Source: a virus
Direction: 5' to 3' (one strand)
Virus record (IMG/VR): IMGVR_UViG_3300043395_002349
Location: 36,090-100,089 of that record
DNA: 64,000 bases
Numbering within the stretch: position 1 is the stretch's first letter; each line of letters begins with the position of its first letter. The position numbers and the translations under genes were made by a program. Positions 1 to 64,000 of the stretch are shown here, one piece after another. A model generated the notes under the pieces. It saw nothing but the letters and a program-made list of their open reading frames with translations, had not been told where the DNA came from and made no database searches.

Positions 1-378
1 TTTTGATGTTGAATATGGTGATATAGAGTGATGAATTGATGATGAACTACTGAAAATAACTTTACAATTATTTCTAAGTGCATAATCTAATACTTCTTTA
101 GTACCCGTTACATTTACTGAATATGTAATGTTTTGATTTTTGTATGAAGGTAAGACTCTACTATATGCTGCTAAATGATAGATACAATCATAATGTTTAT
201 TTGGTATATTTCCCATTGCTCTAATATCACCACCTAAAAAGTTAGCACCTTCTACTATTTCTGCTTCTTTTCCAATATAAAGATTATCTATAATATCAAC
301 TTCATACCCTTTATCTAAAAATCGTTTGGTTAACGCTTTGCCAATAAAACCACAACCACCTGTAATTAGTATTTTCAT
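1..378 (-). CDS. NAD-dependent epimerase/dehydratase (extended SDR), partial, runs off the window start
   Basis: Not in the ORF track. Manual translation from ATG at 378: MKILITGGCGFIGKAL...IYHLAA...VIFSSSSS...YSTSK (TGxxGxxG and YxxxK motifs). ATGA-coupled to the upstream gene. Confidence 0.9.
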   Translation of the reverse strand, partial: MKILITGGCGFIGKALTKRFLDKGYEVDIIDNLYIGKEAEIVEGANFLGGDIRAMGNIPNKHYDCIYHLAAYSRVLPSYKNQNITYSVNVTGTKEVLDYALRNNCKVIFSSSSSIHHSISPYSTSK

Positions 379-1130
379 TTTCTTCTTACTAAAGTTAATC
401 CTGTTGATGCCGGTTTATTTTTTATGATACCAAAATTGAATAGGTCAAACACTTGCCATTTTTCAGTATCTATTTCTTTTGCTAATTGAATCGGCCCATT
501 CCAATCATCGAAATCACCTCTGTCTTTAACCTCATTTGTGACTATGTATTTATCTGCGTAATTAGGGTCAGTATCATGAATTGAAATAATACCATTTTCA
601 TTTACTAATTGAGAATATAATTCAAAATCTTCTTTTACGTTTTCGTAACTATGACCGGCATCAATATGTAAATAATCAATCTTAATATCATTTAATACAA
701 AGAAATTATGAAATGCATTTGCAGTTGTGTCATTTATAATTCTAGGTGAAAATAATCTTCTAAAGAAACTTTCTTCTTTAAACCAATTTACATTACCACC
801 TATACCATTCATCGCATCTACAACATAAGTTGTTCCAATATCACCCCAACTTTTATCATTGTTTCCTTCAAAAATATTTTGAGAATGTAAATCCATTCTA
901 GCCTGTGTCATTATTCTAGGTATAAATCCACCACCGCTTCCTAAACATACACATACCTTTGCTCTCATATACTGAATTAGTGAATATACGATTAACCCAT
1001 CTCCGAGATGGTCATCTGTTGCACCATGTGACCAACGATATGGGACATCTTTTAAAACTTCTTCACCAACTTCATTAAATTCTTGGTTATTTGTAATAAA
1101 TTCTTTAACGTAACTTTTATTAATTATCAT
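375..1130 (-). CDS. Class I SAM-dependent methyltransferase (Methyltransf_24-like)
   Basis: CLGSGGG motif I and IDYLHIDAGHSYE...GIISIHD signature. Confidence 0.8.
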   Translation of the reverse strand: MIINKSYVKEFITNNQEFNEVGEEVLKDVPYRWSHGATDDHLGDGLIVYSLIQYMRAKVCVCLGSGGGFIPRIMTQARMDLHSQNIFEGNNDKSWGDIGTTYVVDAMNGIGGNVNWFKEESFFRRLFSPRIINDTTANAFHNFFVLNDIKIDYLHIDAGHSYENVKEDFELYSQLVNENGIISIHDTDPNYADKYIVTNEVKDRGDFDDWNGPIQLAKEIDTEKWQVFDLFNFGIIKNKPASTGLTLVRRK

Positions 1131-2140
1131 TTGTTTAATAGGTTTACAATTTCATAAATCCATTCTTCTTTGTTAGTATAAGATTCTAATTCATCTTTTA
1201 GTTTATCAAACCAATATTGTCTTTCTACTTCAAAATCATTACACATTGTTTGATACACTTTTTTAAATTCTTCTTTTGTTGATGCTCTATATTTGTAATC
1301 AATATTAGGTAACCAATATTTGTGTATAATTGGAAGTTTACCATAATCAATTGCGTTGAATATAGAATAACCAAACGGTTCATTTACATAACAAGCGTGA
1401 AATGGTGTAAACTCTAAGTTAAAAAAATTTTTGTGATTTTCCAAAGAATATGGATAAAATCTTATTTTTCGTAAATCTAAGTTTAGCCCTTCTTTTAAAT
1501 TTTCAAACCCTATTTTATCCGTACATGCAAATCCTTTCATACCATCTAAAAAATGAAAACATTTACGAGTTTCACTTCTTGCTGCATATCCTATTTTTTC
1601 ACTTTCCCATTTATATTCTCTTTGTTCTTTCCATTCATAATAGTTTGGTATATTAATAGTTTTATTTTTAAAATCTTTTTGAACCATTCCATTATTACAT
1701 CCTATCCAAATTATTTTTTTACATTGATTTAATACATCTTGTTCCCATTGTAAATCCATAGTAGTAGGTAACCAAACTCTATCTAATCCTAAATCTATAT
1801 TTGTATTTATAATTTCTTTAATATAAGCGTGACAAAATATGGTATGAAATTTATGTTTATATTCCCACAATTCATCTCTACGGAAATAGTTGTTATGTAA
1901 AAAATGTATTTTTCTTGCATTTCTTAATATTGGTTCTACTAACAATGGTGCTTCTTTTGTAAACACATATTTACAAGGAATAGATAGTGGATTAAATCCA
2001 ACTGGCTTTTTACTATCAATTAACAGAACAATAGGGTAGTTTAAATATGGTACTACATATTCTATAAATTTGTTTACCCAAATATCACTACCACCAAATG
2101 TAACATTTCCGGCGCCCGTTGTAACTAAAACATCAAACAT
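1127..2140 (-). CDS. Glycosyltransferase (GT-B, GT4-like)
   Basis: N-terminal FGGS and C-terminal EPFGYSIFNAIDYGKLPII, resembling the E-x-F-G-x7 motif. Confidence 0.7.
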   Translation of the reverse strand: MFDVLVTTGAGNVTFGGSDIWVNKFIEYVVPYLNYPIVLLIDSKKPVGFNPLSIPCKYVFTKEAPLLVEPILRNARKIHFLHNNYFRRDELWEYKHKFHTIFCHAYIKEIINTNIDLGLDRVWLPTTMDLQWEQDVLNQCKKIIWIGCNNGMVQKDFKNKTINIPNYYEWKEQREYKWESEKIGYAARSETRKCFHFLDGMKGFACTDKIGFENLKEGLNLDLRKIRFYPYSLENHKNFFNLEFTPFHACYVNEPFGYSIFNAIDYGKLPIIHKYWLPNIDYKYRASTKEEFKKVYQTMCNDFEVERQYWFDKLKDELESYTNKEEWIYEIVNLLNK

Positions 2141-2148
2141 ATTTTACT

Positions 2149-2415
2149 TTATAATTCAGGATCAAATGAACATACGATTTCATCATCGTATTTTAAACAA
2201 CCATATGAAATAGTACCATCAATATTAGTCTTTGTTGGTTCTATTTTAAATTTTAATAAAACTGGCTGAAAAGGGTATGTGAATTGAAGTGATGTTTCAT
2301 TTGATTTTACTAATACTACTTCTTTTCCTGTATTTTCTACATCTTGTGTATTATCATAATTAATGGTAATTTCCCAATCTATGCCATCATTTCCTTTGTA
2401 ATTTAATTGTTTCAT
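2149..2415 (-). CDS. Hypothetical protein (possible tail-fibre accessory)
   Basis: 88-aa ORF tightly packed downstream of the tail fibre gene. Confidence 0.55.
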   Translation of the reverse strand: MKQLNYKGNDGIDWEITINYDNTQDVENTGKEVVLVKSNETSLQFTYPFQPVLLKFKIEPTKTNIDGTISYGCLKYDDEIVCSFDPEL

Positions 2416-2419
2416 AACT

Positions 2420-5400
2420 TTATTTTAATTTATTCTCTAATAATTCTACTTTTTTTGTTAATTCCTGAACTGCTTTCCACAAAATTGATGTTACTTTTTC
2501 ATAATCAATACCCGAAACTTTTTCTTCTTCATAAATTGCTTTACCATTTTTATCTGCTTCATATGTTACGGCTTGCCAAAAACCGTTATTATGTAAATCT
2601 TCTGCAATTAAACCAAATGTTTCAACTTCATCATCTGCCCATTTTTTATATTTAAATCTTTCAACAGGAACTTTTTGTATAATTTCTAATACATTTTCGT
2701 TTTCTTTCCAATTTCCAAAAATATTTTTTGTTTTACGCGATGATGAACTTGAAAATACATATCCATTACTTCTTACAATTTTAAGAGTATCATTTGTACC
2801 TGGATTAGATGGATTTAAAACTACACTAGTTAAATAAAGTTGATTATGTATATTGGTACTTCCACCCGTTCCTAATCCTGGTCCTGCAAAATAGTGAGAA
2901 CCTGCTGCAATTGTTGCAAATCCCTGGTTTAAATCGGATGTATTTTCAATATACATTCCACCATTTGTATATATACTAGACAATGAATTAGTAGTTCCGG
3001 TACTATTATTCATAGCAATATAAATCGGCGATGATGCATTTGTTCCTGCTACTTCTGAATAAAATTTAATACCCACACCTATTCCTGTACTTCCAGAATA
3101 ACCATCCATTTGGCTATAAACCACTTGACTTGTTGGTGCTACACCGGCTGTTAATCTAATACCACCTGGTACTATTTCAGTAAAGGAATTTAATTGTGGT
3201 GTACCAATAAATCCAGTTCCTGCTGGCCATTCCATTGTAGGATGTGTATTACCAATTCTAACTCTATAATAATTTGTATTACTAGAATCCATCACTGCAA
3301 ATTCTTTGTTTGTACTATCTAATCTAGTAATATTATCAGTTGATTTCAATTTATCAGTAGCAATATCCCAACCACCAATAGAACCAAGAGTTGCAGTTAC
3401 AGTACCATTAATACTTAGTGTAGAACCATCCCAACTTAATTTATCTTTTAATGAAAATTGGCCACTTCCATCTAAATATACGGATGTATCTGTGTTATTA
3501 TAATTTCCCGCTCCAACATAAATTCTTCTTGTTGCTGTTGTTGCATCTAAAACAATTGAGTTTGTATTACCAACCGTTACTTTTCCACTAAAATAACCTA
3601 AATTACCTGCTATGATTGGTGATGCAATGGTTGTACTACTTATAAACGTTCCACCACTATATGTTCCAGCGGCAATTGAATCTGCTACTGCTTTTGCATT
3701 TGTATATGCAGCACTTGCCATTGTCCACGCACTTCCACTTGCTGAACTTATTGCATTTGATTGTGCACTATTTGCTGAAGTGGTTGCCATCGTATATGCA
3801 CTTCCACTTGCTGAACTTATTGCATTTGATTCTGCACTATTTGCAGCATTTGTTGCAACAGTATATACACTCGCTGATGTTGCAGCATTACCGCCTGCTA
3901 CTGTTATATTTCCATTAATGCTTAATGTAGTTCCATCCCATGTAAGTTTATCTTTTAATGAAAATTGGCCAGCACCATCCATATAAACAGCTGTATTGGT
4001 ATTATTATATGTACCTGTTCCCACATATATTCTTCTAGTTGCGGTTGTAGCATCTAATACAATTGGGTTTGCTCCACTACCTACCGTCACTTTACCACTA
4101 AAGTATCCTAAATTACCTGCTATAATTGGTGATATTACACTACTTCCGTTTATAAATGTTCCATTACTTGAACCAGATGCAATTGAATCCGCTACTGCTT
4201 TTGCATTTGTATATGCAGAACTTGCTTGCAAATAAGCACTTGCAGATGCATTTGTATATGCTGCTCCCGCTTGGGTATAAGCACTTGCAGATGCATTTGT
4301 ATATGCTGTATTTGCTGATGTAGTTGCAACACTATAAACACTTGCCGATGTTGCTGCTGTTCCACCCGTTACATTTATTGTTCCATTGATTGTAAGATTT
4401 GAACCATCCCATAATAATGCATTCCCACCTGCACTTCCTGTCAAATAAAATATACCCGATGAACTTAAGAATGATGACCATTTTCCACCATCATAGTAAC
4501 CTAAATTTTTACTTCCTAAATATAAACCTGCACCGGATGGTGTTGCTGTTTTATTTATTAAACCGACAGTATCATTGAATATTCTACTATCTAAATTATT
4601 TGTAGTCGTATATATTGATGATGAGTATGCAGATGCTGATGTGTATGATCCCCATGCCGATGCTGATATAGTATTAACCGATGATGTTGTTGCTGCGTTT
4701 CCACCAACAATATTAATTGCACCTGCAATAGTTAAAACATTATTTTGCCATGTAAGATAATTAGAACCAGTTCCACTTAAATAGAAATTACCGGTATTAT
4801 CCATATATGTTTTCCAACTACTACCACTATAAAATCCTAAATTTGTACTACCTAAATATAAACCATTCGATGTACCTACTAATACGTTTGGTGGTCTTAC
4901 TATATTTCCACTAACATCTGTAAATATATTTGGTGTTATCGAAGCACTTAAGGATGATGTTCCACTATTAACACTTGCAGTTACTCCCGCTTTTGTTGCA
5001 GCGTTTGTAATCCCACCTTCTTGTATATTAATTTGTCCTTGAACTTGTAGTGTTCCTAATTGACCTGCCCATGCTAAAAATTGCCCATTTGAACCCGTTA
5101 AATAAAAATCACCCTGGTTATCCATATAGGTTTTCCAACCACTTGTAGATGAAGTTGCACTTGAACTATAAAATCCTAAATAAGTTGAACCTAAAAATAA
5201 ACCGTTTCCACTGGCAGTTGGTGGTTGATTTAATTTACCATTTTGATCGGTAAAAATAAATGTATCTAAAAATTGCGATGCAGAATAAACATTATACAAT
5301 GAATTTGATTGTGCCGTATAAATCGAACTACTTAAATTAGATAAAGATGTACTTACAGATGAACTTAAATTATATACACTTCCACTTACTACATTTATAG

Positions 5401-6883
5401 ATGAACTTAATGAACCACTAACTAATATAATAAAATTAGCGGATGATGCACTTACTTCACTTGCTGATTTAGAAATACTGCTTGTTAAACTTCCACTTAA
5501 TGAATTACTTCCACTCCAAACATCTTTAAAATATGATTGAGAAAATTCACTTGTATATGCATTTGATGCGGATGTTGATGAACTTATTATTATTAAAGTT
5601 CCACCTATATTGTTATTACCACCATTAAATAAAGCACTTGCAGTTACGGCTACTGGAACATAATTATTGTTTATATCATAAAACTCAAACTTAAAATTAA
5701 ATGTTTCGTTTCCCAATACCGTCGGCATAGATGTAATAAAACTAATTTCGTTTGGAGAAAATGCAGTATCTTGTGAAAGATTTAAACTTATATTACCAAT
5801 ATGCCATTGATTAGTTCCGCTAGATTGTGAAAAATATAAACTTGCAGTTGGCTCATCTTTTGGTATTGTAAATGCTGTCGTAGTTGTTCCAAAATTTTTG
5901 GTTGGTATTGAACCAGTAAATGTTGTAATTGGAAACTCTCCGTTTTGTGTACCACTTATATATGCTACTAAATTTCTTTCATGTGAACCAGTATAAAATG
6001 CATCTAGTTGTAGTTCATATGTATTCGAAGCTAATAGGTTCAATGAAGATGTATATTTTAATGTTCCACTACCTGTTAATTCTACGCCATCATCCACCCA
6101 TGTAGAATTTAATGTTGCGTTTAATGAACTTGTATTCCATACCGCACTTAAAGATTCTGATGTAAATAAACCCGCGTTTGCAACCACACTACTACTTAAT
6201 TCATATGTGGTTAATAAATTTCTAGATTCAATACCAATATCTTGTATTAACTCATAATCTGATATATCTCCCGCAGATGTTCTAAATACTTTTACTCTTG
6301 CTACATCACCTGCGAATGTTTCTAATTGATTTACAGTTATACTTGCAAATGATTGTGTTACTAATGATGCAACTTTACTACCACTTACAATTGAATATAG
6401 AGGTTCTAATAATTCTGTAATCGTAACTTTTGGTCTTTTATAAAATCTTACTCTTGTTGTATTTGGAAGTGCAGGATTAATATTAATGGTTTTTGTCCAT
6501 TTAACACTATATCTATTATTCCATTCAATTGGTGTATCTTTTAGTTGACCTAATATCGTAATTGTAGCTGGTCCAAATGCAGTATCAGTTGGATATACAT
6601 AAACAGCACATACCTTAGAATTTCCTTCATAATAATCAACTGGATATCCATTTGAAAATTCATGATAAAGAACCTTTCCATTAGCATCTCTAATTTGTAC
6701 TTTTACTTCTGTATTAGACAAAAGTTTATCAGAACCTGCTATTAGGAACGCATTTTTACCTCCTGATAATGTATCAGGAAGTTCTGTAATATTAAAATAT
6801 TCTGATGTTGGGTTGGTATCTTCTATTAGAACTTGAACTAATTCTAATTTTTCATCAGGTGCAACTTTTATTTCAACTGCCAT
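2420..6883 (-). CDS. Tail fibre/spike protein with internal repeats and C-terminal peptidase S74 intramolecular chaperone
   Basis: S/G/T/A-rich with repeats. C-terminal SSRKTKNI...FGLIAEDL...IDYEKVTSILWKAVQELTKKV coiled coil is typical of S74. Confidence 0.8.
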   Translation of the reverse strand: MAVEIKVAPDEKLELVQVLIEDTNPTSEYFNITELPDTLSGGKNAFLIAGSDKLLSNTEVKVQIRDANGKVLYHEFSNGYPVDYYEGNSKVCAVYVYPTDTAFGPATITILGQLKDTPIEWNNRYSVKWTKTININPALPNTTRVRFYKRPKVTITELLEPLYSIVSGSKVASLVTQSFASITVNQLETFAGDVARVKVFRTSAGDISDYELIQDIGIESRNLLTTYELSSSVVANAGLFTSESLSAVWNTSSLNATLNSTWVDDGVELTGSGTLKYTSSLNLLASNTYELQLDAFYTGSHERNLVAYISGTQNGEFPITTFTGSIPTKNFGTTTTAFTIPKDEPTASLYFSQSSGTNQWHIGNISLNLSQDTAFSPNEISFITSMPTVLGNETFNFKFEFYDINNNYVPVAVTASALFNGGNNNIGGTLIIISSSTSASNAYTSEFSQSYFKDVWSGSNSLSGSLTSSISKSASEVSASSANFIILVSGSLSSSINVVSGSVYNLSSSVSTSLSNLSSSIYTAQSNSLYNVYSASQFLDTFIFTDQNGKLNQPPTASGNGLFLGSTYLGFYSSSATSSTSGWKTYMDNQGDFYLTGSNGQFLAWAGQLGTLQVQGQINIQEGGITNAATKAGVTASVNSGTSSLSASITPNIFTDVSGNIVRPPNVLVGTSNGLYLGSTNLGFYSGSSWKTYMDNTGNFYLSGTGSNYLTWQNNVLTIAGAINIVGGNAATTSSVNTISASAWGSYTSASAYSSSIYTTTNNLDSRIFNDTVGLINKTATPSGAGLYLGSKNLGYYDGGKWSSFLSSSGIFYLTGSAGGNALLWDGSNLTINGTINVTGGTAATSASVYSVATTSANTAYTNASASAYTQAGAAYTNASASAYLQASSAYTNAKAVADSIASGSSNGTFINGSSVISPIIAGNLGYFSGKVTVGSGANPIVLDATTATRRIYVGTGTYNNTNTAVYMDGAGQFSLKDKLTWDGTTLSINGNITVAGGNAATSASVYTVATNAANSAESNAISSASGSAYTMATTSANSAQSNAISSASGSAWTMASAAYTNAKAVADSIAAGTYSGGTFISSTTIASPIIAGNLGYFSGKVTVGNTNSIVLDATTATRRIYVGAGNYNNTDTSVYLDGSGQFSLKDKLSWDGSTLSINGTVTATLGSIGGWDIATDKLKSTDNITRLDSTNKEFAVMDSSNTNYYRVRIGNTHPTMEWPAGTGFIGTPQLNSFTEIVPGGIRLTAGVAPTSQVVYSQMDGYSGSTGIGVGIKFYSEVAGTNASSPIYIAMNNSTGTTNSLSSIYTNGGMYIENTSDLNQGFATIAAGSHYFAGPGLGTGGSTNIHNQLYLTSVVLNPSNPGTNDTLKIVRSNGYVFSSSSSRKTKNIFGNWKENENVLEIIQKVPVERFKYKKWADDEVETFGLIAEDLHNNGFWQAVTYEADKNGKAIYEEEKVSGIDYEKVTSILWKAVQELTKKVELLENKLK
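3400..4310 (-). repeat. Nested intragenic tandem repeats in the tail fibre (periods about 507, 69 and 45 nt)
   Basis: tactgcttttgcatttgtatatgcag at 3686 and 4193; gcacttccacttgctgaacttattgcatttgatt at 3729 and 3798; ataagcacttgcagatgcatttgtatatgctg at 4232 and 4277. Confidence 0.9.
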
Positions 6884-6904
6884 ATGCTAAACAAATATTC
6901 TTTG

Positions 6905-7570
6905 TTATAAATATTTGTTCTCTGGATAATGTAACGTTTCAATTAAAGGTATTGATGTAAGAAACGTTTTTCTTTCAAATGTTTCGTTTAATATTGGTGT
7001 TACTTGGTGTTCCGGATTTGAATAGTAAAAATCAATAACGCCATATCTTCCAAATTCAGGTTTTATAATATGTTCTTTTTCTACAACCAATTCACCACCA
7101 TCACCTTCTTTATAATCTTCATTTAAATAAAATAAAATATTACATAATGCGGCACCACTACCACCATCTCTGTGGTTTTTTATGAAACATCCTTTATCAA
7201 ACAAAGTGTAATTAATATGTTTTATTTGATCAAATTTTGAAAATACTTCAATCGGATATAATTCCACAACAATTTTATTACATATATTTTTAAACCATTC
7301 AAACTCATCCTTTTCCCATCTGATAGATGAATCAAAATACCAATATTGCCAAGCTGTATTTTTTTCTAAACAATCTATTTTTTTAGATTTTAATTCTTTA
7401 AAAGGAGTATTATTAGAATAGTTATTTCCATATCCAGTATGACATGCGTTTGTAAAATTTCCTTCTTGGTGGTTTATGAAAATATTTTTAAGAATATTAT
7501 AGTCTTCTTGATTTAATTTATCCGTATAACAACCATTTGATTTTAATAAATTATTTTTTTCTATATTCAT
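6905..7570 (-). CDS. 2OG-Fe(II) oxygenase (prolyl-hydroxylase-like)
   Basis: HRD...ILFYLNEDY...GGEL...HQVTPI...R. Confidence 0.85.
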   Translation of the reverse strand: MNIEKNNLLKSNGCYTDKLNQEDYNILKNIFINHQEGNFTNACHTGYGNNYSNNTPFKELKSKKIDCLEKNTAWQYWYFDSSIRWEKDEFEWFKNICNKIVVELYPIEVFSKFDQIKHINYTLFDKGCFIKNHRDGGSGAALCNILFYLNEDYKEGDGGELVVEKEHIIKPEFGRYGVIDFYYSNPEHQVTPILNETFERKTFLTSIPLIETLHYPENKYL

Positions 7571-8322
7571 TTTGTTGTATATTGGTTATATAGTTCATCA
7601 TTTAAAGGAGTATAAATTGAATATCGTACTCTATCACTATAATTTGTAGTGACTTCATGCCTATAATTATAAATTTTTTGTTCCAATATAACAACTTTTG
7701 TAAAATCTGGAACTATTTCTATAACATCATTTTCTGAAAATATTTTTAATAACGATCCATCTTCTATCGTTCTATTTGAATTTATAAAAAATAAAGTAGT
7801 AAATAATCTATCGTTATTTGTAGTTTCATCGGTATGATCTTTAATGAAAGAATTTTTTGGATAAACATTAATATGTCCAAAATTTATTCTCACACCACTT
7901 AAGTTCAACTCAGTATCAAATAAATGTTCTAAAATATTTTTATATGCTTTTTTATATAATTCTTCTATTTCGGAATTAAAAAAATATACAATATCATCTT
8001 TTAAACTATTAAATGGTTGTCGATACATCATACAAAAATTAAAATAATCTTCCTTAGAAAATCCAAATTTTTGGTTAAATTCATTTAAATAAGAAAAATC
8101 ATTATAATTTAGATATTCTTTTTTTAACAAAGAGTTATAAAAATTAATATCGGTTTCTATAAGTTTTGTTTCTACTCTTTTAGACCATGCTAAAGATTTA
8201 TAATGACATTTAAAATAATCAAATGGTATATAAAAATGTGCTACTAATGTTTGTAACTTTTCAAATTCTGCTCTCGTTAAAAAATCTTCTATTTGAAAAA
8301 TTTTATAAGGAAAATCTATCAT
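7567..8322 (-). CDS. 2OG-Fe(II) oxygenase
   Basis: HTD...TLFFIN...GSLL...HEVT...RYS. Confidence 0.85.
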   Translation of the reverse strand: MIDFPYKIFQIEDFLTRAEFEKLQTLVAHFYIPFDYFKCHYKSLAWSKRVETKLIETDINFYNSLLKKEYLNYNDFSYLNEFNQKFGFSKEDYFNFCMMYRQPFNSLKDDIVYFFNSEIEELYKKAYKNILEHLFDTELNLSGVRINFGHINVYPKNSFIKDHTDETTNNDRLFTTLFFINSNRTIEDGSLLKIFSENDVIEIVPDFTKVVILEQKIYNYRHEVTTNYSDRVRYSIYTPLNDELYNQYTTK

Positions 8323-8333
8323 ACGAATAAATA

Positions 8334-11300
8334 TTACTTATATTGTATTTGTGAGAACCCATCTATTTTTTTAATCTCAACCAAAGTATCTACAATATCT
8401 CGCATTGCATCCAAATGAGAAATGATATTAATAAAATCAAATTGTGTTTTAAGATAATCAAACATCATAAAGATAGATTGTAAATTATCGCTATCTAATG
8501 TACCAAATCCTTCATCAATCACTAAGAAATTAGGACGAGGTAAATTACATACATTAATAAGTGCAACTCTGATTGCCAATCCACTAATAAACTTCTCCAT
8601 ACCACTACACATTTCCAATGGCCAATGTTGATCCTCATATACAATCCTAGCGTTCACATTTTTACCACTCATATCAAATACGATACCAAACTCTACAATT
8701 TGTTGTAAAATGTTATTAACCTCACCTTCTATCACAGGTAGAGCCTTTGCAATTAATTCATATGATACACCATCTCTCTTAACTGCATCTAAGTAATATT
8801 CATAGATTTTGAACTGCTCTTCCAATCCTTTTGCTTCTTCCATCTTATCTACAACTGATTGGATATAACCTTTTGTTTTTGCTATATCTGCATTTGCACT
8901 CAATAACTTTTGATTAATTTCTCTTAAATCTTTTGTTACACTACCTAACTCACTTCTTTTAGTTTCAATCTCATTATTTAATCTTTCGTTGTTTTGAATA
9001 CTTGCTTCGTTAGCATGGTATCTTTCAATATCAGATTCAACAGTTTCTAAATTCTTTTGTTGTAATTCTAAATCTTTATGTTGTGTAGCTAATTCTGCCT
9101 TTGCTCTATCTATAATGATTTTAGCTTTCTGATGTTTTTCTTTTAGTTCTTTATATTCATTATATTGTTCTTCTATACCTTCCCATCTATCTAACGTTTG
9201 TTGAATAGAGGTAGCATCTACTAATGCATCTGTAACTATTTGTTGTAATTCCGGCAATGCATTTTTTGCATTCATTGCATCTTTAACAAATGTATTATCA
9301 CAACAAAACTTACAATTAGGGTCGTACTGATGATTATCTAAGTGTTTAATTTTTTCTTCTGCTAAACTCAAATATACTTTTGCATTTGAATATACTTTCT
9401 CTGCTTCTACTAATTTCTTTTGTTCTTCTTGTAAATTTGAATACGCGATTTCTATATCAATACCATCTGATTTAGCTTTTTGTTTAATAACATCCGAAAG
9501 TTCTTCAATCTTTTCACTATAAGTTTTAATATTGCTTTCTTTTGTTTCAATTACATTTTCAGTATTTTTTATGGCTCTCAAAACACCATCTCTCTTATCA
9601 CTTAATTGTGTTACGTTTAAATTACCATCAATAGGAATTAACTGAGCAGATAATTCATTAATCTGTTCGTTTAATTCTTCTTGTCTATCTTCGTAACCTT
9701 CTTTCTCAATTTCTTCTTCTTCGTATAGTTCTTCTAATTCTTCTAACTTATTTTCTGCATTTGCCAATTCTGTTGTAAAATCAGTTCTCTTAAAATTTTT
9801 TAATAGAACTGCTACTTCTTTAATGTCTTCACTTGCTAAATCATACAATTTATCAAATACATTAATACCCATAAACTGAGCCAATAAATCTTTTCTTTCT
9901 GATTGTGATTTATCAATGAATAATGAATTGTTACCCTGTAAAGATAATGCAGTTAAAACGAAATCTTCGTATTTTCCTAAATAACTTTCAATCATCTTAT
10001 CGGTATCTCTACGTTCTGTTCCGTTTAGTGATACTACTTCATCACCTTCCATTTTGTAAAACTGAACATCTACTTTAACAGCATCACCCTTCTTATTCAT
10101 TTTAGCAGTTCTCTCAATAAAAAATCTTTCTTCATTGATTTCAAACTCTAACTTACAAAAGAATTCTGATTTACGATTATTTAATACATTTTGTGCTTTA
10201 AATGCTCTACTACTTTTATCAAAGATACAAAAAGATAATGCATCAAATAGAGAAGATTTACCACTAGCATTTGGAGCAAATACACCCAATAAACCTTTCA
10301 TATTTTCAAAGTTTACTATGTTATTCTCACCATAACTGAACATATTAGAAAACTCAAACTTAATTGGTTTCCAAAGTATGTTTCTTACTAAATCATCATC
10401 AGTCAAACGTTTGTTTAACTTATTATTTAAATCTTCAATCTTACCTAATGTATCATCATCTAACATATAATTTCTAGTTAGATAATCTTTAATAAGACCC
10501 GATTGATATTGTGCATCGTTTACATTACCTACATTTAATTTACCATCCCTATTACCAGTCCTTAATCTTGCTAATGTATCGGTACGTGTGATCGTAAATT
10601 CATCAACCTTATATTTCTTTTTAATTTCGGTTGTTACTCTTTTCATATCTGATGCATCTGTCTTAGATACCAAAACTCTTAATCTTGGTTTCTTAGGCAT
10701 ATCGGTTACATCAGGTACTTCACCATTCTCTACCATTAAAGTATAATAACCATAATCATTTGGAACATCTGCATATTCAACTGATAAATCTTCTAAATTC
10801 CAAATAGCGTAACCATGTTCAGTTAATTTCTCACCATGATTTTGCTGAACTAATGAACCAGGATAGACTACTTTACATCCTTTTGGTGAAATCATTTGTT
10901 GCCTTCTATGAATATCACCTAAAAGAGCCAAATCATATCCATCAAACATTTCTGTTGTAAAATGACGAGAAGAAATAGTAAATCCTATATCGGTTGTTGC
11001 ATCTAAAATAGGTCCGTGAAATAAAGCAATGTTAATTGTATCTGAATTTAACTCATCAAATTTCCAATTTTCTTTATCATCAAAGATAGAAAAAGTATCA
11101 AATCTAACTCCACCATAAACATAGGTAGAAGTATCTCTTAGATAAACTAAATTGGGTAAATTAAGTGCATCTACAATTGGACTCAATACGTCCAATCTAC
11201 CTACGTTGTTAAGATTACAATCGTGGTTTCCTGCAATTAAAATGGTATGGGTTAATTCACTACACCTTTTAAGGAAGTAATTTATTTCATTTACTAACTC

Positions 11301-11480
11301 AGGTGACATTTCTAATTTAGCGTGTGCTAGGTCACCCGCTAAATAAATTAAGGAGTCTTCAACTCCTCTTTTCTTAATATCATCAAACAATCTATCAAAA
11401 ACTTCTCTATACTCTTGATGTCTTTTTAAGTTTCTAATATGAATGTCTGCGATATGATAAATTCTTTTTATTTTATTCAT
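8334..11480 (-). CDS. Fused SbcD/Mre11 nuclease - SbcC/Rad50 ATPase (gp47-gp46-like)
   Basis: DIH, GD, GNHD, GDIH phosphoesterase motifs; Walker A NASGKSS; CKFC zinc hook; CSGME signature; IDEGFGTLD; ISH. Confidence 0.95.
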   Translation of the reverse strand: MNKIKRIYHIADIHIRNLKRHQEYREVFDRLFDDIKKRGVEDSLIYLAGDLAHAKLEMSPELVNEINYFLKRCSELTHTILIAGNHDCNLNNVGRLDVLSPIVDALNLPNLVYLRDTSTYVYGGVRFDTFSIFDDKENWKFDELNSDTINIALFHGPILDATTDIGFTISSRHFTTEMFDGYDLALLGDIHRRQQMISPKGCKVVYPGSLVQQNHGEKLTEHGYAIWNLEDLSVEYADVPNDYGYYTLMVENGEVPDVTDMPKKPRLRVLVSKTDASDMKRVTTEIKKKYKVDEFTITRTDTLARLRTGNRDGKLNVGNVNDAQYQSGLIKDYLTRNYMLDDDTLGKIEDLNNKLNKRLTDDDLVRNILWKPIKFEFSNMFSYGENNIVNFENMKGLLGVFAPNASGKSSLFDALSFCIFDKSSRAFKAQNVLNNRKSEFFCKLEFEINEERFFIERTAKMNKKGDAVKVDVQFYKMEGDEVVSLNGTERRDTDKMIESYLGKYEDFVLTALSLQGNNSLFIDKSQSERKDLLAQFMGINVFDKLYDLASEDIKEVAVLLKNFKRTDFTTELANAENKLEELEELYEEEEIEKEGYEDRQEELNEQINELSAQLIPIDGNLNVTQLSDKRDGVLRAIKNTENVIETKESNIKTYSEKIEELSDVIKQKAKSDGIDIEIAYSNLQEEQKKLVEAEKVYSNAKVYLSLAEEKIKHLDNHQYDPNCKFCCDNTFVKDAMNAKNALPELQQIVTDALVDATSIQQTLDRWEGIEEQYNEYKELKEKHQKAKIIIDRAKAELATQHKDLELQQKNLETVESDIERYHANEASIQNNERLNNEIETKRSELGSVTKDLREINQKLLSANADIAKTKGYIQSVVDKMEEAKGLEEQFKIYEYYLDAVKRDGVSYELIAKALPVIEGEVNNILQQIVEFGIVFDMSGKNVNARIVYEDQHWPLEMCSGMEKFISGLAIRVALINVCNLPRPNFLVIDEGFGTLDSDNLQSIFMMFDYLKTQFDFINIISHLDAMRDIVDTLVEIKKIDGFSQIQYK

Positions 11481-11483
11481 ATC

Positions 11484-12494
11484 TTATTTTAAAATGGAAG
11501 AACTTATATTATATAGTTTTTCTTTTAATAAGCTTTCCCAACTCAAAGTTACGGATTTTTTCTGATATTTCAAAATATTTTGGAAGGAAATTTCACCAGC
11601 ATCTTTCTCATCTAACTTAATGTTTTTCACCGACTTTACATATGATTTAATTTTATCATATAAGTTTAACGCATCATCTTGAGCATCATTATCTAAACAT
11701 ATATAAACCATTTCAGGTTTTCTACTCTTTAATTCGTTATCTAACCTTTTTTGTATAAATTTACCCAATAACGGTATAGCATTTCTTTTTAGACCTATTG
11801 CATCAAATACACCCTCACATAAAGTAATAGGTGCATTCCAATTTACTTGATTTTCGAATACAATTACATCTTTACTAACAGGAGGATTTTTGTACTTTTG
11901 TTTTTCATCCACAAATATACTTCTTGCTATAAAGTAATTTAATTGATTATTTTTATCATAAGAAGGTATTATAATTCTACCAGCATACAAACCCGTTTTA
12001 CAAAAACCAATGTTATATCTGATAATATGTTTTTTATTTATACCTCTTCTTTTTAAATATGCAATTGCTTGTCCTTCAATTGGAGATTCTAAATTATAAC
12101 TTAAATCTAATGCAGAAATAAATTCTTCAGGTAATAATAAAGTTGAATGTGAATCATCTTCTTCATCAACCATTTCATCTAAATTTTCTAATATATCTTT
12201 TATTGTTGTAATCCAATCGTTATTATTCTTTTTTATTTTTTCTAATATCTTTGAATATGTTCCGGTAAAACTAGATAGATTAATTAAATCGGTATCATTC
12301 ATACCAACTCTTTTTCCTAAATAATGTAAGTTACCACCCGCATTACAAGTCCAACAATGGAACTTATGTGATTTATCGTTTATCTGTAATTTTTGTTTGT
12401 GGTGATGACAAAATGGACAATAATACGCATACTCATTCTTTTTAAGAGTAAGATGTGAACCTAAATACTTGTCAAATAGTTGTATTATTTCCAT
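11484..12494 (-). CDS. DNA primase (DnaG-like)
   Basis: CPFC...HCWTC zinc finger; Toprim EGVFD and LDND. Confidence 0.9.
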   Translation of the reverse strand: MEIIQLFDKYLGSHLTLKKNEYAYYCPFCHHHKQKLQINDKSHKFHCWTCNAGGNLHYLGKRVGMNDTDLINLSSFTGTYSKILEKIKKNNNDWITTIKDILENLDEMVDEEDDSHSTLLLPEEFISALDLSYNLESPIEGQAIAYLKRRGINKKHIIRYNIGFCKTGLYAGRIIIPSYDKNNQLNYFIARSIFVDEKQKYKNPPVSKDVIVFENQVNWNAPITLCEGVFDAIGLKRNAIPLLGKFIQKRLDNELKSRKPEMVYICLDNDAQDDALNLYDKIKSYVKSVKNIKLDEKDAGEISFQNILKYQKKSVTLSWESLLKEKLYNISSSILK

Positions 12495-12498
12495 TAAT

Positions 12499-12530
12499 CA
12501 AATATACAAAAAAAATACCTTAAATAAAAA
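12499..12530 (-). promoter_or_regulatory. Putative Bacteroidota sigma70 -7 element upstream of primase
   Basis: TATATTTG on the minus strand (12499-12506); -33 element imperfect. Confidence 0.5.
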
Positions 12531-14181
12531 AGTTTTCTAGTTTCTTTTCTGTACTTCCCACTAAATTATAAGGTCTAAAATCTTGTACTTCTATAAATGT
12601 TGAATTAAATTGTTCTTTTTCAATTCCCCAACCCTCAATACAACTATAATAACCAAACGGATATTTTTTTGTAATTACTAAATCTAAATATTTTCCATTA
12701 CCAACCCCAATTGTCATCAACACACAACTTTTACCATATCGGTTTAACTTTCTAAAATTTGCTACTAATCCTACAAAATATGTTTGATTACCTTCCGTTT
12801 CAACCCCCATATCAGGTAAGAACTCCTTTTTATCCCACCATCCTGTCTTTGTTAATTGATCGTATATTGTACCACTATTATCGTTTTGTAACTGCACACC
12901 ATTGATTATTGCTTCTCTTTTGTGTACCCACTTTTTATATGATGATTGATTATGTTTAAGTGTTGCTTCCCAAAACTTTTTAGGATTACGTGCTTTATGA
13001 TATGCTAATGCCCAAACCATTTGACCGTATGCTATTGAATGTCCTTTTGCAAACGAATATTTACGAAGATGTGTTAATTCTTCTAATACAGATTTATTAT
13101 TACATCTTTCTTTAAATTCTTTTATTATATCCTGTCTTAAATTTGCAAATCCTCTACGATACCTATCTGCTTCTGAAAGTGTACATCCAACTGCCGATGA
13201 TATAAATGTAAGTGCATCTTCATCATACACAAACATTGCTTTTCCATCTCTAAAATAACTTGCCTTTCTACCACCATCCGCTGCTGCAGGTCTGATAAGT
13301 GCTAATGCTAATGCAACATCGTACATATTCTTTGGTTGGATAGCTAGAATAGTTTTTCTCATTGTTCTACTCTCACTTTGTGTCAACCCTAATACATCAC
13401 CACTACATAATAATTCTGATGTAAGTTTATCATCAAATGGATAATCACATAATTTAGTTTGTGGATCTAATTCTCTTAGTTGTGCTAACCCTCTATTACA
13501 AAGTAAATCAATTTTTATCCAATTGTTATCTTCAACATCGTATTTATCTACTGCTATTTGGTTTTCTTTTAAAATTAAATCTTCAGGTATACCATCTTTC
13601 CAAATTACAATACCACCACAATGTTTACTCCAATTTCGTTGTGTACCCATTAATTCTTCGGCAATCTGATAACACTTTTGTTGTGTTTCTTTGTCACTAA
13701 AAATCTTTTCTACTTTAAAATATTTGGGAACGAACTTGCGATAACCACATTGTCGGATTGCTTCTCTTAATGCAGTTTTTTCAGAATATTTTACTCTGTT
13801 TGAAATACGAGAAACCATATTAGGATATATCTCACCCACATCTGAAAGTATTGTATCTCTTACATCGTATGGTACATCAATATCAAAATCAGGCTGGTCT
13901 TCTCTTGTCCAATTTAAGAATCTTTCTAACGGAATATTTTCTTTTATGGGGTCTATATCGTGAATACCCATATAGTATGCTACCAATGAACTAGCACCAC
14001 TTCCTCTTAATAACCAAAGTGAATTTCTTCGTTTGATAACTTGTACAATATCCCACACTTGTTTATAGGTTTCTACAAATCCCTTTGCCTCAATTATTTC
14101 AAACTCTTCTTTTAACCTTCTAACGTAATCAATGTGTGTTGGATATTCTTTTACAAATCGTTCTATCAACACTTTTGACAT
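12520..14181 (-). CDS. dnaE: DNA polymerase III alpha-like (C-family) catalytic subunit lacking the PHP domain
   Basis: RGSGASS, LERF, PDFDID, KHCGG, KIDLL, ALIRP, YSFAKGHSIAY. Confidence 0.9.
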   Translation of the reverse strand: MSKVLIERFVKEYPTHIDYVRRLKEEFEIIEAKGFVETYKQVWDIVQVIKRRNSLWLLRGSGASSLVAYYMGIHDIDPIKENIPLERFLNWTREDQPDFDIDVPYDVRDTILSDVGEIYPNMVSRISNRVKYSEKTALREAIRQCGYRKFVPKYFKVEKIFSDKETQQKCYQIAEELMGTQRNWSKHCGGIVIWKDGIPEDLILKENQIAVDKYDVEDNNWIKIDLLCNRGLAQLRELDPQTKLCDYPFDDKLTSELLCSGDVLGLTQSESRTMRKTILAIQPKNMYDVALALALIRPAAADGGRKASYFRDGKAMFVYDEDALTFISSAVGCTLSEADRYRRGFANLRQDIIKEFKERCNNKSVLEELTHLRKYSFAKGHSIAYGQMVWALAYHKARNPKKFWEATLKHNQSSYKKWVHKREAIINGVQLQNDNSGTIYDQLTKTGWWDKKEFLPDMGVETEGNQTYFVGLVANFRKLNRYGKSCVLMTIGVGNGKYLDLVITKKYPFGYYSCIEGWGIEKEQFNSTFIEVQDFRPYNLVGSTEKKLENFFI

Positions 14182-14186
14182 ATAAC

Positions 14187-14600
14187 TTATTCATCAAACC
14201 ACTTATCTGGTATGGTTTTATCGGCATATTTAAAACCGTTTTTCTCACACCAATCTGCGTAAGTTGTTTTGGATTTTTTATTAATTTTGTTTTTGGAATT
14301 CGTAAATACAAAACGAATATCTAAATTAGGATTTTGTTCCTTTACTAATAAATGTTTCTTCCTATCTGCAAGAACAAATCTACCTTTCGTTTCTACCCTA
14401 ATACCATTGGGTAACTTAAAATCAGGATTGTAAGTATGTTCAGAAGCAGGTATAATATAAGCCACTTTTTCGGACTCATATTCAACTTTAATACCTTTAC
14501 TTTCGATTTGTTGGGATATAGACTCCTCAAGACCTGATTTAAATCCATTCTTTTTTCCTACCCATTTTGAACTTTTTTTTGTAACCTTTTTCTTTGTCAT
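14187..14600 (-). CDS. Holliday junction resolvase, T7 endonuclease I family
   Basis: FKSGLE...YNPDF.LPNGI.VETKGRF...DIRFVF...TTYADWCEKNGF. Confidence 0.92.
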   Translation of the reverse strand: MTKKKVTKKSSKWVGKKNGFKSGLEESISQQIESKGIKVEYESEKVAYIIPASEHTYNPDFKLPNGIRVETKGRFVLADRKKHLLVKEQNPNLDIRFVFTNSKNKINKKSKTTYADWCEKNGFKYADKTIPDKWFDE

Positions 14601-14605
14601 TAACC

Positions 14606-14983
14606 TTATGGATTTGTAGGTTTTTTGTATCTTTTCACAGAGTTAAATCCTGTAATATTTGCACCATTGTATTTATAATCGTTATTAATATCTAATGGAT
14701 CAAAATCTGCGTTAGTTGTTTGTCCGCCTTCATTAATCATATTGAACAAACTAAAATTTTTATCACCAGGAGTTAAATTTGCAGTAAATCCTGAACTAGC
14801 ATCACCCTTATATTTAACAGGTCTTTCTTGTGGAGTTATACCTTTAATAAAGTCAGTTGTTACAGGTGCAGTTCCACCTGCTGCTTTAGCATTATCAAAC
14901 CCAACATATTCACCACCAAACTTTTTATTATCTTTGTAGGTATCTAATATTGAACCCTTCCATTGTACGCCATTTATTGCCAT
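14606..14983 (-). CDS. Hypothetical protein (probably virion-associated)
   Basis: Preceded by the TATTTATA motif; end of the structural block. Confidence 0.6.
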   Translation of the reverse strand: MAINGVQWKGSILDTYKDNKKFGGEYVGFDNAKAAGGTAPVTTDFIKGITPQERPVKYKGDASSGFTANLTPGDKNFSLFNMINEGGQTTNADFDPLDINNDYKYNGANITGFNSVKRYKKPTNP

Positions 14984-15020
14984 AGCTTAAATTCCTTTTG
15001 TTTTATATAAATATAATTAT

Positions 15021-15689
15021 TTATTTTATTTCGTAATCTTCTCTTTTAAAATAGGTATTATTAAAATCTATATTTTTTCTAATTGGATATGCTTCATAAA
15101 TTAATGGATTTTTTCCTAATCCCCAAAATCTGTTTTCAACATCCGTTCTTATAGTTCTATCACCAATTCTAGTATCTACTGATTTTGCGTATTCACCACT
15201 AACCGCCCAAAAATTACCTGTCATAAACCAAAACGGTTTATCCCAATCATATTCATGTTTACTTACACCATAAACATTATAATTTTTATTATCTAATATT
15301 TTTTTAATATTATCTATTTTTTCTAATAAAAAATAATTCATCATTTGTCTCCATGTAACAATTGAATTATAATTAGATTTATCAAAATGAGTAATTCCTT
15401 TTGTATGAATATAAATTATAATATCACTATCTTGAAATTTTTCCTTATCACCTTCTATAAGATTTAATGTACACCATTCTGAGTGGGCTGTTTGTAAATC
15501 TCTAATAATTCTTTTTTTATTTCTTAAAAAATGACATATATCATCTAACACTTTTATTTCATTCTCTAAACAAATTCCTATATTTAATTCGTAATCAAAA
15601 TTAAAGTGTTTTTCTATTAATGAAATTTGTTCTTCTACTATTGGAAGTACACCTTGTTTTGCAAAAATGTTGTAATAAATTCTAACCAT
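15021..15689 (-). CDS. Hypothetical protein, possibly glycosyltransferase-like
   Basis: YIHTKGITH...WRQMMNYF...GNFW motifs; function is inference. Confidence 0.5.
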   Translation of the reverse strand: MVRIYYNIFAKQGVLPIVEEQISLIEKHFNFDYELNIGICLENEIKVLDDICHFLRNKKRIIRDLQTAHSEWCTLNLIEGDKEKFQDSDIIIYIHTKGITHFDKSNYNSIVTWRQMMNYFLLEKIDNIKKILDNKNYNVYGVSKHEYDWDKPFWFMTGNFWAVSGEYAKSVDTRIGDRTIRTDVENRFWGLGKNPLIYEAYPIRKNIDFNNTYFKREDYEIK

Positions 15690-16975
15690 TATGTATCAAA
15701 TCTAACTAAAAAGTTCACAGGTAAATCAGGCATTGATTTTACAGGTGTTGCTAATTTAGCTACTGCAACCATTTCCATATTTTCATCATATAACCCAATT
15801 GTTGTAATATAAGGTGCCACATAACTTCCAGTTGGATCAATTGATGAACTATATTCATATTCTAAAAACATATCCTTTTGGTATTTGTCACTATTTCTCC
15901 ATTTTACCACATTATCACTAAATTTTTGTAACGAACACCCAATCAAACCATCCTCTAAAATTTCTCTAGCAAAAAAATCATAAATAGTGTTTGTATCTAT
16001 TGCTAATGTTACTTCATTACCACCATCATCAGTATAACGTACAAATCCACCATCACCACCTAATAAATCTGCTGCAGATGCATCTATTTGATATTTGGTT
16101 ATTGTATTTAGATATATTGTACCAACTTCAACATTAGTTTCTGTTATTGCAGTTGGATTTGTTGAAGCATTAAATTCATCTTCACCTACTACGATTAAAT
16201 ATTCGTTTTCATATATTGTATTTGTAGATTTAAACAATAAATCAAACGTAGGAATATCTTCTCTATTTCCACCTTCATTAGAATCACCTGTAATTATTAC
16301 AATGCCATGTGAATATATAAGATTCCCTATAATTCCTTTTTCTAAATTTGAATTAGTAAATATTCCTAAAAATGTAATTTTATTTGTTTGAAAATTTACC
16401 AAAACATCTAAAAATATATCTTCGTCTTGCAACAACATGCTACCATTTTCTAAATTAATAGAAATAATTTTTAATACTATTTCATTATTTGTTGCATCTA
16501 AAAAATAAAAATCATCATTTTGAAAATCAATTGATATAAAATCAAATTCATTGAGATTTGATATTAAATTTCCAAATCCATCATCATATATTGTTTCATT
16601 TAAATTTTCATTATATAATTGAAATGATAATGGTTTTATTTCTTCTCCAAATTTAATTTGCGGAATAGTAAATACTAATGCTCTTTCTTTTAAATTACGT
16701 TGTTTCCCTAATTCATTTTCTGTGTAAATAGGCTTAAATGTACCATATGATATAAATGGATTTAATGAATTATTTGCATTATAATACATTGTTTTTAATT
16801 GATGATACAATCCATTTTCTTTCAACTGTTCGTCTGTTAAAGTTGAAATATCACTTGAACTATAATCTTTTGCAATTAATTTTTTTAACCACCCATCACT
16901 CTCAGTTGCAGCCCATCTTTTGTAAGCTTTAAATGGTCTAATATTAATATCTGATTTTGGTATCTGTTTTAACAT
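15689..16975 (-). CDS. Virion structural protein with C-terminal tail-collar-fibre-like strand
   Basis: C-terminal PYITTIGLYDENMEMVAVAKL; paralogous to the next gene. Confidence 0.65.
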   Translation of the reverse strand: MLKQIPKSDINIRPFKAYKRWAATESDGWLKKLIAKDYSSSDISTLTDEQLKENGLYHQLKTMYYNANNSLNPFISYGTFKPIYTENELGKQRNLKERALVFTIPQIKFGEEIKPLSFQLYNENLNETIYDDGFGNLISNLNEFDFISIDFQNDDFYFLDATNNEIVLKIISINLENGSMLLQDEDIFLDVLVNFQTNKITFLGIFTNSNLEKGIIGNLIYSHGIVIITGDSNEGGNREDIPTFDLLFKSTNTIYENEYLIVVGEDEFNASTNPTAITETNVEVGTIYLNTITKYQIDASAADLLGGDGGFVRYTDDGGNEVTLAIDTNTIYDFFAREILEDGLIGCSLQKFSDNVVKWRNSDKYQKDMFLEYEYSSSIDPTGSYVAPYITTIGLYDENMEMVAVAKLATPVKSMPDLPVNFLVRFDT

Positions 16976-16999
16976 ATCGTATATAAATATCTCTTTAAC

Positions 17000-17022
17000 T
17001 AAAAACCCACCAAAAGGTGGGT
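17000..17022 (-). terminator. Rho-independent terminator
   Basis: ACCCACC-TTTT-GGTGGGT followed by a T tract on the minus strand. Confidence 0.8.
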
Positions 17023-17047
17023 CATTAGGTTATATGTTATATTATAA

Positions 17048-18274
17048 TTAGAAATCTAATTTAACTTTTAATAATAATTCTTTACTAAATGATTTTGCAA
17101 TTGGTTGTGAAGTTTTTGCTACTGCTAATAATTCATTTGCATCGTTGTATAAACCTACTGTTGTAATGTAAGTCATAGGTTCAACCACAAATGTTGGTTC
17201 TGTAAATGAACCAGTAGCATCTACAAATGTTGGATTATTTGAGAAGTTAAATTCTCTATTATTAACTCTTACAAAATAATGTGCTGTTGATACATTTTCT
17301 ATTCTTCTTGCTTCAAAATATTCACCCTTTTTAATTGCGTTGAATAATTTTTTATGGTTATATTCATCTGATATATAAGAACCAGATGGAGTTAATTCGC
17401 TACCTATTAAATTAGATAATGCACTAGGATTAAATACTAATACACCATAATCAGGATAAAATTTACCAAAACCATATCCGTTTGATGCAGTATAAGTTGA
17501 GATAGTAGCATCGTTATTTGTTCCTAAATTTAATGTTCCACTTACAATATTAAATTCATTTGTACCACTATTTGTGATATTGAATTTTTCACCACTATTA
17601 TCAATAAATGTAAATTCTCCATTAGAACCACTTAAACTAATTTCCCAGTTTCCTGCATCTATTCTTTCTCTATAATTAGAACGTGCTACGTTAATTACAT
17701 AGATATCATCCGATGCATATCCATCTTGAGTTGTTCCATCATAAAAACGGAATTTGTTTTCACCCGTATCTGTCAATAATGCTCTATATTGAAAATATGT
17801 AGCTTGTGTAGATAAAGTTGCATTAGGGTCAGCTGCTGTTGTTGGGGCTCCTGCACCACTAATATGTCCGTATGATACCGCAAATTCAACTCCTAAAGAA
17901 GAAGTTAATGCAGGATCTCCACTATATACGTTATAATAGTATTTACTTGCACTTGAACCATTATGACCAGCAATATTACTTGTAGAACCCGTATAAAACT
18001 CATATAAAGTTCCATTTCCGTTGCTCCATAATCCTGTAGTAACAATTTCATTTTTAGCTGGAACAATATCCGTTGTATTAAATGTTTTATATACAGAGTT
18101 TGTAGTTACTCCTGTTTCCATCACCAATTTTTCACCCGTTGTAAGGTAATTGTTGATAATTGCAGCTAATTGTGTTGTATCTAACACTCCATTAGCACTT
18201 TGTCTTTGTTGATTAAGATAATTTGCTAAATCGTTGGTTAATTGTGTACCAGTTGTTGAACCTAATGTTGCCAT
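17048..18274 (-). CDS. Virion structural protein (paralog of 15689..16975)
   Basis: REFNFSNNPTF...TYITTVGLYNDANELLAVAK. Confidence 0.65.
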   Translation of the reverse strand: MATLGSTTGTQLTNDLANYLNQQRQSANGVLDTTQLAAIINNYLTTGEKLVMETGVTTNSVYKTFNTTDIVPAKNEIVTTGLWSNGNGTLYEFYTGSTSNIAGHNGSSASKYYYNVYSGDPALTSSLGVEFAVSYGHISGAGAPTTAADPNATLSTQATYFQYRALLTDTGENKFRFYDGTTQDGYASDDIYVINVARSNYRERIDAGNWEISLSGSNGEFTFIDNSGEKFNITNSGTNEFNIVSGTLNLGTNNDATISTYTASNGYGFGKFYPDYGVLVFNPSALSNLIGSELTPSGSYISDEYNHKKLFNAIKKGEYFEARRIENVSTAHYFVRVNNREFNFSNNPTFVDATGSFTEPTFVVEPMTYITTVGLYNDANELLAVAKTSQPIAKSFSKELLLKVKLDF

Positions 18275-18291
18275 ATCAATGTTTTATATTT

Positions 18292-18912
18292 TTATCCTGC
18301 TACATAAGTAACTGTTACTGGAATAGTTACACTACCACCAGTTTCATTACCAAATATAGTCAATGTTGTTATTAATGTTGAAGTTAATGAACTATTTGGA
18401 ATAAACGTAAACGTTAAACCTCTTTCTACTTGTGCTGTTGCTGTTACACTATTAGTAAATGTTGTTGTAGTTGTTACGTTTGATAAACCTTCACCAACAA
18501 TAGTTCCCGCATTTTTATTACCTAAAACAGCAGTGTATCCACCATTCTTATTCCCAGCAGGAGATGTAGAAGGATTAATAGGATATTGACCACCTGTTGT
18601 TTTTGCTGCAATCGAAGATACATTGATAGAAACAACTGGAATTTTTTGAGTTCCCTTTGGTAAAGTTACTAATTTATATTTTAATGCCTGAGTTTCATCA
18701 GGAGATGCTTCTAAAATTGGAGTTTTTAAAATTGCGTAATCATAAAAGGAAGAACCCTTTGGATGTCCCGTATCATATAAATCATAATCAATTTCATCAT
18801 CACCCAACGCAAATTGTGTAATGTTCAAAGGTTGTCCTGCCGCTAATTTTTCTCTACCTTTTTTAGTTAAGATAGCGTCTACTGTAATTGTTGTGTTATC
18901 TAAGTATGCCAT
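18292..18912 (-). CDS. Virion structural protein with N-terminal tail-collar-fibre-like motif
   Basis: ILTKKGREKLAAGQPLNITQFALGDDEIDY. Confidence 0.65.
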   Translation of the reverse strand: MAYLDNTTITVDAILTKKGREKLAAGQPLNITQFALGDDEIDYDLYDTGHPKGSSFYDYAILKTPILEASPDETQALKYKLVTLPKGTQKIPVVSINVSSIAAKTTGGQYPINPSTSPAGNKNGGYTAVLGNKNAGTIVGEGLSNVTTTTTFTNSVTATAQVERGLTFTFIPNSSLTSTLITTLTIFGNETGGSVTIPVTVTYVAG

Positions 18913-18967
18913 AGTTCGTTTATTATTCTTTTATAAATATATAAAATATTTTTTCTTTACATTATTT

Positions 18968-21900
18968 TTAATCAACTTCTAATATCGGTTCATTATTACT
19001 TCTACCTTGAGCGGTTACTCTTAATGTAGTTGGATTAGTTGTGAATGTTTCAACTGCTGCTTTACCATCTATCGTTGTATATGTAGTTTGTTTAGAACCA
19101 AAATAGTAAGAGTTTTGTAAACCTGTTGTTTTATCCCCAGTATAAATATAATGCGTAGGTAAATATCCACTTGCAGTTACTACATTAACAATGTTAGAAT
19201 CTACTTCTAAACTTGATGATTGATTTAATTCTTGGATTATAAATTCAGTACGATATGATGGTACAACTACACTTTGTTGTGTATTTTGTACGTTTACTAA
19301 TATACAATCTATTAAAGCATTTGTATTTATTTCTCTTGCCGAAAAATTGTATTCATTTCCAGGAATAGGTGCTAAAACTTGTTCTACACCATTTAAATCT
19401 GTATAATTTACGAATCCGGCGCCACTTAAAGGATTTATTGCAGTTGCATCTATATAATATCCTGAATTTATTTGAGTTATTGTTGGTGTCTGTTTAGTTA
19501 CTAAAAATCCTCTAATTCCCTTAGATTTAAATACCCCATTTTCCTCGTAATGATATTTTCCATATCCATTTGTAAAATAAGTATTAAAACCATAATTAAT
19601 ATATTTTTCATCCATCCCAATAATCTGTCCTGCATTTAAAATATCCAATTCAGTTAATATAGATGCACTAATTCTATTATAATTAATAGTTCCATCATAT
19701 GTAATCCAATCACCATTTGCAATATTATCTGTTATACCAAATATTTCAGCAGTATGTGTAATATTATCTGCACCAAAGTTATATATTTTAGATGCATCTA
19801 AATCTGCATCTTTTGATATAACATCACCATTAATTTTTTCAATAGATTCTGTTAAATTTAAAATACCTTCATTATAATCAAATGTAGAGTATAAATCAGT
19901 AATTTGCGTATCAGTTACAACACCTTCTAAACTTTCCGCCTGTACTGATGGTTTATTTCTTTTTACTTTACTCCTTTCCAAAAAGTGTGGTGCTATTAAT
20001 AAACCAGTAGTAACAACTGCTCTAGCTGGTAACATTTCTCTTAAATTGATAAATAAAGATTTATCATAATATTTTACCAAACGTATAAATTCATATAAAT
20101 TTCTTTCACCAACTCGTCTGAAATAATAGGTTCTTAATTCATCTAATTCAGGATATGTTGTATATCCGTATTCGTATTCCGGATTTCCTATATAATCATC
20201 TAAACTTTCACCACCCAATGATTTTGCAATATCCAAATCCAAATCTTTATTAGGTGAGAAAAATAATCCAACTCTATTAGAATCCTTTGCTGAAGTATCA
20301 AACGCTTTTTTGGTTGCTCTTTTTGTTGGCGATAAATTTGCTACTAAAGTTTGTTCTTCTAATCTTACTTTATTTGTATAGTATCTACTTGCACCGGTGT
20401 TAGGTATAACTAAAGAAATTTCTCTTTCATATACTTCATAGTTAAATGGATAATTAGTCTGAACACCAAACCCACTTGCACTCACATTTGTTACATAATC
20501 TAAATATGGTGCTACATTATTAATTGAACCGGTTAATGATAAATCTTGTGGTCTTTCAAAATCAAGTCTTATCAATAAATCATCAGTAGATGCTGAAATA
20601 TGATTACCATTAATTGCTTCTGAATTTATAACATGATTATCAAACACACTTTCACTCAATGCTGTTTTCCAAATTCTTAATTCTTCTAAACTACCACTAA
20701 AACCATGTCCATTTCCACCAAAATAAAGTGAAGTATTATTAGTAAAATCAACACTACTTGTTATCCACTCACCTTGTGTTACAATTGTATCTTTATCATT
20801 TGAGGCAGCATATACTATAAATGAAGAACCACTTAATTGTGCCAATATTGTATGATAGTTACCATCATAAAAAGGATAAGAAGTAGAAACCTGATTTCCA
20901 TTAATTGTAAATTTACCAAATATTCCATTTGTATTAATTACACTAATTCCCAATTCAAACCCACTTGCACTTATAAACGTATAGTTTTCTAATTCTGCAG
21001 GTTTTATTTTAAATTCAATTGCCTCAAATGTTGATGCTGTAACTGGAACTTCTATTTTTGCATTTGTATTATCAAATACTAAATTATGTGTTAAACTATT
21101 ATAAATAAATTTAGGCGAATCCGTTACCGTATCTGTATTTGGTCCACCAAATTCTATAATAGATAAATTAGATGATGGAATACCATAACAAGTTAATAAT
21201 GCATTTATACCTCTTATACTTCCTCTGTGCTTTAATAAATAAGGTAAGTTATTTGCAATTCTTCTCCAAATTTGTTTTGTTGCTTGTTGTGGTGTTATTA
21301 AAGTGTCATTATCACCTAAATAATTATCGGATGTAAGTGAACCTACAACTCCATCATTATTTACACCAAATGTATATTCCCAAAGTTGTTTATTTGAATT
21401 AAGATTTTTTGCATCCCACCCAAATGATTTCAAATATTGATATAAAAAATCATCATTAATACCAACTGTATTTGTTTCACTAATTTTCTTTTGTTCTGTG
21501 ATTCCTTTGATATATGCCCAAATAATATCAAAATAATTACCAATCATATCTAAGAATAATAAAAATTCTGCATTATTACTATCTTCTATAATGTGTAATG
21601 GTAAATTTCTTTTTAATAAGTTGTTATTATCTTTATCATATGTACTTGCTAATTCATAATAATCTGCATATAAATTTGTAGTATTTGAATAATAACCAAC
21701 AGGTTTTCCACTACTAAATCCACCCGATACAAATGAAGATGTGAATATACTTTGTGTAAGGTATGTTTCCCAACCATCAAAACCGGTAATTAAATTGGAT
21801 TTTTTAGTTTCAATATTCTTTATATCTAAATTTAATGTAATTGTATTATTTGATGAACTTACACTTAAATTTTGTATTTGCCAATCATAATATTCGGCTA

Positions 21901-24034
21901 ATTCTTTTTTATATCTAAAATTAGCTAATCTTTCAACGGCGCTACTATATTTTATAAAATTATTAAATGTGCTATAATCAATATTAACACCACTTACATC
22001 TATAAAATTTTCTGCTAAATAATATTCTACCAGTTGTTGTGTAGTTTGTGAACCACTTAGTAGTATTGAATCGTATGAATCAATACCGGTTGATTGCATT
22101 TTGACAAAATCAACATCTACATTAAAATTTGCCGATCTAAGAGGAATACATATTTCTTCATTATTTCCACTTAATATAACAGACTGTAAAATTGGAAGTG
22201 CGGATAATTCCGAAACCCAAAATGTATCATTTTTATTAATAGTGGTAGGTAATGGTTCGTATAATTTTAATACAATACTTTTGTTTATCTGACCGTCTGG
22301 AACCTGGTTACCTAATTCATCTGTTTTAAATTTAGTGAAGGTAGTGTTATCAACTTCCCAGTTTGAAACTAATATTTGCTTATCATCAATTTCAAAAGAT
22401 GCTAAATGATTTAAATATTTAGATTTATCTATACTTAATTTTAAATTTGATTGAATAGCATTTAATAATTCATCTTTAAAATTTTGTGTTGATATATAAA
22501 ACTCACTATCTTCAAAATTAATTATTATTCTTTCTATCTCACCTTTAATATTTCCGTTATAAGGAATTATCAATAAATCTAATGGTGAATTAATTATTTT
22601 TCTATTTTTTAAATCTTTATAATTTAAAATAATAGAATTTTTATTAGAAAAGTTTCCTAATATTGTTGTATCGTCTTCTTTTGTATGATAAACTAAAACA
22701 TGCGTTGCTAATGTAGATTCAAACTCAATTTTAAAATTTACATCACCAAAAGTATAAGAAGGTATATAAACATCAGTTGGATAGTTAATTTTATTTATAA
22801 TTGGTATATCTAACTGCTTTGATATTTTTAATGTAAATGATTGTGAATTTCCATCACCATAAAAATTAGAATATGGAGTTAATATAATTTTAAATTCACC
22901 TTCATTATTTTCAAAATCGGTTTTTAAATCAAAATCAATATATTTTTTAACCGCATTAACCGCTGTAATAGTTGTATTGTATTCTTTATATGGAGTTTTT
23001 ACTTTTACAATGTCAGAATTAGATAATGTAAATTCTACTCTTATTTTTTCCGATTTGGTTGATGATACAAATATTGATTCTGCAATTACTTTATTGATAA
23101 CATTTGAATCTAACGTTAATTTAGGATATAAACTATCGTTTGGTTCTACTTCAATTAATACAACTATGTTTGAATTAAATACATTAGCAGGAATTGTTAT
23201 TGTAGTATCGTTTCCTATTACGTTAAAATCATTTATATTAAAAACATAATTAGAATCAAATTTATTAGCGTATTGAAATCTTATATTTTTTAAACTAAAA
23301 TAATTTAATCCACTAATAGTAACCTTTAAATCCGATGAACTATTTTTAATATTTACAATGTCAAGAGATTCACCTAATTTTAAAATTCTATCATTAATTA
23401 AATCAGAAGAAGAAAGTTTTACAATAAGTTCATCTTTTAATTTTTGTGTATCATAGTTTGATGCTACATATACCGTTTGAATTCTTTCAAGTGTTGGTTG
23501 TACAATTGTTTTTTGTTCTAAATCAAATCCTAAATCTATTATTGCAGGTAATTGAACTTCTGAATAACTTTTCTGTGCACCCTCTGTTGAAAATTCTGAT
23601 ACAATTAATCCCGAAACTTTTATTGTTTCTATTATACCATTAATTTCAATATCTTTGTTTATTAATGCTTTTTCTAATTTCCAATAATTAGTAGATTTAA
23701 ACCCATCTTCTACTATCGGTTGTAATATTAAAACATCATTAATAGTGTTATAATTAAGTAAAGCTGAAGAGCCCTCAAAATACAACGAATTTTGAATATT
23801 AAACGTCATTTTATTTTTAAACGAACTTATATTCGTAAAAAATAATTTAATATCAGTATTGTTTTCTAATGTAGGAGATGATGGTATAGGTTGTTGTAAT
23901 GGTTCAGTAACAGATTGTTGTGAGGTATATGTTACACCACCGCCGCCAGATACTACACCTACAAATACATCATTGTATGGATAATATGTACCATTGTACA
24001 TTTGACTGCTATATAATTCATCTAAAGTACTCAT
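18968..24034 (-). CDS. Large baseplate/tail structural protein (wedge-like, with a LamG-like segment)
   Basis: LPYLLKHRGSIRGINALLTCYGIP resembles the P2 gpI/T4 gp7-type KGT motif; FSGSLEELRIW is LamG-like. Confidence 0.65.
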   Translation of the reverse strand: MSTLDELYSSQMYNGTYYPYNDVFVGVVSGGGGVTYTSQQSVTEPLQQPIPSSPTLENNTDIKLFFTNISSFKNKMTFNIQNSLYFEGSSALLNYNTINDVLILQPIVEDGFKSTNYWKLEKALINKDIEINGIIETIKVSGLIVSEFSTEGAQKSYSEVQLPAIIDLGFDLEQKTIVQPTLERIQTVYVASNYDTQKLKDELIVKLSSSDLINDRILKLGESLDIVNIKNSSSDLKVTISGLNYFSLKNIRFQYANKFDSNYVFNINDFNVIGNDTTITIPANVFNSNIVVLIEVEPNDSLYPKLTLDSNVINKVIAESIFVSSTKSEKIRVEFTLSNSDIVKVKTPYKEYNTTITAVNAVKKYIDFDLKTDFENNEGEFKIILTPYSNFYGDGNSQSFTLKISKQLDIPIINKINYPTDVYIPSYTFGDVNFKIEFESTLATHVLVYHTKEDDTTILGNFSNKNSIILNYKDLKNRKIINSPLDLLIIPYNGNIKGEIERIIINFEDSEFYISTQNFKDELLNAIQSNLKLSIDKSKYLNHLASFEIDDKQILVSNWEVDNTTFTKFKTDELGNQVPDGQINKSIVLKLYEPLPTTINKNDTFWVSELSALPILQSVILSGNNEEICIPLRSANFNVDVDFVKMQSTGIDSYDSILLSGSQTTQQLVEYYLAENFIDVSGVNIDYSTFNNFIKYSSAVERLANFRYKKELAEYYDWQIQNLSVSSSNNTITLNLDIKNIETKKSNLITGFDGWETYLTQSIFTSSFVSGGFSSGKPVGYYSNTTNLYADYYELASTYDKDNNNLLKRNLPLHIIEDSNNAEFLLFLDMIGNYFDIIWAYIKGITEQKKISETNTVGINDDFLYQYLKSFGWDAKNLNSNKQLWEYTFGVNNDGVVGSLTSDNYLGDNDTLITPQQATKQIWRRIANNLPYLLKHRGSIRGINALLTCYGIPSSNLSIIEFGGPNTDTVTDSPKFIYNSLTHNLVFDNTNAKIEVPVTASTFEAIEFKIKPAELENYTFISASGFELGISVINTNGIFGKFTINGNQVSTSYPFYDGNYHTILAQLSGSSFIVYAASNDKDTIVTQGEWITSSVDFTNNTSLYFGGNGHGFSGSLEELRIWKTALSESVFDNHVINSEAINGNHISASTDDLLIRLDFERPQDLSLTGSINNVAPYLDYVTNVSASGFGVQTNYPFNYEVYEREISLVIPNTGASRYYTNKVRLEEQTLVANLSPTKRATKKAFDTSAKDSNRVGLFFSPNKDLDLDIAKSLGGESLDDYIGNPEYEYGYTTYPELDELRTYYFRRVGERNLYEFIRLVKYYDKSLFINLREMLPARAVVTTGLLIAPHFLERSKVKRNKPSVQAESLEGVVTDTQITDLYSTFDYNEGILNLTESIEKINGDVISKDADLDASKIYNFGADNITHTAEIFGITDNIANGDWITYDGTINYNRISASILTELDILNAGQIIGMDEKYINYGFNTYFTNGYGKYHYEENGVFKSKGIRGFLVTKQTPTITQINSGYYIDATAINPLSGAGFVNYTDLNGVEQVLAPIPGNEYNFSAREINTNALIDCILVNVQNTQQSVVVPSYRTEFIIQELNQSSSLEVDSNIVNVVTASGYLPTHYIYTGDKTTGLQNSYYFGSKQTTYTTIDGKAAVETFTTNPTTLRVTAQGRSNNEPILEVD

Positions 24035-24054
24035 TCACTATAAATATTTTTTAT

Positions 24055-25284
24055 TTACAATATTGTAATTGTATTGTAATTAATATAATTTGCATCTCGC
24101 ATATTTCCGGTATAAACACTTGTGTAAGTACTTCCTCCTCCACCTCCCCCTCCATATGTAGGAGCGCCAGTTTCTATTGGTAAAATAGTTGATGGTGGTG
24201 GTCCTTCTATTTCTATTATTATAGGTGGATTTTCTTTAGGGGTTGTTTCTATTACAACCGCTTCAGGTTTAATAGTACCAAGTTTTTCTGTTTGTGTTAA
24301 ATTACTTATTTCTTTATAGTTTGTTGTCAATAAAGATTGTAATATTTGATTATCTTCTTTTGTTTGAATATAATCCTTAATATTTTGTGGAATTTCAATT
24401 TGAGATATATCTTTTGCGTTATATTCTATTGAATCACTTAATCTATTTACTATTAATTGATTTATTTCAACAGAACTTATAAAATCATCTAAACTTAATC
24501 CTAAATTACTATAACTGCCATATGTAGTCGAATTTATATCAAAATCTTTTCCTTCTAATTGATAATATACGGAAGTTCTAAAATCCTTATAAACTTTTTG
24601 TTTAAATAGATTATATCTATTTTCACTTCCAAATTTAAAATCTCGTAATAAAACATTCAGCCAACCTTGTCCATGTTTTTCAATAAAATATTTATCAATT
24701 AATGTACTTATATCATTTTCAATAAGATCAATAGATTTTTTTATATCATTTATTACACTTCTTAATTCACTTCCTTTATTTAAAAATGAATTATATCTTT
24801 TTTGTATTAAAGTATTTTGAGTTTCATCCGTAGTTAATAAAGGCATTATCCTTAATTCGGTTCTACTTGGTGAAACTTCATGAATCCAAACTCTTTGTTT
24901 TAAATTATCACTACCTAAATAATTTTTTAAAAAATTAAAAGCAATTTTAAACTCACCATTACCATAACCTGCTTCTCTAATTAATTTTTCTACATCTATA
25001 TCAAATATTCTTTCTTGTGTAGTTGGATTGATTTCATTTTTTAAATATTTTGGTAAATCATCCTTTTTAATATATCTTACTTTTATTCCATTTGTTTGTT
25101 CTAACAAGTTATTTGAAATATCATATATTCTAAATTCAATAACATCATTTTTAGACATTCCAAAATCAGTAACAATTTTAGCTGAACTTTTAAATATGTT
25201 TAAGTCCTTAGAGTCTATTAATTGTCCTTGTGAATCTAAGTTAAGATTTATGTTTTCAATATTTTTAAAATCGTTTATTGCCAT
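24055..25284 (-). CDS. Virion structural protein (hypothetical)
   Basis: WIHEVSPSRTELR motif; structural block; TATTTATA upstream. Confidence 0.55.
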   Translation of the reverse strand: MAINDFKNIENINLNLDSQGQLIDSKDLNIFKSSAKIVTDFGMSKNDVIEFRIYDISNNLLEQTNGIKVRYIKKDDLPKYLKNEINPTTQERIFDIDVEKLIREAGYGNGEFKIAFNFLKNYLGSDNLKQRVWIHEVSPSRTELRIMPLLTTDETQNTLIQKRYNSFLNKGSELRSVINDIKKSIDLIENDISTLIDKYFIEKHGQGWLNVLLRDFKFGSENRYNLFKQKVYKDFRTSVYYQLEGKDFDINSTTYGSYSNLGLSLDDFISSVEINQLIVNRLSDSIEYNAKDISQIEIPQNIKDYIQTKEDNQILQSLLTTNYKEISNLTQTEKLGTIKPEAVVIETTPKENPPIIIEIEGPPPSTILPIETGAPTYGGGGGGGSTYTSVYTGNMRDANYINYNTITIL

Positions 25285-25290
25285 AAGTTA

Positions 25291-26313
25291 TTATAAATAA
25301 GAATGAACTTTTCCTTTAAATGTTTTTGTTTCGGTACTACCACCCGTATCAGTATTTGTAACGTTAAAAGTAATAGTTTCTTCATAATCTATCCTACTAC
25401 TTCCCCATCCCAAAAATCCTCTATCACCGGATGGTACTCTACTTTGTATTGGTCTATCAAATGTTATTTTTTTAGTTGCATTTGCCTTTAATGTAAATGA
25501 ACTTTCAATACTAAAAAATGTTTGTAATATTTGTACATTTATATCTTTAGCACCCGCTACAATCTCTACAAAATTACTACTCCACGCCCCAGCATATCCG
25601 GCCGGCCCTTTAACATGGGCACCACCCTGGTCTAAATCCATATCATACGCATATCCATTCGCACCATTTTTAGATGGATCACCCTTTTCCCAAACTAACG
25701 TAGCTAATTCACCGGTTGAAACTCCACCCGCTGCCATAGCCTGTTGTTTAGCACTTAATTGTTGTTGTGCTACTTGTATTGTCGCATTTGCTTGTGCTAA
25801 TAAATTATTCAACGTATCAATTTGTTTAATTAAAGCATTTTTTTGAGCGGCTAAACCAGCGTTTTCTGCTTCTAACGCCGTTCTTTCTGTTGCCTCATTT
25901 AATGCTTTTGTCAATGATGTAGTTAAATTGCTTCTTAATTCAAATACAGTTTGTTGTGTAGAATATAAGGTATTTTCAAATTTTGCATTAACAATTCGTA
26001 AATTATCATTATCCGCATATAACGAACTGCTATCTGTTGTTAATAATTGTACCTGTGTTGTTAAAAAATCAATTGTTAATTGTAAATCATTAATTTGATT
26101 TTCTAATTCTATACTTCTCGTAACTTCTGCATCATAAATTGGTTTTGGAACTAAATCTAAATTAACATCCGGTAATGGTTTTATTAATTCTGTAACTTTT
26201 ATATCCAATGATTTTTCTAACTGAGACACATTGTATTCATCAACATATAATTTAGTTGCAACTGAAGCGTCGGTTACATCGCTGAAATTTATATATTTTT
26301 TTTCTATTGCCAT
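25291..26313 (-). CDS. Coiled-coil structural protein (hypothetical)
   Basis: Long heptad region followed by a G-rich beta region. Confidence 0.55.
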   Translation of the reverse strand: MAIEKKYINFSDVTDASVATKLYVDEYNVSQLEKSLDIKVTELIKPLPDVNLDLVPKPIYDAEVTRSIELENQINDLQLTIDFLTTQVQLLTTDSSSLYADNDNLRIVNAKFENTLYSTQQTVFELRSNLTTSLTKALNEATERTALEAENAGLAAQKNALIKQIDTLNNLLAQANATIQVAQQQLSAKQQAMAAGGVSTGELATLVWEKGDPSKNGANGYAYDMDLDQGGAHVKGPAGYAGAWSSNFVEIVAGAKDINVQILQTFFSIESSFTLKANATKKITFDRPIQSRVPSGDRGFLGWGSSRIDYEETITFNVTNTDTGGSTETKTFKGKVHSYL

Positions 26314-26317
26314 TTAA

Positions 26318-27424
26318 TTATTTAACAATTTCAAACGTTCCTATTTCAAAATATTCTTGATTATGATCATCAATTGATTTAACAAACAATGTGTATGTTC
26401 TTCCTTCTTCCCAATTTGTAAAATTAAGTTTTATAATATTATTGTATTGTCCCTTAATAACCCTAGTATTTACAGAATATGGTATAATATATTCACCAGT
26501 AATTGTATCCATTATGGCGTAATAAGATTCATCTGGTAAATAATATTTTCTTTGATATGCAAATGTAGAATTAAATTGTTTTACTGGATATAATTCTCTT
26601 GCATCAATTTTTATACTTACAGTTTGTCCTTTATAATAAGATGTTTTTAAATTTGGTGAATAACAACGATATACAACATCATATGAAGAACTTGCTGCAA
26701 AATCTAAAATGTTTTCTAAATCACCAGGAGTATCTAATTCACCATAACTTATAACTAATTTTGGATGATATATTGTATTTGATTCTTTTGAAAATATTTT
26801 TAATGAACCATAGTCTACGGTATCATTTTCTAAACTTCCACTAAATTTAATAATCAATCCGTTATTTTCATATGAACCACTATTCCAATTTCTAATAAAA
26901 TCGGTTATATCTAATTTTATATCTTCTAATGTATAATTAAAATCTTGAGTAGTTACTGATTCGGTATACCAAGCACCACCCAATCCATCCCAACTACCGG
27001 TAACTCCTGTACTATAAGATGCTGTAATTCCATCCATTGTATTATACCAATGAGTAGATGTATTATCACCATTTCTATAATACCAGCTAGTACCATTTGT
27101 AGTTAAATTATCAAAACGCGTACCGGTTCCCATTTCCCAACTACCACTAATAGCATATGCTTCTATACTAAATTTAGCTGGTATTTCATTTGCTTCAGTA
27201 ATTTTTAATTCTAATGATGCTGTAAATGTATTTGCATCTATTGTTCCATCTACTAAACTTTTTGATATATTATTTAAATCAAATTGAATTAATATTCTAC
27301 TATTATCTCTGGTATCACCATAATATACCTTAGATATTTCTAATATTTCATCTATACCTGTATTTTGATAAGGTTGTTGTAGGTAAATACTTGCATCTTT
27401 GGATGCTGTATAAAATAGTATCAT
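26318..27424 (-). CDS. Structural protein with DNRLRE-like domain
   Basis: DASIY...RILIQFDL...DITDFIRNW...NNGLIIK...FSKE...PKLVISY. Confidence 0.6.
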   Translation of the reverse strand: MILFYTASKDASIYLQQPYQNTGIDEILEISKVYYGDTRDNSRILIQFDLNNISKSLVDGTIDANTFTASLELKITEANEIPAKFSIEAYAISGSWEMGTGTRFDNLTTNGTSWYYRNGDNTSTHWYNTMDGITASYSTGVTGSWDGLGGAWYTESVTTQDFNYTLEDIKLDITDFIRNWNSGSYENNGLIIKFSGSLENDTVDYGSLKIFSKESNTIYHPKLVISYGELDTPGDLENILDFAASSSYDVVYRCYSPNLKTSYYKGQTVSIKIDARELYPVKQFNSTFAYQRKYYLPDESYYAIMDTITGEYIIPYSVNTRVIKGQYNNIIKLNFTNWEEGRTYTLFVKSIDDHNQEYFEIGTFEIVK

Positions 27425-29478
27425 TATAATGCTCTCCCTTTAATATCTTTGTTAGGAAATTTAAGTTCAAAAATAGAAGGGTCTAATGATGGATAAACTA
27501 TTTTGTTTTTAGTTGCCTCTTTAATATCATATGAATATAGAGAATATCCACTACTTGTACCATCACCACATATATTATATATTTCAACTTTAGGCACCGA
27601 AGCAACTCCTTCAACGTTTGCAATTTCTAATTCTATTTCACTAATATTAATTGTTTGATTTATTTTTCTATTATAAACATTAAAATAATTTGTAATTGCT
27701 TGAATACAATTTAAAAGAACTTCTCTTTTATTGTAATTTGTATATGTTGTAATTTCAAAATCCACACCAATGTTAATAATAAACCCGTCTAATATATTAA
27801 TAGCATCAGTAACCATTCTATATTCATTCAAATATGTTTTTAAATTTTGTTTTGTCAATGTATTTGCCTGAACTAATTTTGCATTTGAATCATAACTTAA
27901 TATGTACATATTAATTGCAAATGGATTATTATCTGCGTTTATTGTTTTTTTAGTTTGTAGATAATTATCAACTGCGTTTTTAATATCATCCTCACTTTTA
28001 CCAACTAATGATTTTGTAAGATTAATAAATTCATCTCTACTCAAAGGATCTCTTAAAATATTTTGTGTAGGATTTATATCTGCCGCAGAATCTTGTTCAA
28101 CATATACTTTTGCTATACTTCCAAAAGATGCATCTAAAGATAACGCTCTTATTTCAAAATCTTGTTTAGTTACTGCTCTATTTTGTGATGAATAATTTGC
28201 TATTGCATTTTCTCTAATTTCATCTAAAGTTTCAATCCCCCTACCACCCGTTGCTGGTATTAAATTATCAACTGCTACTGATGCTTTTGAATTGTTATAT
28301 GTAGGTAAATTTATATTACTAAATGTTAATAAATCTTCATCAAATTCTATTGATGCAATTCTTCTTAAATCATTTGATGGAATATTTGCTCCCAAACCAC
28401 CACCACTTAAATATTTAATTTCTAAAGTTGCATCTTGAGGTGCAATTCCATAAGTTGATGTTTTTAAGAAATTAGAGGGATCAAATGATTGTTCTAGTCT
28501 ACTAATTGAATTATTTAATCCCAATCCAACATTTTTAGTATTTGGTATAATCATTTCATCCGCTGTTGTTTCACTCGCTGCACCAAATCTTATTTGAATT
28601 GTATCGGTATCAACAACTCTTGTAGTAAATCTTTTATTTGTTTTTACCAATTTTAATGTATATGGAACATTTGTATTATGTACTATTACATTATCACCTA
28701 TTGATTTTGTTTTTTCTTTTATAAAAATCATTTCTTGTGCTAAATACGGAACTTCATAATACATAGTATCATGTGTAGTATCTTTTATAGAAAGTATTTT
28801 TATAAAAGAATTATCCTTTATTTCATATATAGGATGTGGTTTAAACGGATTGTTAAAATTACTTATAGTAAGTGTCTTAATTTCTGCACTAACTGCACTA
28901 ACGGTTTTGGATAATAGATATACTTCAGGATGTCCATTGGATTGTGTATATACAGAAATTGTTCTACCACTCTCATCTGCAAAATCAACAATATCGTTTG
29001 TAATAAAACGTAAAGATTGATTTGAAACAGAACTTACTACCATTCCTTCTTTAATCTTTAAACAAAAGTTATAGTCAGGTTCATATTTATCATCTCCCGT
29101 ATACAAATTATCAGATGCCTTTAATTTACTAGGTATCGTTTGATAAACAGTAAGTGTTGTGGTTGCCGGTCTGCTAATTTTTGGAGTATATCCAAAATTT
29201 TGCGCGTGGTTAAGAATGTTTTTGTAATTAGATGCAACGTTGATAAAAGATTCTTTTAACTGAGCATCCGTATAATAAGATAAAACATCACCTACATATG
29301 CGGCCTGTTCTATAAACATCATACCCGGTGATGCATCACTAAAATCATTGTTAGTATTAGCAAAATATGCTTTTGTGAATTCTATTAATGCTTGTCTTAA
29401 AGATGCAAAATCTCTATTGATATATTTTACATCTTTTTTATTTGTAGACCAACTTTTATCTATCGGTTGTAGTGCCAT
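27424..29478 (-). CDS. Baseplate wedge subunit (T4 gp6/baseplate J-like)
   Basis: RDFASLRQAL...DFSDASPGMMFIEQAAYVGDVLSYY...ATGG...ETLDEIR...QNRAVT..DF. Confidence 0.9.
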   Translation of the reverse strand: MALQPIDKSWSTNKKDVKYINRDFASLRQALIEFTKAYFANTNNDFSDASPGMMFIEQAAYVGDVLSYYTDAQLKESFINVASNYKNILNHAQNFGYTPKISRPATTTLTVYQTIPSKLKASDNLYTGDDKYEPDYNFCLKIKEGMVVSSVSNQSLRFITNDIVDFADESGRTISVYTQSNGHPEVYLLSKTVSAVSAEIKTLTISNFNNPFKPHPIYEIKDNSFIKILSIKDTTHDTMYYEVPYLAQEMIFIKEKTKSIGDNVIVHNTNVPYTLKLVKTNKRFTTRVVDTDTIQIRFGAASETTADEMIIPNTKNVGLGLNNSISRLEQSFDPSNFLKTSTYGIAPQDATLEIKYLSGGGLGANIPSNDLRRIASIEFDEDLLTFSNINLPTYNNSKASVAVDNLIPATGGRGIETLDEIRENAIANYSSQNRAVTKQDFEIRALSLDASFGSIAKVYVEQDSAADINPTQNILRDPLSRDEFINLTKSLVGKSEDDIKNAVDNYLQTKKTINADNNPFAINMYILSYDSNAKLVQANTLTKQNLKTYLNEYRMVTDAINILDGFIINIGVDFEITTYTNYNKREVLLNCIQAITNYFNVYNRKINQTINISEIELEIANVEGVASVPKVEIYNICGDGTSSGYSLYSYDIKEATKNKIVYPSLDPSIFELKFPNKDIKGRAL

Positions 29479-29479
29479 A

Positions 29480-29905
29480 TTACAATTGTACCATTAATGT
29501 ATCAGTAGTCGGAACTGCTGAAAAATTTATTGAATATTTTAATTCTAAGTTTATTAAATGTTTATCTTTATTTTCATTACTTTTATCAAATATAATAGAA
29601 TCAATTGTTATATATGGCATCCATTTAAATATTGCCATTGTAATTGCTTCTTCTATATTCGTTTCAAAATCACCCTCAACATATGGTTCAAATATAAATT
29701 TTCTTAAAGGAGTTCCGAATAACGGATTTACCAATCTCTCACCAGGTTCAGTTAGAATCAAATTTTTTAGATTTGTTTTAATTTGATTTTTAGTTGTATA
29801 GTTTACTGCAAAGTAACCGTTATTAGAACTACCTAAAGGTAATGCTAATCCGATTGCTTTATCTTGCGTATCAACTATAAACTTCTTTTCTAACTCAACT
29901 GCCAT
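29480..29905 (-). CDS. Baseplate wedge / sheath initiator (GPW/gp25 family)
   Basis: QIKTNLKNLILTEPGERLVNPLFGTPL..FIFE. Confidence 0.92.
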   Translation of the reverse strand: MAVELEKKFIVDTQDKAIGLALPLGSSNNGYFAVNYTTKNQIKTNLKNLILTEPGERLVNPLFGTPLRKFIFEPYVEGDFETNIEEAITMAIFKWMPYITIDSIIFDKSNENKDKHLINLELKYSINFSAVPTTDTLMVQL

Positions 29906-29907
29906 TT

Positions 29908-30393
29908 TTAGCCTTTATTAAATTTTTTAACCAGTTGTGAATAATCTCGTGTCATTGCGTTCATAATACTTTGAGCAGCATCAGGATTTTTTCTTGCTGT
30001 CATTGCTACTTTATGCTCTAAAGGAATACCACCTTGTTCTTGCCCTTGTAAATAAGATGAATATTCACTTTGTTGTCCCAAACCGCCTTCATTTACAGAA
30101 CCCCAACTATTATCAGGTTGTGTATATTCACTAAACCCATCACCATATCCTAAGTCTGCTGGATTAATCATAGGTCTTGCAGGTCTTTTTGGTTGTGCTA
30201 AGTTTATTTCACCCCAACTACCATCATCTTTTGATTTAAATTCGTAACTTTCATTCACTTTTTTATTAGAAGTTTGTTCAACTTGTTCATTTAATACTTC
30301 GTGAACGGCATTTCGTATTTCTTCTTTAAGAGTTTTTCTAATATCTTCTCTTAAAATTTTAACTAATGCTTTAATTAATTGTGTTTGATCCAT
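29908..30393 (-). CDS. Hypothetical protein
   Basis: 161 aa; ends RDYSQLVKKF. Confidence 0.6.
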   Translation of the reverse strand: MDQTQLIKALVKILREDIRKTLKEEIRNAVHEVLNEQVEQTSNKKVNESYEFKSKDDGSWGEINLAQPKRPARPMINPADLGYGDGFSEYTQPDNSWGSVNEGGLGQQSEYSSYLQGQEQGGIPLEHKVAMTARKNPDAAQSIMNAMTRDYSQLVKKFNKG

Positions 30394-30442
30394 AAAATAA
30401 TTGTTTTCTGTATATAAGTATTTGTTTTAAATTAATTTGTAT

Positions 30443-31465
30443 TTATCTAAATGAACCTTTACCATCTTCAATCATATAATCTTTAAATGATGTTCCATCT
30501 ATAAATCCTATATGTAAATGATTAAATGTTGAATCAAATGGATATGGCATAACTTCTCCTACAAATGCTCCTTTTGCAATAGGAGTACCTAACATTATAT
30601 ATGCCGGTTTGTTTTGCATATGTGCCATATAAACCTCTCTACCATCAATTGCTCTTATTCTTACACCATACCCAAACAATCGTTTACCATTTCTTTCAAT
30701 GACAGTAGGTCCGTAATCAACTGTATTTACAACAACACCTTCAATTGGTGAATAACATCTTGTACCAACATCTGTTACTATATCAATTGCATTACCACTT
30801 TGCCAGCCTGCTTGTCCTTTATGCGATAATTCCCCTTCATTTGTAACCTTTTTTCCTCCAAGTAACATATTTGAAAATAATGCTATTGGAGATGTAACTG
30901 CATCCATATCAGGAACTTTATATCCCGTCCATGTTAAAAACCCTGGTAGTATAGTATTATATATTGTAAATGCTGATGATGTTTGGCAAATACCCGAAAC
31001 ACTTGCTAAATGTATTTTTGCAAGCGATATAAATTGTTTTACAAATTTCCTAGCTGATTTCATTGGTGGTATTTTTACCGCCGGCCAAACTCCGGGTGAT
31101 GAAACATTGATAGATGTTACTGCTATATTATAATTACTACCTACTGCAGGTGTTAATGGTAAAACTGCTGGATGTAAAACTCCACCCGTCCAATATGCTA
31201 TAACAGCATTTCCAAATGAATTAAAATAAGAATCGTATACACTTGTACTAGCACTAGCACCCGCTGCAATTAATGTAAGTTTAATCAATTCCTCCATTAG
31301 TTGCACATTTCCTTTATTTATTTTGTTTTTTGTAACCAAATCTTGACCACTCTTAATGCATTCATCATACTTTTTGGCAAAAAATTTAGCGAATTCTTCC
31401 GGTGATTTTAATCCGTTAGATTCCATTTTACCTACTACCGCATTTTCAAATTGTGACCACGACAT
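30443..31465 (-). CDS. Baseplate-associated protein with C-terminal M23 peptidase domain
   Basis: H...AIDI...SPIEGVV...YMAHM...HLH. Confidence 0.75.
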   Translation of the reverse strand: MSWSQFENAVVGKMESNGLKSPEEFAKFFAKKYDECIKSGQDLVTKNKINKGNVQLMEELIKLTLIAAGASASTSVYDSYFNSFGNAVIAYWTGGVLHPAVLPLTPAVGSNYNIAVTSINVSSPGVWPAVKIPPMKSARKFVKQFISLAKIHLASVSGICQTSSAFTIYNTILPGFLTWTGYKVPDMDAVTSPIALFSNMLLGGKKVTNEGELSHKGQAGWQSGNAIDIVTDVGTRCYSPIEGVVVNTVDYGPTVIERNGKRLFGYGVRIRAIDGREVYMAHMQNKPAYIMLGTPIAKGAFVGEVMPYPFDSTFNHLHIGFIDGTSFKDYMIEDGKGSFR

Positions 31466-32778
31466 TATACTAAATAATTATTTTTAGAAAGAGTAGTTTT
31501 AAGTTGTGTTTTAATTGTAGTTAATTGTGTTTTAAAAGGTGCCATTGGTCCAGGTCCTACTGTTGGTCCCATATAAGTGTTAAATTGCATATTATTGATT
31601 ACATCAATTAATTTTCCTATTAAATCAACTAATTTGTTACCTAAAATAGCCTGTTGGTCTGCCCCATCTTTACCGTGATATATTTTAGCACCGGTACCAA
31701 CTTTGAAAATAATATTTTTATTATTTTTTGCACTTATTTCAATATTTCCATTTTGTGAAACATATTTAATGCCCTTTTCACTATCAATTGTAACTACATC
31801 ATCACTAAATACACTAAATGCTTTTTTACTAAATAAGAATGTTTCTGCTGTTTTAGATGAAAGAATTACTCTACCACTATTAACAACAATCTGATCACCT
31901 ATTAATTGATCCGATGATGGATAGTTTTGATTTGCTTCTTTTTTAACCTTTATTGTAGATGAAAATAAAGTTTTATATTTGCCCGAAGTTATCTGAATTG
32001 AAGTTCCATCATTATTTATATCCTCACTTACAACATCAAATACTTTTTTCTTTTGATTGTCTGAACTTTCACCATTTCTAATTAAAATTGCGGGATATTG
32101 TATACCATTATTTGTATCATCGTGAATATATCCACTAAAACGAATACTATTACCAAATCTACCTTGTAATAAGGTATCACCTTCTTTTAATGCTAATTGA
32201 TGTATTCTTAAATTTCTTTTAAAGTACTTGCCGGCAAATCCTTTTCTAATTGTTTCATTTTTACCAGAATTACCCGTTGTAATTTCAGAAATCCCAACCT
32301 GTGAATGTTCATTATATGATTCTGATTTTTCACCTGGATTTGTAATTTCCCCTTCCTTTGAAAATTTATGATTTATTAAATACAATTCTTTATTTGTACT
32401 AAAATTTGGTGAATTTTCATATGAAATTTTTTCATAAAAATCTCTACCTGCTAAATTATATATTTTTACAAATTCTCCAACAACCGGTATATTTAATAAA
32501 TCTCTTTTATATGGAAATGCATATGGTAAAATCTCTTCATTTAATTCTTTACCCGAACCAATTAGTTTGTATTTAATAGAAGCATAAAATAATGTATTCT
32601 TATCAATATAATCCGATTCTGAAATTTCCTGATAAATTTTTTCGATTTCGGGCAATTCCTGTTTTATATCATCAATATTTAATATGACTCTCTCAACAAT
32701 TGCAATTTCAAAAGGTACTGGTTCAGTACCCGGCTTAATTAATGCGTGTGTGTATGTAGATGAAAAAAAGTTACTCAT
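31465..32778 (-). CDS. Baseplate hub/spike protein (gp5/gpV-like)
   Basis: IPVVGEFV (OB-fold), EGDTLLQGRFGNSIRF, beta-repeat region, C-terminal AILGNKLVDLI. Confidence 0.65.
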   Translation of the reverse strand: MSNFFSSTYTHALIKPGTEPVPFEIAIVERVILNIDDIKQELPEIEKIYQEISESDYIDKNTLFYASIKYKLIGSGKELNEEILPYAFPYKRDLLNIPVVGEFVKIYNLAGRDFYEKISYENSPNFSTNKELYLINHKFSKEGEITNPGEKSESYNEHSQVGISEITTGNSGKNETIRKGFAGKYFKRNLRIHQLALKEGDTLLQGRFGNSIRFSGYIHDDTNNGIQYPAILIRNGESSDNQKKKVFDVVSEDINNDGTSIQITSGKYKTLFSSTIKVKKEANQNYPSSDQLIGDQIVVNSGRVILSSKTAETFLFSKKAFSVFSDDVVTIDSEKGIKYVSQNGNIEISAKNNKNIIFKVGTGAKIYHGKDGADQQAILGNKLVDLIGKLIDVINNMQFNTYMGPTVGPGPMAPFKTQLTTIKTQLKTTLSKNNYLV

Positions 32779-33200
32779 TATTTACTTAATGTTTCTTTTA
32801 ACATATCAATCTCATATTCCAAATCTTCAATTTTATCATCAGTTTTGGTTTCGATTTGTTTTGCTGTTTCTTCTAATTCATTTAATAATTGTTTCTTATC
32901 ATCTTCACTTAACCAACCTTCATCGCCAGATTTTTTAGTATTTGCTAAAACTAATCTTTGTGCAATTGTTGCTATCTTAATAAGTGCATCATCATTAGAA
33001 ATACTTGCTTCTATAAGTTGTGTAATAATTGGTCCTATCATCGCTACATCGGATGGTTTAGTTACCAATTTTCTCATTTCTTCAATCAAAGCAGATATAT
33101 TCTTTTTCTTTGATTGTTGATTTTCGTAAATATCTTCTAAAATACCACTAAATGATTTGCCTTTAAACAAAGGAAAATCCATATCAATATTATTTGCCAT
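32778..33200 (-). CDS. Hypothetical helical protein
   Basis: 140 aa; TATTTATA upstream. Confidence 0.6.
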   Translation of the reverse strand: MANNIDMDFPLFKGKSFSGILEDIYENQQSKKKNISALIEEMRKLVTKPSDVAMIGPIITQLIEASISNDDALIKIATIAQRLVLANTKKSGDEGWLSEDDKKQLLNELEETAKQIETKTDDKIEDLEYEIDMLKETLSK

Positions 33201-33235
33201 AAAATCTTTTTTATAAATATCGAAGGATAAAAAAC

Positions 33236-34945
33236 TTACTTACTTATTAAGTAATTACCTAAAACCAAATAATCCATTTCACAATCGTAAAATGTTTTTA
33301 TTGCAGTTTCAGGATCCAAAACCATAGTTTGACCTCTAAGATTAAATGAGGTATTAAGTAATATAGGATAACCACTTAGTTTTTCAAACTTTTTTAGTAA
33401 CATATAAATAAGTGGGTTAAATGTAGAACGAACTGTCTGAACTCGCGCACTTCCATCAATATGTGTAATAGAAGGTAAACCTGCAATAAAATCATCTTTT
33501 ACTTGAAATACTTGGTTCATATATGGAACTTCTTGTCCACACATATCAAAGTATTTATTTGCATCTTCAAATGAAACCATTGGTGCAAATGGTCTAAACC
33601 CTTCTCTCTTTTTAATTACTCTATTTACCTTTGGTTTAATATTAGGTATAGTTGGATTTGCTAATATAGAACGATTTCCCAAAGCTCTTTGTCCAAATTC
33701 ACTTCCATCTTGAAACCAACCAATTATTGCACCATCGCTGATTAATTCAGCAACTCGTTCTGTTAGTGGATAATAATTAGTGTATCTTTTATATTTGTCC
33801 GATGGTACTAATTTTACAATTGCATTCAAACAATCAACAGTTGAATGTGAAGGTCCTAAAAACGGAGTAGTATTTTCAATTTTCTTAGAATTTATATCTT
33901 TCATCCAACTCCATAAAGCAGCTCCAATTGCACTACCCGCATCAGATGGTGCAGGTGGCACATATACATTTTTATAATTTGTATATTTTGTTATTTTACC
34001 ATTTGCCAACCCATTATAAGCACAACCACCACTTAAACAAAGATTTTCATTTTTACTATGTGTTTGAAAGCTATTTAATAATTTGAAAAATAATCTTTCA
34101 TAATGTGCCTGTAATGAAAATGCAATATCTTTGTGTACTTGTTCTAACTCACTTTCTGGAATACGTGGTGTTATACCAAACAATTCAGCCATTTTTTCAG
34201 TATACATTTCTCTTTCTGAGTAGTGAAATGAAAAATATTTTAAATTAAGTTCAATATGATTGCTATCTGTAATTTTTGCTAATTGTTCAAATTCTTTTTT
34301 AAATTTATCTTTTGAACTACCGTATGCTGCTAATCCCATAACTTTATATTCACCACTATTAGGTTTAAATCCTAAGAATGCGGTGATTGTTGCATAAAGT
34401 AATCCTAACGAATGTGGAAAATAATTTCTTTCTAAAGGTTGTATGTATCTACCTTTTACTCCTAATGCACAAATTGATGTTTCATTTTCACCAACACCAT
34501 CAATTGAAATTAAATCTGCATTATCATACGGAGAAGTATAAAAAGAATATGCTAAATGTGATATATGATGTTCACAATATTGTATAATACCTTTATATCC
34601 TAGTTGTGTTCTTATAATTTTTTCAATATCATTATCTTTCTTCCAATTCCAAAGTTTTTTTGTTAATCTCCATGTTTTTGGAAAATATTTATGATATTGT
34701 TCTTTAAATCTTTCGTATTTCTTTTTTGGATCTTCGTACCAAACAATTTTATCTATTTGGTTTATTTTAATTCTATTTTGTTTTAGAATCCACTTAATTG
34801 AATTTATAGGAAATCTACTATCGTGTTTTATACCTGTGAATCGTTCTTCTTCTTGTGCTGAAACTACTTTTCCATCTATAATAAGTGCAGCGGCTGAATC
34901 GTGATAGTAACCTGAAATTCCTAAAATTTTCATCATTTTCTCCAA
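33236..34945 (-). CDS. O-carbamoyltransferase (NodU/CmcH family)
   Basis: HDSAAA, EERF..KH, HHISH, DGVGE, EYKVMGLAAYG, EFGQRALGNRSILA, KKREGFRPFAP, NTSFN. Confidence 0.95.
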   Translation of the reverse strand: MEKMMKILGISGYYHDSAAALIIDGKVVSAQEEERFTGIKHDSRFPINSIKWILKQNRIKINQIDKIVWYEDPKKKYERFKEQYHKYFPKTWRLTKKLWNWKKDNDIEKIIRTQLGYKGIIQYCEHHISHLAYSFYTSPYDNADLISIDGVGENETSICALGVKGRYIQPLERNYFPHSLGLLYATITAFLGFKPNSGEYKVMGLAAYGSSKDKFKKEFEQLAKITDSNHIELNLKYFSFHYSEREMYTEKMAELFGITPRIPESELEQVHKDIAFSLQAHYERLFFKLLNSFQTHSKNENLCLSGGCAYNGLANGKITKYTNYKNVYVPPAPSDAGSAIGAALWSWMKDINSKKIENTTPFLGPSHSTVDCLNAIVKLVPSDKYKRYTNYYPLTERVAELISDGAIIGWFQDGSEFGQRALGNRSILANPTIPNIKPKVNRVIKKREGFRPFAPMVSFEDANKYFDMCGQEVPYMNQVFQVKDDFIAGLPSITHIDGSARVQTVRSTFNPLIYMLLKKFEKLSGYPILLNTSFNLRGQTMVLDPETAIKTFYDCEMDYLVLGNYLISK

Positions 34946-35649
34946 ACAAATTCGTTTTCTTTTTGTGTTATATCACCTTCATCTAAAAATTGATAATATA
35001 ACTTTAATTGAGTTTCTTTCATTTTTGAAACAACTTTAGTTATATAATGTGTTTTATAACCTGTCATTTCTCTTACCAATAAGTATAATGATTTTTTATT
35101 AAATGACTCAATATATTCTGCTCTTCTGAAGAGTTCTAAAACAGCGTCTGCAATTTGTATATCCCTTTTTTTAGTAAACTCTCTATTTAAATTAATATCC
35201 CAATACTCTAACATTCTTTCATTGAATGTTTTAAATTCTTCATTGTGTGTCGTTTGTTTAAAATCATTTTCTAAATCCCAACTCTCAGGCATTTCACTAA
35301 TTTGTGCTGTTGCCTTAAATCTTTTATAATTTGAATTATTATTTAAAATAAGATAGTTACGAGCTGCTATTGTAAAATAACTAAATGCTTTACCTTTGCC
35401 TTCTTCAAATTTATGTATTTTCTCTAATAAAAAAGATATAACTTCAAATTTAATATCTTCTTTATCATCATCAAAATAAGTGAAAGCCCATGTATTCAAT
35501 ACATTTTCAGCTAGCTTATAAAATGAATAATGGATATGTTCTGCGTAAAGTTTATCCCTTTCTTTTTGATCCGTTGATTTATTGAATGCTATTATAGCTT
35601 TTTCGGTATCTTCTGTAAAATATCTGGTATCTTTTTTCTTTCTTGCCAT
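34933..35649 (-). CDS. Phage late sigma factor (T4 gp55-like)
   Basis: Region 2-like DIKFEVISFLLEKIHKF...KAFSYFTIAARNY; no region 4. Confidence 0.7.
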   Translation of the reverse strand: MARKKKDTRYFTEDTEKAIIAFNKSTDQKERDKLYAEHIHYSFYKLAENVLNTWAFTYFDDDKEDIKFEVISFLLEKIHKFEEGKGKAFSYFTIAARNYLILNNNSNYKRFKATAQISEMPESWDLENDFKQTTHNEEFKTFNERMLEYWDINLNREFTKKRDIQIADAVLELFRRAEYIESFNKKSLYLLVREMTGYKTHYITKVVSKMKETQLKLYYQFLDEGDITQKENEFVWRK

Positions 35650-35900
35650 TATTCGCCTCTTAATATTTTTTCGTTCTTCTCAATTAAATTTTTTAAATCA
35701 GTAAATGTAGAACCTACTTCATCATCACTTTCAAATGCACCGGTTGAATCTATCTCTTTCATAGCTTTAACAATTGATGTATATGTATTTAGATTTTCAA
35801 TTAACATATCTTCATATCTTTCTAATTTTTTTAGAAGATTCCATATACCATATCCAGCTGCTGCTAAAACTATGATTAAAATTATTATTATAAATTCCAT
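35649..35900 (-). CDS. Small membrane-anchored hypothetical protein
   Basis: N-terminal hydrophobic helix; FESDDEVG. Confidence 0.6.
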   Translation of the reverse strand: MEFIIIILIIVLAAAGYGIWNLLKKLERYEDMLIENLNTYTSIVKAMKEIDSTGAFESDDEVGSTFTDLKNLIEKNEKILRGE

Positions 35901-35903
35901 AAA

Positions 35904-36521
35904 TTAAACGATTTCGTATCCTTGATTAAAATAATCTTTAATTTTCTTCTTTTTCACCATAACAGTTTCTTCACCTTTTTTCATCATTACTTTTTCATTT
36001 CTACCCATATGTTCAAATGAAGATTTAATAAGGGTTTCAGTGTATTGTCTATCTCTAATAGTTAAACCATTTAAATGGTCAATTTCATGTTGTACACAAA
36101 CTGCTTCCAATAAATCTAAATCGGAAAATAATTCATTAATATCTTTATGACCTCTTTTTTCAGTTCCAAATTCTAATACTTCTGGAAAATTATCTGCCTT
36201 AACCTTTACACCAAATGCTCTAACCGTTTTAATTGGTTTTCTCATAGTTTTTGGTAAAGATAAACATCCTTCAAAATAAACTAAACTTTCTTCGGTATAA
36301 GAAACAATTTCAGGATTAACCAAAATTAATGGTTCATCTTTTACGTTTACTACACAAATTCTTTTATTTAGTCCAATTTGGTTTGCACTCATTCCCAACC
36401 CTTTATGTTCAACTACGGATGTTAATAAAGCTGCTGTTGCTAATTCTTGTTCTTCTTTTGTAAATCTTGAAACTGGAATTGGTTGTTTCAATATTTTAGT
36501 GTCTGTAATTATTTTGATCAT
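35904..36521 (-). CDS. def: Peptide deformylase
   Basis: GLGMSANQIG, EGCLS, QHEIDHLNG. Confidence 0.95.
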   Translation of the reverse strand: MIKIITDTKILKQPIPVSRFTKEEQELATAALLTSVVEHKGLGMSANQIGLNKRICVVNVKDEPLILVNPEIVSYTEESLVYFEGCLSLPKTMRKPIKTVRAFGVKVKADNFPEVLEFGTEKRGHKDINELFSDLDLLEAVCVQHEIDHLNGLTIRDRQYTETLIKSSFEHMGRNEKVMMKKGEETVMVKKKKIKDYFNQGYEIV

Positions 36522-36540
36522 TTTATATAATTTATATATA

Positions 36541-36572
36541 CAAATATATTATTTTAATTTAACTATTCCAAA
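36541..36572 (-). promoter_or_regulatory. Bacteroidota-type sigma70 promoter
   Basis: TTTG-N20-TATATTTG, an exact consensus match, upstream of def. Confidence 0.75.
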
Positions 36573-36577
36573 TTATT

Positions 36578-37612
36578 TTAGAATAAATTCCAATTAACCA
36601 TAACTTCTTTAACAAATTTTTCCCAATAATAATAGGTTGGATGTCCTGTATCGAAAAATATTCCTTCTTTCATTTTATTTTTTGCACTTTCTATTGTCAT
36701 TTTTACTACAATATCCGTAGTATTTTCATGTCCAAATGATTGTGATATATCTTCTACATACAAAGCAGTATATTCAGTGTCTCCTTCTTTATATTCATTA
36801 TTTTTAAAAATCCACTCATGTATACCACCATATTTTAAATTATCATCTTCAAAAAACCATATATGTTCAGTATCTAATAAATTAAATAAATCAAAAACGT
36901 ATGGATCATAATTTATATTACCCAATAATTCTTTTTGTGGGAAAGTTTTATCAATAAAAAAACTTTTAAAATATGTTTCTACGTTTGTTTTATTTAATTG
37001 AAAAAAAGGTGAAAATGGTTTAGAAAAAACATCAAAATCAAAAAATATTTTGTATTGAATATTATTTGCTTTACAAAAATTTTGTAATAACAATAAATGT
37101 GTTAACGCTCGTATTTCAGAGTGTTCATGTGAAAAAGTATGATTTGATATTGATTCTGCTATTTTATATATTTGTTTATTTTCAAATGAATTTTCATTAA
37201 CATTATGAATTCCACCAAATAAATAAAAACCAGACATATCATCAGTAAACAAATATGAATTAGGAACGGGTGAACCCATTCGTTTGTATATGCCTTTTCT
37301 ATGTAAAGTTTCTTTTGAAAAATAAACAGAGGGTCTATAAAAATCAGGACAATTTAAAATTATGGAAAAATTAGAATTTCCTTCTTTTATTAATTTTGTT
37401 GCAAAAGATATAATTGATAAAACTGCTGGTTCTACTGAATTTCCTGCTACGGCTAAATTGTAGATTTTATTTCCATATAAATTATGTATTACTTCAGGAA
37501 ATGAATTTGTACCATAATTTTGGTTAAGTCCTCCAATACCTTGATAAAATACATTCTTATCTGCGTTTCTATAAGAAGTATTTGAACCACCACTACAAAT
37601 TATTTCTTTCAT
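36578..37612 (-). CDS. SGNH/GDSL-like hydrolase
   Basis: SGGSNT block I, NLAVAGNS, C-terminal DTGHP. Confidence 0.6.
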   Translation of the reverse strand: MKEIICSGGSNTSYRNADKNVFYQGIGGLNQNYGTNSFPEVIHNLYGNKIYNLAVAGNSVEPAVLSIISFATKLIKEGNSNFSIILNCPDFYRPSVYFSKETLHRKGIYKRMGSPVPNSYLFTDDMSGFYLFGGIHNVNENSFENKQIYKIAESISNHTFSHEHSEIRALTHLLLLQNFCKANNIQYKIFFDFDVFSKPFSPFFQLNKTNVETYFKSFFIDKTFPQKELLGNINYDPYVFDLFNLLDTEHIWFFEDDNLKYGGIHEWIFKNNEYKEGDTEYTALYVEDISQSFGHENTTDIVVKMTIESAKNKMKEGIFFDTGHPTYYYWEKFVKEVMVNWNLF

Positions 37613-38173
37613 TTAATTTTTAAAAATAATTATTAAATTTCCAGGCTGTGAAGTATATACATTTTCATATCCAAAAATATTATAAATATATTCTCGTATT
37701 GCTGGTTGATTGATATCTTCAATTACATAGTAACCACCATTTTCGACTCTTTCATATAAATTATTAAAAGTAGATATTTGCGCTTCAGCTGTATGTAATC
37801 CATCATCAATTATAATTTTAAATTTCATATCTTCTAATGCTACATCACATTCAAATTTTGAAGTTGAATCAAATAAAAAAGTTTTAATTCTATCTTCTTC
37901 AAACTGTGTATCAAACTGAATATCTCCACCATATATCATTGCATTTTTAAAATATTCTTGCCAACTTCTTAAACTAGCACCTGGTTTATAATTTGGTACA
38001 CTTGTGTTCACCATACTGCTTTGTACACCTGGTATTATCGTACCAATTCCTATTTCTAACATCGAAAACTTTTCGTTTCTAATTGGTTCAAATACTTCTT
38101 CATATTTTGGTGTATAATTACTTAAATTTTTATCACTGCCATACAAGTCAATAATTTCTGTTAATGTTTTCAT
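37613..38173 (-). CDS. Class I SAM-dependent (sugar O-)methyltransferase
   Basis: MLEIGIG...GASLRSW...IIIDDGLH...GGYYVIED. Confidence 0.85.
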   Translation of the reverse strand: MKTLTEIIDLYGSDKNLSNYTPKYEEVFEPIRNEKFSMLEIGIGTIIPGVQSSMVNTSVPNYKPGASLRSWQEYFKNAMIYGGDIQFDTQFEEDRIKTFLFDSTSKFECDVALEDMKFKIIIDDGLHTAEAQISTFNNLYERVENGGYYVIEDINQPAIREYIYNIFGYENVYTSQPGNLIIIFKN

Positions 38174-38183
38174 ATTTTATTTT

Positions 38184-38840
38184 TTAAATTTTTTCAAAAT
38201 ACCCACCAACATCAAATTTAGATTTCATATTGATTGATCCAGCTTCGTTTGGTATAAATTTATTAGGGTCTACTAAACGGAAATCTACCGATACTCTCGT
38301 TTCACTACTTTCGTTTGGTTTATTACCATGAAATAAATTTGCACCACTAAATACTAAAATTTCACCATATTTTACTTCATATGGTCTATAATCACCTTTA
38401 TCTTCTTTACTTTCCATCCAAATAGTGTTATACTCATTGGTATTTACAAATGGCATCCAAAAATTCACTTCGGTTGTGCCGTGATTGTAAGTTCTATCTT
38501 TATGCCACTCACCTACACCTAAATTACCTTCTGCTAATTGAACTCTAAATGTTGGGATAGCCTGATAAATGATTTCATCATATCCAAATCTATCTTTAAG
38601 TTCTTTTACTAATTCTAAATATGTTGGTAAAAATTCGTTTTTATATTTTTCGTAATATCTTTTATGCCAAATAGTAGATTGGTCTTTTTCTCTTACTAAA
38701 ACATCATAATGTTCTAATTTATGCAAATCTTCCAATGGAATAGTATCTCCATCCCATACTTCTAACATTTCTGAAACTATTTTTCTAAATGGATACTTTT
38801 GTGTATCGTAACTGATTTTATATGGTGTTGCTAAATACAT
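38184..38840 (-). CDS. Fe(II)/2OG dioxygenase (PhyH/StrG-like)
   Basis: WHKD...VNFWMP...HGNKPN...RVSVDFR. Confidence 0.75.
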   Translation of the reverse strand: MYLATPYKISYDTQKYPFRKIVSEMLEVWDGDTIPLEDLHKLEHYDVLVREKDQSTIWHKRYYEKYKNEFLPTYLELVKELKDRFGYDEIIYQAIPTFRVQLAEGNLGVGEWHKDRTYNHGTTEVNFWMPFVNTNEYNTIWMESKEDKGDYRPYEVKYGEILVFSGANLFHGNKPNESSETRVSVDFRLVDPNKFIPNEAGSINMKSKFDVGGYFEKI

Positions 38841-38842
38841 AA

Positions 38843-39478
38843 CTAAAATAAATTATATTGTTGTTTTAATTTTAAATCGTTTTCTTTAATTTTATTGAAT
38901 TCAATATCATTTGCATTTGCAGTATGCGTTGCCGAAACTTCACCTTCAACTTTAAAATTTACTAATTTGTAATTTTGTTTCCCCGCATTCCTATTTGTAA
39001 CAAATAACCAATCATCTTGTCCCCAAATCTTCATTTCTTCTGGTATTTCATTGTAGCTTTTTTTATGTACCCATAATGCACACCCCCATCCACCATTTCT
39101 ATGATTAATAGGCTCTAATCCGATACCCGATGTTTGTATAATATCATATGCGTTTTCTGCTAAACCGATTAGTCCTATTTTTGGTGTTATATAATCATAT
39201 AATGTATCTAATATTCTCCAATCCATCCAAGTATCATCATTTAAAATAAACAATCTATCATATGCAGCAAATTTAGCTCCTTTATTCCATGGAGCTGTTA
39301 CATATGTATTTTTTCCTTCTAAAATATGAGTAACTTTATCTAAGTTTTTAATTTTATTTGAATTTGATGTATTATCAAATAAAAGTATTTCTCCTACCAA
39401 TGGATGTGAATTTAGTTCTATAAGAGTTTGGTGTAATCTCTCACATTTCCACATTGTAGGTATAATAACTGAATACAT
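38843..39478 (-). CDS. Glycosyltransferase family 2
   Basis: SVIIPT...FDN...WNKG...LNDD...GQDDW. Confidence 0.85.
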   Translation of the reverse strand: MYSVIIPTMWKCERLHQTLIELNSHPLVGEILLFDNTSNSNKIKNLDKVTHILEGKNTYVTAPWNKGAKFAAYDRLFILNDDTWMDWRILDTLYDYITPKIGLIGLAENAYDIIQTSGIGLEPINHRNGGWGCALWVHKKSYNEIPEEMKIWGQDDWLFVTNRNAGKQNYKLVNFKVEGEVSATHTANANDIEFNKIKENDLKLKQQYNLF

Positions 39479-39494
39479 AATTTTTTAATTTATT

Positions 39495-39827
39495 TTATAA
39501 TGAAAAACTTTCACCACATCCACATGTTCTGGATGCGTTTGGATTTTCCCATACAAACCCCTTACCATTTAAACCATCTGAATAAGTTAATTGTGTACCA
39601 AATAAATACAATACTGATTTTCTATCAATAACTACTTTTAATCCTGCTTCCACTTCTACAACTTCATCAGTATCTTCTATTGTATCATCGAAATCCATAA
39701 CGTAAGAAAGACCGGAACACCCACCACCTTTCACACCAACTCTTAAGTGATGCGTATCAGGCGTTATTCCACCTTCTATCATTAAGTTTAATACTTTATC
39801 TAATGCTTTTTCACTTAGAGTAATCAT
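39495..39827 (-). CDS. iscA: A-type Fe-S carrier (IscA/HesB)
   Basis: GGGCSGLSY...NPNASRTCGCGESF. Confidence 0.95.
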   Translation of the reverse strand: MITLSEKALDKVLNLMIEGGITPDTHHLRVGVKGGGCSGLSYVMDFDDTIEDTDEVVEVEAGLKVVIDRKSVLYLFGTQLTYSDGLNGKGFVWENPNASRTCGCGESFSL

Positions 39828-40234
39828 ATGTGTGATTCTTCAAATATTAGCTGTTCTAAACCTTGTTTTTTTCTATAATCATTTATAGCAGATTTAATTG
39901 CATCTTCTGCCAATACTGAGCAGTGTATTTTAACTGGAGGTAGATTTAATTCTTCTACCAAATCCATATTGTCAATTGTTACCGCTTCATCCAAACTCTT
40001 ACCTTTCAACCATTCGGTTGCAAGAGAAGATGCTGCAATTGCTGAACCACAACCAAATGTTTTAAATTTAGCATCGGTTATGATACCATCGTTTACTTCA
40101 ATTTGTAATCTCATTACGTCACCACACTCCGGAGCACCTACTAAACCAGTTCCAACATTAGATTTAGATTTATCTAATGTTCCTACATTTTTAGGATTAG
40201 AGTAATGGTCAAGCACTTTTTCTGAGTAAGCCAT
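39824..40234 (-). CDS. iscU: Fe-S cluster scaffold IscU
   Basis: YSEKVLDHY.NP.NVG, APECGDVM, FGCGSAIA, LPPVKIHCS. Confidence 0.97.
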   Translation of the reverse strand: MAYSEKVLDHYSNPKNVGTLDKSKSNVGTGLVGAPECGDVMRLQIEVNDGIITDAKFKTFGCGSAIAASSLATEWLKGKSLDEAVTIDNMDLVEELNLPPVKIHCSVLAEDAIKSAINDYRKKQGLEQLIFEESHI

Positions 40235-41111
40235 AATTATTATCCCTATATTTTAATATTGTTAAATCTTTTTGTTTTGCCTCTACCATAATGTCTACTT
40301 TCACACCATAAGTATCAATTGTTTCACAAATATAATCAGAATGAGCCTGTGGTTTTTTATCGGTTGCACTTTCAGAATAGTGTACTGCTGGTGTTATATC
40401 TTCAGGCCATGTTGTTATAGCTAATTTCAATGCCTGTTCTTCGGTTAGGTCGCCTGTACAAAATTTATGATGATGATAATCAAATACAATTGGAATATTG
40501 ATTGCATTGTGAATATACATTAAATCTTTAACAGAATACATTGAGGCCTTATCATCATTCTCAATTGTAAGCCTATTTTGCACCGATTTAGAGAGTCTTC
40601 CAAAATTAGTGATAAATCTATCCATTGCACTCTTTTTATCCCCATATACCCCATTACAATGAATATTAATCTTGTTGTAAGGTGTTTGCGATAATTTCAT
40701 TGCATCCATAATTTTACCATGCACTTCCAAATCGTTAATTGTGTTTTGTACTACACTCTCTTTAGGTGAAGTCAATACACAAAAGGGACCTGGGTGAAAA
40801 GTTAAACGTTGTCCATATAATGATGCTTTACTACCAATACGCTCTAATATAGTTTTGATAGCTAGCCAATCTTTTAGTTGTGTAAATTCATATTCAGTAG
40901 CCCATGGGAACATATCACTACTCATTCGATAGAATTTTATTCCATTTTGTTCATTCCAATCTATAATTTTCTCTAAATCGGTAACATTTAATAGGACTAG
41001 GTCGGACACATAATCTAAACCCTTAGCTAAAAAGGTTTTTTTAATCATTGTTCGATTAGGGGTAATTTTCTTACCCAAACTAAGATTTATACAAGCATAA
41101 CCTAAATTCAT
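40209..41111 (-). CDS. uvsE: UV DNA damage endonuclease
   Basis: LGYACIN, RMSSDMFP, HPG, ENDD, DYHHH, HYS, AHSD, EAKQKD. Confidence 0.95.
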   Translation of the reverse strand: MNLGYACINLSLGKKITPNRTMIKKTFLAKGLDYVSDLVLLNVTDLEKIIDWNEQNGIKFYRMSSDMFPWATEYEFTQLKDWLAIKTILERIGSKASLYGQRLTFHPGPFCVLTSPKESVVQNTINDLEVHGKIMDAMKLSQTPYNKINIHCNGVYGDKKSAMDRFITNFGRLSKSVQNRLTIENDDKASMYSVKDLMYIHNAINIPIVFDYHHHKFCTGDLTEEQALKLAITTWPEDITPAVHYSESATDKKPQAHSDYICETIDTYGVKVDIMVEAKQKDLTILKYRDNNYGLLRKSA

Positions 41112-41125
41112 AACTATAATTTAGT

Positions 41126-41157
41126 TAAAGATAAGAAAAATTGTTCAAATTACCAAA
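41126..41157 (-). promoter_or_regulatory. Bacteroidota-type promoter upstream of uvsE-iscU-iscA
   Basis: TTTG-N20-TATCTTTA. Confidence 0.6.
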
Positions 41158-42240
41158 TTAATACGTTTTTATGTTATCGGTATTAATTTGCTCCATTTCG
41201 TTTAGGTGTTCTCTGTATAATTTATTGTATTTGTGGATAGAATTACCATTATTCATCCAATATTTAACCGCTAAAGGGTTATTTATCCACATATTTTTGT
41301 TATTCCAATCAAAATCATCTTTTTCCCAATATGGTGTTTCTTTTTCATCAATTTTTGGTTCTTCTGATTTATTTTCTATATTATTTTCCACTATAACCTC
41401 ATTTTCTTGCTCTTTTGTAGAATTTTTTCCACTATCTCCGTAAATTTGGTAATTTTTGTAGTTTTCTTCCATTAAATCATCTAACTTACCCTCATCATAT
41501 ACAAATTCTTCTCTTTTCTTGCCAATTAATCCGTTAAATGCGATAATAAGAGCTACTGCAAGTGGGTCAAACACAATTACAATCAAAAATATGAAGAATT
41601 TTACAACATTTTTTAATTCCATACCAAATGCTTCGGCAACAAACCTAAATCCACCAACTTCTTTCTCTAAATCTAAGTTTTTTAGCTTAATTTGGTTGAT
41701 TTTTTCGGTATTTTGAGCATTTTCAGTTTGTAAAACCTCAATTTTTTTGTTAATTTGTGAAGTTTGACGGTCTTTGTTATCAATTGAACGTAAAAGTCGG
41801 TTATTTACCTTACCTTTATCTAAAATTGTTGATTGAGTTTGTGATAATTGCCCCAATTGAGTGTTTAGTTGGGTAATTTGAGCCGTATTTTGGTCGATTT
41901 TTGTTTGATAAACAGCAATTTCTCTATCTACAACTTGCAATTTTAAAGATTGTGCCTGAAATGCGTTTGAAAGATAACCAAAAATACCAGCAGAGGTGAT
42001 TAACATTAATAATGCAACCGCTCCCGTTAAATACCATTTGTTAAATCCACTAATTTCATCCCATTTTTGTTTTAAATAGGTTGCTGCTACAAGTTTTGCA
42101 AGTTCCAATGATGATGCCATTACCATTACCGATAACGATGCACCTGCAAATAGAACCCCTAAACCTGTTACTGAAAAATAAGCCGCACAACCTGCGATAA
42201 TTAGTGCGGAAAAACCCACTAAAAACTTAAGCCAGTTCAT
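41158..42240 (-). CDS. Membrane protein with coiled coil (3 TM, coiled coil, TM)
   Basis: AAYFSVTGL...LELAK...ITSAGIFGYLS...IVIVFDPLAV. Confidence 0.7.
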   Translation of the reverse strand: MNWLKFLVGFSALIIAGCAAYFSVTGLGVLFAGASLSVMVMASSLELAKLVAATYLKQKWDEISGFNKWYLTGAVALLMLITSAGIFGYLSNAFQAQSLKLQVVDREIAVYQTKIDQNTAQITQLNTQLGQLSQTQSTILDKGKVNNRLLRSIDNKDRQTSQINKKIEVLQTENAQNTEKINQIKLKNLDLEKEVGGFRFVAEAFGMELKNVVKFFIFLIVIVFDPLAVALIIAFNGLIGKKREEFVYDEGKLDDLMEENYKNYQIYGDSGKNSTKEQENEVIVENNIENKSEEPKIDEKETPYWEKDDFDWNNKNMWINNPLAVKYWMNNGNSIHKYNKLYREHLNEMEQINTDNIKTY

Positions 42241-42244
42241 TTTA

Positions 42245-42427
42245 TTATCCTTCTCTTTCTAAGTCAACTAATTCGTTGACTTTGTTTAACGAATATAAAA
42301 CTTCATCAATCATTTTAAGTGCATCTTGAGGAGTAATTGGTTTACTTCCTTCAGTAGCTTGTTTTAAATAATTCATTCTAATTTCAATAACGTTAAGATT
42401 TTGTCTTATTTGTTCTTTGTATCTCAT
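42245..42427 (-). CDS. Small hypothetical protein
   Basis: 60 aa; fills the intergenic space; TATTTATA upstream. Confidence 0.55.
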   Translation of the reverse strand: MRYKEQIRQNLNVIEIRMNYLKQATEGSKPITPQDALKMIDEVLYSLNKVNELVDLEREG

Positions 42428-42430
42428 ATT

Positions 42431-43267
42431 TTATAAATATTTTTTGTTTAAAAAATTAATAATTCCATCTGCCCAAATTCGATGAGCAAAAATACCAGGA
42501 TGCCCATCACATGATATATCTATACCAACATCATCTGTTATTTGCATTTTATTATTACCCGCTAATGTAGTTATACAATCATATATTTTATTATTATATT
42601 CAATTTTTAATAAATGATTTTCAAAAAAATTTGGAAAATAATTGTTGAAATTAATATGATTTGTAAAATAGTGTAAACCACCTGATACAAAAAATTGAAT
42701 ATTGTTTTGTTTTAAAAATGAAATTAAACCCATAAAAGAATAACATACATTTTGTTCGTATTTTATTGGATTGATAAAATATTCTGAATATTCTTTTATT
42801 AAATTTCTTGTTTTGTTTCTATATTCTTCATCCATTTGAGGTCCATAAATCCAATCTAATGTAGTTTGTGTATCATTTATTTTTCCTGTATCTTTATAAT
42901 CAACATTTGCAACTAAATATCGGTTGTATTTGTTAGAATAAACATCTAATCTATTAATTGCACCCTGTATCTCAAAGAAGAATATTGTTTTTTGAGATTT
43001 TTTTATTCCGTTTTTTGTAATATATTCATATGCTTTTCTTACAATTCTTTCAGAACCACTGCCACTCTTAGCTTCATTGATTATTTTTATATTTGGAAAT
43101 TTTTTTTGTATTAATGCCGGATAACTTACATCTTTTTCCGAATTATATTCAATATTATATTTTTCTTTATATGCCAATTTAACATTAATTGTCCTTTCTT
43201 CTAATCCACCACCTTCGGTAAAAGAACATCCATTAAAATATAAAGTATTAAACTTATCCTGCCACAT
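42431..43267 (-). CDS. SGNH/GDSL-like hydrolase
   Basis: NGCSFTEG, NEAKSGSG, DGHP. Confidence 0.7.
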   Translation of the reverse strand: MWQDKFNTLYFNGCSFTEGGGLEERTINVKLAYKEKYNIEYNSEKDVSYPALIQKKFPNIKIINEAKSGSGSERIVRKAYEYITKNGIKKSQKTIFFFEIQGAINRLDVYSNKYNRYLVANVDYKDTGKINDTQTTLDWIYGPQMDEEYRNKTRNLIKEYSEYFINPIKYEQNVCYSFMGLISFLKQNNIQFFVSGGLHYFTNHINFNNYFPNFFENHLLKIEYNNKIYDCITTLAGNNKMQITDDVGIDISCDGHPGIFAHRIWADGIINFLNKKYL

Positions 43268-44171
43268 AATTAAAAAATTGTTGTAATTTATTTTCTTGTT
43301 CTAATTCATCAGGTGAGCAATACTTTGGAATATCATAATCTCCTGGTTTTCTAAACACTAAAAGATATTCATGTATTTTAGATGTATAACGTTTAGATGC
43401 AGTTTTACCAATTTGTAATGCTGCAAATGGTGAAATGTTTTCTAATATAACTATATCATGTTGTAAGAAACCATGCTTCTTAAATGAGTTGATAACATCA
43501 CCATGGAAATTATGAAATCCCTCATTAGTTCTCATATCACCAACAACCCAACATGCAAATGCACCACTTTTTAATACTCTAAAACAATTACCAATACAAA
43601 CATCTATTTTACTCATAAATGGTTCGTATTTTGGTTCATCACTTAATTGACCAGGAACGGATTCGTATTTTTCTAAATTAAAATAAGGTGGACAAGTAAA
43701 AATCAAATCTGCACTTTTATCCGATATTTCTTCCATTAATGTTCCATCACCATTTATAATATGTGGTTTCATACCAACACCTTCAAAATGATTATGTACT
43801 CTTTCATAGGTTTTTGGTGAAATTTCGAATCCAGTATAATCTCTACCCAATTTTGTTGCAACATATGCTCGTGTCACTCTACCTGCAAAAGGGTCTATTA
43901 TTTTACTACCTTTTAAACTCCAAAACTTTATTACATTTTCGGCTAACCCAGCGTGAAATTCTGAGAAAGAGTAATCCGGTAAATATTCAGTATTATCACC
44001 TCTTCTAACTTCATTTAGACCATCGTTTAGATATGCATCTTTCCAATTAATTTTACTTTCTTTCGTAGGTCTATAAATTGATAATGGTAACCAACCAAAT
44101 TGGTCTTTAATCTTTACATCCGTTCTTAGCGGCAATACTTGTGAGTATTCTATTTTTGTTCCACGTTTCAT
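43254..44171 (-). CDS. N6A/N4C DNA methyltransferase
   Basis: DPFAG (motif I) before TCPPY (motif IV); HEYLLVF. Confidence 0.85.
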   Translation of the reverse strand: MKRGTKIEYSQVLPLRTDVKIKDQFGWLPLSIYRPTKESKINWKDAYLNDGLNEVRRGDNTEYLPDYSFSEFHAGLAENVIKFWSLKGSKIIDPFAGRVTRAYVATKLGRDYTGFEISPKTYERVHNHFEGVGMKPHIINGDGTLMEEISDKSADLIFTCPPYFNLEKYESVPGQLSDEPKYEPFMSKIDVCIGNCFRVLKSGAFACWVVGDMRTNEGFHNFHGDVINSFKKHGFLQHDIVILENISPFAALQIGKTASKRYTSKIHEYLLVFRKPGDYDIPKYCSPDELEQENKLQQFFNYVAG

Positions 44172-44173
44172 AA

Positions 44174-44202
44174 TAAAAAAGGGTAGTTGTTTAGACTACC
44201 CT
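44174..44202 (-). terminator. Rho-independent terminator downstream of hsp20
   Basis: AGGGTAGT/ACTACCCT stem, 7-nt loop, T tract on the minus strand. Confidence 0.75.
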
Positions 44203-44225
44203 CTAATATACACAAAATAACTAAA

Positions 44226-44624
44226 CTAACCAACTTTTAAGGTAAGTTTTTTTGGCTTTGATTCTTCTTTACGTTCTACAACAATAGAAAGAATACCATT
44301 TTTAATTTCTGCTTTTGCATTTCTACCATCTAAATCCTTACCTAAAGTAATTCTCTCATCAATATTAGCAATTAATTGCTCAAATGGAGTTTCTGTATCT
44401 TTTGTTTCTTTTTTAGCCTTTATTTCAATCTTATCTTCGTAACAATTGATTTCAATATTCTTAGGGTCGTGTCCTAATACTGATAATGCTATGTAAGCTT
44501 TATCATCTTTTACATCTACTGCGAATTTTGAAGGAACAAAAGTTCTTGAATGAGTTTCCCACAAAGGTCTACTGTCTGCTACTAATAATTTTTCAACGAA
44601 TTTGTCAAAATCTGAATAAAACAT
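44226..44624 (-). CDS. Small heat-shock protein (Hsp20/alpha-crystallin)
   Basis: AKAEIKNGILSI...KPKKLTL. Confidence 0.85.
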   Translation of the reverse strand: MFYSDFDKFVEKLLVADSRPLWETHSRTFVPSKFAVDVKDDKAYIALSVLGHDPKNIEINCYEDKIEIKAKKETKDTETPFEQLIANIDERITLGKDLDGRNAKAEIKNGILSIVVERKEESKPKKLTLKVG

Positions 44625-44698
44625 AATCTATAATTTTTTTGTTAATAATACCTAATATATTTCAATAACCATACCATTAAGGTAAAACTGACAATTTG

Positions 44699-45397
44699 TT
44701 AGAATTTACCAACATTAAATGTAAAATTGTCAGTAGAGTCTTGTCTTTTTATTTCATCCTGTCTTTCAATTATTGTACTCATAAAATCAGCCCAATGTAA
44801 AATATATTGAATAGATGAACGAAGGGTATTTTTAACATTAAACGTCTTTAAATATTTTTCATTATCTTCATCATACAATCCATCAGTAAGTTTAATACCA
44901 AAATATTCGTTTTCGTTATATTGAATACCATAGTGGTTTAATGTAAAAAACGTTCTATCCGTCAATGTCATAAATGGTATTTCATCATTACGTTTATAAT
45001 AATCCATACGATTTTCTATTTCCCATTTATTTGTATTTGGTACATAGTGTATTTGACCTTTAGTACCTAATTTACCTAAATCATGATGCAATGCTGCAAA
45101 TATTAATTCTTCATCTGTAAAATCAATTGTACCACCCTGTGCAGCAAATAATTCTTTTACCTTTAAAGAATTTTTTGTTACATTAAAAATGTGGTCAATA
45201 TAGCCACCATCATAACAATTGTGATACAACAATCTACCACTTGCAGGTGAAATTGTTAAATTCATTCCTAATTCATCTTCGGAATACATATGAAGTAATT
45301 TTTCAAGTCTTTCACCTTTAAAATACTTCTTTAGAACCAAAATAAATTTATCATAGTTCTCTTTTAATTCTTCTGCTGTTTTCTTTTTCTGTGTCAT
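44699..45397 (-). CDS. HD-domain phosphohydrolase
   Basis: PAS...H...GGYIDH...LHHDLGK...HWAD. Confidence 0.85.
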   Translation of the reverse strand: MTQKKKTAEELKENYDKFILVLKKYFKGERLEKLLHMYSEDELGMNLTISPASGRLLYHNCYDGGYIDHIFNVTKNSLKVKELFAAQGGTIDFTDEELIFAALHHDLGKLGTKGQIHYVPNTNKWEIENRMDYYKRNDEIPFMTLTDRTFFTLNHYGIQYNENEYFGIKLTDGLYDEDNEKYLKTFNVKNTLRSSIQYILHWADFMSTIIERQDEIKRQDSTDNFTFNVGKF

Positions 45398-45400
45398 AGT

Positions 45401-46042
45401 TTATAGTTTAAAAAATTTATCTGCGTTTTTTATTTTACTAATTCTGTTTTCTGCAATTTTACAAGTACTCTCAATTATCTCACTACCAATATATTTTCTA
45501 TCGTTTTCTACACATACGATTGCCGTAGTACCACTACCCATAAAAGGGTCAAACACTATTTGTCCTTTTTTAGTATATGAGTTAATAAATTGTTTTACAA
45601 TATTAGGTGAAAAGTTATATGTGTACTCTGGTGTTGCAGGTACAAATTTTTCACTAAATACATCAGGTAAAAGTGGATGTTTTGTTGCGTTTCTATCAAA
45701 TGTTAAAATAAATGTATATCCGTGTCGGTACATATCAATAGTATCTTCCTTTTTTACCCATAATTTTTGTGATTTTAACGTCCAACCTGCATTATTCATT
45801 AAATCACAAATGAGTATATGTTTTTGTATAACTGTTCCTTCCGCTTTTCTATCAGAAACAAATATAGTAACTACATTTCCTTTTGGATTAAATTTTGCAA
45901 TTCTTTGGTCTAAGAAATCAACGTATGGTGTTATGTTTTTAGTATCTGCACCTATTTCATCAAAATCAGGTGGAGATGTAATAATATAATCGTACTCTAA
46001 ATTACGATTAAGTGTTTCTAAACAATCTTCATTATAAATCAT
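45401..46042 (-). CDS. DNA methyltransferase, beta-class order, variant SPPD motif
   Basis: EDCL...TSPPDF...VFDPFMGSGTT...IGSEI. Confidence 0.8.
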   Translation of the reverse strand: MIYNEDCLETLNRNLEYDYIITSPPDFDEIGADTKNITPYVDFLDQRIAKFNPKGNVVTIFVSDRKAEGTVIQKHILICDLMNNAGWTLKSQKLWVKKEDTIDMYRHGYTFILTFDRNATKHPLLPDVFSEKFVPATPEYTYNFSPNIVKQFINSYTKKGQIVFDPFMGSGTTAIVCVENDRKYIGSEIIESTCKIAENRISKIKNADKFFKL

Positions 46043-46350
46043 TTTGTTAGATTTTCTTTTGTTAAGATTTTATATAATAATTCTACTTCTTCTTCGGTTT
46101 CTATCATTGGTAAATCTTGATAATCAAATAAAGATACTAAATAATGTCCTTCTTCTAAATCACAATTTTTCCATTCATCATTTGCTATTGAAATAAGGGT
46201 AGGACGTTCTGATATATCATCAACACTATCGTTTGGCATTGGAATAATGTAGTAATAATATTCACTATCACCATCATTTTCCTCAATCTTTATTGCATTC
46301 CATTTTTTAAAAGAATGCTCCGTAATTGGAGTTTGTGGCATTGTTATCAT
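46039..46350 (-). CDS. Hypothetical acidic protein
   Basis: ATG at 46350 preferred over TTG at 46365 because a promoter-like element overlaps the latter. Confidence 0.55.
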   Translation of the reverse strand: MITMPQTPITEHSFKKWNAIKIEENDGDSEYYYYIIPMPNDSVDDISERPTLISIANDEWKNCDLEEGHYLVSLFDYQDLPMIETEEEVELLYKILTKENLTK

Positions 46351-46374
46351 ACACAAAATATACAAAATTTTCTT

Positions 46375-46968
46375 TTATTCACAAATTATTTTTACAACTT
46401 TTTGTATAGAATCTATTTTAAATTTAGAAAATAAATTATCTTTTTTGGTTTCAATGGAATATTTTGCTTTACCAACAAATGTGATTGTATCACCTCTCAT
46501 TTCAGGAACAGTTTTAAATGTAATCTCTACTTTACCAAAACTTATATCAGATGTTTTATTAATACCATCATATAGATAAACACCATTAGGAACATAATTT
46601 CCTATTTTAACTGTCATCCATTTACCCAAATATTCATTAAAATAAGATTTCCAAATTTCGGTTGTGTTATTAGATGTTGTTAAAAAAGCATATGAACTTT
46701 TCCATTCAACTGAACCTACAACGGGCGATGGTATTGTATTTAATTTTCCATCTACTAAAAATTTTCCTACTATATTATTGTAATTAGTACGTGTAGAATC
46801 AATTTTAAGATGATAAAAATTATTATTATCTTTCGGTAAAGAATTTGTTTGTACTTGATTTAGTACGGAATCAATTGTAAATTCTACTTTTGGTTCGGTA
46901 TATTTTGGTTGTTGTATTTCTTTAGAACATCCAAATAAAATGATGCTAAAAAATAATAAAATTCTCAT
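46375..46968 (-). CDS. Lipoprotein
   Basis: MRILLFFSIILFG-CSKE signal peptide II, Bacteroidota-style. Confidence 0.7.
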   Translation of the reverse strand: MRILLFFSIILFGCSKEIQQPKYTEPKVEFTIDSVLNQVQTNSLPKDNNNFYHLKIDSTRTNYNNIVGKFLVDGKLNTIPSPVVGSVEWKSSYAFLTTSNNTTEIWKSYFNEYLGKWMTVKIGNYVPNGVYLYDGINKTSDISFGKVEITFKTVPEMRGDTITFVGKAKYSIETKKDNLFSKFKIDSIQKVVKIICE

Positions 46969-46993
46969 ATTTTTAGAGTTTATAGTTTATATC

Positions 46994-47025
46994 TAAAGAT
47001 ACGAAAAAATTATTATATTTCCAAA
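46994..47025 (-). promoter_or_regulatory. Bacteroidota-type promoter
   Basis: TTTG-N20-TATCTTTA. Confidence 0.6.
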
Positions 47026-47783
47026 AATGAATAATGTTTTTTTAAGTGTTTATATAACTTATTGGAATACAATGAATTATGCAATGGTCCTGGATGCCCT
47101 AAGTCTGCCCCATAATCTATAAAATTATCATAATCACCATCAAATCTATTTTCATCAATAAAATTATTATCTAATCTAAACCCATTCCATAAAAAAGGTA
47201 TATTTTTGTCTTTTAAAAAATATGTTATAAGAAGGTGTGTTCTATACCAATTATTAAAATCATTATATTCATTTTGTAATCTAGTATTTAATTCGTGTAT
47301 GTATCTCCCCTCCTCCGTTTCTTGCATAAATCCCCATTTTATACCCGGTATATAAGGTTCTATTCCACCCTCTTTTGAATACAATTCTCTCCTGTGTGGG
47401 TATGTGTACATAATTAATACTAAATCAGGTTTTACTTCATCAAAATATGTAAGTAAACATCTACTTATAAAATCATTACTTCTACCGGCTGTTCCAAAAT
47501 TTAAATTAACCCCATTTTTTATTAATTTTGAAATTTGTGCCGGCCATGTTTCATCGTCATTAACACCAACACCTTCTGTAAATGAACATCCAATTGACAT
47601 TATTTTAAATCCTTCTTTTTTTATACTATCACCTCTAAATCCCAATTCATTATAAGTGTAAGTACATTTTCCCGAATTATCAGAACCCGATGAATTAAAT
47701 GTATTATTAATTCTATTTGATAATTGAAATTTATATGATGATATTTCAAATGTATCTTTTTTCCAATAATTTAATATTTTCAT
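47013..47783 (-). CDS. SGNH/GDSL-like hydrolase
   Basis: YNELGFRG, IGCSFTEGVG, NFGTAGRSN, DLGHPG. Confidence 0.75.
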   Translation of the reverse strand: MKILNYWKKDTFEISSYKFQLSNRINNTFNSSGSDNSGKCTYTYNELGFRGDSIKKEGFKIMSIGCSFTEGVGVNDDETWPAQISKLIKNGVNLNFGTAGRSNDFISRCLLTYFDEVKPDLVLIMYTYPHRRELYSKEGGIEPYIPGIKWGFMQETEEGRYIHELNTRLQNEYNDFNNWYRTHLLITYFLKDKNIPFLWNGFRLDNNFIDENRFDGDYDNFIDYGADLGHPGPLHNSLYSNKLYKHLKKHYSFLEI

Positions 47784-47786
47784 AAT

Positions 47787-48290
47787 TTAAATTAATTTAT
47801 TTATAGTATTATTTTCTAAATGAAAATGTTGCAAAAACCATATTAATGAATATCTGTTTCCTTTTGTTATTTTAGTGATTTCATGATTTAATTTTACATC
47901 AAAAATATATGTATTACCAATTTCTTTTTTTAAAATAATTTCCGTTTTATCATAGATTTTAAATTCGCCACCATTAAAATCATCATTAAGTAAAACACCA
48001 ACTGAATATATTCTTTTATCTCTTATATCGTTGTGTACTCCAAAATAATCCCCCTCACTATATATGTGAAAATGAATTTGTTTTTTTAATGTTTTTATTT
48101 TTATAGATGTGTTTTGTTCAAAAAAATTTTTTAATTTTTCAAAAATCCAGTTTGTATCATTGTTTACTAAGATTGTGTACGATTTATATTTTCTATCACC
48201 ACTATCCCAATATTGATTATTTTTTTTAACTAAATTAATTATTTTTTGACATTCATCTTTATTAAATAAGATGGTTTGATGTAAATTCAT
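47787..48290 (-). CDS. 2OG-Fe(II) oxygenase
   Basis: HND...LNDDFNGGEF...HEIT...G.RYS. Confidence 0.9.
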   Translation of the reverse strand: MNLHQTILFNKDECQKIINLVKKNNQYWDSGDRKYKSYTILVNNDTNWIFEKLKNFFEQNTSIKIKTLKKQIHFHIYSEGDYFGVHNDIRDKRIYSVGVLLNDDFNGGEFKIYDKTEIILKKEIGNTYIFDVKLNHEITKITKGNRYSLIWFLQHFHLENNTINKLI

Positions 48291-48819
48291 TTTTTATTTC
48301 AATTCTATATTTTTTACCAATTGGAAAAGTTAATTCTTTTAATTCGGGTATATCAACATATTCAATTAATTTGCTTATACCATTTCTATAATACAATTCT
48401 TCATATGAAATAATAAATCCATTTCTTTTTTCATAAAATTTTTTAAATTCTTTTTTTAAATTTTGAAAACTATTTTTTCCTTCTTCATCATAATATTTTT
48501 CTTTGTTTGTCCAAAAACCATGCCAATTTTTTGTTTTCTGTGCATGTAACCAAGATTCTATTTGTAATTCTTCGTTTTCTCGATAAAGATATATTACCTT
48601 TTCTGAAATTTTAAATAGGTTTTCAAAATCCAGTCCTGAATGAAAATCTTCTTTAATTAATAAATGTTTTGTTTTGTATTTGTATGGAAATTCTTTTGTA
48701 TACCATTTTGAATTTATATTTGATGGTAAAAATAAAGTTGTAAAATCTTTATTCATAGAAAACCAAGTTGTTAAATTTGATGAACCGGTTCTAGGTTCTG
48801 CCAATATTAATATTACCAT
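48262..48819 (-). CDS. Sulfotransferase-like protein (Stf0-like)
   Basis: PRTGSS PAPS loop, LYREN...QIESW, ISYEEL. Confidence 0.7.
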   Translation of the reverse strand: MVILILAEPRTGSSNLTTWFSMNKDFTTLFLPSNINSKWYTKEFPYKYKTKHLLIKEDFHSGLDFENLFKISEKVIYLYRENEELQIESWLHAQKTKNWHGFWTNKEKYYDEEGKNSFQNLKKEFKKFYEKRNGFIISYEELYYRNGISKLIEYVDIPELKELTFPIGKKYRIEIKNEFTSNHLI

Positions 48820-49341
48820 TTAAACTAATGTTTTATTTTTTTTTTCTTTTAATACTTTAAATGCTATTGTAATTCGCATATCTATCATTTCTTTTCTAGG
48901 TGCCATACCTCTATGCCAGATATTTCCATTAAAAAATACGGCACTATTTGGTATTGGTATATTACATATCAATTCATTATTGATTTTAAAATATGTTTCA
49001 CCTATTATTGATACATCATTATTTTTTGTAAAATAATACAAAAATGTATGTTCCAATTCATTATTATTATCTTGATGCCACATTCCATCTTGTCCTAATG
49101 TTTGACCATTTGCATATACTCTATCTAATGAATACTCCGTACCAATTATTTGTTGGATTTTGCCAAAAAATTCTTTTGTTATGAATTCAAATTCATTTAA
49201 ATCTGCATACCAAAAAAGAGATTTAGAATATGAGTTTAAACTACTAGATGCACCAAAAATCCACTTTACTTTATTTGATAAAATGTATTTAAGTTTATCG
49301 TATTCATCTTTATTTAAAATATTTTCATATTTTTCAATCAT
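48820..49341 (-). CDS. 2OG-Fe(II) oxygenase
   Basis: YANGQ...HQD...GET.F...HRG...RITIAF. Confidence 0.88.
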   Translation of the reverse strand: MIEKYENILNKDEYDKLKYILSNKVKWIFGASSSLNSYSKSLFWYADLNEFEFITKEFFGKIQQIIGTEYSLDRVYANGQTLGQDGMWHQDNNNELEHTFLYYFTKNNDVSIIGETYFKINNELICNIPIPNSAVFFNGNIWHRGMAPRKEMIDMRITIAFKVLKEKKNKTLV

Positions 49342-49832
49342 AATAATGTTGTTTGCTTTTTATCATTTTTAGTTGTTAATTTAAAAAATGAAACTAATGA
49401 ATATCTATTTCCTTTTTTTACTTTTGTTATTCTATGCCATAATTTATCATCCATAATTAGTGATAAATTTATTTCTGGATTAATTGTTACTTTATTATTA
49501 TTTTGTGAAATATATTCAAAATTACCACCTTCAAAATTTGTATTAAAATATGTAATTATTGTTAAATGTGAATTATCGTAATGAAATGTATCTGCGTTTT
49601 CGTCATTATTAGTTACTTTATTTATCCACATAGGCTGAAGCTCATACCTATCACCAAATGTTTGTTTAACATAATTGCTTATTTTATTTTTAAAATCTAA
49701 TAATTCATCTGTTTTAATTGTTTGTGTATTGTATATTTGAATAAAATCTGCAACAAAATTATTACATAAATTATTTAAGTAATCAATATCTTTATCCGAT
49801 AAGAAACCATATACTTTTATTAAATCAATCAT
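49338..49832 (-). CDS. 2OG-Fe(II) oxygenase
   Basis: HYD...FEGGNF...HRITKV..GNRYS. Confidence 0.88.
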   Translation of the reverse strand: MIDLIKVYGFLSDKDIDYLNNLCNNFVADFIQIYNTQTIKTDELLDFKNKISNYVKQTFGDRYELQPMWINKVTNNDENADTFHYDNSHLTIITYFNTNFEGGNFEYISQNNNKVTINPEINLSLIMDDKLWHRITKVKKGNRYSLVSFFKLTTKNDKKQTTLL

Positions 49833-50431
49833 AATAAACTATTTTCTTTTTTTGAAAATTCAAATCCTACATTTCCTGCTATTACTATTCTATCTAAATT
49901 AGCATTTGGAGCCGGCATTGGTGCATGTAATAAATCAGCCTGCATTATAATTAAATCATCTTCTTCTGGCCTTACCCAATATTCTTTTTTATTCTTACCC
50001 TTTATAAATAATACACCATCATTTTCATTCATAATATCTGGCATTTGAATATAATAAACATAAGTGTAAGTTGGAATAAAACTTTTGTTTTTTTCATTTA
50101 TTTCCGTATGTGAATGATATTTGTCCATAAAAATCCCATTATGAAAATTTAATTGAACAGGATTTTTAGCACTCACAATATTAATCCACTCTTCTGTTTG
50201 TATTGTATTAAATGGGATTTTTATAGTTGATTCGTACAATGCTTTGCACATATCAATTCCCAAATTGCAAATTTTATTTAATAGAATATCTTTTTTTGGA
50301 ATTGAAATAGAATCAAATTTATTTTTTGAATCAATCTTTTTAATTGAATCTATAATTAATTTTTTACTATCTAATAGATTTAATTTTGTTTTCCAAATAT
50401 ATGTTTCCGTGTCAAAGTAAATTTGCTCCAT
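49829..50431 (-). CDS. 2OG-Fe(II) oxygenase-like, HxH type (TIGR02466-like)
   Basis: WIN...HSH...YVYYI...H.P...RIVIAGN; start at ATG 50431 (TAATG coupling). Confidence 0.75.
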   Translation of the reverse strand: MEQIYFDTETYIWKTKLNLLDSKKLIIDSIKKIDSKNKFDSISIPKKDILLNKICNLGIDMCKALYESTIKIPFNTIQTEEWINIVSAKNPVQLNFHNGIFMDKYHSHTEINEKNKSFIPTYTYVYYIQMPDIMNENDGVLFIKGKNKKEYWVRPEEDDLIIMQADLLHAPMPAPNANLDRIVIAGNVGFEFSKKENSLL

Positions 50432-50967
50432 TATAACAAACTTTTTTCTTTTTTGACTGATATCCAATCTACCAATAAATGTATTCTATCTTCATCTCCA
50501 TCATTAATTACACCATGTACTTTTTCCGTATTATTGATTTCCCATAATTCACCTTCTTTTAAATTTTTAGTTTCTATATCCACACTAAAAAAACATTTAT
50601 CGTTTGTAATAATAGGAATGTGTATTCTGTGTGATATTTCAAAACTTTCATGAACATCGGTATGTGTTTTAATTGCTTTGCCTGCTGGTAAATTTATTAA
50701 TAATGCATTGAATAAATAACCATCACCAATTTGTTTTTTAAAAATTTCAGATATTATTTCTAAATCATCTTTAAATAATTCATATTCTTCTCTGTATATA
50801 GCCTTTTTTCTTTCTTCATCAAAAATAATAGGTACTGATTTTGTGTGTATATGAACTCCTTCTGACATTTTTTGTCTGTATTTCCATGACTCCCAATCTA
50901 ATTTAGAAAGCTTTTTCTTTATTTTAGAAACATCTATTTTACCATAATATTTAAAGTTCATATTCAT
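50431..50967 (-). CDS. Aspartyl/asparaginyl beta-hydroxylase-like 2OG oxygenase
   Basis: HTD...RIHIPI.TN...GELWEINN...HGVIN...RIHLLVD. Confidence 0.85.
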   Translation of the reverse strand: MNMNFKYYGKIDVSKIKKKLSKLDWESWKYRQKMSEGVHIHTKSVPIIFDEERKKAIYREEYELFKDDLEIISEIFKKQIGDGYLFNALLINLPAGKAIKTHTDVHESFEISHRIHIPIITNDKCFFSVDIETKNLKEGELWEINNTEKVHGVINDGDEDRIHLLVDWISVKKEKSLL

Positions 50968-51616
50968 ATAGTTTAAAATCGTTTATATACATATCATATA
51001 TTTTTTTACCAAACTGATTTTTAAAGGATTCGTAATTTACTATATTCTTTTCACCCATATTTGGTCTTATATTTTTTAGCTCAACTAACTCTATGTTTAT
51101 ATATTCCGATAATGGTTTTATATCTTTTGTTATTTCTTCAAATTTAAAAATTTTTATTTCTTTTTTTGATTCATTCCACCAATTCTGCTCCCACCAAAAT
51201 CGCAAACCACCCCAATTTTTATTGTGAAATTTTATTTGTTTATAAGTTAATCCACCATAAAATTTTTCATAAAAGTTATCCATATTTGTTTTGGATATAT
51301 TTTTATATGTTTCTACCTTTTCTATCATTTGTTCTAGTGATATATCTTCCCTTCCCATTATTTCTATTTGATGTATATAAGCTGAAATAAATCTATCAAA
51401 TGGATTTCTAACAAATTGTATTACTTTATATTCATCTATATTTTGTATATTATATAAATCAATTATTTCATCTAACGTTAAATGTGTTATTGGGTGTTTT
51501 ACATTTTTTAATGGAGTATTAAATACAACACCAATTTCTTCCAAACTTCTTATAATAGAATTTGATGCTGTTTTTGGTGGTGTTAGTAATATTAATTTGT
51601 GTTTATTAGAAACCAT
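50951..51616 (-). CDS. Sulfotransferase family 2
   Basis: PPKTASNS, VRNPFDRFISAY, YINDF. Confidence 0.85.
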   Translation of the reverse strand: MVSNKHKLILLTPPKTASNSIIRSLEEIGVVFNTPLKNVKHPITHLTLDEIIDLYNIQNIDEYKVIQFVRNPFDRFISAYIHQIEIMGREDISLEQMIEKVETYKNISKTNMDNFYEKFYGGLTYKQIKFHNKNWGGLRFWWEQNWWNESKKEIKIFKFEEITKDIKPLSEYINIELVELKNIRPNMGEKNIVNYESFKNQFGKKIYDMYINDFKLYEYEL

Positions 51617-52134
51617 TATAATAGACTGTTAATATTTTTAATACTTTTTTTGATAAAAATAACTAAAACCTCTCTATTCCCACTTTCAACAGGCGTAACA
51701 CTATGCGTTAAATCTGCATCAAATTCTATCATATTACCAAATTTTAATTCAATGTGTTTTCCATCTAAATAAAAGTTCCCCCCTTCAAATCCATTACTTA
51801 GTATCATTACACATGTCCTTATTGATGAATGAGTATCGGTATGTTCATGTGCACCCTGACCAATTCCATAATTTACATAATGTACATCTGCTATATATTC
51901 TTGTTTTATATCGTACTTTACATATTTTTTAACAATGTCCATCAATTGTTTATTATGTAAATCACACCAAAAATTTTCTGAATAATCAAATAAAAAAGAA
52001 TTATAATAAGTTTTATCGACTCGTTTGTTGAATTTGTTTTCTAAATCATCACCTGAATTTTCATTTCCTATTTTATACACTTTTTTTATTTCTTCAATAT
52101 CATTTTCTTTTATATCGTAAATGTTGTATATCAT
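51616..52134 (-). CDS. 2OG-Fe(II) oxygenase
   Basis: HTD...FEGGNF...HSVTPVESGNR. Confidence 0.9.
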   Translation of the reverse strand: MIYNIYDIKENDIEEIKKVYKIGNENSGDDLENKFNKRVDKTYYNSFLFDYSENFWCDLHNKQLMDIVKKYVKYDIKQEYIADVHYVNYGIGQGAHEHTDTHSSIRTCVMILSNGFEGGNFYLDGKHIELKFGNMIEFDADLTHSVTPVESGNREVLVIFIKKSIKNINSLL

Positions 52135-52137
52135 ATA

Positions 52138-52641
52138 TTACAATAATGTTTTTTGTAATTTAGTATTTTTATTTTCAAAAAAACATACAAAACTAAATCT
52201 GTTACCATTTGTTACTGGTAATACTCTATGCCATACATTATCAGTCATAATTACTGCTGAATTTATTTTTGGTAAATATTTTTTTTGTATTCCATTTTTA
52301 TCAATATATTCCAATTCACCACCATCAAAATTATCATTTAGATATATTACAATTGATACCTCTGCTATATCTTTATGAAAGTTATCATTTTTATTAGTAG
52401 TAGTATTAATATAGTTTATCCATGTTGATTTTGATGGAATTAATATATATTCATCACCCAATTCATTTAGTAATATTGTATTTACACTTTTAATAAATTC
52501 TGGAATTAATTTTTGATTAATTTCTATTCTATTATAGAAGTTATTAAAATTAGGTTTATCTGTTATTACAAAATTGTTGCATTCGTTTTGTAATATTTTC
52601 AGCTCTTCATTATTTAATATGTTATCGACTATTTTTATCAT
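52138..52641 (-). CDS. 2OG-Fe(II) oxygenase
   Basis: HKD...YLNDNFDGGEL...HRVLPV..GNRFS. Confidence 0.9.
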   Translation of the reverse strand: MIKIVDNILNNEELKILQNECNNFVITDKPNFNNFYNRIEINQKLIPEFIKSVNTILLNELGDEYILIPSKSTWINYINTTTNKNDNFHKDIAEVSIVIYLNDNFDGGELEYIDKNGIQKKYLPKINSAVIMTDNVWHRVLPVTNGNRFSFVCFFENKNTKLQKTLL

Positions 52642-53681
52642 AAAAGTTTATTCTTTGTTTCTATAAAGTATTTTTCGACAATATCATTCATATTATGAAT
52701 TGCTTTAAATTTTAAATTAATTTTTTTTAATTCTTTTAAAAATAAATTAAATTCAGGATGATTCTCATCCCAAATTTGTTTTATCATAAATTGACTATCA
52801 CTATATGTTCCCCAATTAGTTATTTTATTAAAAAATACATCAACCTTATTATTAAATATCTTCATCATTAAATTATAAAAATCTTCCATTTGTGTATAGT
52901 TTGTATCTTGAACAACAAATGATACTTTTTTATTTCCTATTTTTATTTTAGATATAAACTCTAAATTTTTTATTAAGGTATTCCAATTTCCACCACGTCT
53001 TATTAATTTATAAGTTTCTTCATTGGCTGCATCTATACTAATTTCTATTGTTTTTATTAAGTTGTGTATGTGTGATAAATCGTTCCAAAGTTTTTCTGTT
53101 AATAATAATCCATTAGTGTGTATGTGTATATTTTTTAAATTTTTAAATTTTGTTTTATCAAAATTTAAAAGTAATTTTCTTATAGATTTAGAGGCAAATG
53201 GGTCGGCTGTGCCTGATAAGTACAATAATGCAATATCTTTTCCAAATTTTTCGGTGATTTTATCTATCATATCATCTATAAAAATGATATCATCTTCATT
53301 TGCCATTATGTTTTCTGTTCTGCAGGATGGGCATGATAGATTACAACTTCTATCAAATGCAAGATTTATGTTGACTGGAGTTTTATAATCTTCTTCTTTG
53401 AAATCCGATTTATTTATAAAACAAGAATGTTTTTTTCCCGTTGTTAATAATTCGGATAAATAAGGACATTTTGTTTTTGAACAATATGAGTATGAACCAT
53501 CTAAAATTGATTCTTTTATTTTTTTATACTCTTCCGTATTCCATGCGTTTTCTATATCTTCTAAAGATGAAAGTTTAACTGGAAGCCAAGACGGGCAACA
53601 GCTATATACAGCGTGCCTATGTGCTTCCATATAAACAAATGGAGTGATGCATACAAATTGTTTTAATATATCGTTATTCAT
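52638..53681 (-). CDS. Radical SAM enzyme with N-terminal SPASM/twitch-like Cys domain
   Basis: CNLSCPSC (CxxxCxxC), TNG, SIDA; N-terminal C..PF...CC...AWN...C....C. Confidence 0.88.
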   Translation of the reverse strand: MNNDILKQFVCITPFVYMEAHRHAVYSCCPSWLPVKLSSLEDIENAWNTEEYKKIKESILDGSYSYCSKTKCPYLSELLTTGKKHSCFINKSDFKEEDYKTPVNINLAFDRSCNLSCPSCRTENIMANEDDIIFIDDMIDKITEKFGKDIALLYLSGTADPFASKSIRKLLLNFDKTKFKNLKNIHIHTNGLLLTEKLWNDLSHIHNLIKTIEISIDAANEETYKLIRRGGNWNTLIKNLEFISKIKIGNKKVSFVVQDTNYTQMEDFYNLMMKIFNNKVDVFFNKITNWGTYSDSQFMIKQIWDENHPEFNLFLKELKKINLKFKAIHNMNDIVEKYFIETKNKLL

Positions 53682-54370
53682 TATAATAATTTATTTTTTA
53701 TAAATGGTTTTTCAAACCGTTCCCAAATAAAATTTTTTAATGTATCATCTATAATTATTTTGTTATTTTCTGGTCTGTTTTTATTTTTTTTATCTAACGA
53801 TTGTTTTATTTTTTTACCATATTTTGTTTCTAAAAAATTATAAAAAGAGTTTATATTTTTTAAATCAAATTCATATGTACAACGTTCCCCATCTTTCCAA
53901 TAGTTTTCAGGTAAAAACATTGAAATATGACCTACAAATTCTAAATTATCTGTTTTTACTAATTCTTTATAAATTGTTTCCCAATTTTTCCATTTTTCTT
54001 TTGTAACAAATCCTGCAATTAATTTATTTGAAAATTGATAATCAAAATGTTTATATATAAAATTATTATCAATATCCTTATATTCTATAATAGTTTCTAA
54101 ATTATGATTATATTGTGTACCATCAAAAAAATATTGTAAAGCACTCATCCATCTATCAAACCAATTTCTTGTAATACAAATCGTTTCTTTAATTCCAAAT
54201 TCATTGTATAGATGTGATTTTCGTATATGAAAATGTTTATCTTCATTTTCTAATAACAAACTTGCTTTTTTTATTTCTAATTCAGAATTTAATAAATCAT
54301 ACTCGATAGTAGTACTTGCACATCTTGGTACGGAAATCCAAATCAAGTCATTGTTTATCAATAATGCCAT
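53681..54370 (-). CDS. Sulfotransferase-like protein
   Basis: VPRCASTT, TRNWFDRWMSA. Confidence 0.7.
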   Translation of the reverse strand: MALLINNDLIWISVPRCASTTIEYDLLNSELEIKKASLLLENEDKHFHIRKSHLYNEFGIKETICITRNWFDRWMSALQYFFDGTQYNHNLETIIEYKDIDNNFIYKHFDYQFSNKLIAGFVTKEKWKNWETIYKELVKTDNLEFVGHISMFLPENYWKDGERCTYEFDLKNINSFYNFLETKYGKKIKQSLDKKNKNRPENNKIIIDDTLKNFIWERFEKPFIKNKLL

Positions 54371-54373
54371 ATA

Positions 54374-54919
54374 CTAATATAAGGATTTTTTTTGAATTTT
54401 CAAAAAAGGCCAACAATTTAATGAATATCTTATACCGTCTGTTATTTCGTTTATTTGGTGTTCTATATTAGAATCAAATATAAAAACACTGCCTATACTT
54501 TTTTCTATTGTATGTTCTATACCATCTATTTTATATACAATATCACCATCTACATAATCATCATTTAATTGAAATATGAATGTTAGTGTTGCACCCAAGT
54601 TCTTTATTGCATGACTATCTGAATGATATTTTAAAAAATCCGTCTTTATATATTTGTTAAATGCAAAATAATCTATTTTTGTGTAAATAGAATTTTTATA
54701 CACATTTAGACCGTTTATAAAATCTAAAATTTTGTTTTCTAAATTTGGGAAATTATTTGGTGGTATAAAAGTTAAATGTCTTTTATTTATTGTATTGTTT
54801 TGTATTGACCCATTTTTACTATACGTTTCCGATTGTTGAAGTTCTAATGAATTTCCAAATAAAATAATTTCCTCACACTCTTTTTGTGTAAGAAAATTTT
54901 TTTTAAATAACGTAAACAT
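54374..54919 (-). CDS. 2OG-Fe(II) oxygenase
   Basis: HSD...QLNDDYVDGD...HQINEITDGIRYS. Confidence 0.88.
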   Translation of the reverse strand: MFTLFKKNFLTQKECEEIILFGNSLELQQSETYSKNGSIQNNTINKRHLTFIPPNNFPNLENKILDFINGLNVYKNSIYTKIDYFAFNKYIKTDFLKYHSDSHAIKNLGATLTFIFQLNDDYVDGDIVYKIDGIEHTIEKSIGSVFIFDSNIEHQINEITDGIRYSLNCWPFLKIQKKSLY

Positions 54920-55221
54920 TATAAAAGTGTTTTAGAACCTTTAGGTTTATCTAATATATCAGTTGCGTTTTCATCTATTTCTTGCCATTTATTTAATTGA
55001 CAAGCATTATATTTACGTGAATATATTTTTTTGTTTAAAGGACAGTTACAATCATTACAATATGAATCATTTTTAAAAAATCTATTAGGTCTAAAATGTT
55101 CACAACCTAAACAAATTTCATATCTTTTTTGTGCTAATTCTAATTGTCCAGGTCGTTTCTTTTCATCATCTGTAAATGAATCATACCAGGACAAAATTAT
55201 TTCCTTAATATCTATACCCAT
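54919..55221 (-). CDS. Small Cys-rich metal-binding protein (DUF6171-like)
   Basis: RYEICLGC...CNDCNCPL..K......C..NKW. Confidence 0.7.
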   Translation of the reverse strand: MGIDIKEIILSWYDSFTDDEKKRPGQLELAQKRYEICLGCEHFRPNRFFKNDSYCNDCNCPLNKKIYSRKYNACQLNKWQEIDENATDILDKPKGSKTLL

Positions 55222-55245
55222 AACTTATTTATTTAACACTAATTA

Positions 55246-55323
55246 TTACGAATTTGCTGTGATAATTAATCCACCAATTTGCGTAAGTATAGTATTCATT
55301 GTATCTTTTTCTGCTGCTGTCAT
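55246..55323 (-). CDS. 25-aa small ORF MTAAEKDTMNTILTQIGGLIITANS
   Basis: Not in the ORF track; fills the gap between two minus-strand genes; A-rich leader before the ATG. Confidence 0.55.
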   Translation of the reverse strand: MTAAEKDTMNTILTQIGGLIITANS

Positions 55324-55341
55324 TTTTTTATTTTTTATAGG

Positions 55342-56844
55342 TTATACACAATAATATTGGCAAATATTTACTGGTGAATTTTTACAACATTGTGCCATCG
55401 GGCAACATCCATTTACATATCCAGGTTGATACGGAGGACATTGTTTTGAATAACAAGCAATATTGTGTTCAATAGTTGCATATGATGTATTTGAATCCGA
55501 ACCTGTTTTTGTTAAGAAATAGTGTGTTCTGGAAACTGTTATATACCAACCATTAAAAAATTCTTTACTAGTAGATATACTTGCAATTTCTTTTAATTCA
55601 TATTGTAGTTCACCATTTGTAGTGTCTACCATTATAATTTTATCACCAACTACCATTTCATGTAAATAAATAAATTTAACATTATTATCTTTTAAACTTA
55701 AATAACTTGAAATACCAGTATCATTCCAATCCGAACCATCTGTAAATGTTAAATTAAATCTACTTGTAAATGTAGATACTTTCACTTTTCCCAATACTTC
55801 ATTTGTTGAATAAGTAGAACCACTTACCAATTGTTCAAAGTTAATATTGAAATTTTCTTGCTCATCAATTGGATTTGTAATTTGTCCATTTGTATCAATA
55901 TCAATTGTTTTTAAAACATCACCAACTTCTAATTCTAATGCAGTTTTAAATGTTCCATCTGCCAATTCCACTAAATCATCATCTTCTAATTTTGGTAGGC
56001 CACCGATTTGATTTTTAGAAACAATATATGACCATTTATTATCTGAACTTATTTCAAATGTACTATTATCGTATACAGGAATTACTGGAACTTCCATTTG
56101 TGTAAATTTAGTATATGCACCTACCTTAATTGATTCTAATGATGGGGGATATAATAAATTTATACTTCTAATTACCTGAATATGGTTTTGATAAAGATTG
56201 CTTTCATTAAAATGATATTCCATTAAAAAATAATCTTTATTTACAAAATTTGCTATTACACTATTTAATTCGTCTTGTGAAGATACCTTAAATAATTTTG
56301 GATATACATTTATATCGTAGAAAGGTAAAACCGCTTTTAATATAAAGTTTGGATTGTTACCATTATCAGGTATAGATGTAATATGATTTACAATAGCATT
56401 AGTTTCATCCATATATGCAAATTGTGAACCAAACTCTGTATCTTTAATTAGATTAAGAAATCCTACTTTATTTTTACAATATTCTTCATCAACAATTGCA
56501 GTTGTATCATATGCACTTCTAATAATAAGAACATCTGCAGAATCTTCTACATATGGAACTGTAATTGAATCTTCACCTACTTTATGATTTTCATATGCAA
56601 CACCTATGTTATTTAATTCGGCCTCTAATACGACACCAAATTCTTTATTTAAATTACCAATGTAATGAACTTTGGTAAAAGAGTTGGATTGAATAAATGC
56701 GATAAGTTCTGCTAAATCAAATATATCGTTTTTATTTTCTAATGTAATATCACCATCTATTCCTAATGCGGTATTTATTTCAACCGGTACTAATTGACCG
56801 GCTTTATTATACATAAAATCTGTACCTAAAAGTATTGTTCTCAT
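55342..56844 (-). CDS. Circularly permuted ATP-grasp + Hint domain + C-terminal 39-aa Cys-rich peptide
   Basis: N-terminal GTDF...G...EINT, later FILKA, LMEY, VIRS; Hint LADG.FK...LEVGD (aa ~285) to YITV..THYF...HN (aa 461); tail C-C-CC-CC-C-C. Confidence 0.8.
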   Translation of the reverse strand: MRTILLGTDFMYNKAGQLVPVEINTALGIDGDITLENKNDIFDLAELIAFIQSNSFTKVHYIGNLNKEFGVVLEAELNNIGVAYENHKVGEDSITVPYVEDSADVLIIRSAYDTTAIVDEEYCKNKVGFLNLIKDTEFGSQFAYMDETNAIVNHITSIPDNGNNPNFILKAVLPFYDINVYPKLFKVSSQDELNSVIANFVNKDYFLMEYHFNESNLYQNHIQVIRSINLLYPPSLESIKVGAYTKFTQMEVPVIPVYDNSTFEISSDNKWSYIVSKNQIGGLPKLEDDDLVELADGTFKTALELEVGDVLKTIDIDTNGQITNPIDEQENFNINFEQLVSGSTYSTNEVLGKVKVSTFTSRFNLTFTDGSDWNDTGISSYLSLKDNNVKFIYLHEMVVGDKIIMVDTTNGELQYELKEIASISTSKEFFNGWYITVSRTHYFLTKTGSDSNTSYATIEHNIACYSKQCPPYQPGYVNGCCPMAQCCKNSPVNICQYYCV

Positions 56845-56863
56845 AATTTGTTTTGTTTACCTC

Positions 56864-56877
56864 TATAAATATAAATA
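56864..56877 (-). promoter_or_regulatory. Tandem putative late-promoter motif TATTTATA
   Basis: TATTTATATTTATA 20 nt upstream of the Hint gene; the same motif precedes the structural genes. Confidence 0.55.
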
Positions 56878-56888
56878 TCTTTAATTAT

Positions 56889-57497
56889 TTATAAAATTGT
56901 TTTTGTTCTTTTTTTATAACTTTTTTCTAAATCTAATATACAATAGTTTCCTGCTAATACTATTCTTTCTTTATCTGAACCTAAATTTATTTCAGGTCTA
57001 TGTGGCAAATCAGCCGAAAAAAATATTAAGGAACCTTCCATTGGTTTTATTTTATGTTCTATTTGAGTATCATCTGTTCTAAATAAAATTCTACCCGAAT
57101 TTTCACCTTCACCTAAATTTGTAGGTAGTTGAATGTAAAAAACCCAAGTATATTGGTTTTCTAAATAAAGTTCATCATTTAAAGTATGAATATGATATCC
57201 CGAATGTTTATTTTTTTCATCACTAATATAACACCAATATTTTAAATGATAAGGGGTATTAAATTCATAACCATATATTTCACAAAATTTTTCCCAAATA
57301 ATATTTTTTAATTTTGATAAAGATTCGGTTTGTATTAATATATCAGATTGTATACCTGGTTCCTTTTCTGTGCCTTTTTCAAATGTCCGTTTACTTACAT
57401 CGACATTAAATTTAATTTCTTTAATAAGTTGTTCTTTATTATATTCAATATCTTTAATGATATTAATTTTATATTTTTCTGAAAGTTGTAATTCCAT
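56889..57497 (-). CDS. 2OG-Fe(II) oxygenase-like, HxH type (TIGR02466-like)
   Basis: HIH...WVFYIQ...GSLIFF...H.P...RIVLAGN. Confidence 0.78.
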   Translation of the reverse strand: MELQLSEKYKINIIKDIEYNKEQLIKEIKFNVDVSKRTFEKGTEKEPGIQSDILIQTESLSKLKNIIWEKFCEIYGYEFNTPYHLKYWCYISDEKNKHSGYHIHTLNDELYLENQYTWVFYIQLPTNLGEGENSGRILFRTDDTQIEHKIKPMEGSLIFFSADLPHRPEINLGSDKERIVLAGNYCILDLEKSYKKRTKTIL

Positions 57498-58022
57498 TTA
57501 AAATACCTTTTTTTCTTTGGTTAAAAAACATTGTAATGAAATTCTTATATCAGCATTTAAATTTATAGTGGTAACACAATGTTTTGTTCCACCTGTTAAA
57601 AATACGCCTGTGTTTTTATCTGGTTTTATTGCCTTTATTTCATCATCTTCTTCATACATAAAATACCCACCCCAATCACTTTCCCATTTTTCATTTAAAT
57701 AAACTGTAAGTGCTCCTTTATATAAACCATCATTGTGCCATGTAATATAACTTAATTTAGGCCAAAAATGTATTTTTAAACCCGTTACAAAAAATGGTAT
57801 TTGTAATTCTATTTCTTTTTTAAGTAGATTAAATATTTCACTATCTTTATCTGAAAAATCATATATTACAACCGGTGTACTACTATTAATTAAATATTCA
57901 TCCCAAAATGCAGTGCTTGTATATAAATTACTATTTTTGTCCGTTTTGATTTTTTTAATATAATCAATTAGTTTAGTATATGTTTCATCCGAAAAAAATG
58001 AATTAAATTTAGTAACACTCAT
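57498..58022 (-). CDS. 2OG-Fe(II) oxygenase
   Basis: WHND...YLNEKW...WGG...HCV...RISLQ. Confidence 0.9.
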   Translation of the reverse strand: MSVTKFNSFFSDETYTKLIDYIKKIKTDKNSNLYTSTAFWDEYLINSSTPVVIYDFSDKDSEIFNLLKKEIELQIPFFVTGLKIHFWPKLSYITWHNDGLYKGALTVYLNEKWESDWGGYFMYEEDDEIKAIKPDKNTGVFLTGGTKHCVTTINLNADIRISLQCFLTKEKKVF

Positions 58023-58561
58023 TAAAATAACGTTTTTTTATTTTTTAATTTATCTTTTTTATACATTAAATAAAGTTGAACAACACTTTCATTTTCACCA
58101 CAAACCAATGTATCTCTCCAATGTTCAAATTTATTAGAATCAATAATAACCAACGCATCACCAACTTTTATATCATATCCAATTTGGTTACCATCAATTA
58201 AAAAATATAAAGGCCATTCCTTATTTGTTTTTTGTAAGCATACTGAAATGGTTATGTTTATTGAATCTTTATCTTTATGTTTTTCTAAATGAGAACCATT
58301 TCTATATTCTCTAATATATGCATTAAAATTTTCAATTCGTATTTCTTTATCGTTTATTATATTTTTAACAACAGGTTTTAATTTTTCTACATATTCATCA
58401 AAAAATTTAACTAATCCAAATCCATAAGAATTTGCACCACTATCTACAATTGGAATATCTAAATCAATATTGTATCTATTTCTTTTTTTTTCTTCGTAAA
58501 ATTTATCTAATAATATTTTACATTCATCTACCGAAACTATGTTTTTTATATATGAAACCAT
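58022..58561 (-). CDS. 2OG-Fe(II) oxygenase-like protein
   Basis: Y.R.Y...L..HKD...ITISVCL...WPL...HWR. Confidence 0.8.
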   Translation of the reverse strand: MVSYIKNIVSVDECKILLDKFYEEKKRNRYNIDLDIPIVDSGANSYGFGLVKFFDEYVEKLKPVVKNIINDKEIRIENFNAYIREYRNGSHLEKHKDKDSINITISVCLQKTNKEWPLYFLIDGNQIGYDIKVGDALVIIDSNKFEHWRDTLVCGENESVVQLYLMYKKDKLKNKKTLF

Positions 58562-58572
58562 TTTATATTAAT

Positions 58573-58962
58573 TTAAATCACTTTTGGTTTTCTTTTTGTA
58601 TATTTTCTTTTTGGTTTTGGTAAAGGTGGATTATCAATTGCTAAAATAGCATCTCTAATTGGAATACATTGTTCATAATCCTCTTTATCTACAAAATATT
58701 GTAACATTCTATTTAAAAGATCTTTATATTCACTCTTTGGGATAGTTGCAAATACTTTACTATCGGTAAACTTAATGATAGCAACCTCTTCTAAATTATC
58801 TTTAATTGCTTGAGTAAGGATATCTAAAATCCATGGGTATAACTTATCTCCATTTTGGGATATGTATTGTTTAACTGCCGGTGATGCTGTATCATCGAAA
58901 TAATTTTTCCAATCTGTTTTAGCGTACATATCTGTAATTTTTAATAACTTATTAATATCCAT
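58573..58962 (-). CDS. Hypothetical protein with C-terminal UVR-like motif
   Basis: FVDKEDYEQCIPIRD. Confidence 0.6.
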   Translation of the reverse strand: MDINKLLKITDMYAKTDWKNYFDDTASPAVKQYISQNGDKLYPWILDILTQAIKDNLEEVAIIKFTDSKVFATIPKSEYKDLLNRMLQYFVDKEDYEQCIPIRDAILAIDNPPLPKPKRKYTKRKPKVI

Positions 58963-58976
58963 ATCATTAATAAATA

Positions 58977-59699
58977 TTATCTTTGTACATCTCTTAGATA
59001 ATCATCTAAGTTTGTTACCTTTTGTATTACCGGCTTTACAACATCTGTTGATGCTGGTAGATTTGGTAAAATCACACTTCCGTTATCTAATTGATATTTT
59101 AAATTTTTATAATAACCCATTGAAGGTTCATTGGTTTCTTCAAAAACGTAAAGTATATGTTTTATAATATTATCATCATTTAATATATCACTTCTATTAT
59201 TTTTATAAAATTGATATTCAATATCAGTTACACCAGCTAAACCAAATCTTGTATCTGAACCTTGTGTAATGTTTGCGTTAACCTGAATAATTGATGCTGT
59301 AATTTCTAAATTAGAAGAGGTTACATCTACCGCTACTCCTGTATAAGTTACTGTCGAAGTTTCAATATTAGAACCATATTTACTTTCAATGTACGAAAGT
59401 GTTTTGGATAAATCCATTTCTATTGTAATTAAATCGTTTACAGTATAGTATGGATTATTCTCCTCGTATGCAGTTTTTAACTTATCGAAAATATGTTTAG
59501 GAATATAAGTAGATGTACCTAATTTAATTGCGAAATTAATAGATTCAGATGGGGCGGTAAAAACTTTATATGATTCTTCGGTTGGATTAATTGTTTTTAA
59601 TTCAATAAAATTCTTATCAAATACTCCTTTTAATAGAATAGTTGTTGAATCTTTTGATGAATAAGAACCATAATCGTTTGTTACTTCTCTACTAAACAT
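58977..59699 (-). CDS. Hypothetical protein
   Basis: 240-aa ORF, tightly packed. Confidence 0.6.
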   Translation of the reverse strand: MFSREVTNDYGSYSSKDSTTILLKGVFDKNFIELKTINPTEESYKVFTAPSESINFAIKLGTSTYIPKHIFDKLKTAYEENNPYYTVNDLITIEMDLSKTLSYIESKYGSNIETSTVTYTGVAVDVTSSNLEITASIIQVNANITQGSDTRFGLAGVTDIEYQFYKNNRSDILNDDNIIKHILYVFEETNEPSMGYYKNLKYQLDNGSVILPNLPASTDVVKPVIQKVTNLDDYLRDVQR

Positions 59700-59701
59700 T
59701 T

Positions 59702-59836
59702 TTATAATCTGCCTTGACCACGATAGTTCTTTTCGGTTCTGTCGTGTTTGTTGTAAGATTTTTGTGCCTTACCTTTTTTTCTTTTGCCAAACGAAACCTT
59801 TTGGCTGTCTTTTGCTGACGATTTTGCCTTTGCCAT
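59702..59836 (-). CDS. 44-aa basic protein ending YRGQGRL
   Basis: Manual translation MAKAKSSAKDSQKVSFGKRKKGKAQKSYNKHDRTEKNYRGQGRL; AAGGAG and a TATTTAT motif upstream. Confidence 0.75.
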   Translation of the reverse strand: MAKAKSSAKDSQKVSFGKRKKGKAQKSYNKHDRTEKNYRGQGRL

Positions 59837-59875
59837 AATGTTACTCCTTTTAGGAATAAATATTATGGTTTAAGA

Positions 59876-60064
59876 TTAATCTACTTTTTTTCCGTACTTA
59901 ACTAACTCTTCAAAGTTTGGTGCCAATTGATTAAATTTCATTCCCATAGCCTGAAGAATTAATTTAATATCTTCGATTGTATTTACTTTACTAAAATCAA
60001 ATTCATACCAATCAATTTTAATTTCTGTTGGTTGTTCTACTACGTTTTCTAATTGTTCGCTCAT
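59876..60064 (-). CDS. Hypothetical protein
   Basis: 62 aa; FDFSKVNTIEDIKLIL. Confidence 0.6.
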   Translation of the reverse strand: MSEQLENVVEQPTEIKIDWYEFDFSKVNTIEDIKLILQAMGMKFNQLAPNFEELVKYGKKVD

Positions 60065-60069
60065 TTTAT

Positions 60070-60279
60070 TTATTTTTTAATTTGAAAATCTTTTCCGTAT
60101 ATATTATTATCCTTCAACCATTGTATTATTTGCAATACTGAACGTGCTTCTATACTACTTTCACTTAATGGTCTTTCTTTATTAATTTCTAATTTATTTT
60201 TCGCGGCAGTTTCAATCTTTTCCAATTCACTTCTTTCTATAATAAGAAACTCTTTATACTGTCCTAATATTTGTTCCAT
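60070..60279 (-). CDS. Hypothetical protein
   Basis: 69 aa, tightly packed. Confidence 0.55.
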   Translation of the reverse strand: MEQILGQYKEFLIIERSELEKIETAAKNKLEINKERPLSESSIEARSVLQIIQWLKDNNIYGKDFQIKK

Positions 60280-60328
60280 AACTTATTTAAGGGGGGAGGG
60301 GCGGAATGAGGGGGGTTCGTTGTCGTTG

Positions 60329-60523
60329 TTACGATTTTTTTGAAACCACTTTCTTTTTCTTAGCTTTTATCTTCTTATTCTCTTTTACTTCATATGTAAT
60401 TGGTCGAAAAGATTCCGCGTATAAGAACATATCCGTAAACTCATCACTATATTCGGTAATAAATGTACGTTGTGGTGCGAAAAATTTAGAGAAAAGTTGA
60501 TTTATAGCCTTCATTTTACCCAT
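60329..60523 (-). CDS. Hypothetical protein
   Basis: 64 aa, basic tail. Confidence 0.5.
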   Translation of the reverse strand: MGKMKAINQLFSKFFAPQRTFITEYSDEFTDMFLYAESFRPITYEVKENKKIKAKKKKVVSKKS

Positions 60524-60528
60524 ATATA

Positions 60529-61158
60529 TTACTTCGCCTTTGTTTTCGGTGAAGTTTTCTTAGTTTTTTTAGTATTTTTTTTAGTTTTTATTTTTTTATC
60601 CTCTTTTATTTGTGCATCGTATTGTTTTTTAGCATCTATTAGGACTTTATTTGGTTTACAATCTTCACAATCTTCTTCTATTGGTGTTTCGTTATCCCAC
60701 TCATCGAATTGACCATCATAATCTTCACCATCGAATTGATAATCTTCAAAACCATCACTATCGTAATGTAATCCTTCATTACCATTTTGTCCTATAATAT
60801 CCATTCTCTTTGATGCAATTGTCTCATCCCAATCGTAATGTGGTTTTGGTTCTTCTACCTCAGGTCCTTCTGTCCATTCACCAAAAAAATCGTTTTCTAA
60901 TTCTTCTCTATCTTCGTATTTCCAATTGTTTAATTGTTTCTTTAAATTTTCATTTTCTTCTTCTATCAATTCTTCCGCCATAGATTTTATTTGATTATTC
61001 CATGTATCCATATGATATCCCAATCCAACAATTAATGTTTGAAAGGCATCAAATAATTCATCAATGCTTGTATCACTATGGTCTATTTCAACGGTTACTT
61101 TAGTTCCATATTGTTGTGCGGTAAGAATGGTAGGCTTTACAAAATCTTTTAAATTCAT
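60529..61158 (-). CDS. Hypothetical protein with acidic core and basic tail
   Basis: RMDIIGQNGNEGLHY motif; host-type promoter upstream. Confidence 0.6.
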   Translation of the reverse strand: MNLKDFVKPTILTAQQYGTKVTVEIDHSDTSIDELFDAFQTLIVGLGYHMDTWNNQIKSMAEELIEEENENLKKQLNNWKYEDREELENDFFGEWTEGPEVEEPKPHYDWDETIASKRMDIIGQNGNEGLHYDSDGFEDYQFDGEDYDGQFDEWDNETPIEEDCEDCKPNKVLIDAKKQYDAQIKEDKKIKTKKNTKKTKKTSPKTKAK

Positions 61159-61178
61159 AATAGTATAGTTTAATAACT

Positions 61179-61210
61179 ACAATATACAAAAAAGATTTAA
61201 GATTGCCAAA
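61179..61210 (-). promoter_or_regulatory. Bacteroidota-type promoter (variant)
   Basis: TTTG-N20-TATATTGT. Confidence 0.5.
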
Positions 61211-62411
61211 TATTGTCGGATATAATTAAAGGAAGTAGAGAAGTATTGTATATAAGATTATGTATATGTAAACGATTCTTTTCAGCTATATCATTAGCAA
61301 TTTCTATACGAGAATTAAACTCATTCTCATCCATACCCAACAACCAATCTATGTTTTGTTGTAGTAAGGATAACCAATGAGTATAGTTCTCATCTGAAAA
61401 TCTTTGAATATCTTCTGTCTGTAAATTCTCTTTATGTGAAAAAGAATTATAAAAATCTAATAGCTGAGGTGTATAGAGTGATTCGTAGGGTTGAATACCG
61501 AAAACCTTTAATAGAGAATGTGAAATCATATCCGAATGAATAAAAGGCTTTCCTAAAAACAATAACTTAATCGTTTTCTCATTCCATTTAATAAGGTGAG
61601 GGAAAGAAACGTTGTGGGTTGATGTCTCATACACTATCTCCATTTTAGAATACAATGTCATTTCAATAAATTGTTTTAAATACCAATTCTCCGTTATGTT
61701 ACCCGAATCTAAAAGTGGAGTAATAGCCGTATCGAATATATTAGATTTAAACGTGTCCGTAGATGTGAAAAACAATTGTGGATGTTTTAGTTCACCTAAG
61801 TATTTGTATAAAAACTTTCTAACCTTTGTCGTCCTTTTATTAATATGAAAACCTACTCTATACCTTTTATCAAATCTTTTAAATATATCATATCCATACT
61901 CAAATATGGCACCGGATTGAAATGTGGGCTGGTTGTGATAGTTGTGGAAAAGGACTTTAGGATTGAAAATAAAATTCTTAAATGGAAGGTCAATGTCCCA
62001 AATCACTCTTACATTATCAAAAGTTCCGATAGTATCTAATACTTCGGTATTTTGCATTAATGAATTAGAAATCCAATAATCTTCCGTATGTTTACCTATT
62101 AATATAAATTTCTTATCTGAATGTTTTCTGAATTCGTTTAGTAATACATCCAATGGTTCGTTTCTTACTACCCCATATAATACTAAAACGTTTATGTCAC
62201 TTAACGTATCTATATCAAACCCACTTTCTTGTATTTTCCAAACTTTATTTGGATATACCGTTATATCAGCATTATGTAAAGAAAATGTATAAGGTCCGTT
62301 TACAGGTGGTTCAAACTTAAATACATTAGAATCTTTACTTTGTAATTCTTCTAATTCATTTAATGTCCAACAATATGTTTCTTTGTTAAGTTGAAAAATT
62401 GAAACTGTCAT
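61197..62411 (-). CDS. Hypothetical protein, possibly glycosyltransferase-like
   Basis: IVYET...EKTIK....KPFI, loosely resembling the GT10 C-terminal motif. Confidence 0.5.
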   Translation of the reverse strand: MTVSIFQLNKETYCWTLNELEELQSKDSNVFKFEPPVNGPYTFSLHNADITVYPNKVWKIQESGFDIDTLSDINVLVLYGVVRNEPLDVLLNEFRKHSDKKFILIGKHTEDYWISNSLMQNTEVLDTIGTFDNVRVIWDIDLPFKNFIFNPKVLFHNYHNQPTFQSGAIFEYGYDIFKRFDKRYRVGFHINKRTTKVRKFLYKYLGELKHPQLFFTSTDTFKSNIFDTAITPLLDSGNITENWYLKQFIEMTLYSKMEIVYETSTHNVSFPHLIKWNEKTIKLLFLGKPFIHSDMISHSLLKVFGIQPYESLYTPQLLDFYNSFSHKENLQTEDIQRFSDENYTHWLSLLQQNIDWLLGMDENEFNSRIEIANDIAEKNRLHIHNLIYNTSLLPLIISDNIWQS

Positions 62412-62624
62412 TTATATTAAGTAAATTTATTTTTATAATTGTAACACAATTAAATATTTGGTACTACCAATAAGTATATTAATTTCCTATAGTCAAAAAT
62501 TTTTACCCCACAATATATGCGTACATGGTCCATATATAAATTTTTTTTAATATGTCGACTTACGGGAAATGGAGAAGCTCCACCTACACTACAACACAGG
62601 CCAGGCATAGGTTTGGCAGGGCAT

Positions 62625-62654
62625 AAAAAAACCGGAGTGTAGAAACACCCCGGT
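62625..62654 (-). terminator. Rho-independent terminator
   Basis: ACCGGGGTGT-TTCT-ACACTCCGGT (one G-U pair) followed by a T tract on the minus strand. Confidence 0.85.
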
Positions 62655-62684
62655 AAAATTCAAGAGACTGAGAGAAATAATCCG

Positions 62685-63032
62685 TTATGCAAATTCAGTT
62701 TGTAATTCTTTTGCTAATGTTCTGCTTTTCTTTGCAGTGTCTATACTATGATTAGCTAACTTAATAAGTACTTCTTGATTGATATAGTTACTTGCTAACC
62801 TTTCGTTAATAAATCTTTTTAGTGTCTTTGTTCTATATACTACATTGAATACATCTTGCATCAAGTTCTCGCTGTATTGTTTCACTATCTTATATTGGTT
62901 AGTGTATTTATCTTTTAGTGTCACTCTTGCTGTTTTCTTTTTTGCTACCGCCTTTGTTTTCTTTGCTACTACTTTCTTAGTTGTTACTTTCTTTGCTTTC
63001 ATTGTCTTAGTTACTTTAGTATTCTTTTTCAT
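62685..63032 (-). CDS. Basic protein with histone-H1-like K/A/T-rich N-terminus
   Basis: MKKNTKVTKTMKAKKVTTKKVVAKKTKAVAKKK; start at 63032 preferred because it avoids overlap. Confidence 0.6.
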   Translation of the reverse strand: MKKNTKVTKTMKAKKVTTKKVVAKKTKAVAKKKTARVTLKDKYTNQYKIVKQYSENLMQDVFNVVYRTKTLKRFINERLASNYINQEVLIKLANHSIDTAKKSRTLAKELQTEFA

Positions 63033-63111
63033 ATTGTATAAATTTTGTTGATAAAAAAAATTTTGTTCATCTTCCCATCTATCCGCGAGTATTTCTATAT
63101 CTACCCACATA

Positions 63112-63393
63112 TTAGTTGTGTTGGTTTTCAGTTGAGAATATGTTTTGTAGCATTGCTTCACCTTTCATTTGCGGTACTAACTTATTCAATGCCTGTACAA
63201 ATGCCGCACCCATCTCATTCATATCATCATCCTGTTGAAAAGGTCCTTTAGGTTCATTGAATACATGCTGTAAAGTATCCATTGTTGCTTTCTTTGTATG
63301 TAATGGCGTTCTCGGTGATGCCATAATAGCGTGAATGATACCAAACATATGCATTGCTACTAATTCAGCTGGTGTGTGTTGTTCGTTACTCAT
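63112..63393 (-). CDS. Hypothetical protein
   Basis: 93 aa. Confidence 0.55.
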   Translation of the reverse strand: MSNEQHTPAELVAMHMFGIIHAIMASPRTPLHTKKATMDTLQHVFNEPKGPFQQDDDMNEMGAAFVQALNKLVPQMKGEAMLQNIFSTENQHN

Positions 63394-63405
63394 TGTTATT
63401 ATTGT

Positions 63406-63657
63406 TTATTGTTTTTGATAATCTTGTTGCATATCCCATTCTACTCTATTCAATTCGGTATCGTATTCCATACCCATCAGGTCATTCATATTAAAACGAG
63501 TATCAAACCATTCATTTGCTGCACCTTCTAATGCTGCGTGTTTGATGGCTTGCTCTACTGTCATTTCACCATCTTCTACCTGGCTAATAAGAAAGTCAGT
63601 TATATGTTCTACATCAAAGTGCTCTACTATCTTATAAGGTTTGTTTTTGTTGCTCAT
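63406..63657 (-). CDS. Hypothetical protein
   Basis: 83 aa. Confidence 0.55.
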   Translation of the reverse strand: MSNKNKPYKIVEHFDVEHITDFLISQVEDGEMTVEQAIKHAALEGAANEWFDTRFNMNDLMGMEYDTELNRVEWDMQQDYQKQ

Positions 63658-63659
63658 AA

Positions 63660-63989
63660 TTATTTTTTTACTTTTGTTGAATTTAATTTATATTCACCGG
63701 TCCTTAACAATTCCGTTTCTATTCTATGTGCTTCTCTCTTACCCCTTACTACTTCTACAACGTACACATCATAAACATCAGCACCGAATTTATTAATATC
63801 CTTATACAATGCCCAATCTTTATTTTCACATTTTGCTCTACTAACATGCTTTTGAAAACGGCGAAGGGCACTATAATTAAATGCCCTTCCAATACATGCT
63901 GTAACTCCTATATAACGTTTGTGGTTTTCGTTATTATAAAGTTCGTATATAATGTGATTTCTATCTGACCGTTTCTTTCTCATACTCAT
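63660..63989 (-). CDS. GIY-YIG nuclease family protein
   Basis: IIYEL...RYIGVT...RRFQKH...E....LN. Confidence 0.8.
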   Translation of the reverse strand: MSMRKKRSDRNHIIYELYNNENHKRYIGVTACIGRAFNYSALRRFQKHVSRAKCENKDWALYKDINKFGADVYDVYVVEVVRGKREAHRIETELLRTGEYKLNSTKVKK

Positions 63990-64000
63990 TTCGTTTGTTT

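Follow-up and report, generated by a model that had tools for sequence, protein, structure and literature searches.

A shared C-terminal motif on the enzymes of a gene island in an uncultured T4-like phage and its relatives

Why should a series of different phage enzymes end in nearly the same few residues? The question is raised by a gene island at positions 47787-58561 of an uncultured T4-like phage, which forms the basis of our analysis of a 64,000-nt stretch of DNA (hereafter the window). A literature search found no publication describing this ending, which we refer to as the tag.

The tag and the genes that carry it

The tag consists of a basic stretch followed by [T/S/K/N]-[L/I]-hydrophobic-COOH, with the consensus K-x-x-K-[T/S/N/K]-[L/I]-[I/L]-COOH. 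It is real and is carried by 15 of the 17 island genes in the window (Table 1), the two genes without it encoding a 500-aa ATP-grasp/Hint protein (called H here) and one sulfotransferase. All 16 C-termini listed in a preliminary description of the locus are present in the sequence at the genes named. The 15 tagged ends given there stand, but the proportion of 15/16 becomes 15/17, because the stretch has 17 genes of at least 100 aa and the tagless gene of H (ending in ...CQYYCV) had been omitted. KEKKVF, TSNHLI and TINKLI are weak variants of the tag, of which the last two match sub-dialects (RKN[LI]I and TNKLI) that the respective families use in other phages.

Table 1. Genes of the island and its immediate border, in order of transcription, with their C-terminal ends.
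Position	Strand	Product	C-terminus	Remarks
58022..58561	-	179 aa, 2OG-oxygenase-like, phrog_2954	KNKKTLF	tagged; family ends TKSL[IL]
57498..58022	-	174 aa, 2OG-Fe(II) oxygenase, PF13640	KEKKVF	weak tag
56889..57497	-	202 aa, 2OG oxygenase	KRTKTIL	tagged
55342..56844	-	H, 500 aa: permuted ATP-grasp (1-280), Hint (281-462), disordered Cys-rich tail		untagged; candidate hub/reader
55246..55323	-	conserved 25-aa micro-ORF immediately after H, TQIGGLIITANS	...ANS	untagged
54919..55221	-	100 aa, zinc-ribbon-like, CxxC...CxxCxC...C	KGSKTLL	tagged; family tagged 54/57
54374..54919	-	181 aa, 2OG oxygenase, phrog_61	QKKSLY	tagged
53681..54370	-	229 aa, sulfotransferase-like (lead only)	IKNKLL	tagged; family hydrophobic-hydrophobic end 61/62
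52638..53681	-	347 aa, radical SAM (twitch/SPASM-like)	TKNKLL	tagged; family 42/48
52138..52641	-	167 aa, 2OG oxygenase	LQKTLL	tagged; fold ends at residue 157, tail disordered
51616..52134	-	172 aa, 2OG oxygenase	NINSLL	tagged
50951..51616	-	221 aa, Sulfotransfer_2	YEYEL	untagged exception; sole homolog in the loci also tagless
50431..50967	-	178 aa, Asp/Asn beta-hydroxylase-like	KEKSLL	tagged
49829..50467	-	2OG oxygenase, start probably ATG at 50432	KENSLL	tagged
49338..49832	-	164 aa, 2OG oxygenase	KQTTLL	tagged
48820..49341	-	173 aa, 2OG-like, weak Pfam match	KNKTLV	tagged
48262..48819	-	185 aa, sulfotransferase-like (lead only)	TSNHLI	variant tag; family 40/42
47787..48290	-	167 aa, 2OG oxygenase	TINKLI	TNKLI sub-dialect
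47013..47783	-	256 aa, just beyond the range first described	YSFLEI	family elsewhere mostly tagged (KQNLI etc.)

Tag-like ends are rare outside the island, as had been claimed. A loose rule ([LIV][LIVFY]-COOH plus K/R at -3 to -6), applied to the whole 100-kb contig, captures 12 of 16 island ORFs versus 7 of 97 elsewhere (Fisher 1.4e-8), with a composition-based expectation of about 2.8%; KNNYLV, NKKYL and ENKYL had correctly been given as the closest non-island ends.

Selection on the ending acts at the protein level. The Leu codons at -2 are indeed varied (TTA, CTA, TTG and CTT) and their usage equals the background, Ser at -3 is encoded from both boxes (AGT and TCN), 21 of the 115 tagged genes lack an ATG in the next 12 nt, and 44 genes with a TAATG or ATGA overlap have no tag; the tag is therefore not an artefact. 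Its being general to translationally coupled genes, which the preliminary description had named as a possible refutation, is contradicted by coupled non-island genes that lack it. An origin as a functionless by-product (of A-rich initiation regions or stop-start overlaps, a recombination junction, an influence of the nascent peptide on termination and re-initiation, or paralog inheritance) is thus largely refuted already and barely credible. The tight coupling among island genes would suit it, as would the single superfamily (2OG/cupin) that supplies 11 of the 15 tagged window genes, whereas codon usage, the uncoupled tagged and coupled untagged genes, the occurrence on unrelated folds and the tagless coupled dioxygenase array of phage Syn9 all speak against it, as do paralogs that are less than 35% identical and nonetheless keep the tail.

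Spread across folds and linkage to H

The tag is present in the window phage and in hundreds of relatives, in about 20 BLAST families with at least three tagged members each. These comprise DSBH oxygenases, Asp/Asn hydroxylase, radical SAM, two sulfotransferase-like families, zinc ribbon and SET, further GDSL-like and GT2-like families and families of no assigned kind, together at least seven folds (named by Pfam or Atlas leads). The earlier statement that the tag sits on unrelated folds holds fully across the related phages but only partly in the window, because of the one superfamily mentioned above. Families are bimodal, being either mostly tagged or never tagged, and core phage families are never tagged. 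This distribution is not one of simple paralogy. Untagged 2OG paralogs exist in these phages at sites outside the islands, and no tag was found on the 2OG homologs of Melnitz and P-SSM3 or in the Syn9 array. In a library of 1.84 billion proteins, the strict tag is found in 85 of the 100 top representatives of the family of the oxygenase at 52138 but, among ranks 126-150, in only 3 of 25. The tag is thus a lineage-specific appendage.

Linkage to H was measured on 41 non-redundant H-anchored loci by gene offset from H. At offsets +1, +2 and +3 after H, 78%, 85% and 73% of the genes are tagged, compared with roughly 3-18% at a distance of eight genes or more. In a complete genome of 209 kb (G007) the only tags above background are on the two genes flanking H, and in another of 238 kb (G006) eight tagged genes lie within 115-123 kb, around H; among the more than 200 other ORFs per complete genome the tag does not exceed background. 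The co-occurrence with the ATP-grasp-Hint gene, proposed earlier as a check, is therefore tight in both sets. H itself is tagged in 0 of 61 cases and is the only family that is regular inside islands yet never tagged. Lone tagged 2OG genes also lie far from islands, within structural modules (loci L010, L018 and L013), so adjacency to H is not required; whether H is present was judged on contigs that are not fragments.

In the AlphaFold model of the 2OG oxygenase at 52138..52641 (pLDDT 90), the final strand stops at residue 157 and the score drops below 50 over residues 163-167; K161 and K164 nevertheless reach a conservation of at least 90%. The tag is predicted from this model to be an exposed, disordered tail, as is expected of a short linear motif.

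The H protein

The Hint domain of H ends in H460-N461, and the protein continues as a Cys-rich, hypervariable tail peptide. Structural comparison of the AF2 model (pLDDT 85.9) matches residues 281-462 to inteins, BIL and hedgehog domains with Z scores of 12-15, and a PDB profile match of H to 2jmz was obtained (E 8.6e-4). Residues 1-280 give middling matches (Z 8.0-8.6) to 2io7, 5oeu, 7uka and 2wyo, the best being GspS, YgiC and eukaryotic glutathione synthetases, with RimK, LysX and TTL-like ligases ranking lower (range Z 5-8.6). GspS, YgiC and glutathione-synthetase ligases grip the C-terminal carboxylate of a peptide; more broadly, RimK, LysX, TTL-like and glutathione-synthetase-type ligases act on C-terminal or peptide carboxylates. 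Both H460 and N461 are invariant in the H alignment, as are the catalytic-looking ATP-grasp residues E22, N24, R109, K170 and R226.

H was also considered as a splicing intein and rejected as such: in the alignment, the Hint domain begins with K, H or Y and not with the nucleophile Cys, Ser or Thr. Cys, Ser and Thr are also rare directly behind H-N, where the residue varies widely. H can therefore undergo C-terminal cleavage at most, and the variable residue excludes intein-style transfer. H forms the most acidic island family (pI 4.45) and comprises at least 666 clusters at 90% identity, every one labelled 'hypothetical'; tblastn found no H homolog in 50,697 deposited phage records. The micro-ORF behind H recurs in most related loci.

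Candidate readers and comparable systems

We tentatively favor the reading that the tag is an address or docking motif of peptide-tailoring island enzymes with one common reader, most likely H. The island would be centered on H as a glutathione-synthetase-like ligase joined to a Hint domain that can cut only at its C-terminal end and to a Cys-rich peptide. One partner would read every tagged protein, the likeliest candidate being the strongly acidic H, possibly together with the conserved micro-protein encoded after it. Interchangeable oxygenases, sulfotransferases, radical SAM enzymes and other modifiers may in this way be kept near the tethered peptide, which the Hint domain would release afterwards. 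The preliminary description had likewise proposed an address label, with docking on H, targeting to the virion or a protease, or ATP-grasp ligation as its uses. Selection at the protein level, the spread over folds (partial in the window), the disordered, exposed tail and the co-occurrence with H support this proposal in part; we infer the binding to a partner, H as that partner and each of these uses. Counting against H as the reader, no H alignment column follows the genome-level L-versus-I tag dialect (best F1 0.67), no natural enzyme-H fusions above 910 aa were found, and tagged singletons lie distant from islands. Given the invariant catalytic-looking residues of the ATP-grasp domain, its carboxylate pocket may hold the true substrate and not the tags.

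Several known systems resemble this arrangement. The class I PDZ-ligand pattern (X-[S/T]-X-hydrophobic-COOH), to which attention had been drawn before, fits 10 of the 15 tagged window ends, and position -3 (-2 in PDZ numbering) is Thr or Ser in 62% of 100 tagged relatives; in the same relatives the following residue is L, I or F in 100%, a value partly imposed by the selection rule. The conserved Lys at -4 and -7, however, lie outside the PDZ rule. In peroxisomes, the PTS1 signal -SKL is read by Pex5. Clients of the CIA targeting complex end in the tripeptide [LIM]-[DES]-[WF]-COO- (Marquez et al., PMC10245660). Like these, the phage tag is a free C-terminal motif of three to seven residues on many enzymes of unrelated fold, which it would mark as clients of one machine. 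It differs in being K-x-x-K-T/S-L-I/L and neither -SKL nor [LIM]-[DES]-[WF], in belonging to a bacterial virus and to one island instead of cell-wide clients, and in having a candidate reader only; the comparison is an analogy, because those receptors are eukaryotic. T4-like marine phages have rows of divergent 2OG oxygenases beside sulfotransferase or halogenase genes, as in the tandem dioxygenase array gp45-gp54 of cyanophage Syn9, for which peptide modification was proposed (Iyer et al. 2010, PMC2938197), but the common C-terminal tag is absent there.

The island hydroxylases, SPASM-like radical SAM enzymes, sulfotransferases and SET proteins fit peptide tailoring. In RiPP leader/RRE systems and with NRPS/PKS docking motifs, a short peptide element gathers tailoring enzymes on one precursor or carrier. 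In the island, by contrast, the enzymes carry the common element and the precursor does not, and the part of the 'leader' would fall to a 460-aa ligase-Hint protein. In Pfam and NCBIfam scans the island proteins showed neither an RRE nor a PqqD domain, several families being without an assignable fold. An inverted RiPP-like system, in which the ligase-Hint hub is the precursor, each swappable enzyme carries the recognition peptide and the ATP-grasp pocket reads or ligates the K-T-L-I ends, is a more doubtful reading.

Among the alternatives, a host factor may read the tag as a degron for an unfoldase or protease, a chaperone site, or a membrane or localization signal governing the timing or placement of the island enzymes. 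The tail is short, basic, terminally hydrophobic and disordered, and resembles the ClpX C-motif-2 degron of MuA (ending in RRKKAI) in its basic stretch, small residue, hydrophobic C-terminal residue and exposure, a likeness that is physicochemical only. The tagged singletons away from H and the lack of a co-varying H column would also agree with a host reader, as would the PDZ models PF13180 and PF17820, which found no match in the phage contig (G000) and the two complete relatives while controls matched. We nevertheless consider a host reader unlikely: the tag is limited to island families, with the other ORFs of each complete genome at background, a generic host signal is not expected to follow one gene module so strictly, and K-7, K-4 and T/S-3 are conserved more tightly than typical degrons require. 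The last two residues are moreover bulky Leu/Ile, and a ClpX-type degron leaves the restriction to a single module unexplained.

The confinement of the motif to the extreme C-terminus can also be read as a sign that the tag is a covalent substrate, its carboxylate being activated by the ATP-grasp domain of H and ligated to an amine (e.g., the N-terminus newly exposed on the peptide that Hint releases, the side chain of a Lys or some small amine). The structural neighbors of the N-terminal domain, its five invariant residues and the position of H as the one untagged island protein are consistent with this; it makes, however, no biological sense to ligate a dozen different enzymes to anything, and with intein-style transfer excluded we hold ligation to be decidedly unlikely. 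Still further down, and very improbable, stands packaging, in which the tag would direct the enzymes into the capsid or virion. The HK97 fold of T4-like capsids is also that of the shell bound by encapsulin cargo-loading peptides, and the logic of unrelated cargo with a common C-terminal peptide is the same; structural genes also adjoin the island. Yet the motif is unlike known cargo-loading peptides, the tag is linked to H and not to capsid genes, and the loading of 10-15 cofactor-dependent enzymes is hard to rationalize. The island families listed are enzymes, H and a zinc ribbon, with no shell gene evident among them.

If the tag is a docking motif, it would provide phages with a simple, portable rule for recruiting unrelated enzymes to one substrate, for which seven residues, or even four, would suffice. 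The free turnover of genes in the islands would then be explained, since any enzyme that gains the tail joins the pathway, and a minimal tag would make a useful tool for enzyme co-localization. The finding makes the substrate question for the orphan 2OG oxygenases of aquatic T4-like phages directly testable and points to a very large unannotated H family with hypervariable Cys-rich peptides. Should the inverted RiPP-like reading be true, these islands would represent a new viral way to assemble and swap a multi-enzyme peptide factory.

Tagged genes in and around the island

The window covers the final 64 kb of a viral contig of 100,089 bp (27.8% G+C; CheckV completeness of the contig ~53%) and has its distant protein matches in T4-like marine phages, namely Kyanoviridae cyanophages, Melnitz and a pelagiphage. 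The genes are nearly all on the minus strand. ORFs were called afresh and every stop junction was inspected. All 16 C-termini quoted in the preliminary description of the island, a row of putative tailoring-enzyme genes around the ATP-grasp/Hint gene H, proved correct, and the shared C-terminal ending (the tag; last residue, -1) is real. The count of 15 tagged proteins out of 16 becomes 15 out of 17, since the island holds 17 genes of at least 100 aa and the one left out was H. The untagged exceptions are H and a Sulfotransfer_2 gene. Under a loose rule applied to the whole contig, 12 of 16 island ORFs match, against 7 of 97 others (Fisher 1.4e-8), with ~2.8% expected from composition.

Eleven tagged window genes belong to the 2OG-Fe(II)/cupin superfamily, one being Asp/Asn-hydroxylase-like, and the island also encodes one twitch/SPASM-type radical SAM protein and one Sulfotransfer_2 protein (Pfam, PHROGs, NCBIfam). 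A 100-aa protein is zinc-ribbon-like (CxxC...CxxCxC...C); its profile gave weak zinc-finger noise only against the PDB. Atlas leads point to sulfotransferase-like proteins of 229 and 185 aa. The earlier statement that the tag sits on unrelated folds is thus only partly true within the window, where 11 tagged genes share one superfamily, but other folds are tagged as well.

The gene just below the island edge belongs to a family whose members in other phages mostly carry the tag (KQNLI, KQSLI, ERKLI), and the island therefore probably reaches down to 47013. The immediate upstream neighbour of the island encodes a protein, with no assigned family, whose C-terminus is extremely basic (KRKYTKRKPKVI) and whose homologs end RKTKK, TKLQS or INKL.

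Coordinates of the features discussed (window positions unless a locus is named)
Feature	Coordinates	Strand	Length	Remark
Island	47787-58561	-		
H	55342-56844	-	500 aa	ATP-grasp (1-280), Hint (281-462), Cys-rich tail; end ...CQYYCV
Peptide after His-Asn of H	55342-55461	-	~39 aa	
Micro-ORF	55246-55323	-	25 aa	directly after H
Untagged Sulfotransfer_2 gene	50951-51616	-		
2OG gene of the 52138 family	52138-52641	-		
Gene below island edge	47013-47783	-	256 aa	end YSFLEI
Gene upstream of island	58573-58962	-	129 aa	
2OG paralog outside island	6905-7570	-	221 aa	amid tail-fibre-sized genes; end ENKYL; untagged
Minimal island (L200)	G007:C1:21379-24007			H, 87-aa gene (end KSLI), 243-aa tagged protein (end KTFL)
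SET-domain island member	L017:309-683		124 aa	PF00856, E 2.4e-15

Distribution of the tag among related loci

Twenty IMG/VR loci were retrieved with a profile of the 52138 family, and an H profile matched 255 IMG/VR contigs, of which 80 were kept; IMG/VR scans that used the single sequence of H or of the radical SAM protein gave no match, whereas the profile scans did. Against 50,697 deposited phage records, megablast with the island found no match and tblastn no H homolog. H forms at least 666 clusters, and among the 120 members listed all are unnamed or ‘hypothetical’ and none has a precomputed Pfam domain.

Nearly all genes around H in the retrieved loci end K-x-x-K-[T/S/N/K]-[L/I]-[I/L]. 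Counted over 100 unique tagged ORFs of the first 20 loci, K occupies -4 in 69% and -7 in 49%, T or S -3 in 62%, L -2 in 72%, and I or L -1 in 90%. For 432 tagged proteins taken together, information content is restricted to the last seven residues, and no common N-terminal motif was found among them. Clustering of 1,448 unique proteins showed that families are bimodal for the tag, H being the sole family regularly inside islands that is never tagged. Untagged 2OG paralogs lie outside islands, such as a window gene and a conserved subgroup in relatives that ends LNFWFH. In an independent sample, a representative library of 1.84 billion proteins, the strict tag is present in 85 of the 100 top representatives of the 52138 family but in just 3 of the 25 ranked 126-150. 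The SET-domain member, with a protein lysine methyltransferase fold, belongs to the island in some relatives.

Tagged members per family, scored by a hydrophobic-hydrophobic ending (families outside the window set assigned by Pfam)
Family	Tagged/total
2OG	133/153
Sulfotransferase-like, 233 aa	61/62
Zinc ribbon	54/57
Radical SAM	42/48
186-aa family	40/42
SET domain	8/8
GT2-like	6/6
GDSL-like	24/36
H	0/61
Every core or structural family	0

The co-occurrence of the tag with the ATP-grasp/Hint gene, raised in the preliminary description, is borne out by 41 non-redundant H loci, in which 78%, 85%, and 73% of the genes at positions +1, +2, and +3 from H bear the tag, compared with 17-24% immediately upstream and ~3-18% at a distance of eight genes or more on either side. 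Two complete relatives, examined whole, agree. G006 (238 kb, 313 ORFs) has eight tagged genes at 115-123 kb around H and eight scattered matches, while in G007 (209 kb, 225 ORFs) the two genes flanking H are the only ones tagged apart from three scattered matches; in both genomes the scattered matches are at the level expected from composition. The minimal island of G007, whose 87-aa gene probably belongs to the zinc-ribbon family, may be the core of the system. Contigs with lone tagged 2OG genes are just 4-14% complete, and G011 gave no H match but starts part-way through an island that is truncated by the end of the contig.

Within one genome, tags shift together in dialect, which fits one shared binding partner per system. 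Terminal Leu is favoured in the window and in the L019-L022 clade, even in families that end in Ile elsewhere. In L019, L021, and L022, whose H is ~30% identical to that of the window, tags finish mostly in Leu, frequently have Met or Phe at -2, and seldom carry Thr or Ser at -3 (KKML, KTFL, KHFL, KPLL, NYLL). No convincing column emerged when the dialect (L or I at the last residue) was compared with the H alignment for covariation.

The tagged tail and the H protein

A tagged 2OG protein is modelled with confidence (pLDDT 90.1), its last strand ending at residue 157. Residues 163-167 (KTLL) fall under 50, yet K161 and K164 are conserved to 90% or more, like the invariant HxD...H...R catalytic set. 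Conserved yet disordered in the model, the tail carries the signature of a short linear motif.

The H model, likewise confident (pLDDT 85.9, pTM 0.83), has a disordered Cys-rich tail (464-500). The Hint domain matches inteins, BIL, and hedgehog at Z 12-15, and the H profile matches PDB entry 2jmz (E 8.6e-4). The N-terminal domain lies nearest to glutathionylspermidine synthetase, YgiC, and eukaryotic-type glutathione synthetases (Z 8.0-8.6), with RimK, LysX, and TTL-like ligases scoring lower; since these values are middling, the predicted ATP-grasp is a fold-level assignment only. H460-N461 is invariant and the first Hint residue is a non-nucleophile. In every H homolog (window; L005-L104) the invariant His-Asn precedes a peptide of hypervariable sequence, 30-45 aa long (~150 aa in L004) and containing 6-10 Cys, the residue immediately after Asn being highly variable. 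This peptide is often built round a CPxCPK-like core. No natural H fusions above 910 aa were found. H is the most acidic island family (pI 4.45). In most loci it is followed by an untagged micro-ORF of 25-29 aa (...TQIGxLIxxANS), conserved at the amino acid level; the divergent L013 and L019-L022 clades have a longer amphipathic small ORF in its place.

What the tag may do

The tag might be a by-product of coupling or descent, and the preliminary description had allowed that it could be equally common in all coupled genes. To examine this, we combined the ORFs of the window with those of 20 related loci, 115 tagged and 198 untagged. Leu codons at -2 (TTA 57, CTA 13, TTG 8, CTT 5, CTC 2) match background usage, Ser at -3 is coded by both AGT and TCN, and Thr by all four codons. 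No ATG lies within 12 nt downstream in 21 of the 115 tagged genes, and TAATG or ATGA overlaps occur in 44 of the 198 untagged ones. What is selected is therefore the peptide itself rather than an initiation region or a recombination junction. Cyanophage Syn9 has a tightly coupled, tandem ten-gene dioxygenase array (Iyer et al., 2010, PMC2938197), but its genes lack a common ending; the 2OG homologs of Melnitz and P-SSM3 stop directly after the last beta-strand. As most of the window's 2OG paralogs share less than 35% identity and BLAST barely detects them, the tail they have kept is not passive inheritance. A by-product is thus largely excluded.

We tentatively favour a putative non-covalent docking of the tagged enzymes on H, with or without the micro-protein, given their co-occurrence, their complementary charges, and the descent of ATP-grasp from domains that bind peptide carboxylates. 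It is unlikely that the tag is instead read by the host, for instance as a ClpX-type degron, and we consider it more doubtful still that its free carboxylate is used covalently by the ATP-grasp of H; loading into the virion is very improbable. Searches with the PDZ models PF13180 and PF17820 gave no match in the contig or in the two complete relatives. The closest analogies, the C-terminal client tripeptide [LIM]-[DES]-[WF] of the CIA system (PMC10245660) and PTS1, are alike in logic, not in membership. Delivery of a metal cofactor as in the CIA system is unlikely, because the tagged sulfotransferase-like, SET, and GDSL-like families need no metal centre. In the literature searched, neither the tag nor the architecture of H is described. 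Our results support the tag as a protein-level address marking membership of an H-centred tailoring module, whose enzyme set, comprising prolyl/Asp-type hydroxylases, sulfotransferases, SPASM-like radical SAM, and SET, is well matched to modification of the Cys/Tyr-rich peptide.

Follow-up and report, generated by a model that had tools for sequence, protein, structure and literature searches.

What do the enzymes of a gene island act on, when modifying enzymes encircle a single hub gene? We studied such an island, which is conserved among relatives, in a large uncultured freshwater phage, of which a stretch of 64,000 nucleotides (the window) was analysed. The sequence-only reading of this DNA had described oxygenases, sulfotransferases and a radical SAM enzyme around a gene with a Hint domain, preceded by a tandem late-type motif. 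The enzyme island and the Hint gene proved mostly real, the tandem motif did not, and the inventory was incomplete, lacking a ligase domain, a micro-ORF of 25 aa, a partner protein with six cysteines and a C-terminal tag shared by the enzymes. The reading that we prefer, tentatively and with confidence a little short of even, is that of a module, conserved and specific to phages, for the production and release of a variable disulfide-rich peptide, which would be modified by enzymes docked through their tag.

Organization and conservation of the island

The island (positions 47787-58561) comprised 17 tightly packed genes and one micro-gene, every one of them on the minus strand. The features are given below; single genes are named by their first coordinate, and "tag" denotes the shared C-terminal motif.

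56889-58561, minus strand: upstream of the hub, three genes for 2OG-Fe(II) oxygenase-like proteins (58022-58561, 57498-58022 and 56889-57497; Pfam or motif), with tags KTLF, KKVF and KTIL, respectively
55993-56844, minus strand: hub residues 1-284, circularly permuted ATP-grasp (carboxylate-amine ligase) domain (AF2 model, fold search)
55462-55992, minus strand: hub residues 285-461, Hint domain without N-terminal nucleophile (Lys285) and with an invariant Glu-His-Asn461 end (fold match)
55345-55461, minus strand: tail of 39 aa containing 8 Cys (IACYSKQC...QYYCV), the peptide predicted to be released (translation)
55246-55323, minus strand: conserved micro-ORF of 25 aa (MTAAEKDTMNTILTQIGGLIITANS), 18 nt past the hub stop codon
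54919-55221, minus strand: 100-aa zinc-ribbon-like protein with six invariant Cys (CxxC...CxxCxC...C), tag KTLL (weak DUF6171 and zinc-ribbon matches)
54374-54919, minus strand: 2OG oxygenase-like, HSD motif, tag KSLY (phmmer to 47787, E 4e-9)
53681-54370, minus strand: sulfotransferase-like, tag NKLL (PAPS-loop-like P-R-C-A-S-T; invariant H48, R68, S76)
52638-53681, minus strand: radical SAM enzyme carrying an auxiliary-cluster (twitch-like) domain at its N-terminus, tag NKLL (PF04055, E 1.2e-12; CX3CX2C)
47787-52641, minus strand: nine more tailoring-type genes, namely 2OG oxygenases 52138, 51616, 49829, 49338, 48820 and 47787, the Asp/Asn hydroxylase-like 50431, Sulfotransfer_2 50951 and the sulfotransferase-like 48262 (Pfam, paralogy, motifs, alignment)
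47013-47783, minus strand: protein of 256 aa on the edge of the island, perhaps esterase-like (very weak DUF6071 and acetylxylan-esterase matches only), untagged here (FLEI) and tagged in 41 of 56 homologues

In agreement with the earlier claim that the genes are mostly translationally coupled, 14 of the 17 junctions were overlaps or gaps of no more than 3 nt, and the larger gaps (44, 18 and 24 nt) were all located around the hub gene and the micro-ORF. The late-type motif said to stand in tandem upstream of the Hint gene was present only once on the coding strand (TATAAATA at 56893-56886, overlapping the stop of the upstream gene), the tandem pair being located on the opposite strand, and the motif was not enriched in the window (23 found vs 29.8 expected).

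About 160 related loci were found in IMG/VR, in two deep clades, which combine the hub with a micro-ORF, the zinc-ribbon-like protein with six Cys and an enzyme set that varies. In the 80 hub-seeded loci the 6-Cys protein and/or tagged enzymes adjoined the hub every time; conversely, the hub was present in all radical-SAM-seeded loci with enough upstream DNA and in 60 of the 63 sulfotransferase-like-seeded loci with room for it. The second clade (34-38% identity) had the same partners in another gene order, and at least one oxygenase or sulfotransferase-like gene was present in all 38 non-redundant complete loci. The 6-Cys protein adjoined the hub in 79/80 loci and was encoded directly upstream of it in clade 2. 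The micro-ORF was found in 79/80 clade-1 loci (pooled pN/pS 0.36; C-terminal consensus I-G-x-L-I-[VI]-x-A-N-S), and its position in clade 2 was taken by a different one of 45-50 aa, with another sequence and C-terminus. These comparisons support the view that enzymes and Hint-peptide gene belong to a single conserved module.

The hub protein and its cysteine-rich tail

The hub is a protein of 500 aa in which a circularly permuted ATP-grasp ligase is followed by a Hint domain and the 39-aa tail; no signal peptide was found in it. The earlier assignment of a Hint gene gained a strong match, at the level of fold and in a predicted model. In the VIA search the domain matched inteins, BIL2 and hedgehog (Z 13.9, rmsd 2.3-2.5 Å over about 145 residues), and residues 285 to 461 of the model superposed on the intein from residue 1 to the last, with Lys285 in the position of Cys1 and Asn461 in that of the terminal Asn. 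The Hint region gave no Pfam or PDB sequence match, and the family profile no significant PDB match. K285, E459, H460 and N461 were invariant in the hub family, with E-H-N unchanged in hundreds of sequences right where the Hint fold ends; the block-B His was absent, and a His at block F:13 was common, not invariant. The domain has lost the N-terminal cleavage residues and kept the terminal His-Asn. Since the residue following E-H-N varied (V, G, A, Y, L, F and others), the invariant triplet suggests cleavage and not splicing. In related domains His G:6 and Asn G:7 act in C-terminal cleavage, and type A BILs mostly cleave (PMC4031507). The releasable peptide of the sequence-only reading can be considered a prediction. 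It is backed by the position of the invariant His-Asn, precisely where an intein would end, and by natural variants that enclose the Cys peptide between the hub Hint and a further domain, either a second Hint domain with Cys1 (P0174, PF14890 E 2e-10; P0227; P0214) or a Peptidase_S74 domain (P0184, E 8.5e-5).

The tail had been described as rich in Pro, Tyr, Asn and Cys, and indeed it has 8 Cys, 5 Pro, 5 Tyr and 3 Asn among its 39 residues. The 171 unique tails of the family were 23-97 aa long (median 40 aa), with many Gly, Pro, Ser and Tyr and few charged residues, and 169 of them had 6, 8 or 10 Cys. Every tail contained at least one Lys (within C-x-K in 154) in an otherwise Lys-poor, hypervariable sequence. 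The tails change faster than the hub body, and they appear to be swapped by recombination, with the exchange point exactly at the H-N boundary. The even Cys counts point to disulfides rather than to Cys crosslinks made by the radical SAM enzyme.

Alternatively, the Hint domain might be catalytically dead and the Cys-rich tail might stay on the ligase enzyme as a metal-binding or structural end. The loss of the N-terminal nucleophile and of the block-B His would agree with such a role, as would the sequence profiles, which fall short of inteins, and the low AF2 confidence in the tail. However, we regard this as very improbable, given that E-H-N is invariant precisely where the fold ends, that even Cys counts suit disulfide pairing, that the bracketed variants have another self-cleaving domain beyond the Cys segment, and that tail exchange occurs exactly at the H-N boundary.

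The ATP-grasp domain alone was modelled with a pLDDT of 92.4, and its invariant residues include G7, D9, E22, N24, R109, D113, K126, N166, K170 and R226. Its fold matches in the wide VIA search were YgiC (7uka, Z 8.8), GSS22 (5oeu, Z 8.2) and GspS (2io7, Z 7.8), and in Foldseek eukaryotic glutathione synthetases (E about 1e-6); LysX/ArgX, which work with the zinc-ribbon carrier LysW, were also in the fold list (Z 5.4-5.5). The nearest structural relatives couple the C-terminal carboxylate of a peptide to an amine, and YgiC and YjfC are described in one report as peptide-spermidine ligases (PMC12568646).

The island enzymes and their shared C-terminus

The count of eleven 2OG-Fe(II) oxygenases in the sequence-only reading is fair if taken as approximate, with five above the Pfam cut-offs, three below them and three assigned by paralogy or motif. 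PF13640 exceeded the gathering score in 47787-48290, 51616-52134, 52138-52641 and 57498-58022 (E 5.5e-7 in the last), and 50431-50967 matched Asp_Arg_Hydrox above the gathering score (E 1.3e-14), as expected for the one Asp/Asn beta-hydroxylase-like enzyme noted before. Sub-threshold matches were obtained for 48820, 49829 and 56889 (PF13640, E 1.4e-4 for the latter). Pfam matches of 49338, 54374 and 58022 were very weak, and their assignment comes from paralogy or an HxD motif: 49338 is a paralogue of 52138 (E 3e-28), 58022 has only an HKD motif (Pfam E 0.22), and homologues of the 54374 protein were found at 69 loci and tagged in 53/53. Both HxH-type enzymes could be recognized (49829, HSH; 56889, HIH), but 51616 (HEH) makes a third.

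Among the three proposed sulfotransferases, 50951-51616 is solid (Sulfotransfer_2, E 7e-12); it ends with YEL and is the sole untagged enzyme in 47787-58561. The assignments of 53681-54370 and 48262-48819 are at motif level: a Pfam search gave no match for either, and both have PAPS-loop-like invariants and weak profile matches to heparan sulfate 2-O-sulfotransferase (E 0.02, with the family profile of 53681) and NodH (E 0.4). The 53681 family was found at 50 loci and was tagged in 51/51. The radical SAM assignment was sound, the SPASM part was not, as a C-terminal SPASM domain is absent and an N-terminal twitch-like domain is present instead (NF033640 N_Twi_rSAM, E 3e-16, below cut-off; invariant C11, C28, C29, C67, C72, C113, C117 and C120, with five N-terminal Cys). 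This enzyme is missing in about half of the complete loci.

Enzyme content had been expected to follow peptide composition across phages. Over 38 loci, oxygenase number correlated with tail Pro (rho 0.38, p 0.019) and sulfotransferase-like number with tail Tyr (rho 0.37, p 0.024), as predicted but nominally only, since these values are uncorrected, ignore phylogeny and fall short after multiple-test correction; presence of the radical SAM enzyme was unrelated to tail Cys number.

Nearly all island enzymes end with K-(T/S)-L-(L/I), which the hub (0/80) and the flanking genes do not. A strict match was found in 251/315 island proteins vs 1/94 flanking proteins; in this genome the tag counts were 13/16 island proteins vs 3/88 others, the tag being absent from the upstream region and the structural genes. 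Synonymous codons inside the tag were used at background frequencies; by this measure the tag is selected at the amino-acid level. Any within-genome "dialect" of the tag was weak at most.

The tagged enzymes could also have other substrates, such as proteins of the virion or tail fibres, glycans of phage or host, and proteins of the host, with the hub as a neighbour of separate role. In the L186/L208 and L194 lineages (records 3-18% complete) a tagged sulfotransferase-like gene adjoins proteins of ~820 aa, with no hub within 10 kb, and in many loci proteins of 900-2200 aa are located at the island edge. Moreover, 2OG oxygenase clusters of cyanomyoviruses lie near tail-fibre genes without a hub, and the solid sulfotransferase is a member of PF03567, a family known mostly for carbohydrate sulfotransferases. 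Nevertheless, the hub-enzyme linkage holds in about 160 loci and outlasts the change of gene order between the clades, the tag is limited to the island, and the oxygenases of cyanophage P-RSM4 lack it; we therefore consider other substrates unlikely.

The tag itself may instead be a degron or sorting signal, for a host protease/unfoldase or for particle packaging, that gives the enzymes common timing or location and has no part in docking on the hub. Its basic stretch and hydrophobic C-terminus presumably resemble C-terminal signals of bacterial AAA+ proteases, it occurs at two loci without a nearby hub, and the weakness of the dialect would fit as well. Its restriction to island genes against the other 88 genes of the phage, and its absence from the hub, make such a signal quite unlikely in our view.

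A third possibility is conjugation, in which the ATP-grasp domain would activate a protein C-terminal carboxylate (of the enzyme tag or of the A-N-S end of the micro-protein) and couple it to the Cys peptide, at the conserved Lys or the new N-terminus; the peptide would then serve as a covalent label or anchor and not as an enzyme substrate. The chemistry of the nearest fold relatives, the presence of LysX/ArgX and LysW in the fold list, a free C-terminus under protein-level selection on unrelated enzymes, the Lys retained in every tail and the strictly conserved end of the micro-protein would all suit this scheme. It is, however, purely inferential, the micro-proteins differ between the two clades, in sequence as well as at the C-terminus, the choice of hydroxylases and sulfotransferases as partners is left unexplained, and we know of no precedent for a single ligase that caps a dozen dissimilar enzymes, so that we find it distinctly improbable.

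For the RiPP-like tailoring proposed originally, the linkage of enzymes and hub is strong, and action on the peptide is what we infer from it. In the released-peptide reading that we favour, the oxygenases, sulfotransferase-like enzymes and radical SAM enzyme would use the tag to dock on one shared partner, most probably the hub, and hydroxylate, sulfate or otherwise modify the tail while it is still tethered. The ATP-grasp domain may make one amide bond, with the single conserved Lys or the new N-terminus as the amine, and cyclisation of Asn461 would free the 39-aa tail with its new N-terminus. After lysis the peptide would oxidise to three to five disulfides and work extracellularly as a variable binder or effector. 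As the hub lacks a signal peptide and disulfides normally do not form in the cytoplasm, this site of action is a guess.

Relation to known systems

No published description of such a system was found in the literature, and neither the hub nor the radical SAM enzyme had a homologue among 50,697 phage records; nor did any relative of the system come up in a pattern scan of GTDB genomes. The Hint part is closest to Pretoxin-HINT (PF07591) polymorphic toxins and type A BILs, where likewise a variable C-terminal module that recombination exchanges directly follows a Hint domain, which retains its C-terminal His-Asn and is expected to cleave and not to splice. BIL2 (6y75) ranks with the best fold matches (Z 13.9), and a long family member, P0175, gave a sub-threshold PT-HINT match over the Hint region of the family (E 3.4e-4). 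Unlike these systems, the hub Hint has an invariant Lys in place of the N-terminal Cys/Ser, no block-B Thr/His and no significant sequence match, and it is phage-encoded and fused to an ATP-grasp ligase; the cargo is a Cys-rich peptide of 23-97 aa and not a toxin domain, with no co-varying immunity gene.

With RiPPs such as borosins and graspetides the island shares a conserved N-terminal "leader" before a hypervariable C-terminal core and clustered tailoring enzymes (2OG oxygenase, radical SAM, ATP-grasp), and with borosins in particular a modifying enzyme fused in cis to the presumed substrate. However, the leader here is a 461-aa two-domain protein, release is predicted to occur by Asn cyclisation in the Hint domain and not by a protease, and no RRE was found in this system, where recognition may run through the enzyme tag. 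The hub ATP-grasp is of the permuted GspS/glutathione-synthetase type, and a graspetide enzyme (7mgv) reached only Z 4.3. GspS, E. coli YgiC/YjfC and eukaryotic glutathione synthetase are the best matches to the whole N-terminal domain (Z 7.4-8.8; Foldseek E about 1e-6) and share the permuted topology and an E-x-N metal motif near the N-terminus, but the hub domain is only 10-13% identical, much shorter (284 aa) and fused to Hint and peptide.

Marine cyanomyoviruses (e.g. P-RSM4) also carry several small P4H-like oxygenases (25-35% identity) in a variable region, together with a Nol-like carbamoyltransferase, but these clusters have neither hub nor tag. Finally, the tails showed no sequence or solved-structure similarity to conotoxin/knottin-type peptides, and the system differs from these in its prokaryotic, viral origin and in the lack of a signal peptide; yet it resembles them in a conserved pro-region followed by a hypervariable mature peptide that is rich in Gly, Pro, Ser and Tyr, poor in charged residues and even in its Cys count. 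The island looks like an undescribed viral route to a decorated small peptide.

Predicted domains of the hub protein

The hub gene and two genes beside it in the island (47787-58561, minus strand) are the following:

54919-55221, minus strand: zinc-ribbon-like protein of 100 aa with six invariant Cys (the 6-Cys protein)
55246-55323, minus strand: micro-ORF of 25 aa, starting 18 nt past the stop of the hub gene, present in 79 of 80 clade-1 loci (pN/pS 0.36)
55342-56844, minus strand: the hub, a protein of 500 aa

The hub had no sequence match in Pfam, NCBIfam or the PDB over its 500 residues, and two domains were resolved in its AF2 model (pLDDT 81 overall and 92 for the N-domain alone). Residues 285-461 were modelled as a Hint beta-fold comprising blocks A to G (VIA Z 13.9, rmsd 2.3-2.5 Å over ~145 residues; Foldseek E 3e-7). 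The VIA matches were inteins, BIL2 and hedgehog, with the first and last intein residues aligned to hub residues 285 and 461, respectively, and by its modelled fold this domain belongs to the Hint/intein superfamily. Such membership was not found at the level of sequence: the Pfam models Hint, Intein_splicing and PT-HINT gave no match to the hub Hint at E values up to 10, the best intein match of the hub family profile in the PDB was not significant (E 0.53), and the sole lead was a sub-threshold PT-HINT match in one long relative.

In the family alignment, an invariant lysine (Lys285) occupies the position where inteins carry Cys1, and block B is devoid of Thr-x-x-His. Glu459-His460-Asn461 is invariant in clade 1, the hub clade of this phage, and is followed at +1 by nearly any residue (V, G, A, Y, L, F and others); in the second deep clade, clade 2, the Hint domain also lacks Cys1 and ends in [VI]-[MQ]-H-N. 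A self-splicing intein was rejected, since Lys285 is at position 1 and the +1 residue is not kept as Cys, Ser or Thr. The His-Asn pair that closes the fold is the one expected of a C-terminal-cleaving Hint domain of the type A BIL-like kind. For inteins, it is established that Asn cyclisation results in cleavage at the C-terminal junction (PMC4031507). Lys at position 1, the missing block-B motif and the invariant Glu-His-Asn together make up a residue set for Asn-cyclisation cleavage at the C-terminal junction only, and cyclisation of Asn461 is predicted to free the 39-aa tail. Alternatively, the Hint domain may be inactive; with Lys285 in place of Cys1 on one side and the invariant Glu-His-Asn on the other, we consider this highly improbable.

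The fold of residues 1-284 corresponded to circularly permuted ATP-grasp ligases, namely YgiC (Z 8.8), GspS (Z 7.8) and glutathione-synthetase-like proteins (Foldseek E ~1e-6), the top matches having moderate Z scores of 7.4-8.8 and being aligned over model residues 1-277. The non-permuted ATP-grasps RimK, LysX and Ddl aligned to the hub only from about residue 55. On the criterion of modelled fold, the N-domain is placed in the ATP-grasp superfamily, in the permuted branch of GspS and eukaryotic GS. Candidate Mg/ATP-binding residues, proposed from the family alignment only, are the invariant E22-x-N24, R109, K126, K170 and R226. YgiC and YjfC are reported to be peptide-spermidine ligases (cited in PMC12568646).

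Tail peptides and hub variants

The 171 unique tails had a median length of 40 aa, with Cys making up 19% of residues, and all but two of them contained 6, 8 or 10 Cys. Judged from these sequences, the even counts are a signature of paired disulfides, and they argue against Cys crosslinking by the radical SAM enzyme as a general feature. At least one Lys was present in every tail and exactly one in 121, usually in the context C-x-K; the clade 2 tails mostly contain six Cys, with Lys and a hydrophobic residue as their C-terminal end. The lysines and the ATP-grasp fold would fit a ligase-driven conjugation system, but the hydroxylases and sulfotransferases encoded beside the hub would not be explained by it, and we regard it as quite improbable. 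No similarity between the tail and solved structures was found.

Divergence is far faster in the tails than in the hub body: at 90-100% body identity, tails were 67% identical. In close hub pairs, synonymous and non-synonymous differences both jumped at the H-N boundary (e.g. pS from 0.02 to 0.46), which indicates that tails were exchanged by recombination and did not change through local selection alone. The tail as target of a diversity-generating retroelement was rejected, as its DNA is not repeated elsewhere in the 100-kb record (about half a genome). A polymorphic toxin system with a co-varying immunity gene directly downstream was not found either, since the variation of the tails is not shared by the downstream micro-ORF, which is conserved. 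This clade-1 micro-ORF, which the sequence-only reading did not mention, has a near-invariant C-terminal end, I-G-x-L-I-[VI]-x-A-N-S. Just downstream of the clade 2 hub (L227-L305, numbered among the related IMG/VR loci) there is a conserved micro-ORF of 45-50 aa (...ERPxTVIK...KTKxxTAFQxVVxxIKxKHLS), unrelated in sequence to the 25-aa one, and the clade-1 micro-ORF profile had no match in the clade-2 loci. One 211-kb IMG/VR record (L010 and L064) was seen to carry two hub modules, separate from each other; their tails, of 8 and 6 Cys, are unrelated and their enzyme sets differ.

More than 670 hub homologues of about 500 aa were found in metagenomes, and a library of 1.8 billion proteins yielded 358 representative clusters at 50% identity. 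The family was found in viral and metagenomic data only: a search of 50,697 cultured or deposited phage records gave no homologue of the hub or of the radical SAM enzyme, a pattern scan of GTDB representative genomes returned no relative of the hub, and megablast with the island gave no match. One hub-bearing contig of 10 kb (L275) carries a giant-virus MAG name (GVMAG) in IMG/VR, which is probably a binning artefact.

Several family members from the library-wide search (P-numbers) differ in what follows the H-N junction. P0174 (PF14890, E 2e-10), P0227 and P0214 have a second Hint domain, canonical and starting with Cys, after the Cys-rich segment, and in P0171 two Hint domains surround just a 7-aa Cys-free spacer, PNYSPFF. 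The double-Hint variants have H-N before the Cys peptide and a canonical Cys1 after it, which is the geometry of engineered intein-mediated backbone cyclisation; a cyclic disulfide-rich phage peptide is conceivable on this basis. In P0184 and four others, it is a Peptidase_S74 self-cleaving chaperone domain that comes after the Cys-rich segment. Unless the peptide is excised, its position between two self-cleaving domains is difficult to account for. Finally, P0175, P0176, P0187, P0204 and P0205 extend for 700-1240 aa beyond the junction, with Pfam BACON domains in both of the long-tail members scanned (P0175 and P0187), so the ligase-Hint module also carries large cargos; from their sequences, the BACON domains hint at Bacteroidota-associated phages.

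Island enzymes, their tag and genomic setting

The island contains 17 protein genes, and its tight packing was confirmed, as at 14 of 17 junctions the neighbouring genes overlap or lie at most 3 nt apart; sizeable intergenic gaps are present only around the hub gene. Of the 11 2OG-Fe(II) oxygenases counted by the sequence-only reading, five, one of them of the Asp/Asn-hydroxylase type, scored above the Pfam curated cut-off, three were sub-threshold and three were recognised by clear paralogy or the HxD motif only. Three sulfotransferases had been claimed as well: one is solid (50951-51616; PF03567, E 7e-12) and the other two (at 53681 and 48262) had no Pfam match, showing PAPS-loop-like and Arg/Ser invariants in family alignments and weak sulfotransferase profile matches (E 0.02 and 0.4). 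The radical SAM assignment held for the enzyme itself (347 aa) and failed for SPASM: there is no Cys beyond residue 120, and the extra Cys lie in an N-terminal twitch-like domain (NF033640, below cut-off). Sactipeptide- or ranthipeptide-type maturation, with a C-terminal SPASM acting on Cys, was rejected because the auxiliary Cys are N-terminal and the presence of the enzyme is unrelated to tail Cys number. The supposed tandem late-type motif upstream of the hub comes down to a single TATAAATA on the coding strand, with the two tandem copies antisense and the motif not enriched, which ruled out a T4-type late promoter; in sigma-70 promoter and terminator scans the signal was no higher than in shuffles.

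A feature missed by that reading is a C-terminal tag, K-(T/S)-L-(L/I): almost every island enzyme, whatever its fold, has [K/N]-[T/S/K]-[L/I]-[I/L] at its C-terminus. The strict pattern was present in 251 of 315 unique island proteins versus 1 of 94 flanking proteins, and in this genome the tag is carried by 13 of 16 island genes versus 3 of 88 others. The hub is never tagged, and neither are the oxygenases of cyanophage P-RSM4. Since synonymous codon use at the tag equals background, the constraint acts on the protein, and a DNA-level or translational-coupling motif was rejected. Genome-specific tag "dialects", as of a co-evolving receptor, were also rejected, the effect being marginal, limited to the last residue (0.50 versus 0.467, 6 of 500 shuffles) and confounded by relatedness. 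The tag could alternatively be a degron or sorting signal; the confinement to the island points elsewhere, and we judge it improbable.

Forward synteny was examined in 80 hub-seeded IMG/VR loci. The 6-Cys gene adjoined the hub in 79 of them, 50 had a member of the sulfotransferase-like family, 44 had the radical SAM enzyme and 60-69 had oxygenases, and all 38 non-redundant full-flank loci had at least one oxygenase or sulfotransferase-like gene. Conversely, the hub was present in all radical-SAM-seeded loci with enough upstream DNA and in 60 of 63 sulfotransferase-like-seeded loci with room for it. In clade 2 (34-38% identity) the same partners are retained, but here the 6-Cys gene immediately precedes the hub gene and enzymes lie on both sides. 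An enzyme array lacking the hub in related phages had been named as the finding that would speak against the sequence-only reading; linkage was kept in nearly all loci, the exceptions being two lineages with very incomplete records (L186/L208 and L194), in which a tagged sulfotransferase-like gene has ~820-aa proteins beside it and no hub was seen within 10 kb. These may reflect either hub-independent use of a tagged enzyme or the fragmentary records. They also lend some weight to the explanation that the tagged enzymes act on other substrates, which we find unlikely in view of the linkage elsewhere.

The IMG/VR virus record, whose bases 36090-100089 form the window, is 100 kb long and 53% complete (CheckV). 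The window has a GC content of ~27% and all its genes on the minus strand; baseplate-wedge-like proteins and a Nol-like carbamoyltransferase are encoded by the phage. Other genes of note are:

12520-14181, minus strand: DnaE-like polymerase fragment, best public match the 484-kb uncultured "huge phage" LR756508 (56% identity)
43254-44171 and 45401-46042, minus strand: two N6/N4 DNA methylase genes, either side of the Hsp20 gene
44226-44624, minus strand: Hsp20-family small heat-shock protein, syntenic with the island edge in ~30 loci
44699-45397, minus strand: 232-aa protein with no assigned family, syntenic with the island edge in ~30 loci
46375-46968, minus strand: 197-aa protein with a lipoprotein-type signal (MRILLFFSIILFGC...), conserved just downstream of the island in 13 related loci

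The DnaE-like match places the phage near jumbo/huge phages and not with T4-like cyanophages. DNA nearly identical to the hub region was found in freshwater and riverine metagenomes, and 24-34% of sampled words from this region were present in four metatranscriptome runs.

Models of peptide maturation

From the linkage evidence, the best reading of the hub and the enzymes is one functional module. As in RiPP clusters, a precursor with a variable core (the hypervariable tail) lies beside tailoring enzymes in conserved synteny. The earlier RiPP-like reading is thus borne out as regards hub-enzyme linkage, and the action of the enzymes on the tail remains its inferred part. A correlation of oxygenases with tail Pro and of sulfotransferase-like genes with tail Tyr, both predicted beforehand, was observed across loci, weak, uncorrected and only nominally significant. 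That the enzymes modify the tail and the Hint domain frees it has, in our view, a little less than an even chance of being right.

A further-reaching proposal, which is tentative and has a modest chance at best, is a new maturation logic. The substrate-bearing hub would recruit unrelated, exchangeable enzymes via their four-residue C-terminal tag, Asn cyclisation would release the peptide, and the hub's own ligase would close or conjugate it, with a head-to-tail or Lys-to-C-terminus lactam, or attachment to the micro-protein, as possible products.

Should the reading of a tailored and released peptide hold, large freshwater phages have a widespread system for hypervariable, decorated, disulfide-rich peptides, which would offer, as new tools and as new biology, a Hint domain dedicated to C-terminal release that leaves no trace, a peptide ligase fused in cis, and a short universal tag by which unrelated enzymes appear to be connected to one pathway. 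What advantage a lytic phage draws from a secreted or virion-bound mini-protein that evolves fast would then be a further question. Even conservatively, the sharply defined, tag-marked gene module is a testable handle on the long-unexplained 2OG oxygenase arrays of large aquatic phages.

Full-text literature searches returned no description of a ligase-Hint-peptide layout, and the system is new to the literature searched. RiPPs follow the leader-peptide/RRE rule, of which the proposed hub scheme would be the inverse, as the tag sits on the enzymes. Among known systems, the layout comes closest to pretoxin-HINT and BIL release modules and to enzyme-fused RiPP precursors.

Follow-up and report, generated by a model that had tools for sequence, protein, structure and literature searches.

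What does a virus make with a single gene that joins an apparent amide ligase, an intein-like domain and a small cysteine-rich peptide in one polypeptide? Such a gene lies in a stretch of 64,000 nucleotides (the window) from an uncultured large phage (IMG/VR record IMGVR_UViG_3300043395_002349). Its product, P0001, is a protein of 500 residues (500 codons and a stop) with three parts: an ATP-grasp ligase (residues 1-284), a Hint domain (285-461) and a tail with eight cysteines (462-500; Table 1). The initial annotation of this DNA had quoted the protein sequence together with its motifs and coordinates, and all of these agree with the translation of 55342-56844 on the minus strand: residue 285 starts at nt 55992, Asn461 extends to nt 55462 and the tail occupies 55461-55345. 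The composition given there for a Cys-rich tail of 39 residues (8 Cys, 5 Pro, 5 Tyr and 3 Asn) was recovered when residues were counted on the translation. Chance is not a plausible origin for this reading frame, since it is 1.5 kb long in surroundings of 27.9 % GC and has at least 671 full-length homologues (E down to 0). The family is represented by 360 clusters in a library of 1.8 billion proteins.

Table 1. Features of the fusion gene and its neighbourhood (positions in the window).
Feature	Position	Strand	Basis
Ligase-Hint-peptide fusion P0001, whole gene	55342..56844	(-)	ORF and translation, homologues, AF2
Circularly permuted ATP-grasp amide-ligase domain (predicted), aa 1-284	55993..56844	(-)	Fold matches, conservation
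Hint domain (predicted), aa 285-461; K285 at position 1, H460-N461 terminus	55462..55992	(-)	Foldseek, VIA, conservation
39-aa 8-Cys tail, aa 462-500	55345..55461	(-)	Translation, tail statistics, mass
Conserved micro-gene, 25 aa and stop; amphipathic peptide ending ...IGGLIITANS	55246..55323	(-)	Comparative loci
Six-Cys zinc-ribbon-like protein P0122, 100 aa; C-terminal tag ...KGSKTLL	54919..55221	(-)	Homologues in loci
Island of tagged enzymes around the fusion gene	47787..58561	(-)	Pfam/PHROG/NCBIfam, co-occurrence, shared tag
2OG-Fe(II) oxygenases (examples)	54374-54919, 56889-57497, 57498-58022, 52138-52641, 51616-52134, 47787-48290	(-)	Family matches
Asp/Asn beta-hydroxylase-like protein	50431-50967	(-)	Island, family matches
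Sulfotransferase	50951-51616	(-)	Island, family matches
Twitch/SPASM-like radical SAM protein	52638-53681	(-)	Island, family matches
Island proteins without assignment	53681-54370, 58022-58561, 48262-48819	(-)	

The family is missing from the sequence libraries that were searched. P0001 has no match in Pfam at E up to 1 and none in NCBIfam, and PHROGs returned a single 48-residue match to a family of unknown function. Among PDB sequences, searched with P0001 alone and with profiles A2 and A3, the only match was to the Ataxin-1 AXH domain at an E of about 1, covering the first Hint strands. Nothing was returned by tblastn of the fusion protein against 50,697 cultured-phage records or by megablast with the 10 kb around the fusion gene. 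A non-exhaustive search of 185,579 prokaryote species genomes with two peptide patterns and tblastn found zero relatives. In the collections searched, family members are located solely in viral or metagenomic DNA. The layout of ligase, Hint and cysteine peptide was not found described in any paper.

The domains were assigned from fold and conservation (Table 1). The AF2 model of the whole protein (pLDDT 85.9, pTM 0.83) places the domains together confidently. Within the ligase part (domain model pLDDT 90.8), the permuted strand order of the ATP-grasp fold is present. Foldseek matched this part to the yeast, human and plant glutathione synthetases, YgiC/YjfC and GspS (E 1e-6, probability 1.0), and 30 or more chains of the permuted glutathione synthetase/GspS branch were found at probability 1.0 with E of 1e-6 to 1e-4. 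With VIA, the top 11 matches all belong to the glutathione synthetase/GspS/YgiC/Cp1B group (Z 8.2-6.1, residues 1-280), followed in rank by TTLL, ArgX, RimK and LysX (Z 5-6, residues 55-280); classical ATP-grasps align with P0001 only from about residue 55 onward. A ligase Z near 8 is modest alone, and the argument lies in the consistency of the VIA list. On these models, residues 1-284 fold as an ATP-grasp that is circularly permuted, of the glutathione synthetase/glutathionylspermidine synthetase kind. The nearest structural relatives of the domain all couple the carboxylate of a peptide or acid to an amine, which favours a similar role for it.

Across 112 representatives (clustered at <=50 % identity), positions conserved at 95 % or more occur only in a ligase set (D9, E22, N24, T25, R109, D119, P165, N166, K170, P182 and R226) and at H460 and N461. 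All members of the ligase set other than P165 and P182 are putative Mg, ATP or acyl-phosphate residues and are 97-100 % conserved; the roles of D9, E22, N24, K170, R109 and R226 were assigned tentatively through motifs resembling the E-x-N and Lys strands.

The model of residues 285-461 was matched by Foldseek to Hint structures (E 1e-7, probability 1.0, TM on the target 0.6-0.73). VIA gave Z of 13.6-10.4 and rmsd of 2.5-3.0 A for alignments of 126-148 residues that take in entire intein chains, with Z of 13.6 for BIL2 (6y75), 13.5 for the TvoVMA intein, 12.8 for the Clostridium thermocellum BIL and 12.3 for Hedgehog (1at0). In the VIA register, residue 285 falls on intein residue 1 and residues 459-461 on the intein end. 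By these comparisons, the segment adopts the Hint (intein) fold. No Hint Pfam model, including PF07591 (Pretoxin-HINT), matches P0001. The sole match of a first Hint to PF07591 comes from a distant relative, P0174, at 21.3 bits, below the cut-off of 27.7; PT-HINT and Intein_splicing matches above threshold come from an extra second Hint that some relatives carry.

The active-site residues suggest which intein steps could remain. Position 1 (K285) is Lys, invariant in the close family, and among the 112 representatives it is H, L, K, I or S and never Cys; P0001 therefore lacks the Cys, Ser or Thr nucleophile for an N-S or N-O acyl shift. The block-B motif Thr-x-x-His reads T-G-I-S, with Ser in place of His, and the motif alignment has S, T, A or N at this position family-wide. 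At the other end, the terminal His-Asn is near-invariant (H in 107 and N in 109 of the 112 representatives) and is the best conserved feature of the Hint. The residue after it is Ile462 in P0001, which offers no Cys, Ser or Thr nucleophile, and V, G, L, A, Y, F, T, I, S and others among 120 relatives, with nucleophiles not favoured. The block-F Asp position is Thr in P0001 and the F-block His and Asp are only partly conserved in the family, so cleavage by this Hint could be slow or regulated. K285, E459 and N461 are all invariant in the close family, and an intramolecular Lys285-Asn461 isopeptide catalysed by Glu459 was considered; it was dropped because K285 and E459 are not conserved superfamily-wide.

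The initial annotation had thus read the domains correctly. Its permuted ATP-grasp is upheld by Foldseek and VIA, which also speak for the Hint fold that it had proposed for residues 285-461, and the Lys at the Cys1 position, the missing block-B His and the conservation of His-Asn in homologues are borne out by the alignments. Its expectation that ATP-grasp and Hint are conserved before a variable but Cys-rich tail holds across the homologues.

The tail of P0001 has the framework C-C-CC-CC-C-C, a calculated reduced mass of 4341 Da and Lys at tail positions 6 and 27, of which the Lys at position 6 is the one retained in the nearest relatives. In relatives the tails are 23-97 residues long. Cysteine makes up 19 % of the tail and 0.6 % of the body. 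Of 120 tails, 118 contain 8, 6 or 10 Cys. The cysteines begin 2-5 residues past the Asn and, in most tails, stop 0-3 residues short of the C-terminus. Lysine is found in all 121 tails, exactly once in 81 of them, whereas about a quarter of tails would be expected to lack it at the observed Lys frequency of 3.5 %. Cluster representatives give the same picture (Lys in 69/69 tails, an even number of Cys in 68/69). Relatives at 94 % and 71 % identity differ at 2 and 10 of the 39 tail positions; among such close relatives the tail does not change faster than the body, and diversifying selection at short range is unsupported.

The module of residues 1-460 is not restricted to short cargoes. In relatives it also precedes tails of 100-1240 residues, placed directly after the His-Asn; some of these contain BACON domains, and the long BACON-type tails also have a Lys soon after the His-Asn (C-x3-[PI]-K-S). 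That the same module carries such differing cargoes at the same junction argues that it is a release device. Some relatives have a second, fully canonical Hint after the Cys core. Excision of the peptide at both ends might seem proven by this, but the idea was dropped, since the obligatory lysine lies downstream of the second Hint and in some of these proteins the Hints are just 2-7 residues apart. The two-Hint relatives are explained at least as well by the insertion of a BIL-like element that removes itself. A scan with one distant two-Hint relative (P0260) returned a Hint match only.

Two small genes accompany the fusion gene. The micro-gene follows 12-58 nt past it in essentially every related locus and encodes 24-30 residues with the consensus ..N.(L/M)T.IG.LI(V/I).ANS-COOH; its variation is highest at the third codon position (0.35 vs 0.21 and 0.17). 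A homologue of P0122 is found in 77 of 80 related loci, adjoining the fusion gene or at most three genes away. Its C40, C55, C58, C60, C74, W12 and W79 are invariant and C37 is near-invariant. P0122 matches PHROG 13558 (unknown function), with DUF6171 as a lead only, and tblastn with P0122 against the 50,697 cultured-phage records found nothing.

The enzymes of the surrounding island share a C-terminal tag, K-x-K-[ST]-L-[LI], that is conserved across loci; P0001 itself has no such tag. The tagged 2OG oxygenase family occurs in 63 of 79 independently fetched fusion-gene loci, the remaining 16 being short loci or loci truncated near the fusion gene on one side. A scan for the neighbouring 2OG oxygenase succeeded when based on an alignment and found nothing with the single protein. 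Is the tail the substrate of this island? In a crude test, the Pro content of tails was not correlated with the number of nearby prolyl-hydroxylase-like genes (rho 0.17, p 0.25), and near-identical tails are accompanied by different enzyme sets. Both results disfavour a simple tail-as-substrate reading.

Taken together, P0001 is on balance probably a self-processing precursor, in which the Hint frees the peptide and the ligase forms an amide involving the tail lysine, and the precursor gene is probably confined to large tailed phages. Asn cyclisation can be separated from the N-terminal steps of splicing and then frees the C-extein, and A-type BIL domains retain His-Asn and cleave C-terminally (PMC7765530). 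C-terminally placed HINT domains have been interpreted as releasing the toxin domains of polymorphic toxins (PMC3482391). On the model of uncoupled intein C-terminal cleavage and of A-type BIL domains, Asn461 of P0001 would cyclise to a succinimide and break the Asn461-Ile462 bond, which would free a 39-residue peptide (4.34 kDa) bearing a new alpha-amine. The ligase would activate a carboxylate as an acyl-phosphate and couple it to an amine of the tail, most likely the obligatory Lys, with the new N-terminus as an alternative. Candidate acyl donors are the ...A-N-S C-terminus of the micro-protein, the tail's own C-terminus (giving a lactam) or a small acid. As P0001 has no signal peptide, disulfides cannot form where it is made; four Cys pairs could form them after the peptide leaves the reducing cytoplasm, for instance at lysis. 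The pLDDT of the tail is below 50, so that no fold or disulfide map supports this part of the model. Tagged enzymes of the island (oxygenases, sulfotransferase and radical SAM enzyme) may further modify the peptide.

The universal lysine also admits a different reading, which is unlikely but has several observations on its side. P0001 could be a conjugation device whose ligase links the lysine of the cargo to a partner protein through the C-terminal carboxylate of that partner (the A-N-S micro-protein, the K-x-K-T-L-L island enzymes or a virion protein), after which the Hint frees the cargo. Each molecule would act once, and its Cys-rich peptide, or the BACON-domain array in relatives, would end up as a module attached covalently to the partner. 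Every tail has a lysine, and often just one; the long BACON-type tails also show a lysine shortly past the His-Asn, and the ligase relatives GspS, glutathione synthetase, RimK, TTL/TTLL and LysX/ArgX use C-terminal carboxylates of peptides or proteins. Two kinds of neighbour, the micro-protein and the tagged enzymes, have strikingly conserved C-termini, and the tagged 2OG oxygenase is tightly linked to a fusion gene that lacks the tag. Cargoes of such different size and kind also suit attachment better than a single peptide drug. However, no precedent is known for a ligase that is tied to its acceptor by a Hint domain, and it is not obvious why a dozen different tagged enzymes would compete for one lysine. 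An improbable elaboration of this scheme would be a ubiquitin/Pup-like system in the reverse sense: a single-use ATP-grasp ligase would bring along its own modifier, a tail that bears a lysine and can be released by the Hint, would couple this lysine to the A-N-S micro-protein and/or to the dozen K-x-K-T-L-L enzymes, and would then cut itself free by Asn cyclisation.

Cleavage might also not occur at all. The tail would then stay permanently on a cytoplasmic ligase as a small subdomain that binds metal (Zn or Fe-S) or is stapled by disulfides, with the Hint as an inert structural spacer that retains His-Asn for folding. Eight Cys could bind two Zn ions, metal sites are more likely than disulfides in a cytoplasmic protein, the block-F residues with a helping role in Asn cyclisation have degenerated in the P0001 clade, and the confident joint placement of the domains by AF2 would suit a permanent assembly. 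This reading is nevertheless very unlikely. Many tails have 6 or 10 Cys (23/120 and 12/120), numbers that do not fit four-Cys sites, and there are many Cys frameworks, with spacing conserved just within subfamilies. The His-Asn at the exact Hint terminus is best conserved while the remaining Hint drifts, and unrelated cargoes of up to 1240 residues on the same module form the pattern of a release module. Equally doubtful is a polymorphic effector with a diversifying mini-protein as its tail, toxin-like or receptor-blocking and acting after lysis on competitors, grazers or the host envelope, with the ligase fused only for co-expression and doing a separate small-molecule job (e.g., a thiol/polyamine conjugate): polymorphic toxins have the same order of conserved N-terminal part, Hint and variable C-terminal cassette (PMC3482391), sister viral clusters are annotated PT-HINT in Atlas and the Cys frameworks resemble those of disulfide-rich toxins, but there is no secretion or trafficking domain, conserved partner genes stand where an immunity-like gene varying with the tail would be expected, in close relatives the pace of change in the tail does not exceed that in the body and the universal tail lysine is left without explanation.

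The putatively self-cleaving combination of ligase, Hint and peptide may be a new viral way to make, release or attach small peptides. If the proposed chemistry is true, small disulfide-rich peptides would be produced naturally without a protease, from a precursor equipped with an amide ligase and with a cleavage-only Hint as its built-in release device. Cargo release by Hint domains, known from bacterial toxins, would then also operate in viruses, and part of the dioxygenase islands of large phages, a long-standing puzzle, would gain a function. For peptide engineering, the fusion could serve as a compact ligase module that cleaves itself. Hundreds of lineages make the family abundant in large aquatic phages, and it is missing from the cultured-phage records and family libraries searched, so that a widespread element of environmental virus biology lacks an explanation.

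How does P0001 compare with known systems? Its permuted ATP-grasp is shared with glutathionylspermidine synthetase (2io7), Escherichia coli YgiC/YjfC (7uka/7uk6), eukaryotic glutathione synthetase (1m0t/2hgs) and Cp1B (9cjn), the ligase of E-64 biosynthesis, in which the metal-binding E-x-N strand is N-terminal as in P0001. In all of these enzymes, the carboxylate of a peptide or acid is activated as an acyl-phosphate and joined to an amine. P0001 differs from them in sequence (identity 9-16 %, no sequence-profile match), in the length of the ligase domain (284 residues vs 370-600) and in the fused Hint and peptide. Borosins carry the modifying enzyme and the core peptide in a single polypeptide. 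P0001 resembles them in the fusion of an enzyme to a putative core peptide, and, on the preferred reading, it resembles graspetides and microviridins in having an ATP-grasp ligase act on a ribosomal peptide with tailoring-type enzymes near. Release in borosins and graspetides is by an external protease, whereas in P0001 it would be by the built-in Hint. Graspetide ligases are classical, non-permuted ATP-grasps (Z of P0001 to 7mgv only 4.0) and need Asp or Glu side chains in the core, which are cross-linked to Ser, Thr or Lys, whereas 31 of 121 tails in the P0001 family have neither.

The island resembles the tandem 2OG-Fe(II) dioxygenase arrays of T4-like cyanophages, as in the gp49-gp54 region of Syn9, which have been interpreted as clusters for the modification of peptides or secondary metabolites (Iyer et al., 2010, PMC2938197). 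Both combine diverse dioxygenases, accompanied here and there by radical SAM enzymes and sulfotransferases. The account of the cyanophage arrays mentions neither a ligase-Hint-peptide gene nor a micro-gene, and no C-terminal tag common to the enzymes (PMC2938197). The island oxygenases are 28-37 % identical to the cyanophage ones in alignments that end before the tag. The closest parallel for the Hint lies in the Pretoxin-HINT (PF07591) modules of bacterial polymorphic toxins and in A-type BIL domains (C. thermocellum BIL, 2lwy; Tetrahymena BIL2, 6y75). These share its fold (Z 12.8-13.6), its position directly before a variable C-terminal cargo, its conserved His-Asn without a +1 nucleophile and its expected chemistry, C-terminal cleavage by Asn cyclisation (PMC7765530, PMC3482391). 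BILs have Cys or Ser at position 1; with Lys there (H, L, K, I or S in the family), the Hint of P0001 cannot form the thioester. Its upstream partner is an ATP-grasp ligase in place of the secretion or filament domain of Pretoxin-HINT and BIL proteins, and its cargo is a Cys/Lys peptide of 23-97 residues where that of Pretoxin-HINT is an enzyme toxin.

The 500-residue protein described in the initial annotation is the exact translation of a minus-strand open reading frame, here called the fusion gene. The quoted motifs hold on this translation, as do the nucleotide limits of the three parts: a ligase domain (residues 1-284), a Hint domain (285-461) and a tail (462-500) in which 8 Cys, 5 Pro, 5 Tyr and 3 Asn are indeed found among 39 residues. 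The window has a G+C content of 27.9 %, and its baseplate, SbcC-like and DNA-polymerase genes are those of a large tailed phage; the source IMG/VR record is 100 kb long with an estimated completeness of about half. The fusion protein had no match in Pfam, NCBIfam or PDB sequences. No relative was found among 50,697 cultured-phage records or, by a pattern-based scan, in 185,579 prokaryote species genomes. Metagenomic collections contain at least 671 full-length homologues of ~490-510 residues, and the family forms 360 cluster representatives in a library of 1.8 billion proteins. Look-alike clusters in the Atlas are 96-100 % viral.

Features of the fusion-gene region and of the wider window
Feature	Position	Strand	Remarks
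Fusion gene	55342-56844	-	500 aa
Micro-gene	55246-55323	-	25 codons, in the gap after the fusion gene
Six-Cys zinc-ribbon-like gene	54919-55221	-	100 aa; C-x2-C ... C-x2-C-x-C-P ... C-P
Terminator-like hairpin	54866-54898	-	13 pairs, T-rich tail; just past the zinc-ribbon-like gene stop, inside the first part of the oxygenase ORF that follows
Tagged island	47787-58561		C-terminus of nearly all proteins, despite unrelated folds: a basic stretch + [ST/N/K]-L-[LI/V/F]; homologues likewise, in dozens of other phage contigs
185-aa protein	48262-48819		
Nol-like carbamoyltransferase	33236-34945	-	PHROG 1601, E 6e-123
553-aa protein	12520-14181	-	Matches phage DNA-polymerase PHROGs in their central part only (phrog_405, positions 360-830 of 1190)

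For residues 1-284, modelled separately (pLDDT 90.8), the Foldseek matches (probability 1.0, E 1e-6 to 1e-4) were the glutathione synthetases of eukaryotes, YgiC/YjfC of E. coli, and glutathionylspermidine/trypanothione synthetases. In a second, independent all-against-representatives search, the top 11 rows comprised the same group and the E-64 ligase Cp1B (Z 8.2-6.1, residues 1-280). Next in rank were classical ATP-grasps with protein C-termini as substrates (TTLL, ArgX, RimK, LysX and TTL); these aligned only from residue ~55 on, which is the pattern predicted by circular permutation. The permuted motif order proposed earlier is thus borne out, with the putative Mg-binding D...E-x-N strands at the N-terminus. 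The model predicts that residues 1-284 are a circularly permuted ATP-grasp; a Z near 8 is modest, and the argument is the consistency of the match list together with residue conservation.

The whole-protein AlphaFold2 model, built from 121 sequences, has a pLDDT of 85.9 and a pTM of 0.83, with pLDDT below 50 in the tail only. Its Hint region was matched best by inteins, Tetrahymena BIL2, a Clostridium BIL and the Hedgehog autoprocessing domain (Foldseek E 1e-7, probability 1.0), and VIA-align returned Z 13.6-10.4 at an rmsd of 2.5-3.0 Å over 126-148 residues, in agreement with the Hint fold first proposed. In the alignment, model residue 285 falls on intein residue 1 and residues 459-461 fall on the end of the intein. 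This register places Lys285 at the position of the catalytic Cys1 and His460-Asn461 at that of the terminal His-Asn, both as the initial annotation had read them. Motif alignment likewise shows block B without its His, Thr-x-x-His being replaced by T-G-I-S.

Conservation was assessed in an alignment of 112 representatives, one per 50 %-identity cluster. Eleven ligase residues (D9, E22, N24, T25, R109, D119, P165, N166, K170, P182 and R226) are conserved at 95 % or more, and in the Hint domain only H460 and N461 reach this level. At Hint position 1 the family has H, L, K, I or S, in no case Cys. S/T/A/N take the place of the block-B His, and block F has D or H as its polar residue. By this conservation, the family has retained a ligase that appears catalytically equipped and, in the Hint domain, just the two residues of Asn cyclisation, and everything for the N-terminal acyl shift is missing. 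It is established that Asn cyclisation can run uncoupled and liberate the C-extein, and that A-type BIL domains that retain His-Asn cleave C-terminally (PMC7765530).

The tail was characterized in 121 close homologues. It extends 23-97 residues past His-Asn (median 39) and contains 19 % Cys vs 0.6 % in the body, as expected of a variable, Cys-rich cargo behind a conserved ATP-grasp and Hint. Eight Cys are present in 83 tails, six in 23 and ten in 12; odd numbers are confined to two tails. The first Cys lies 2-5 residues past the Asn, the last is 0-3 residues from the C-terminus in most tails, and 15 different amino acids occur directly after the Asn. From the frequency of Lys, some 25 % of tails would be expected to lack this residue, yet all 121 have at least one; 81 have exactly one, usually within C-[PG]-K. 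In the clade of the window, the homologue alignment places the conserved Lys at tail position 6 (C-x-S-K-x-C). Short tails of the wider superfamily follow the same rules, with an even Cys number in 68/69 and Lys in 69/69. Counts of 6, 8 and 10 Cys are easier to reconcile with disulfide pairs than with four-Cys metal sites. Among close relatives the tail changes no faster than the body. From these comparisons, the tail appears weakly constrained outside its Cys and Lys, and diversifying selection is not demonstrable.

The gene neighbourhood was sampled in 80 related viral loci. In essentially every one, a micro-gene of 24-30 codons lies 12-58 nt downstream of the fusion gene. Its third codon positions are the most variable, as in real coding sequence, and its product (consensus ..N.(L/M)T.IG.LI(V/I).ANS-COOH) always ends in L-I-[VI]-x-x-N-S. 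A zinc-ribbon-like protein of 90-105 residues with six conserved Cys is present in 77/80 loci; it has no named family, with an Atlas lead to DUF6171 only. Two terminator-like sites, one of them the hairpin past this gene, occur in 2.3 kb vs 0.5 expected. The surrounding gene set is variable and includes 2OG-Fe(II) oxygenases (prolyl-hydroxylase-like and Asp/Asn-hydroxylase-like), a sulfotransferase, a twitch/SPASM-like radical SAM protein (43/80 loci) and several unknowns. Homologues of the 185-aa protein and the radical SAM gene tend to stand in for one another, and near-identical tails occur with either (loci L001/L003 vs L004). In many related phages the fusion gene is preceded, at a distance of a few genes, by a carbamoyltransferase homologue, with conserved ORFs of ~145, 128 and 71 aa after this homologue; in the window the carbamoyltransferase gene is 20 kb away.

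A common C-terminal tag, K-x-K-[ST/N]-L-[LI], marks unrelated island proteins and is conserved across loci in 47/48, 52/52 and 69/71 members of three families. In the window the sulfotransferase is the exception (YEYEL). The fusion protein lacks the tag, as do the flanking genes that were checked, where no more than one member each had it and one family gave loose chance matches. The tag looks like a motif for docking to, or recognition by, a common partner. When the search was started in reverse from one tagged oxygenase family, the fusion gene was present in 63/79 newly fetched loci, and the other 16 were short or cut near the gene on one side; island and fusion gene thus form one unit. Contig IMGVR_UViG_3300042892_005961 (211 kb) carries two fusion-gene copies ~38 kb apart (L009 and L063), which differ in tail type (8-Cys vs 6-Cys) and in their neighbour enzymes.

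Given the folds, the conservation, the tail rules and the genomic linkage, the best-supported reading is that the fusion protein is a self-processing precursor that would cleave itself and use ATP for ligation. Cyclisation of Asn461 would break the Asn461-Ile462 bond and release a 4341-Da peptide with a free alpha-amine. The ligase would form an amide bond at a peptide amine, most likely that of the obligatory Lys, and the Cys pairs would oxidise after the peptide leaves the cytoplasm. The ligation would call for an acyl donor, and island enzymes may decorate the peptide. Two crude checks gave no support for action of the island enzymes on the tail: tail Pro content was not correlated with how many prolyl-hydroxylase-like genes are present, and near-identical tails were found with different enzyme sets. 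The chief alternative is a conjugation device: before the Hint domain frees the product, the tail Lys would be coupled to the conserved C-terminal carboxyl group of the micro-protein (A-N-S) or of the island enzymes (T-L-L tag).

The same module carries other cargoes. Some family members have tails of 100-1240 residues, with BACON domains in three of the four longest tails scanned; five members among those with the longest tails (1129-1667 aa) again have C-x3-[PI]-K-S a few residues past His-Asn. In others, a second Hint comes after the Cys core; it is fully canonical (Cys1, T-x-x-H, and terminal His-Asn then Lys-Lys) and scores above Pfam thresholds for Intein_splicing or PT-HINT. Excision of a peptide at both ends was set aside for these members because the obligatory Lys is placed after the second Hint and the inter-Hint gap is just 2-7 residues in some; a self-removing BIL-like insertion accounts for them at least as well, and they are therefore not strong evidence for excision.

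How do these phage proteins compare with known systems? Full-text literature searches found no description of ATP-grasp + Hint in phages or of Hint domains in RiPP precursors, and the fusion gene is not mentioned in the jumbo-phage survey or in the paper on cyanophage dioxygenase islands (Iyer et al., 2010; PMC2938197). Conjugation of the tail, if true, would be categorically new. The superfamily of each part is already known, as is the principle of Hint-mediated release of C-terminal cargo; in polymorphic toxins, a Hint domain directly before a variable C-terminal cargo has been read as a release device (PMC3482391).
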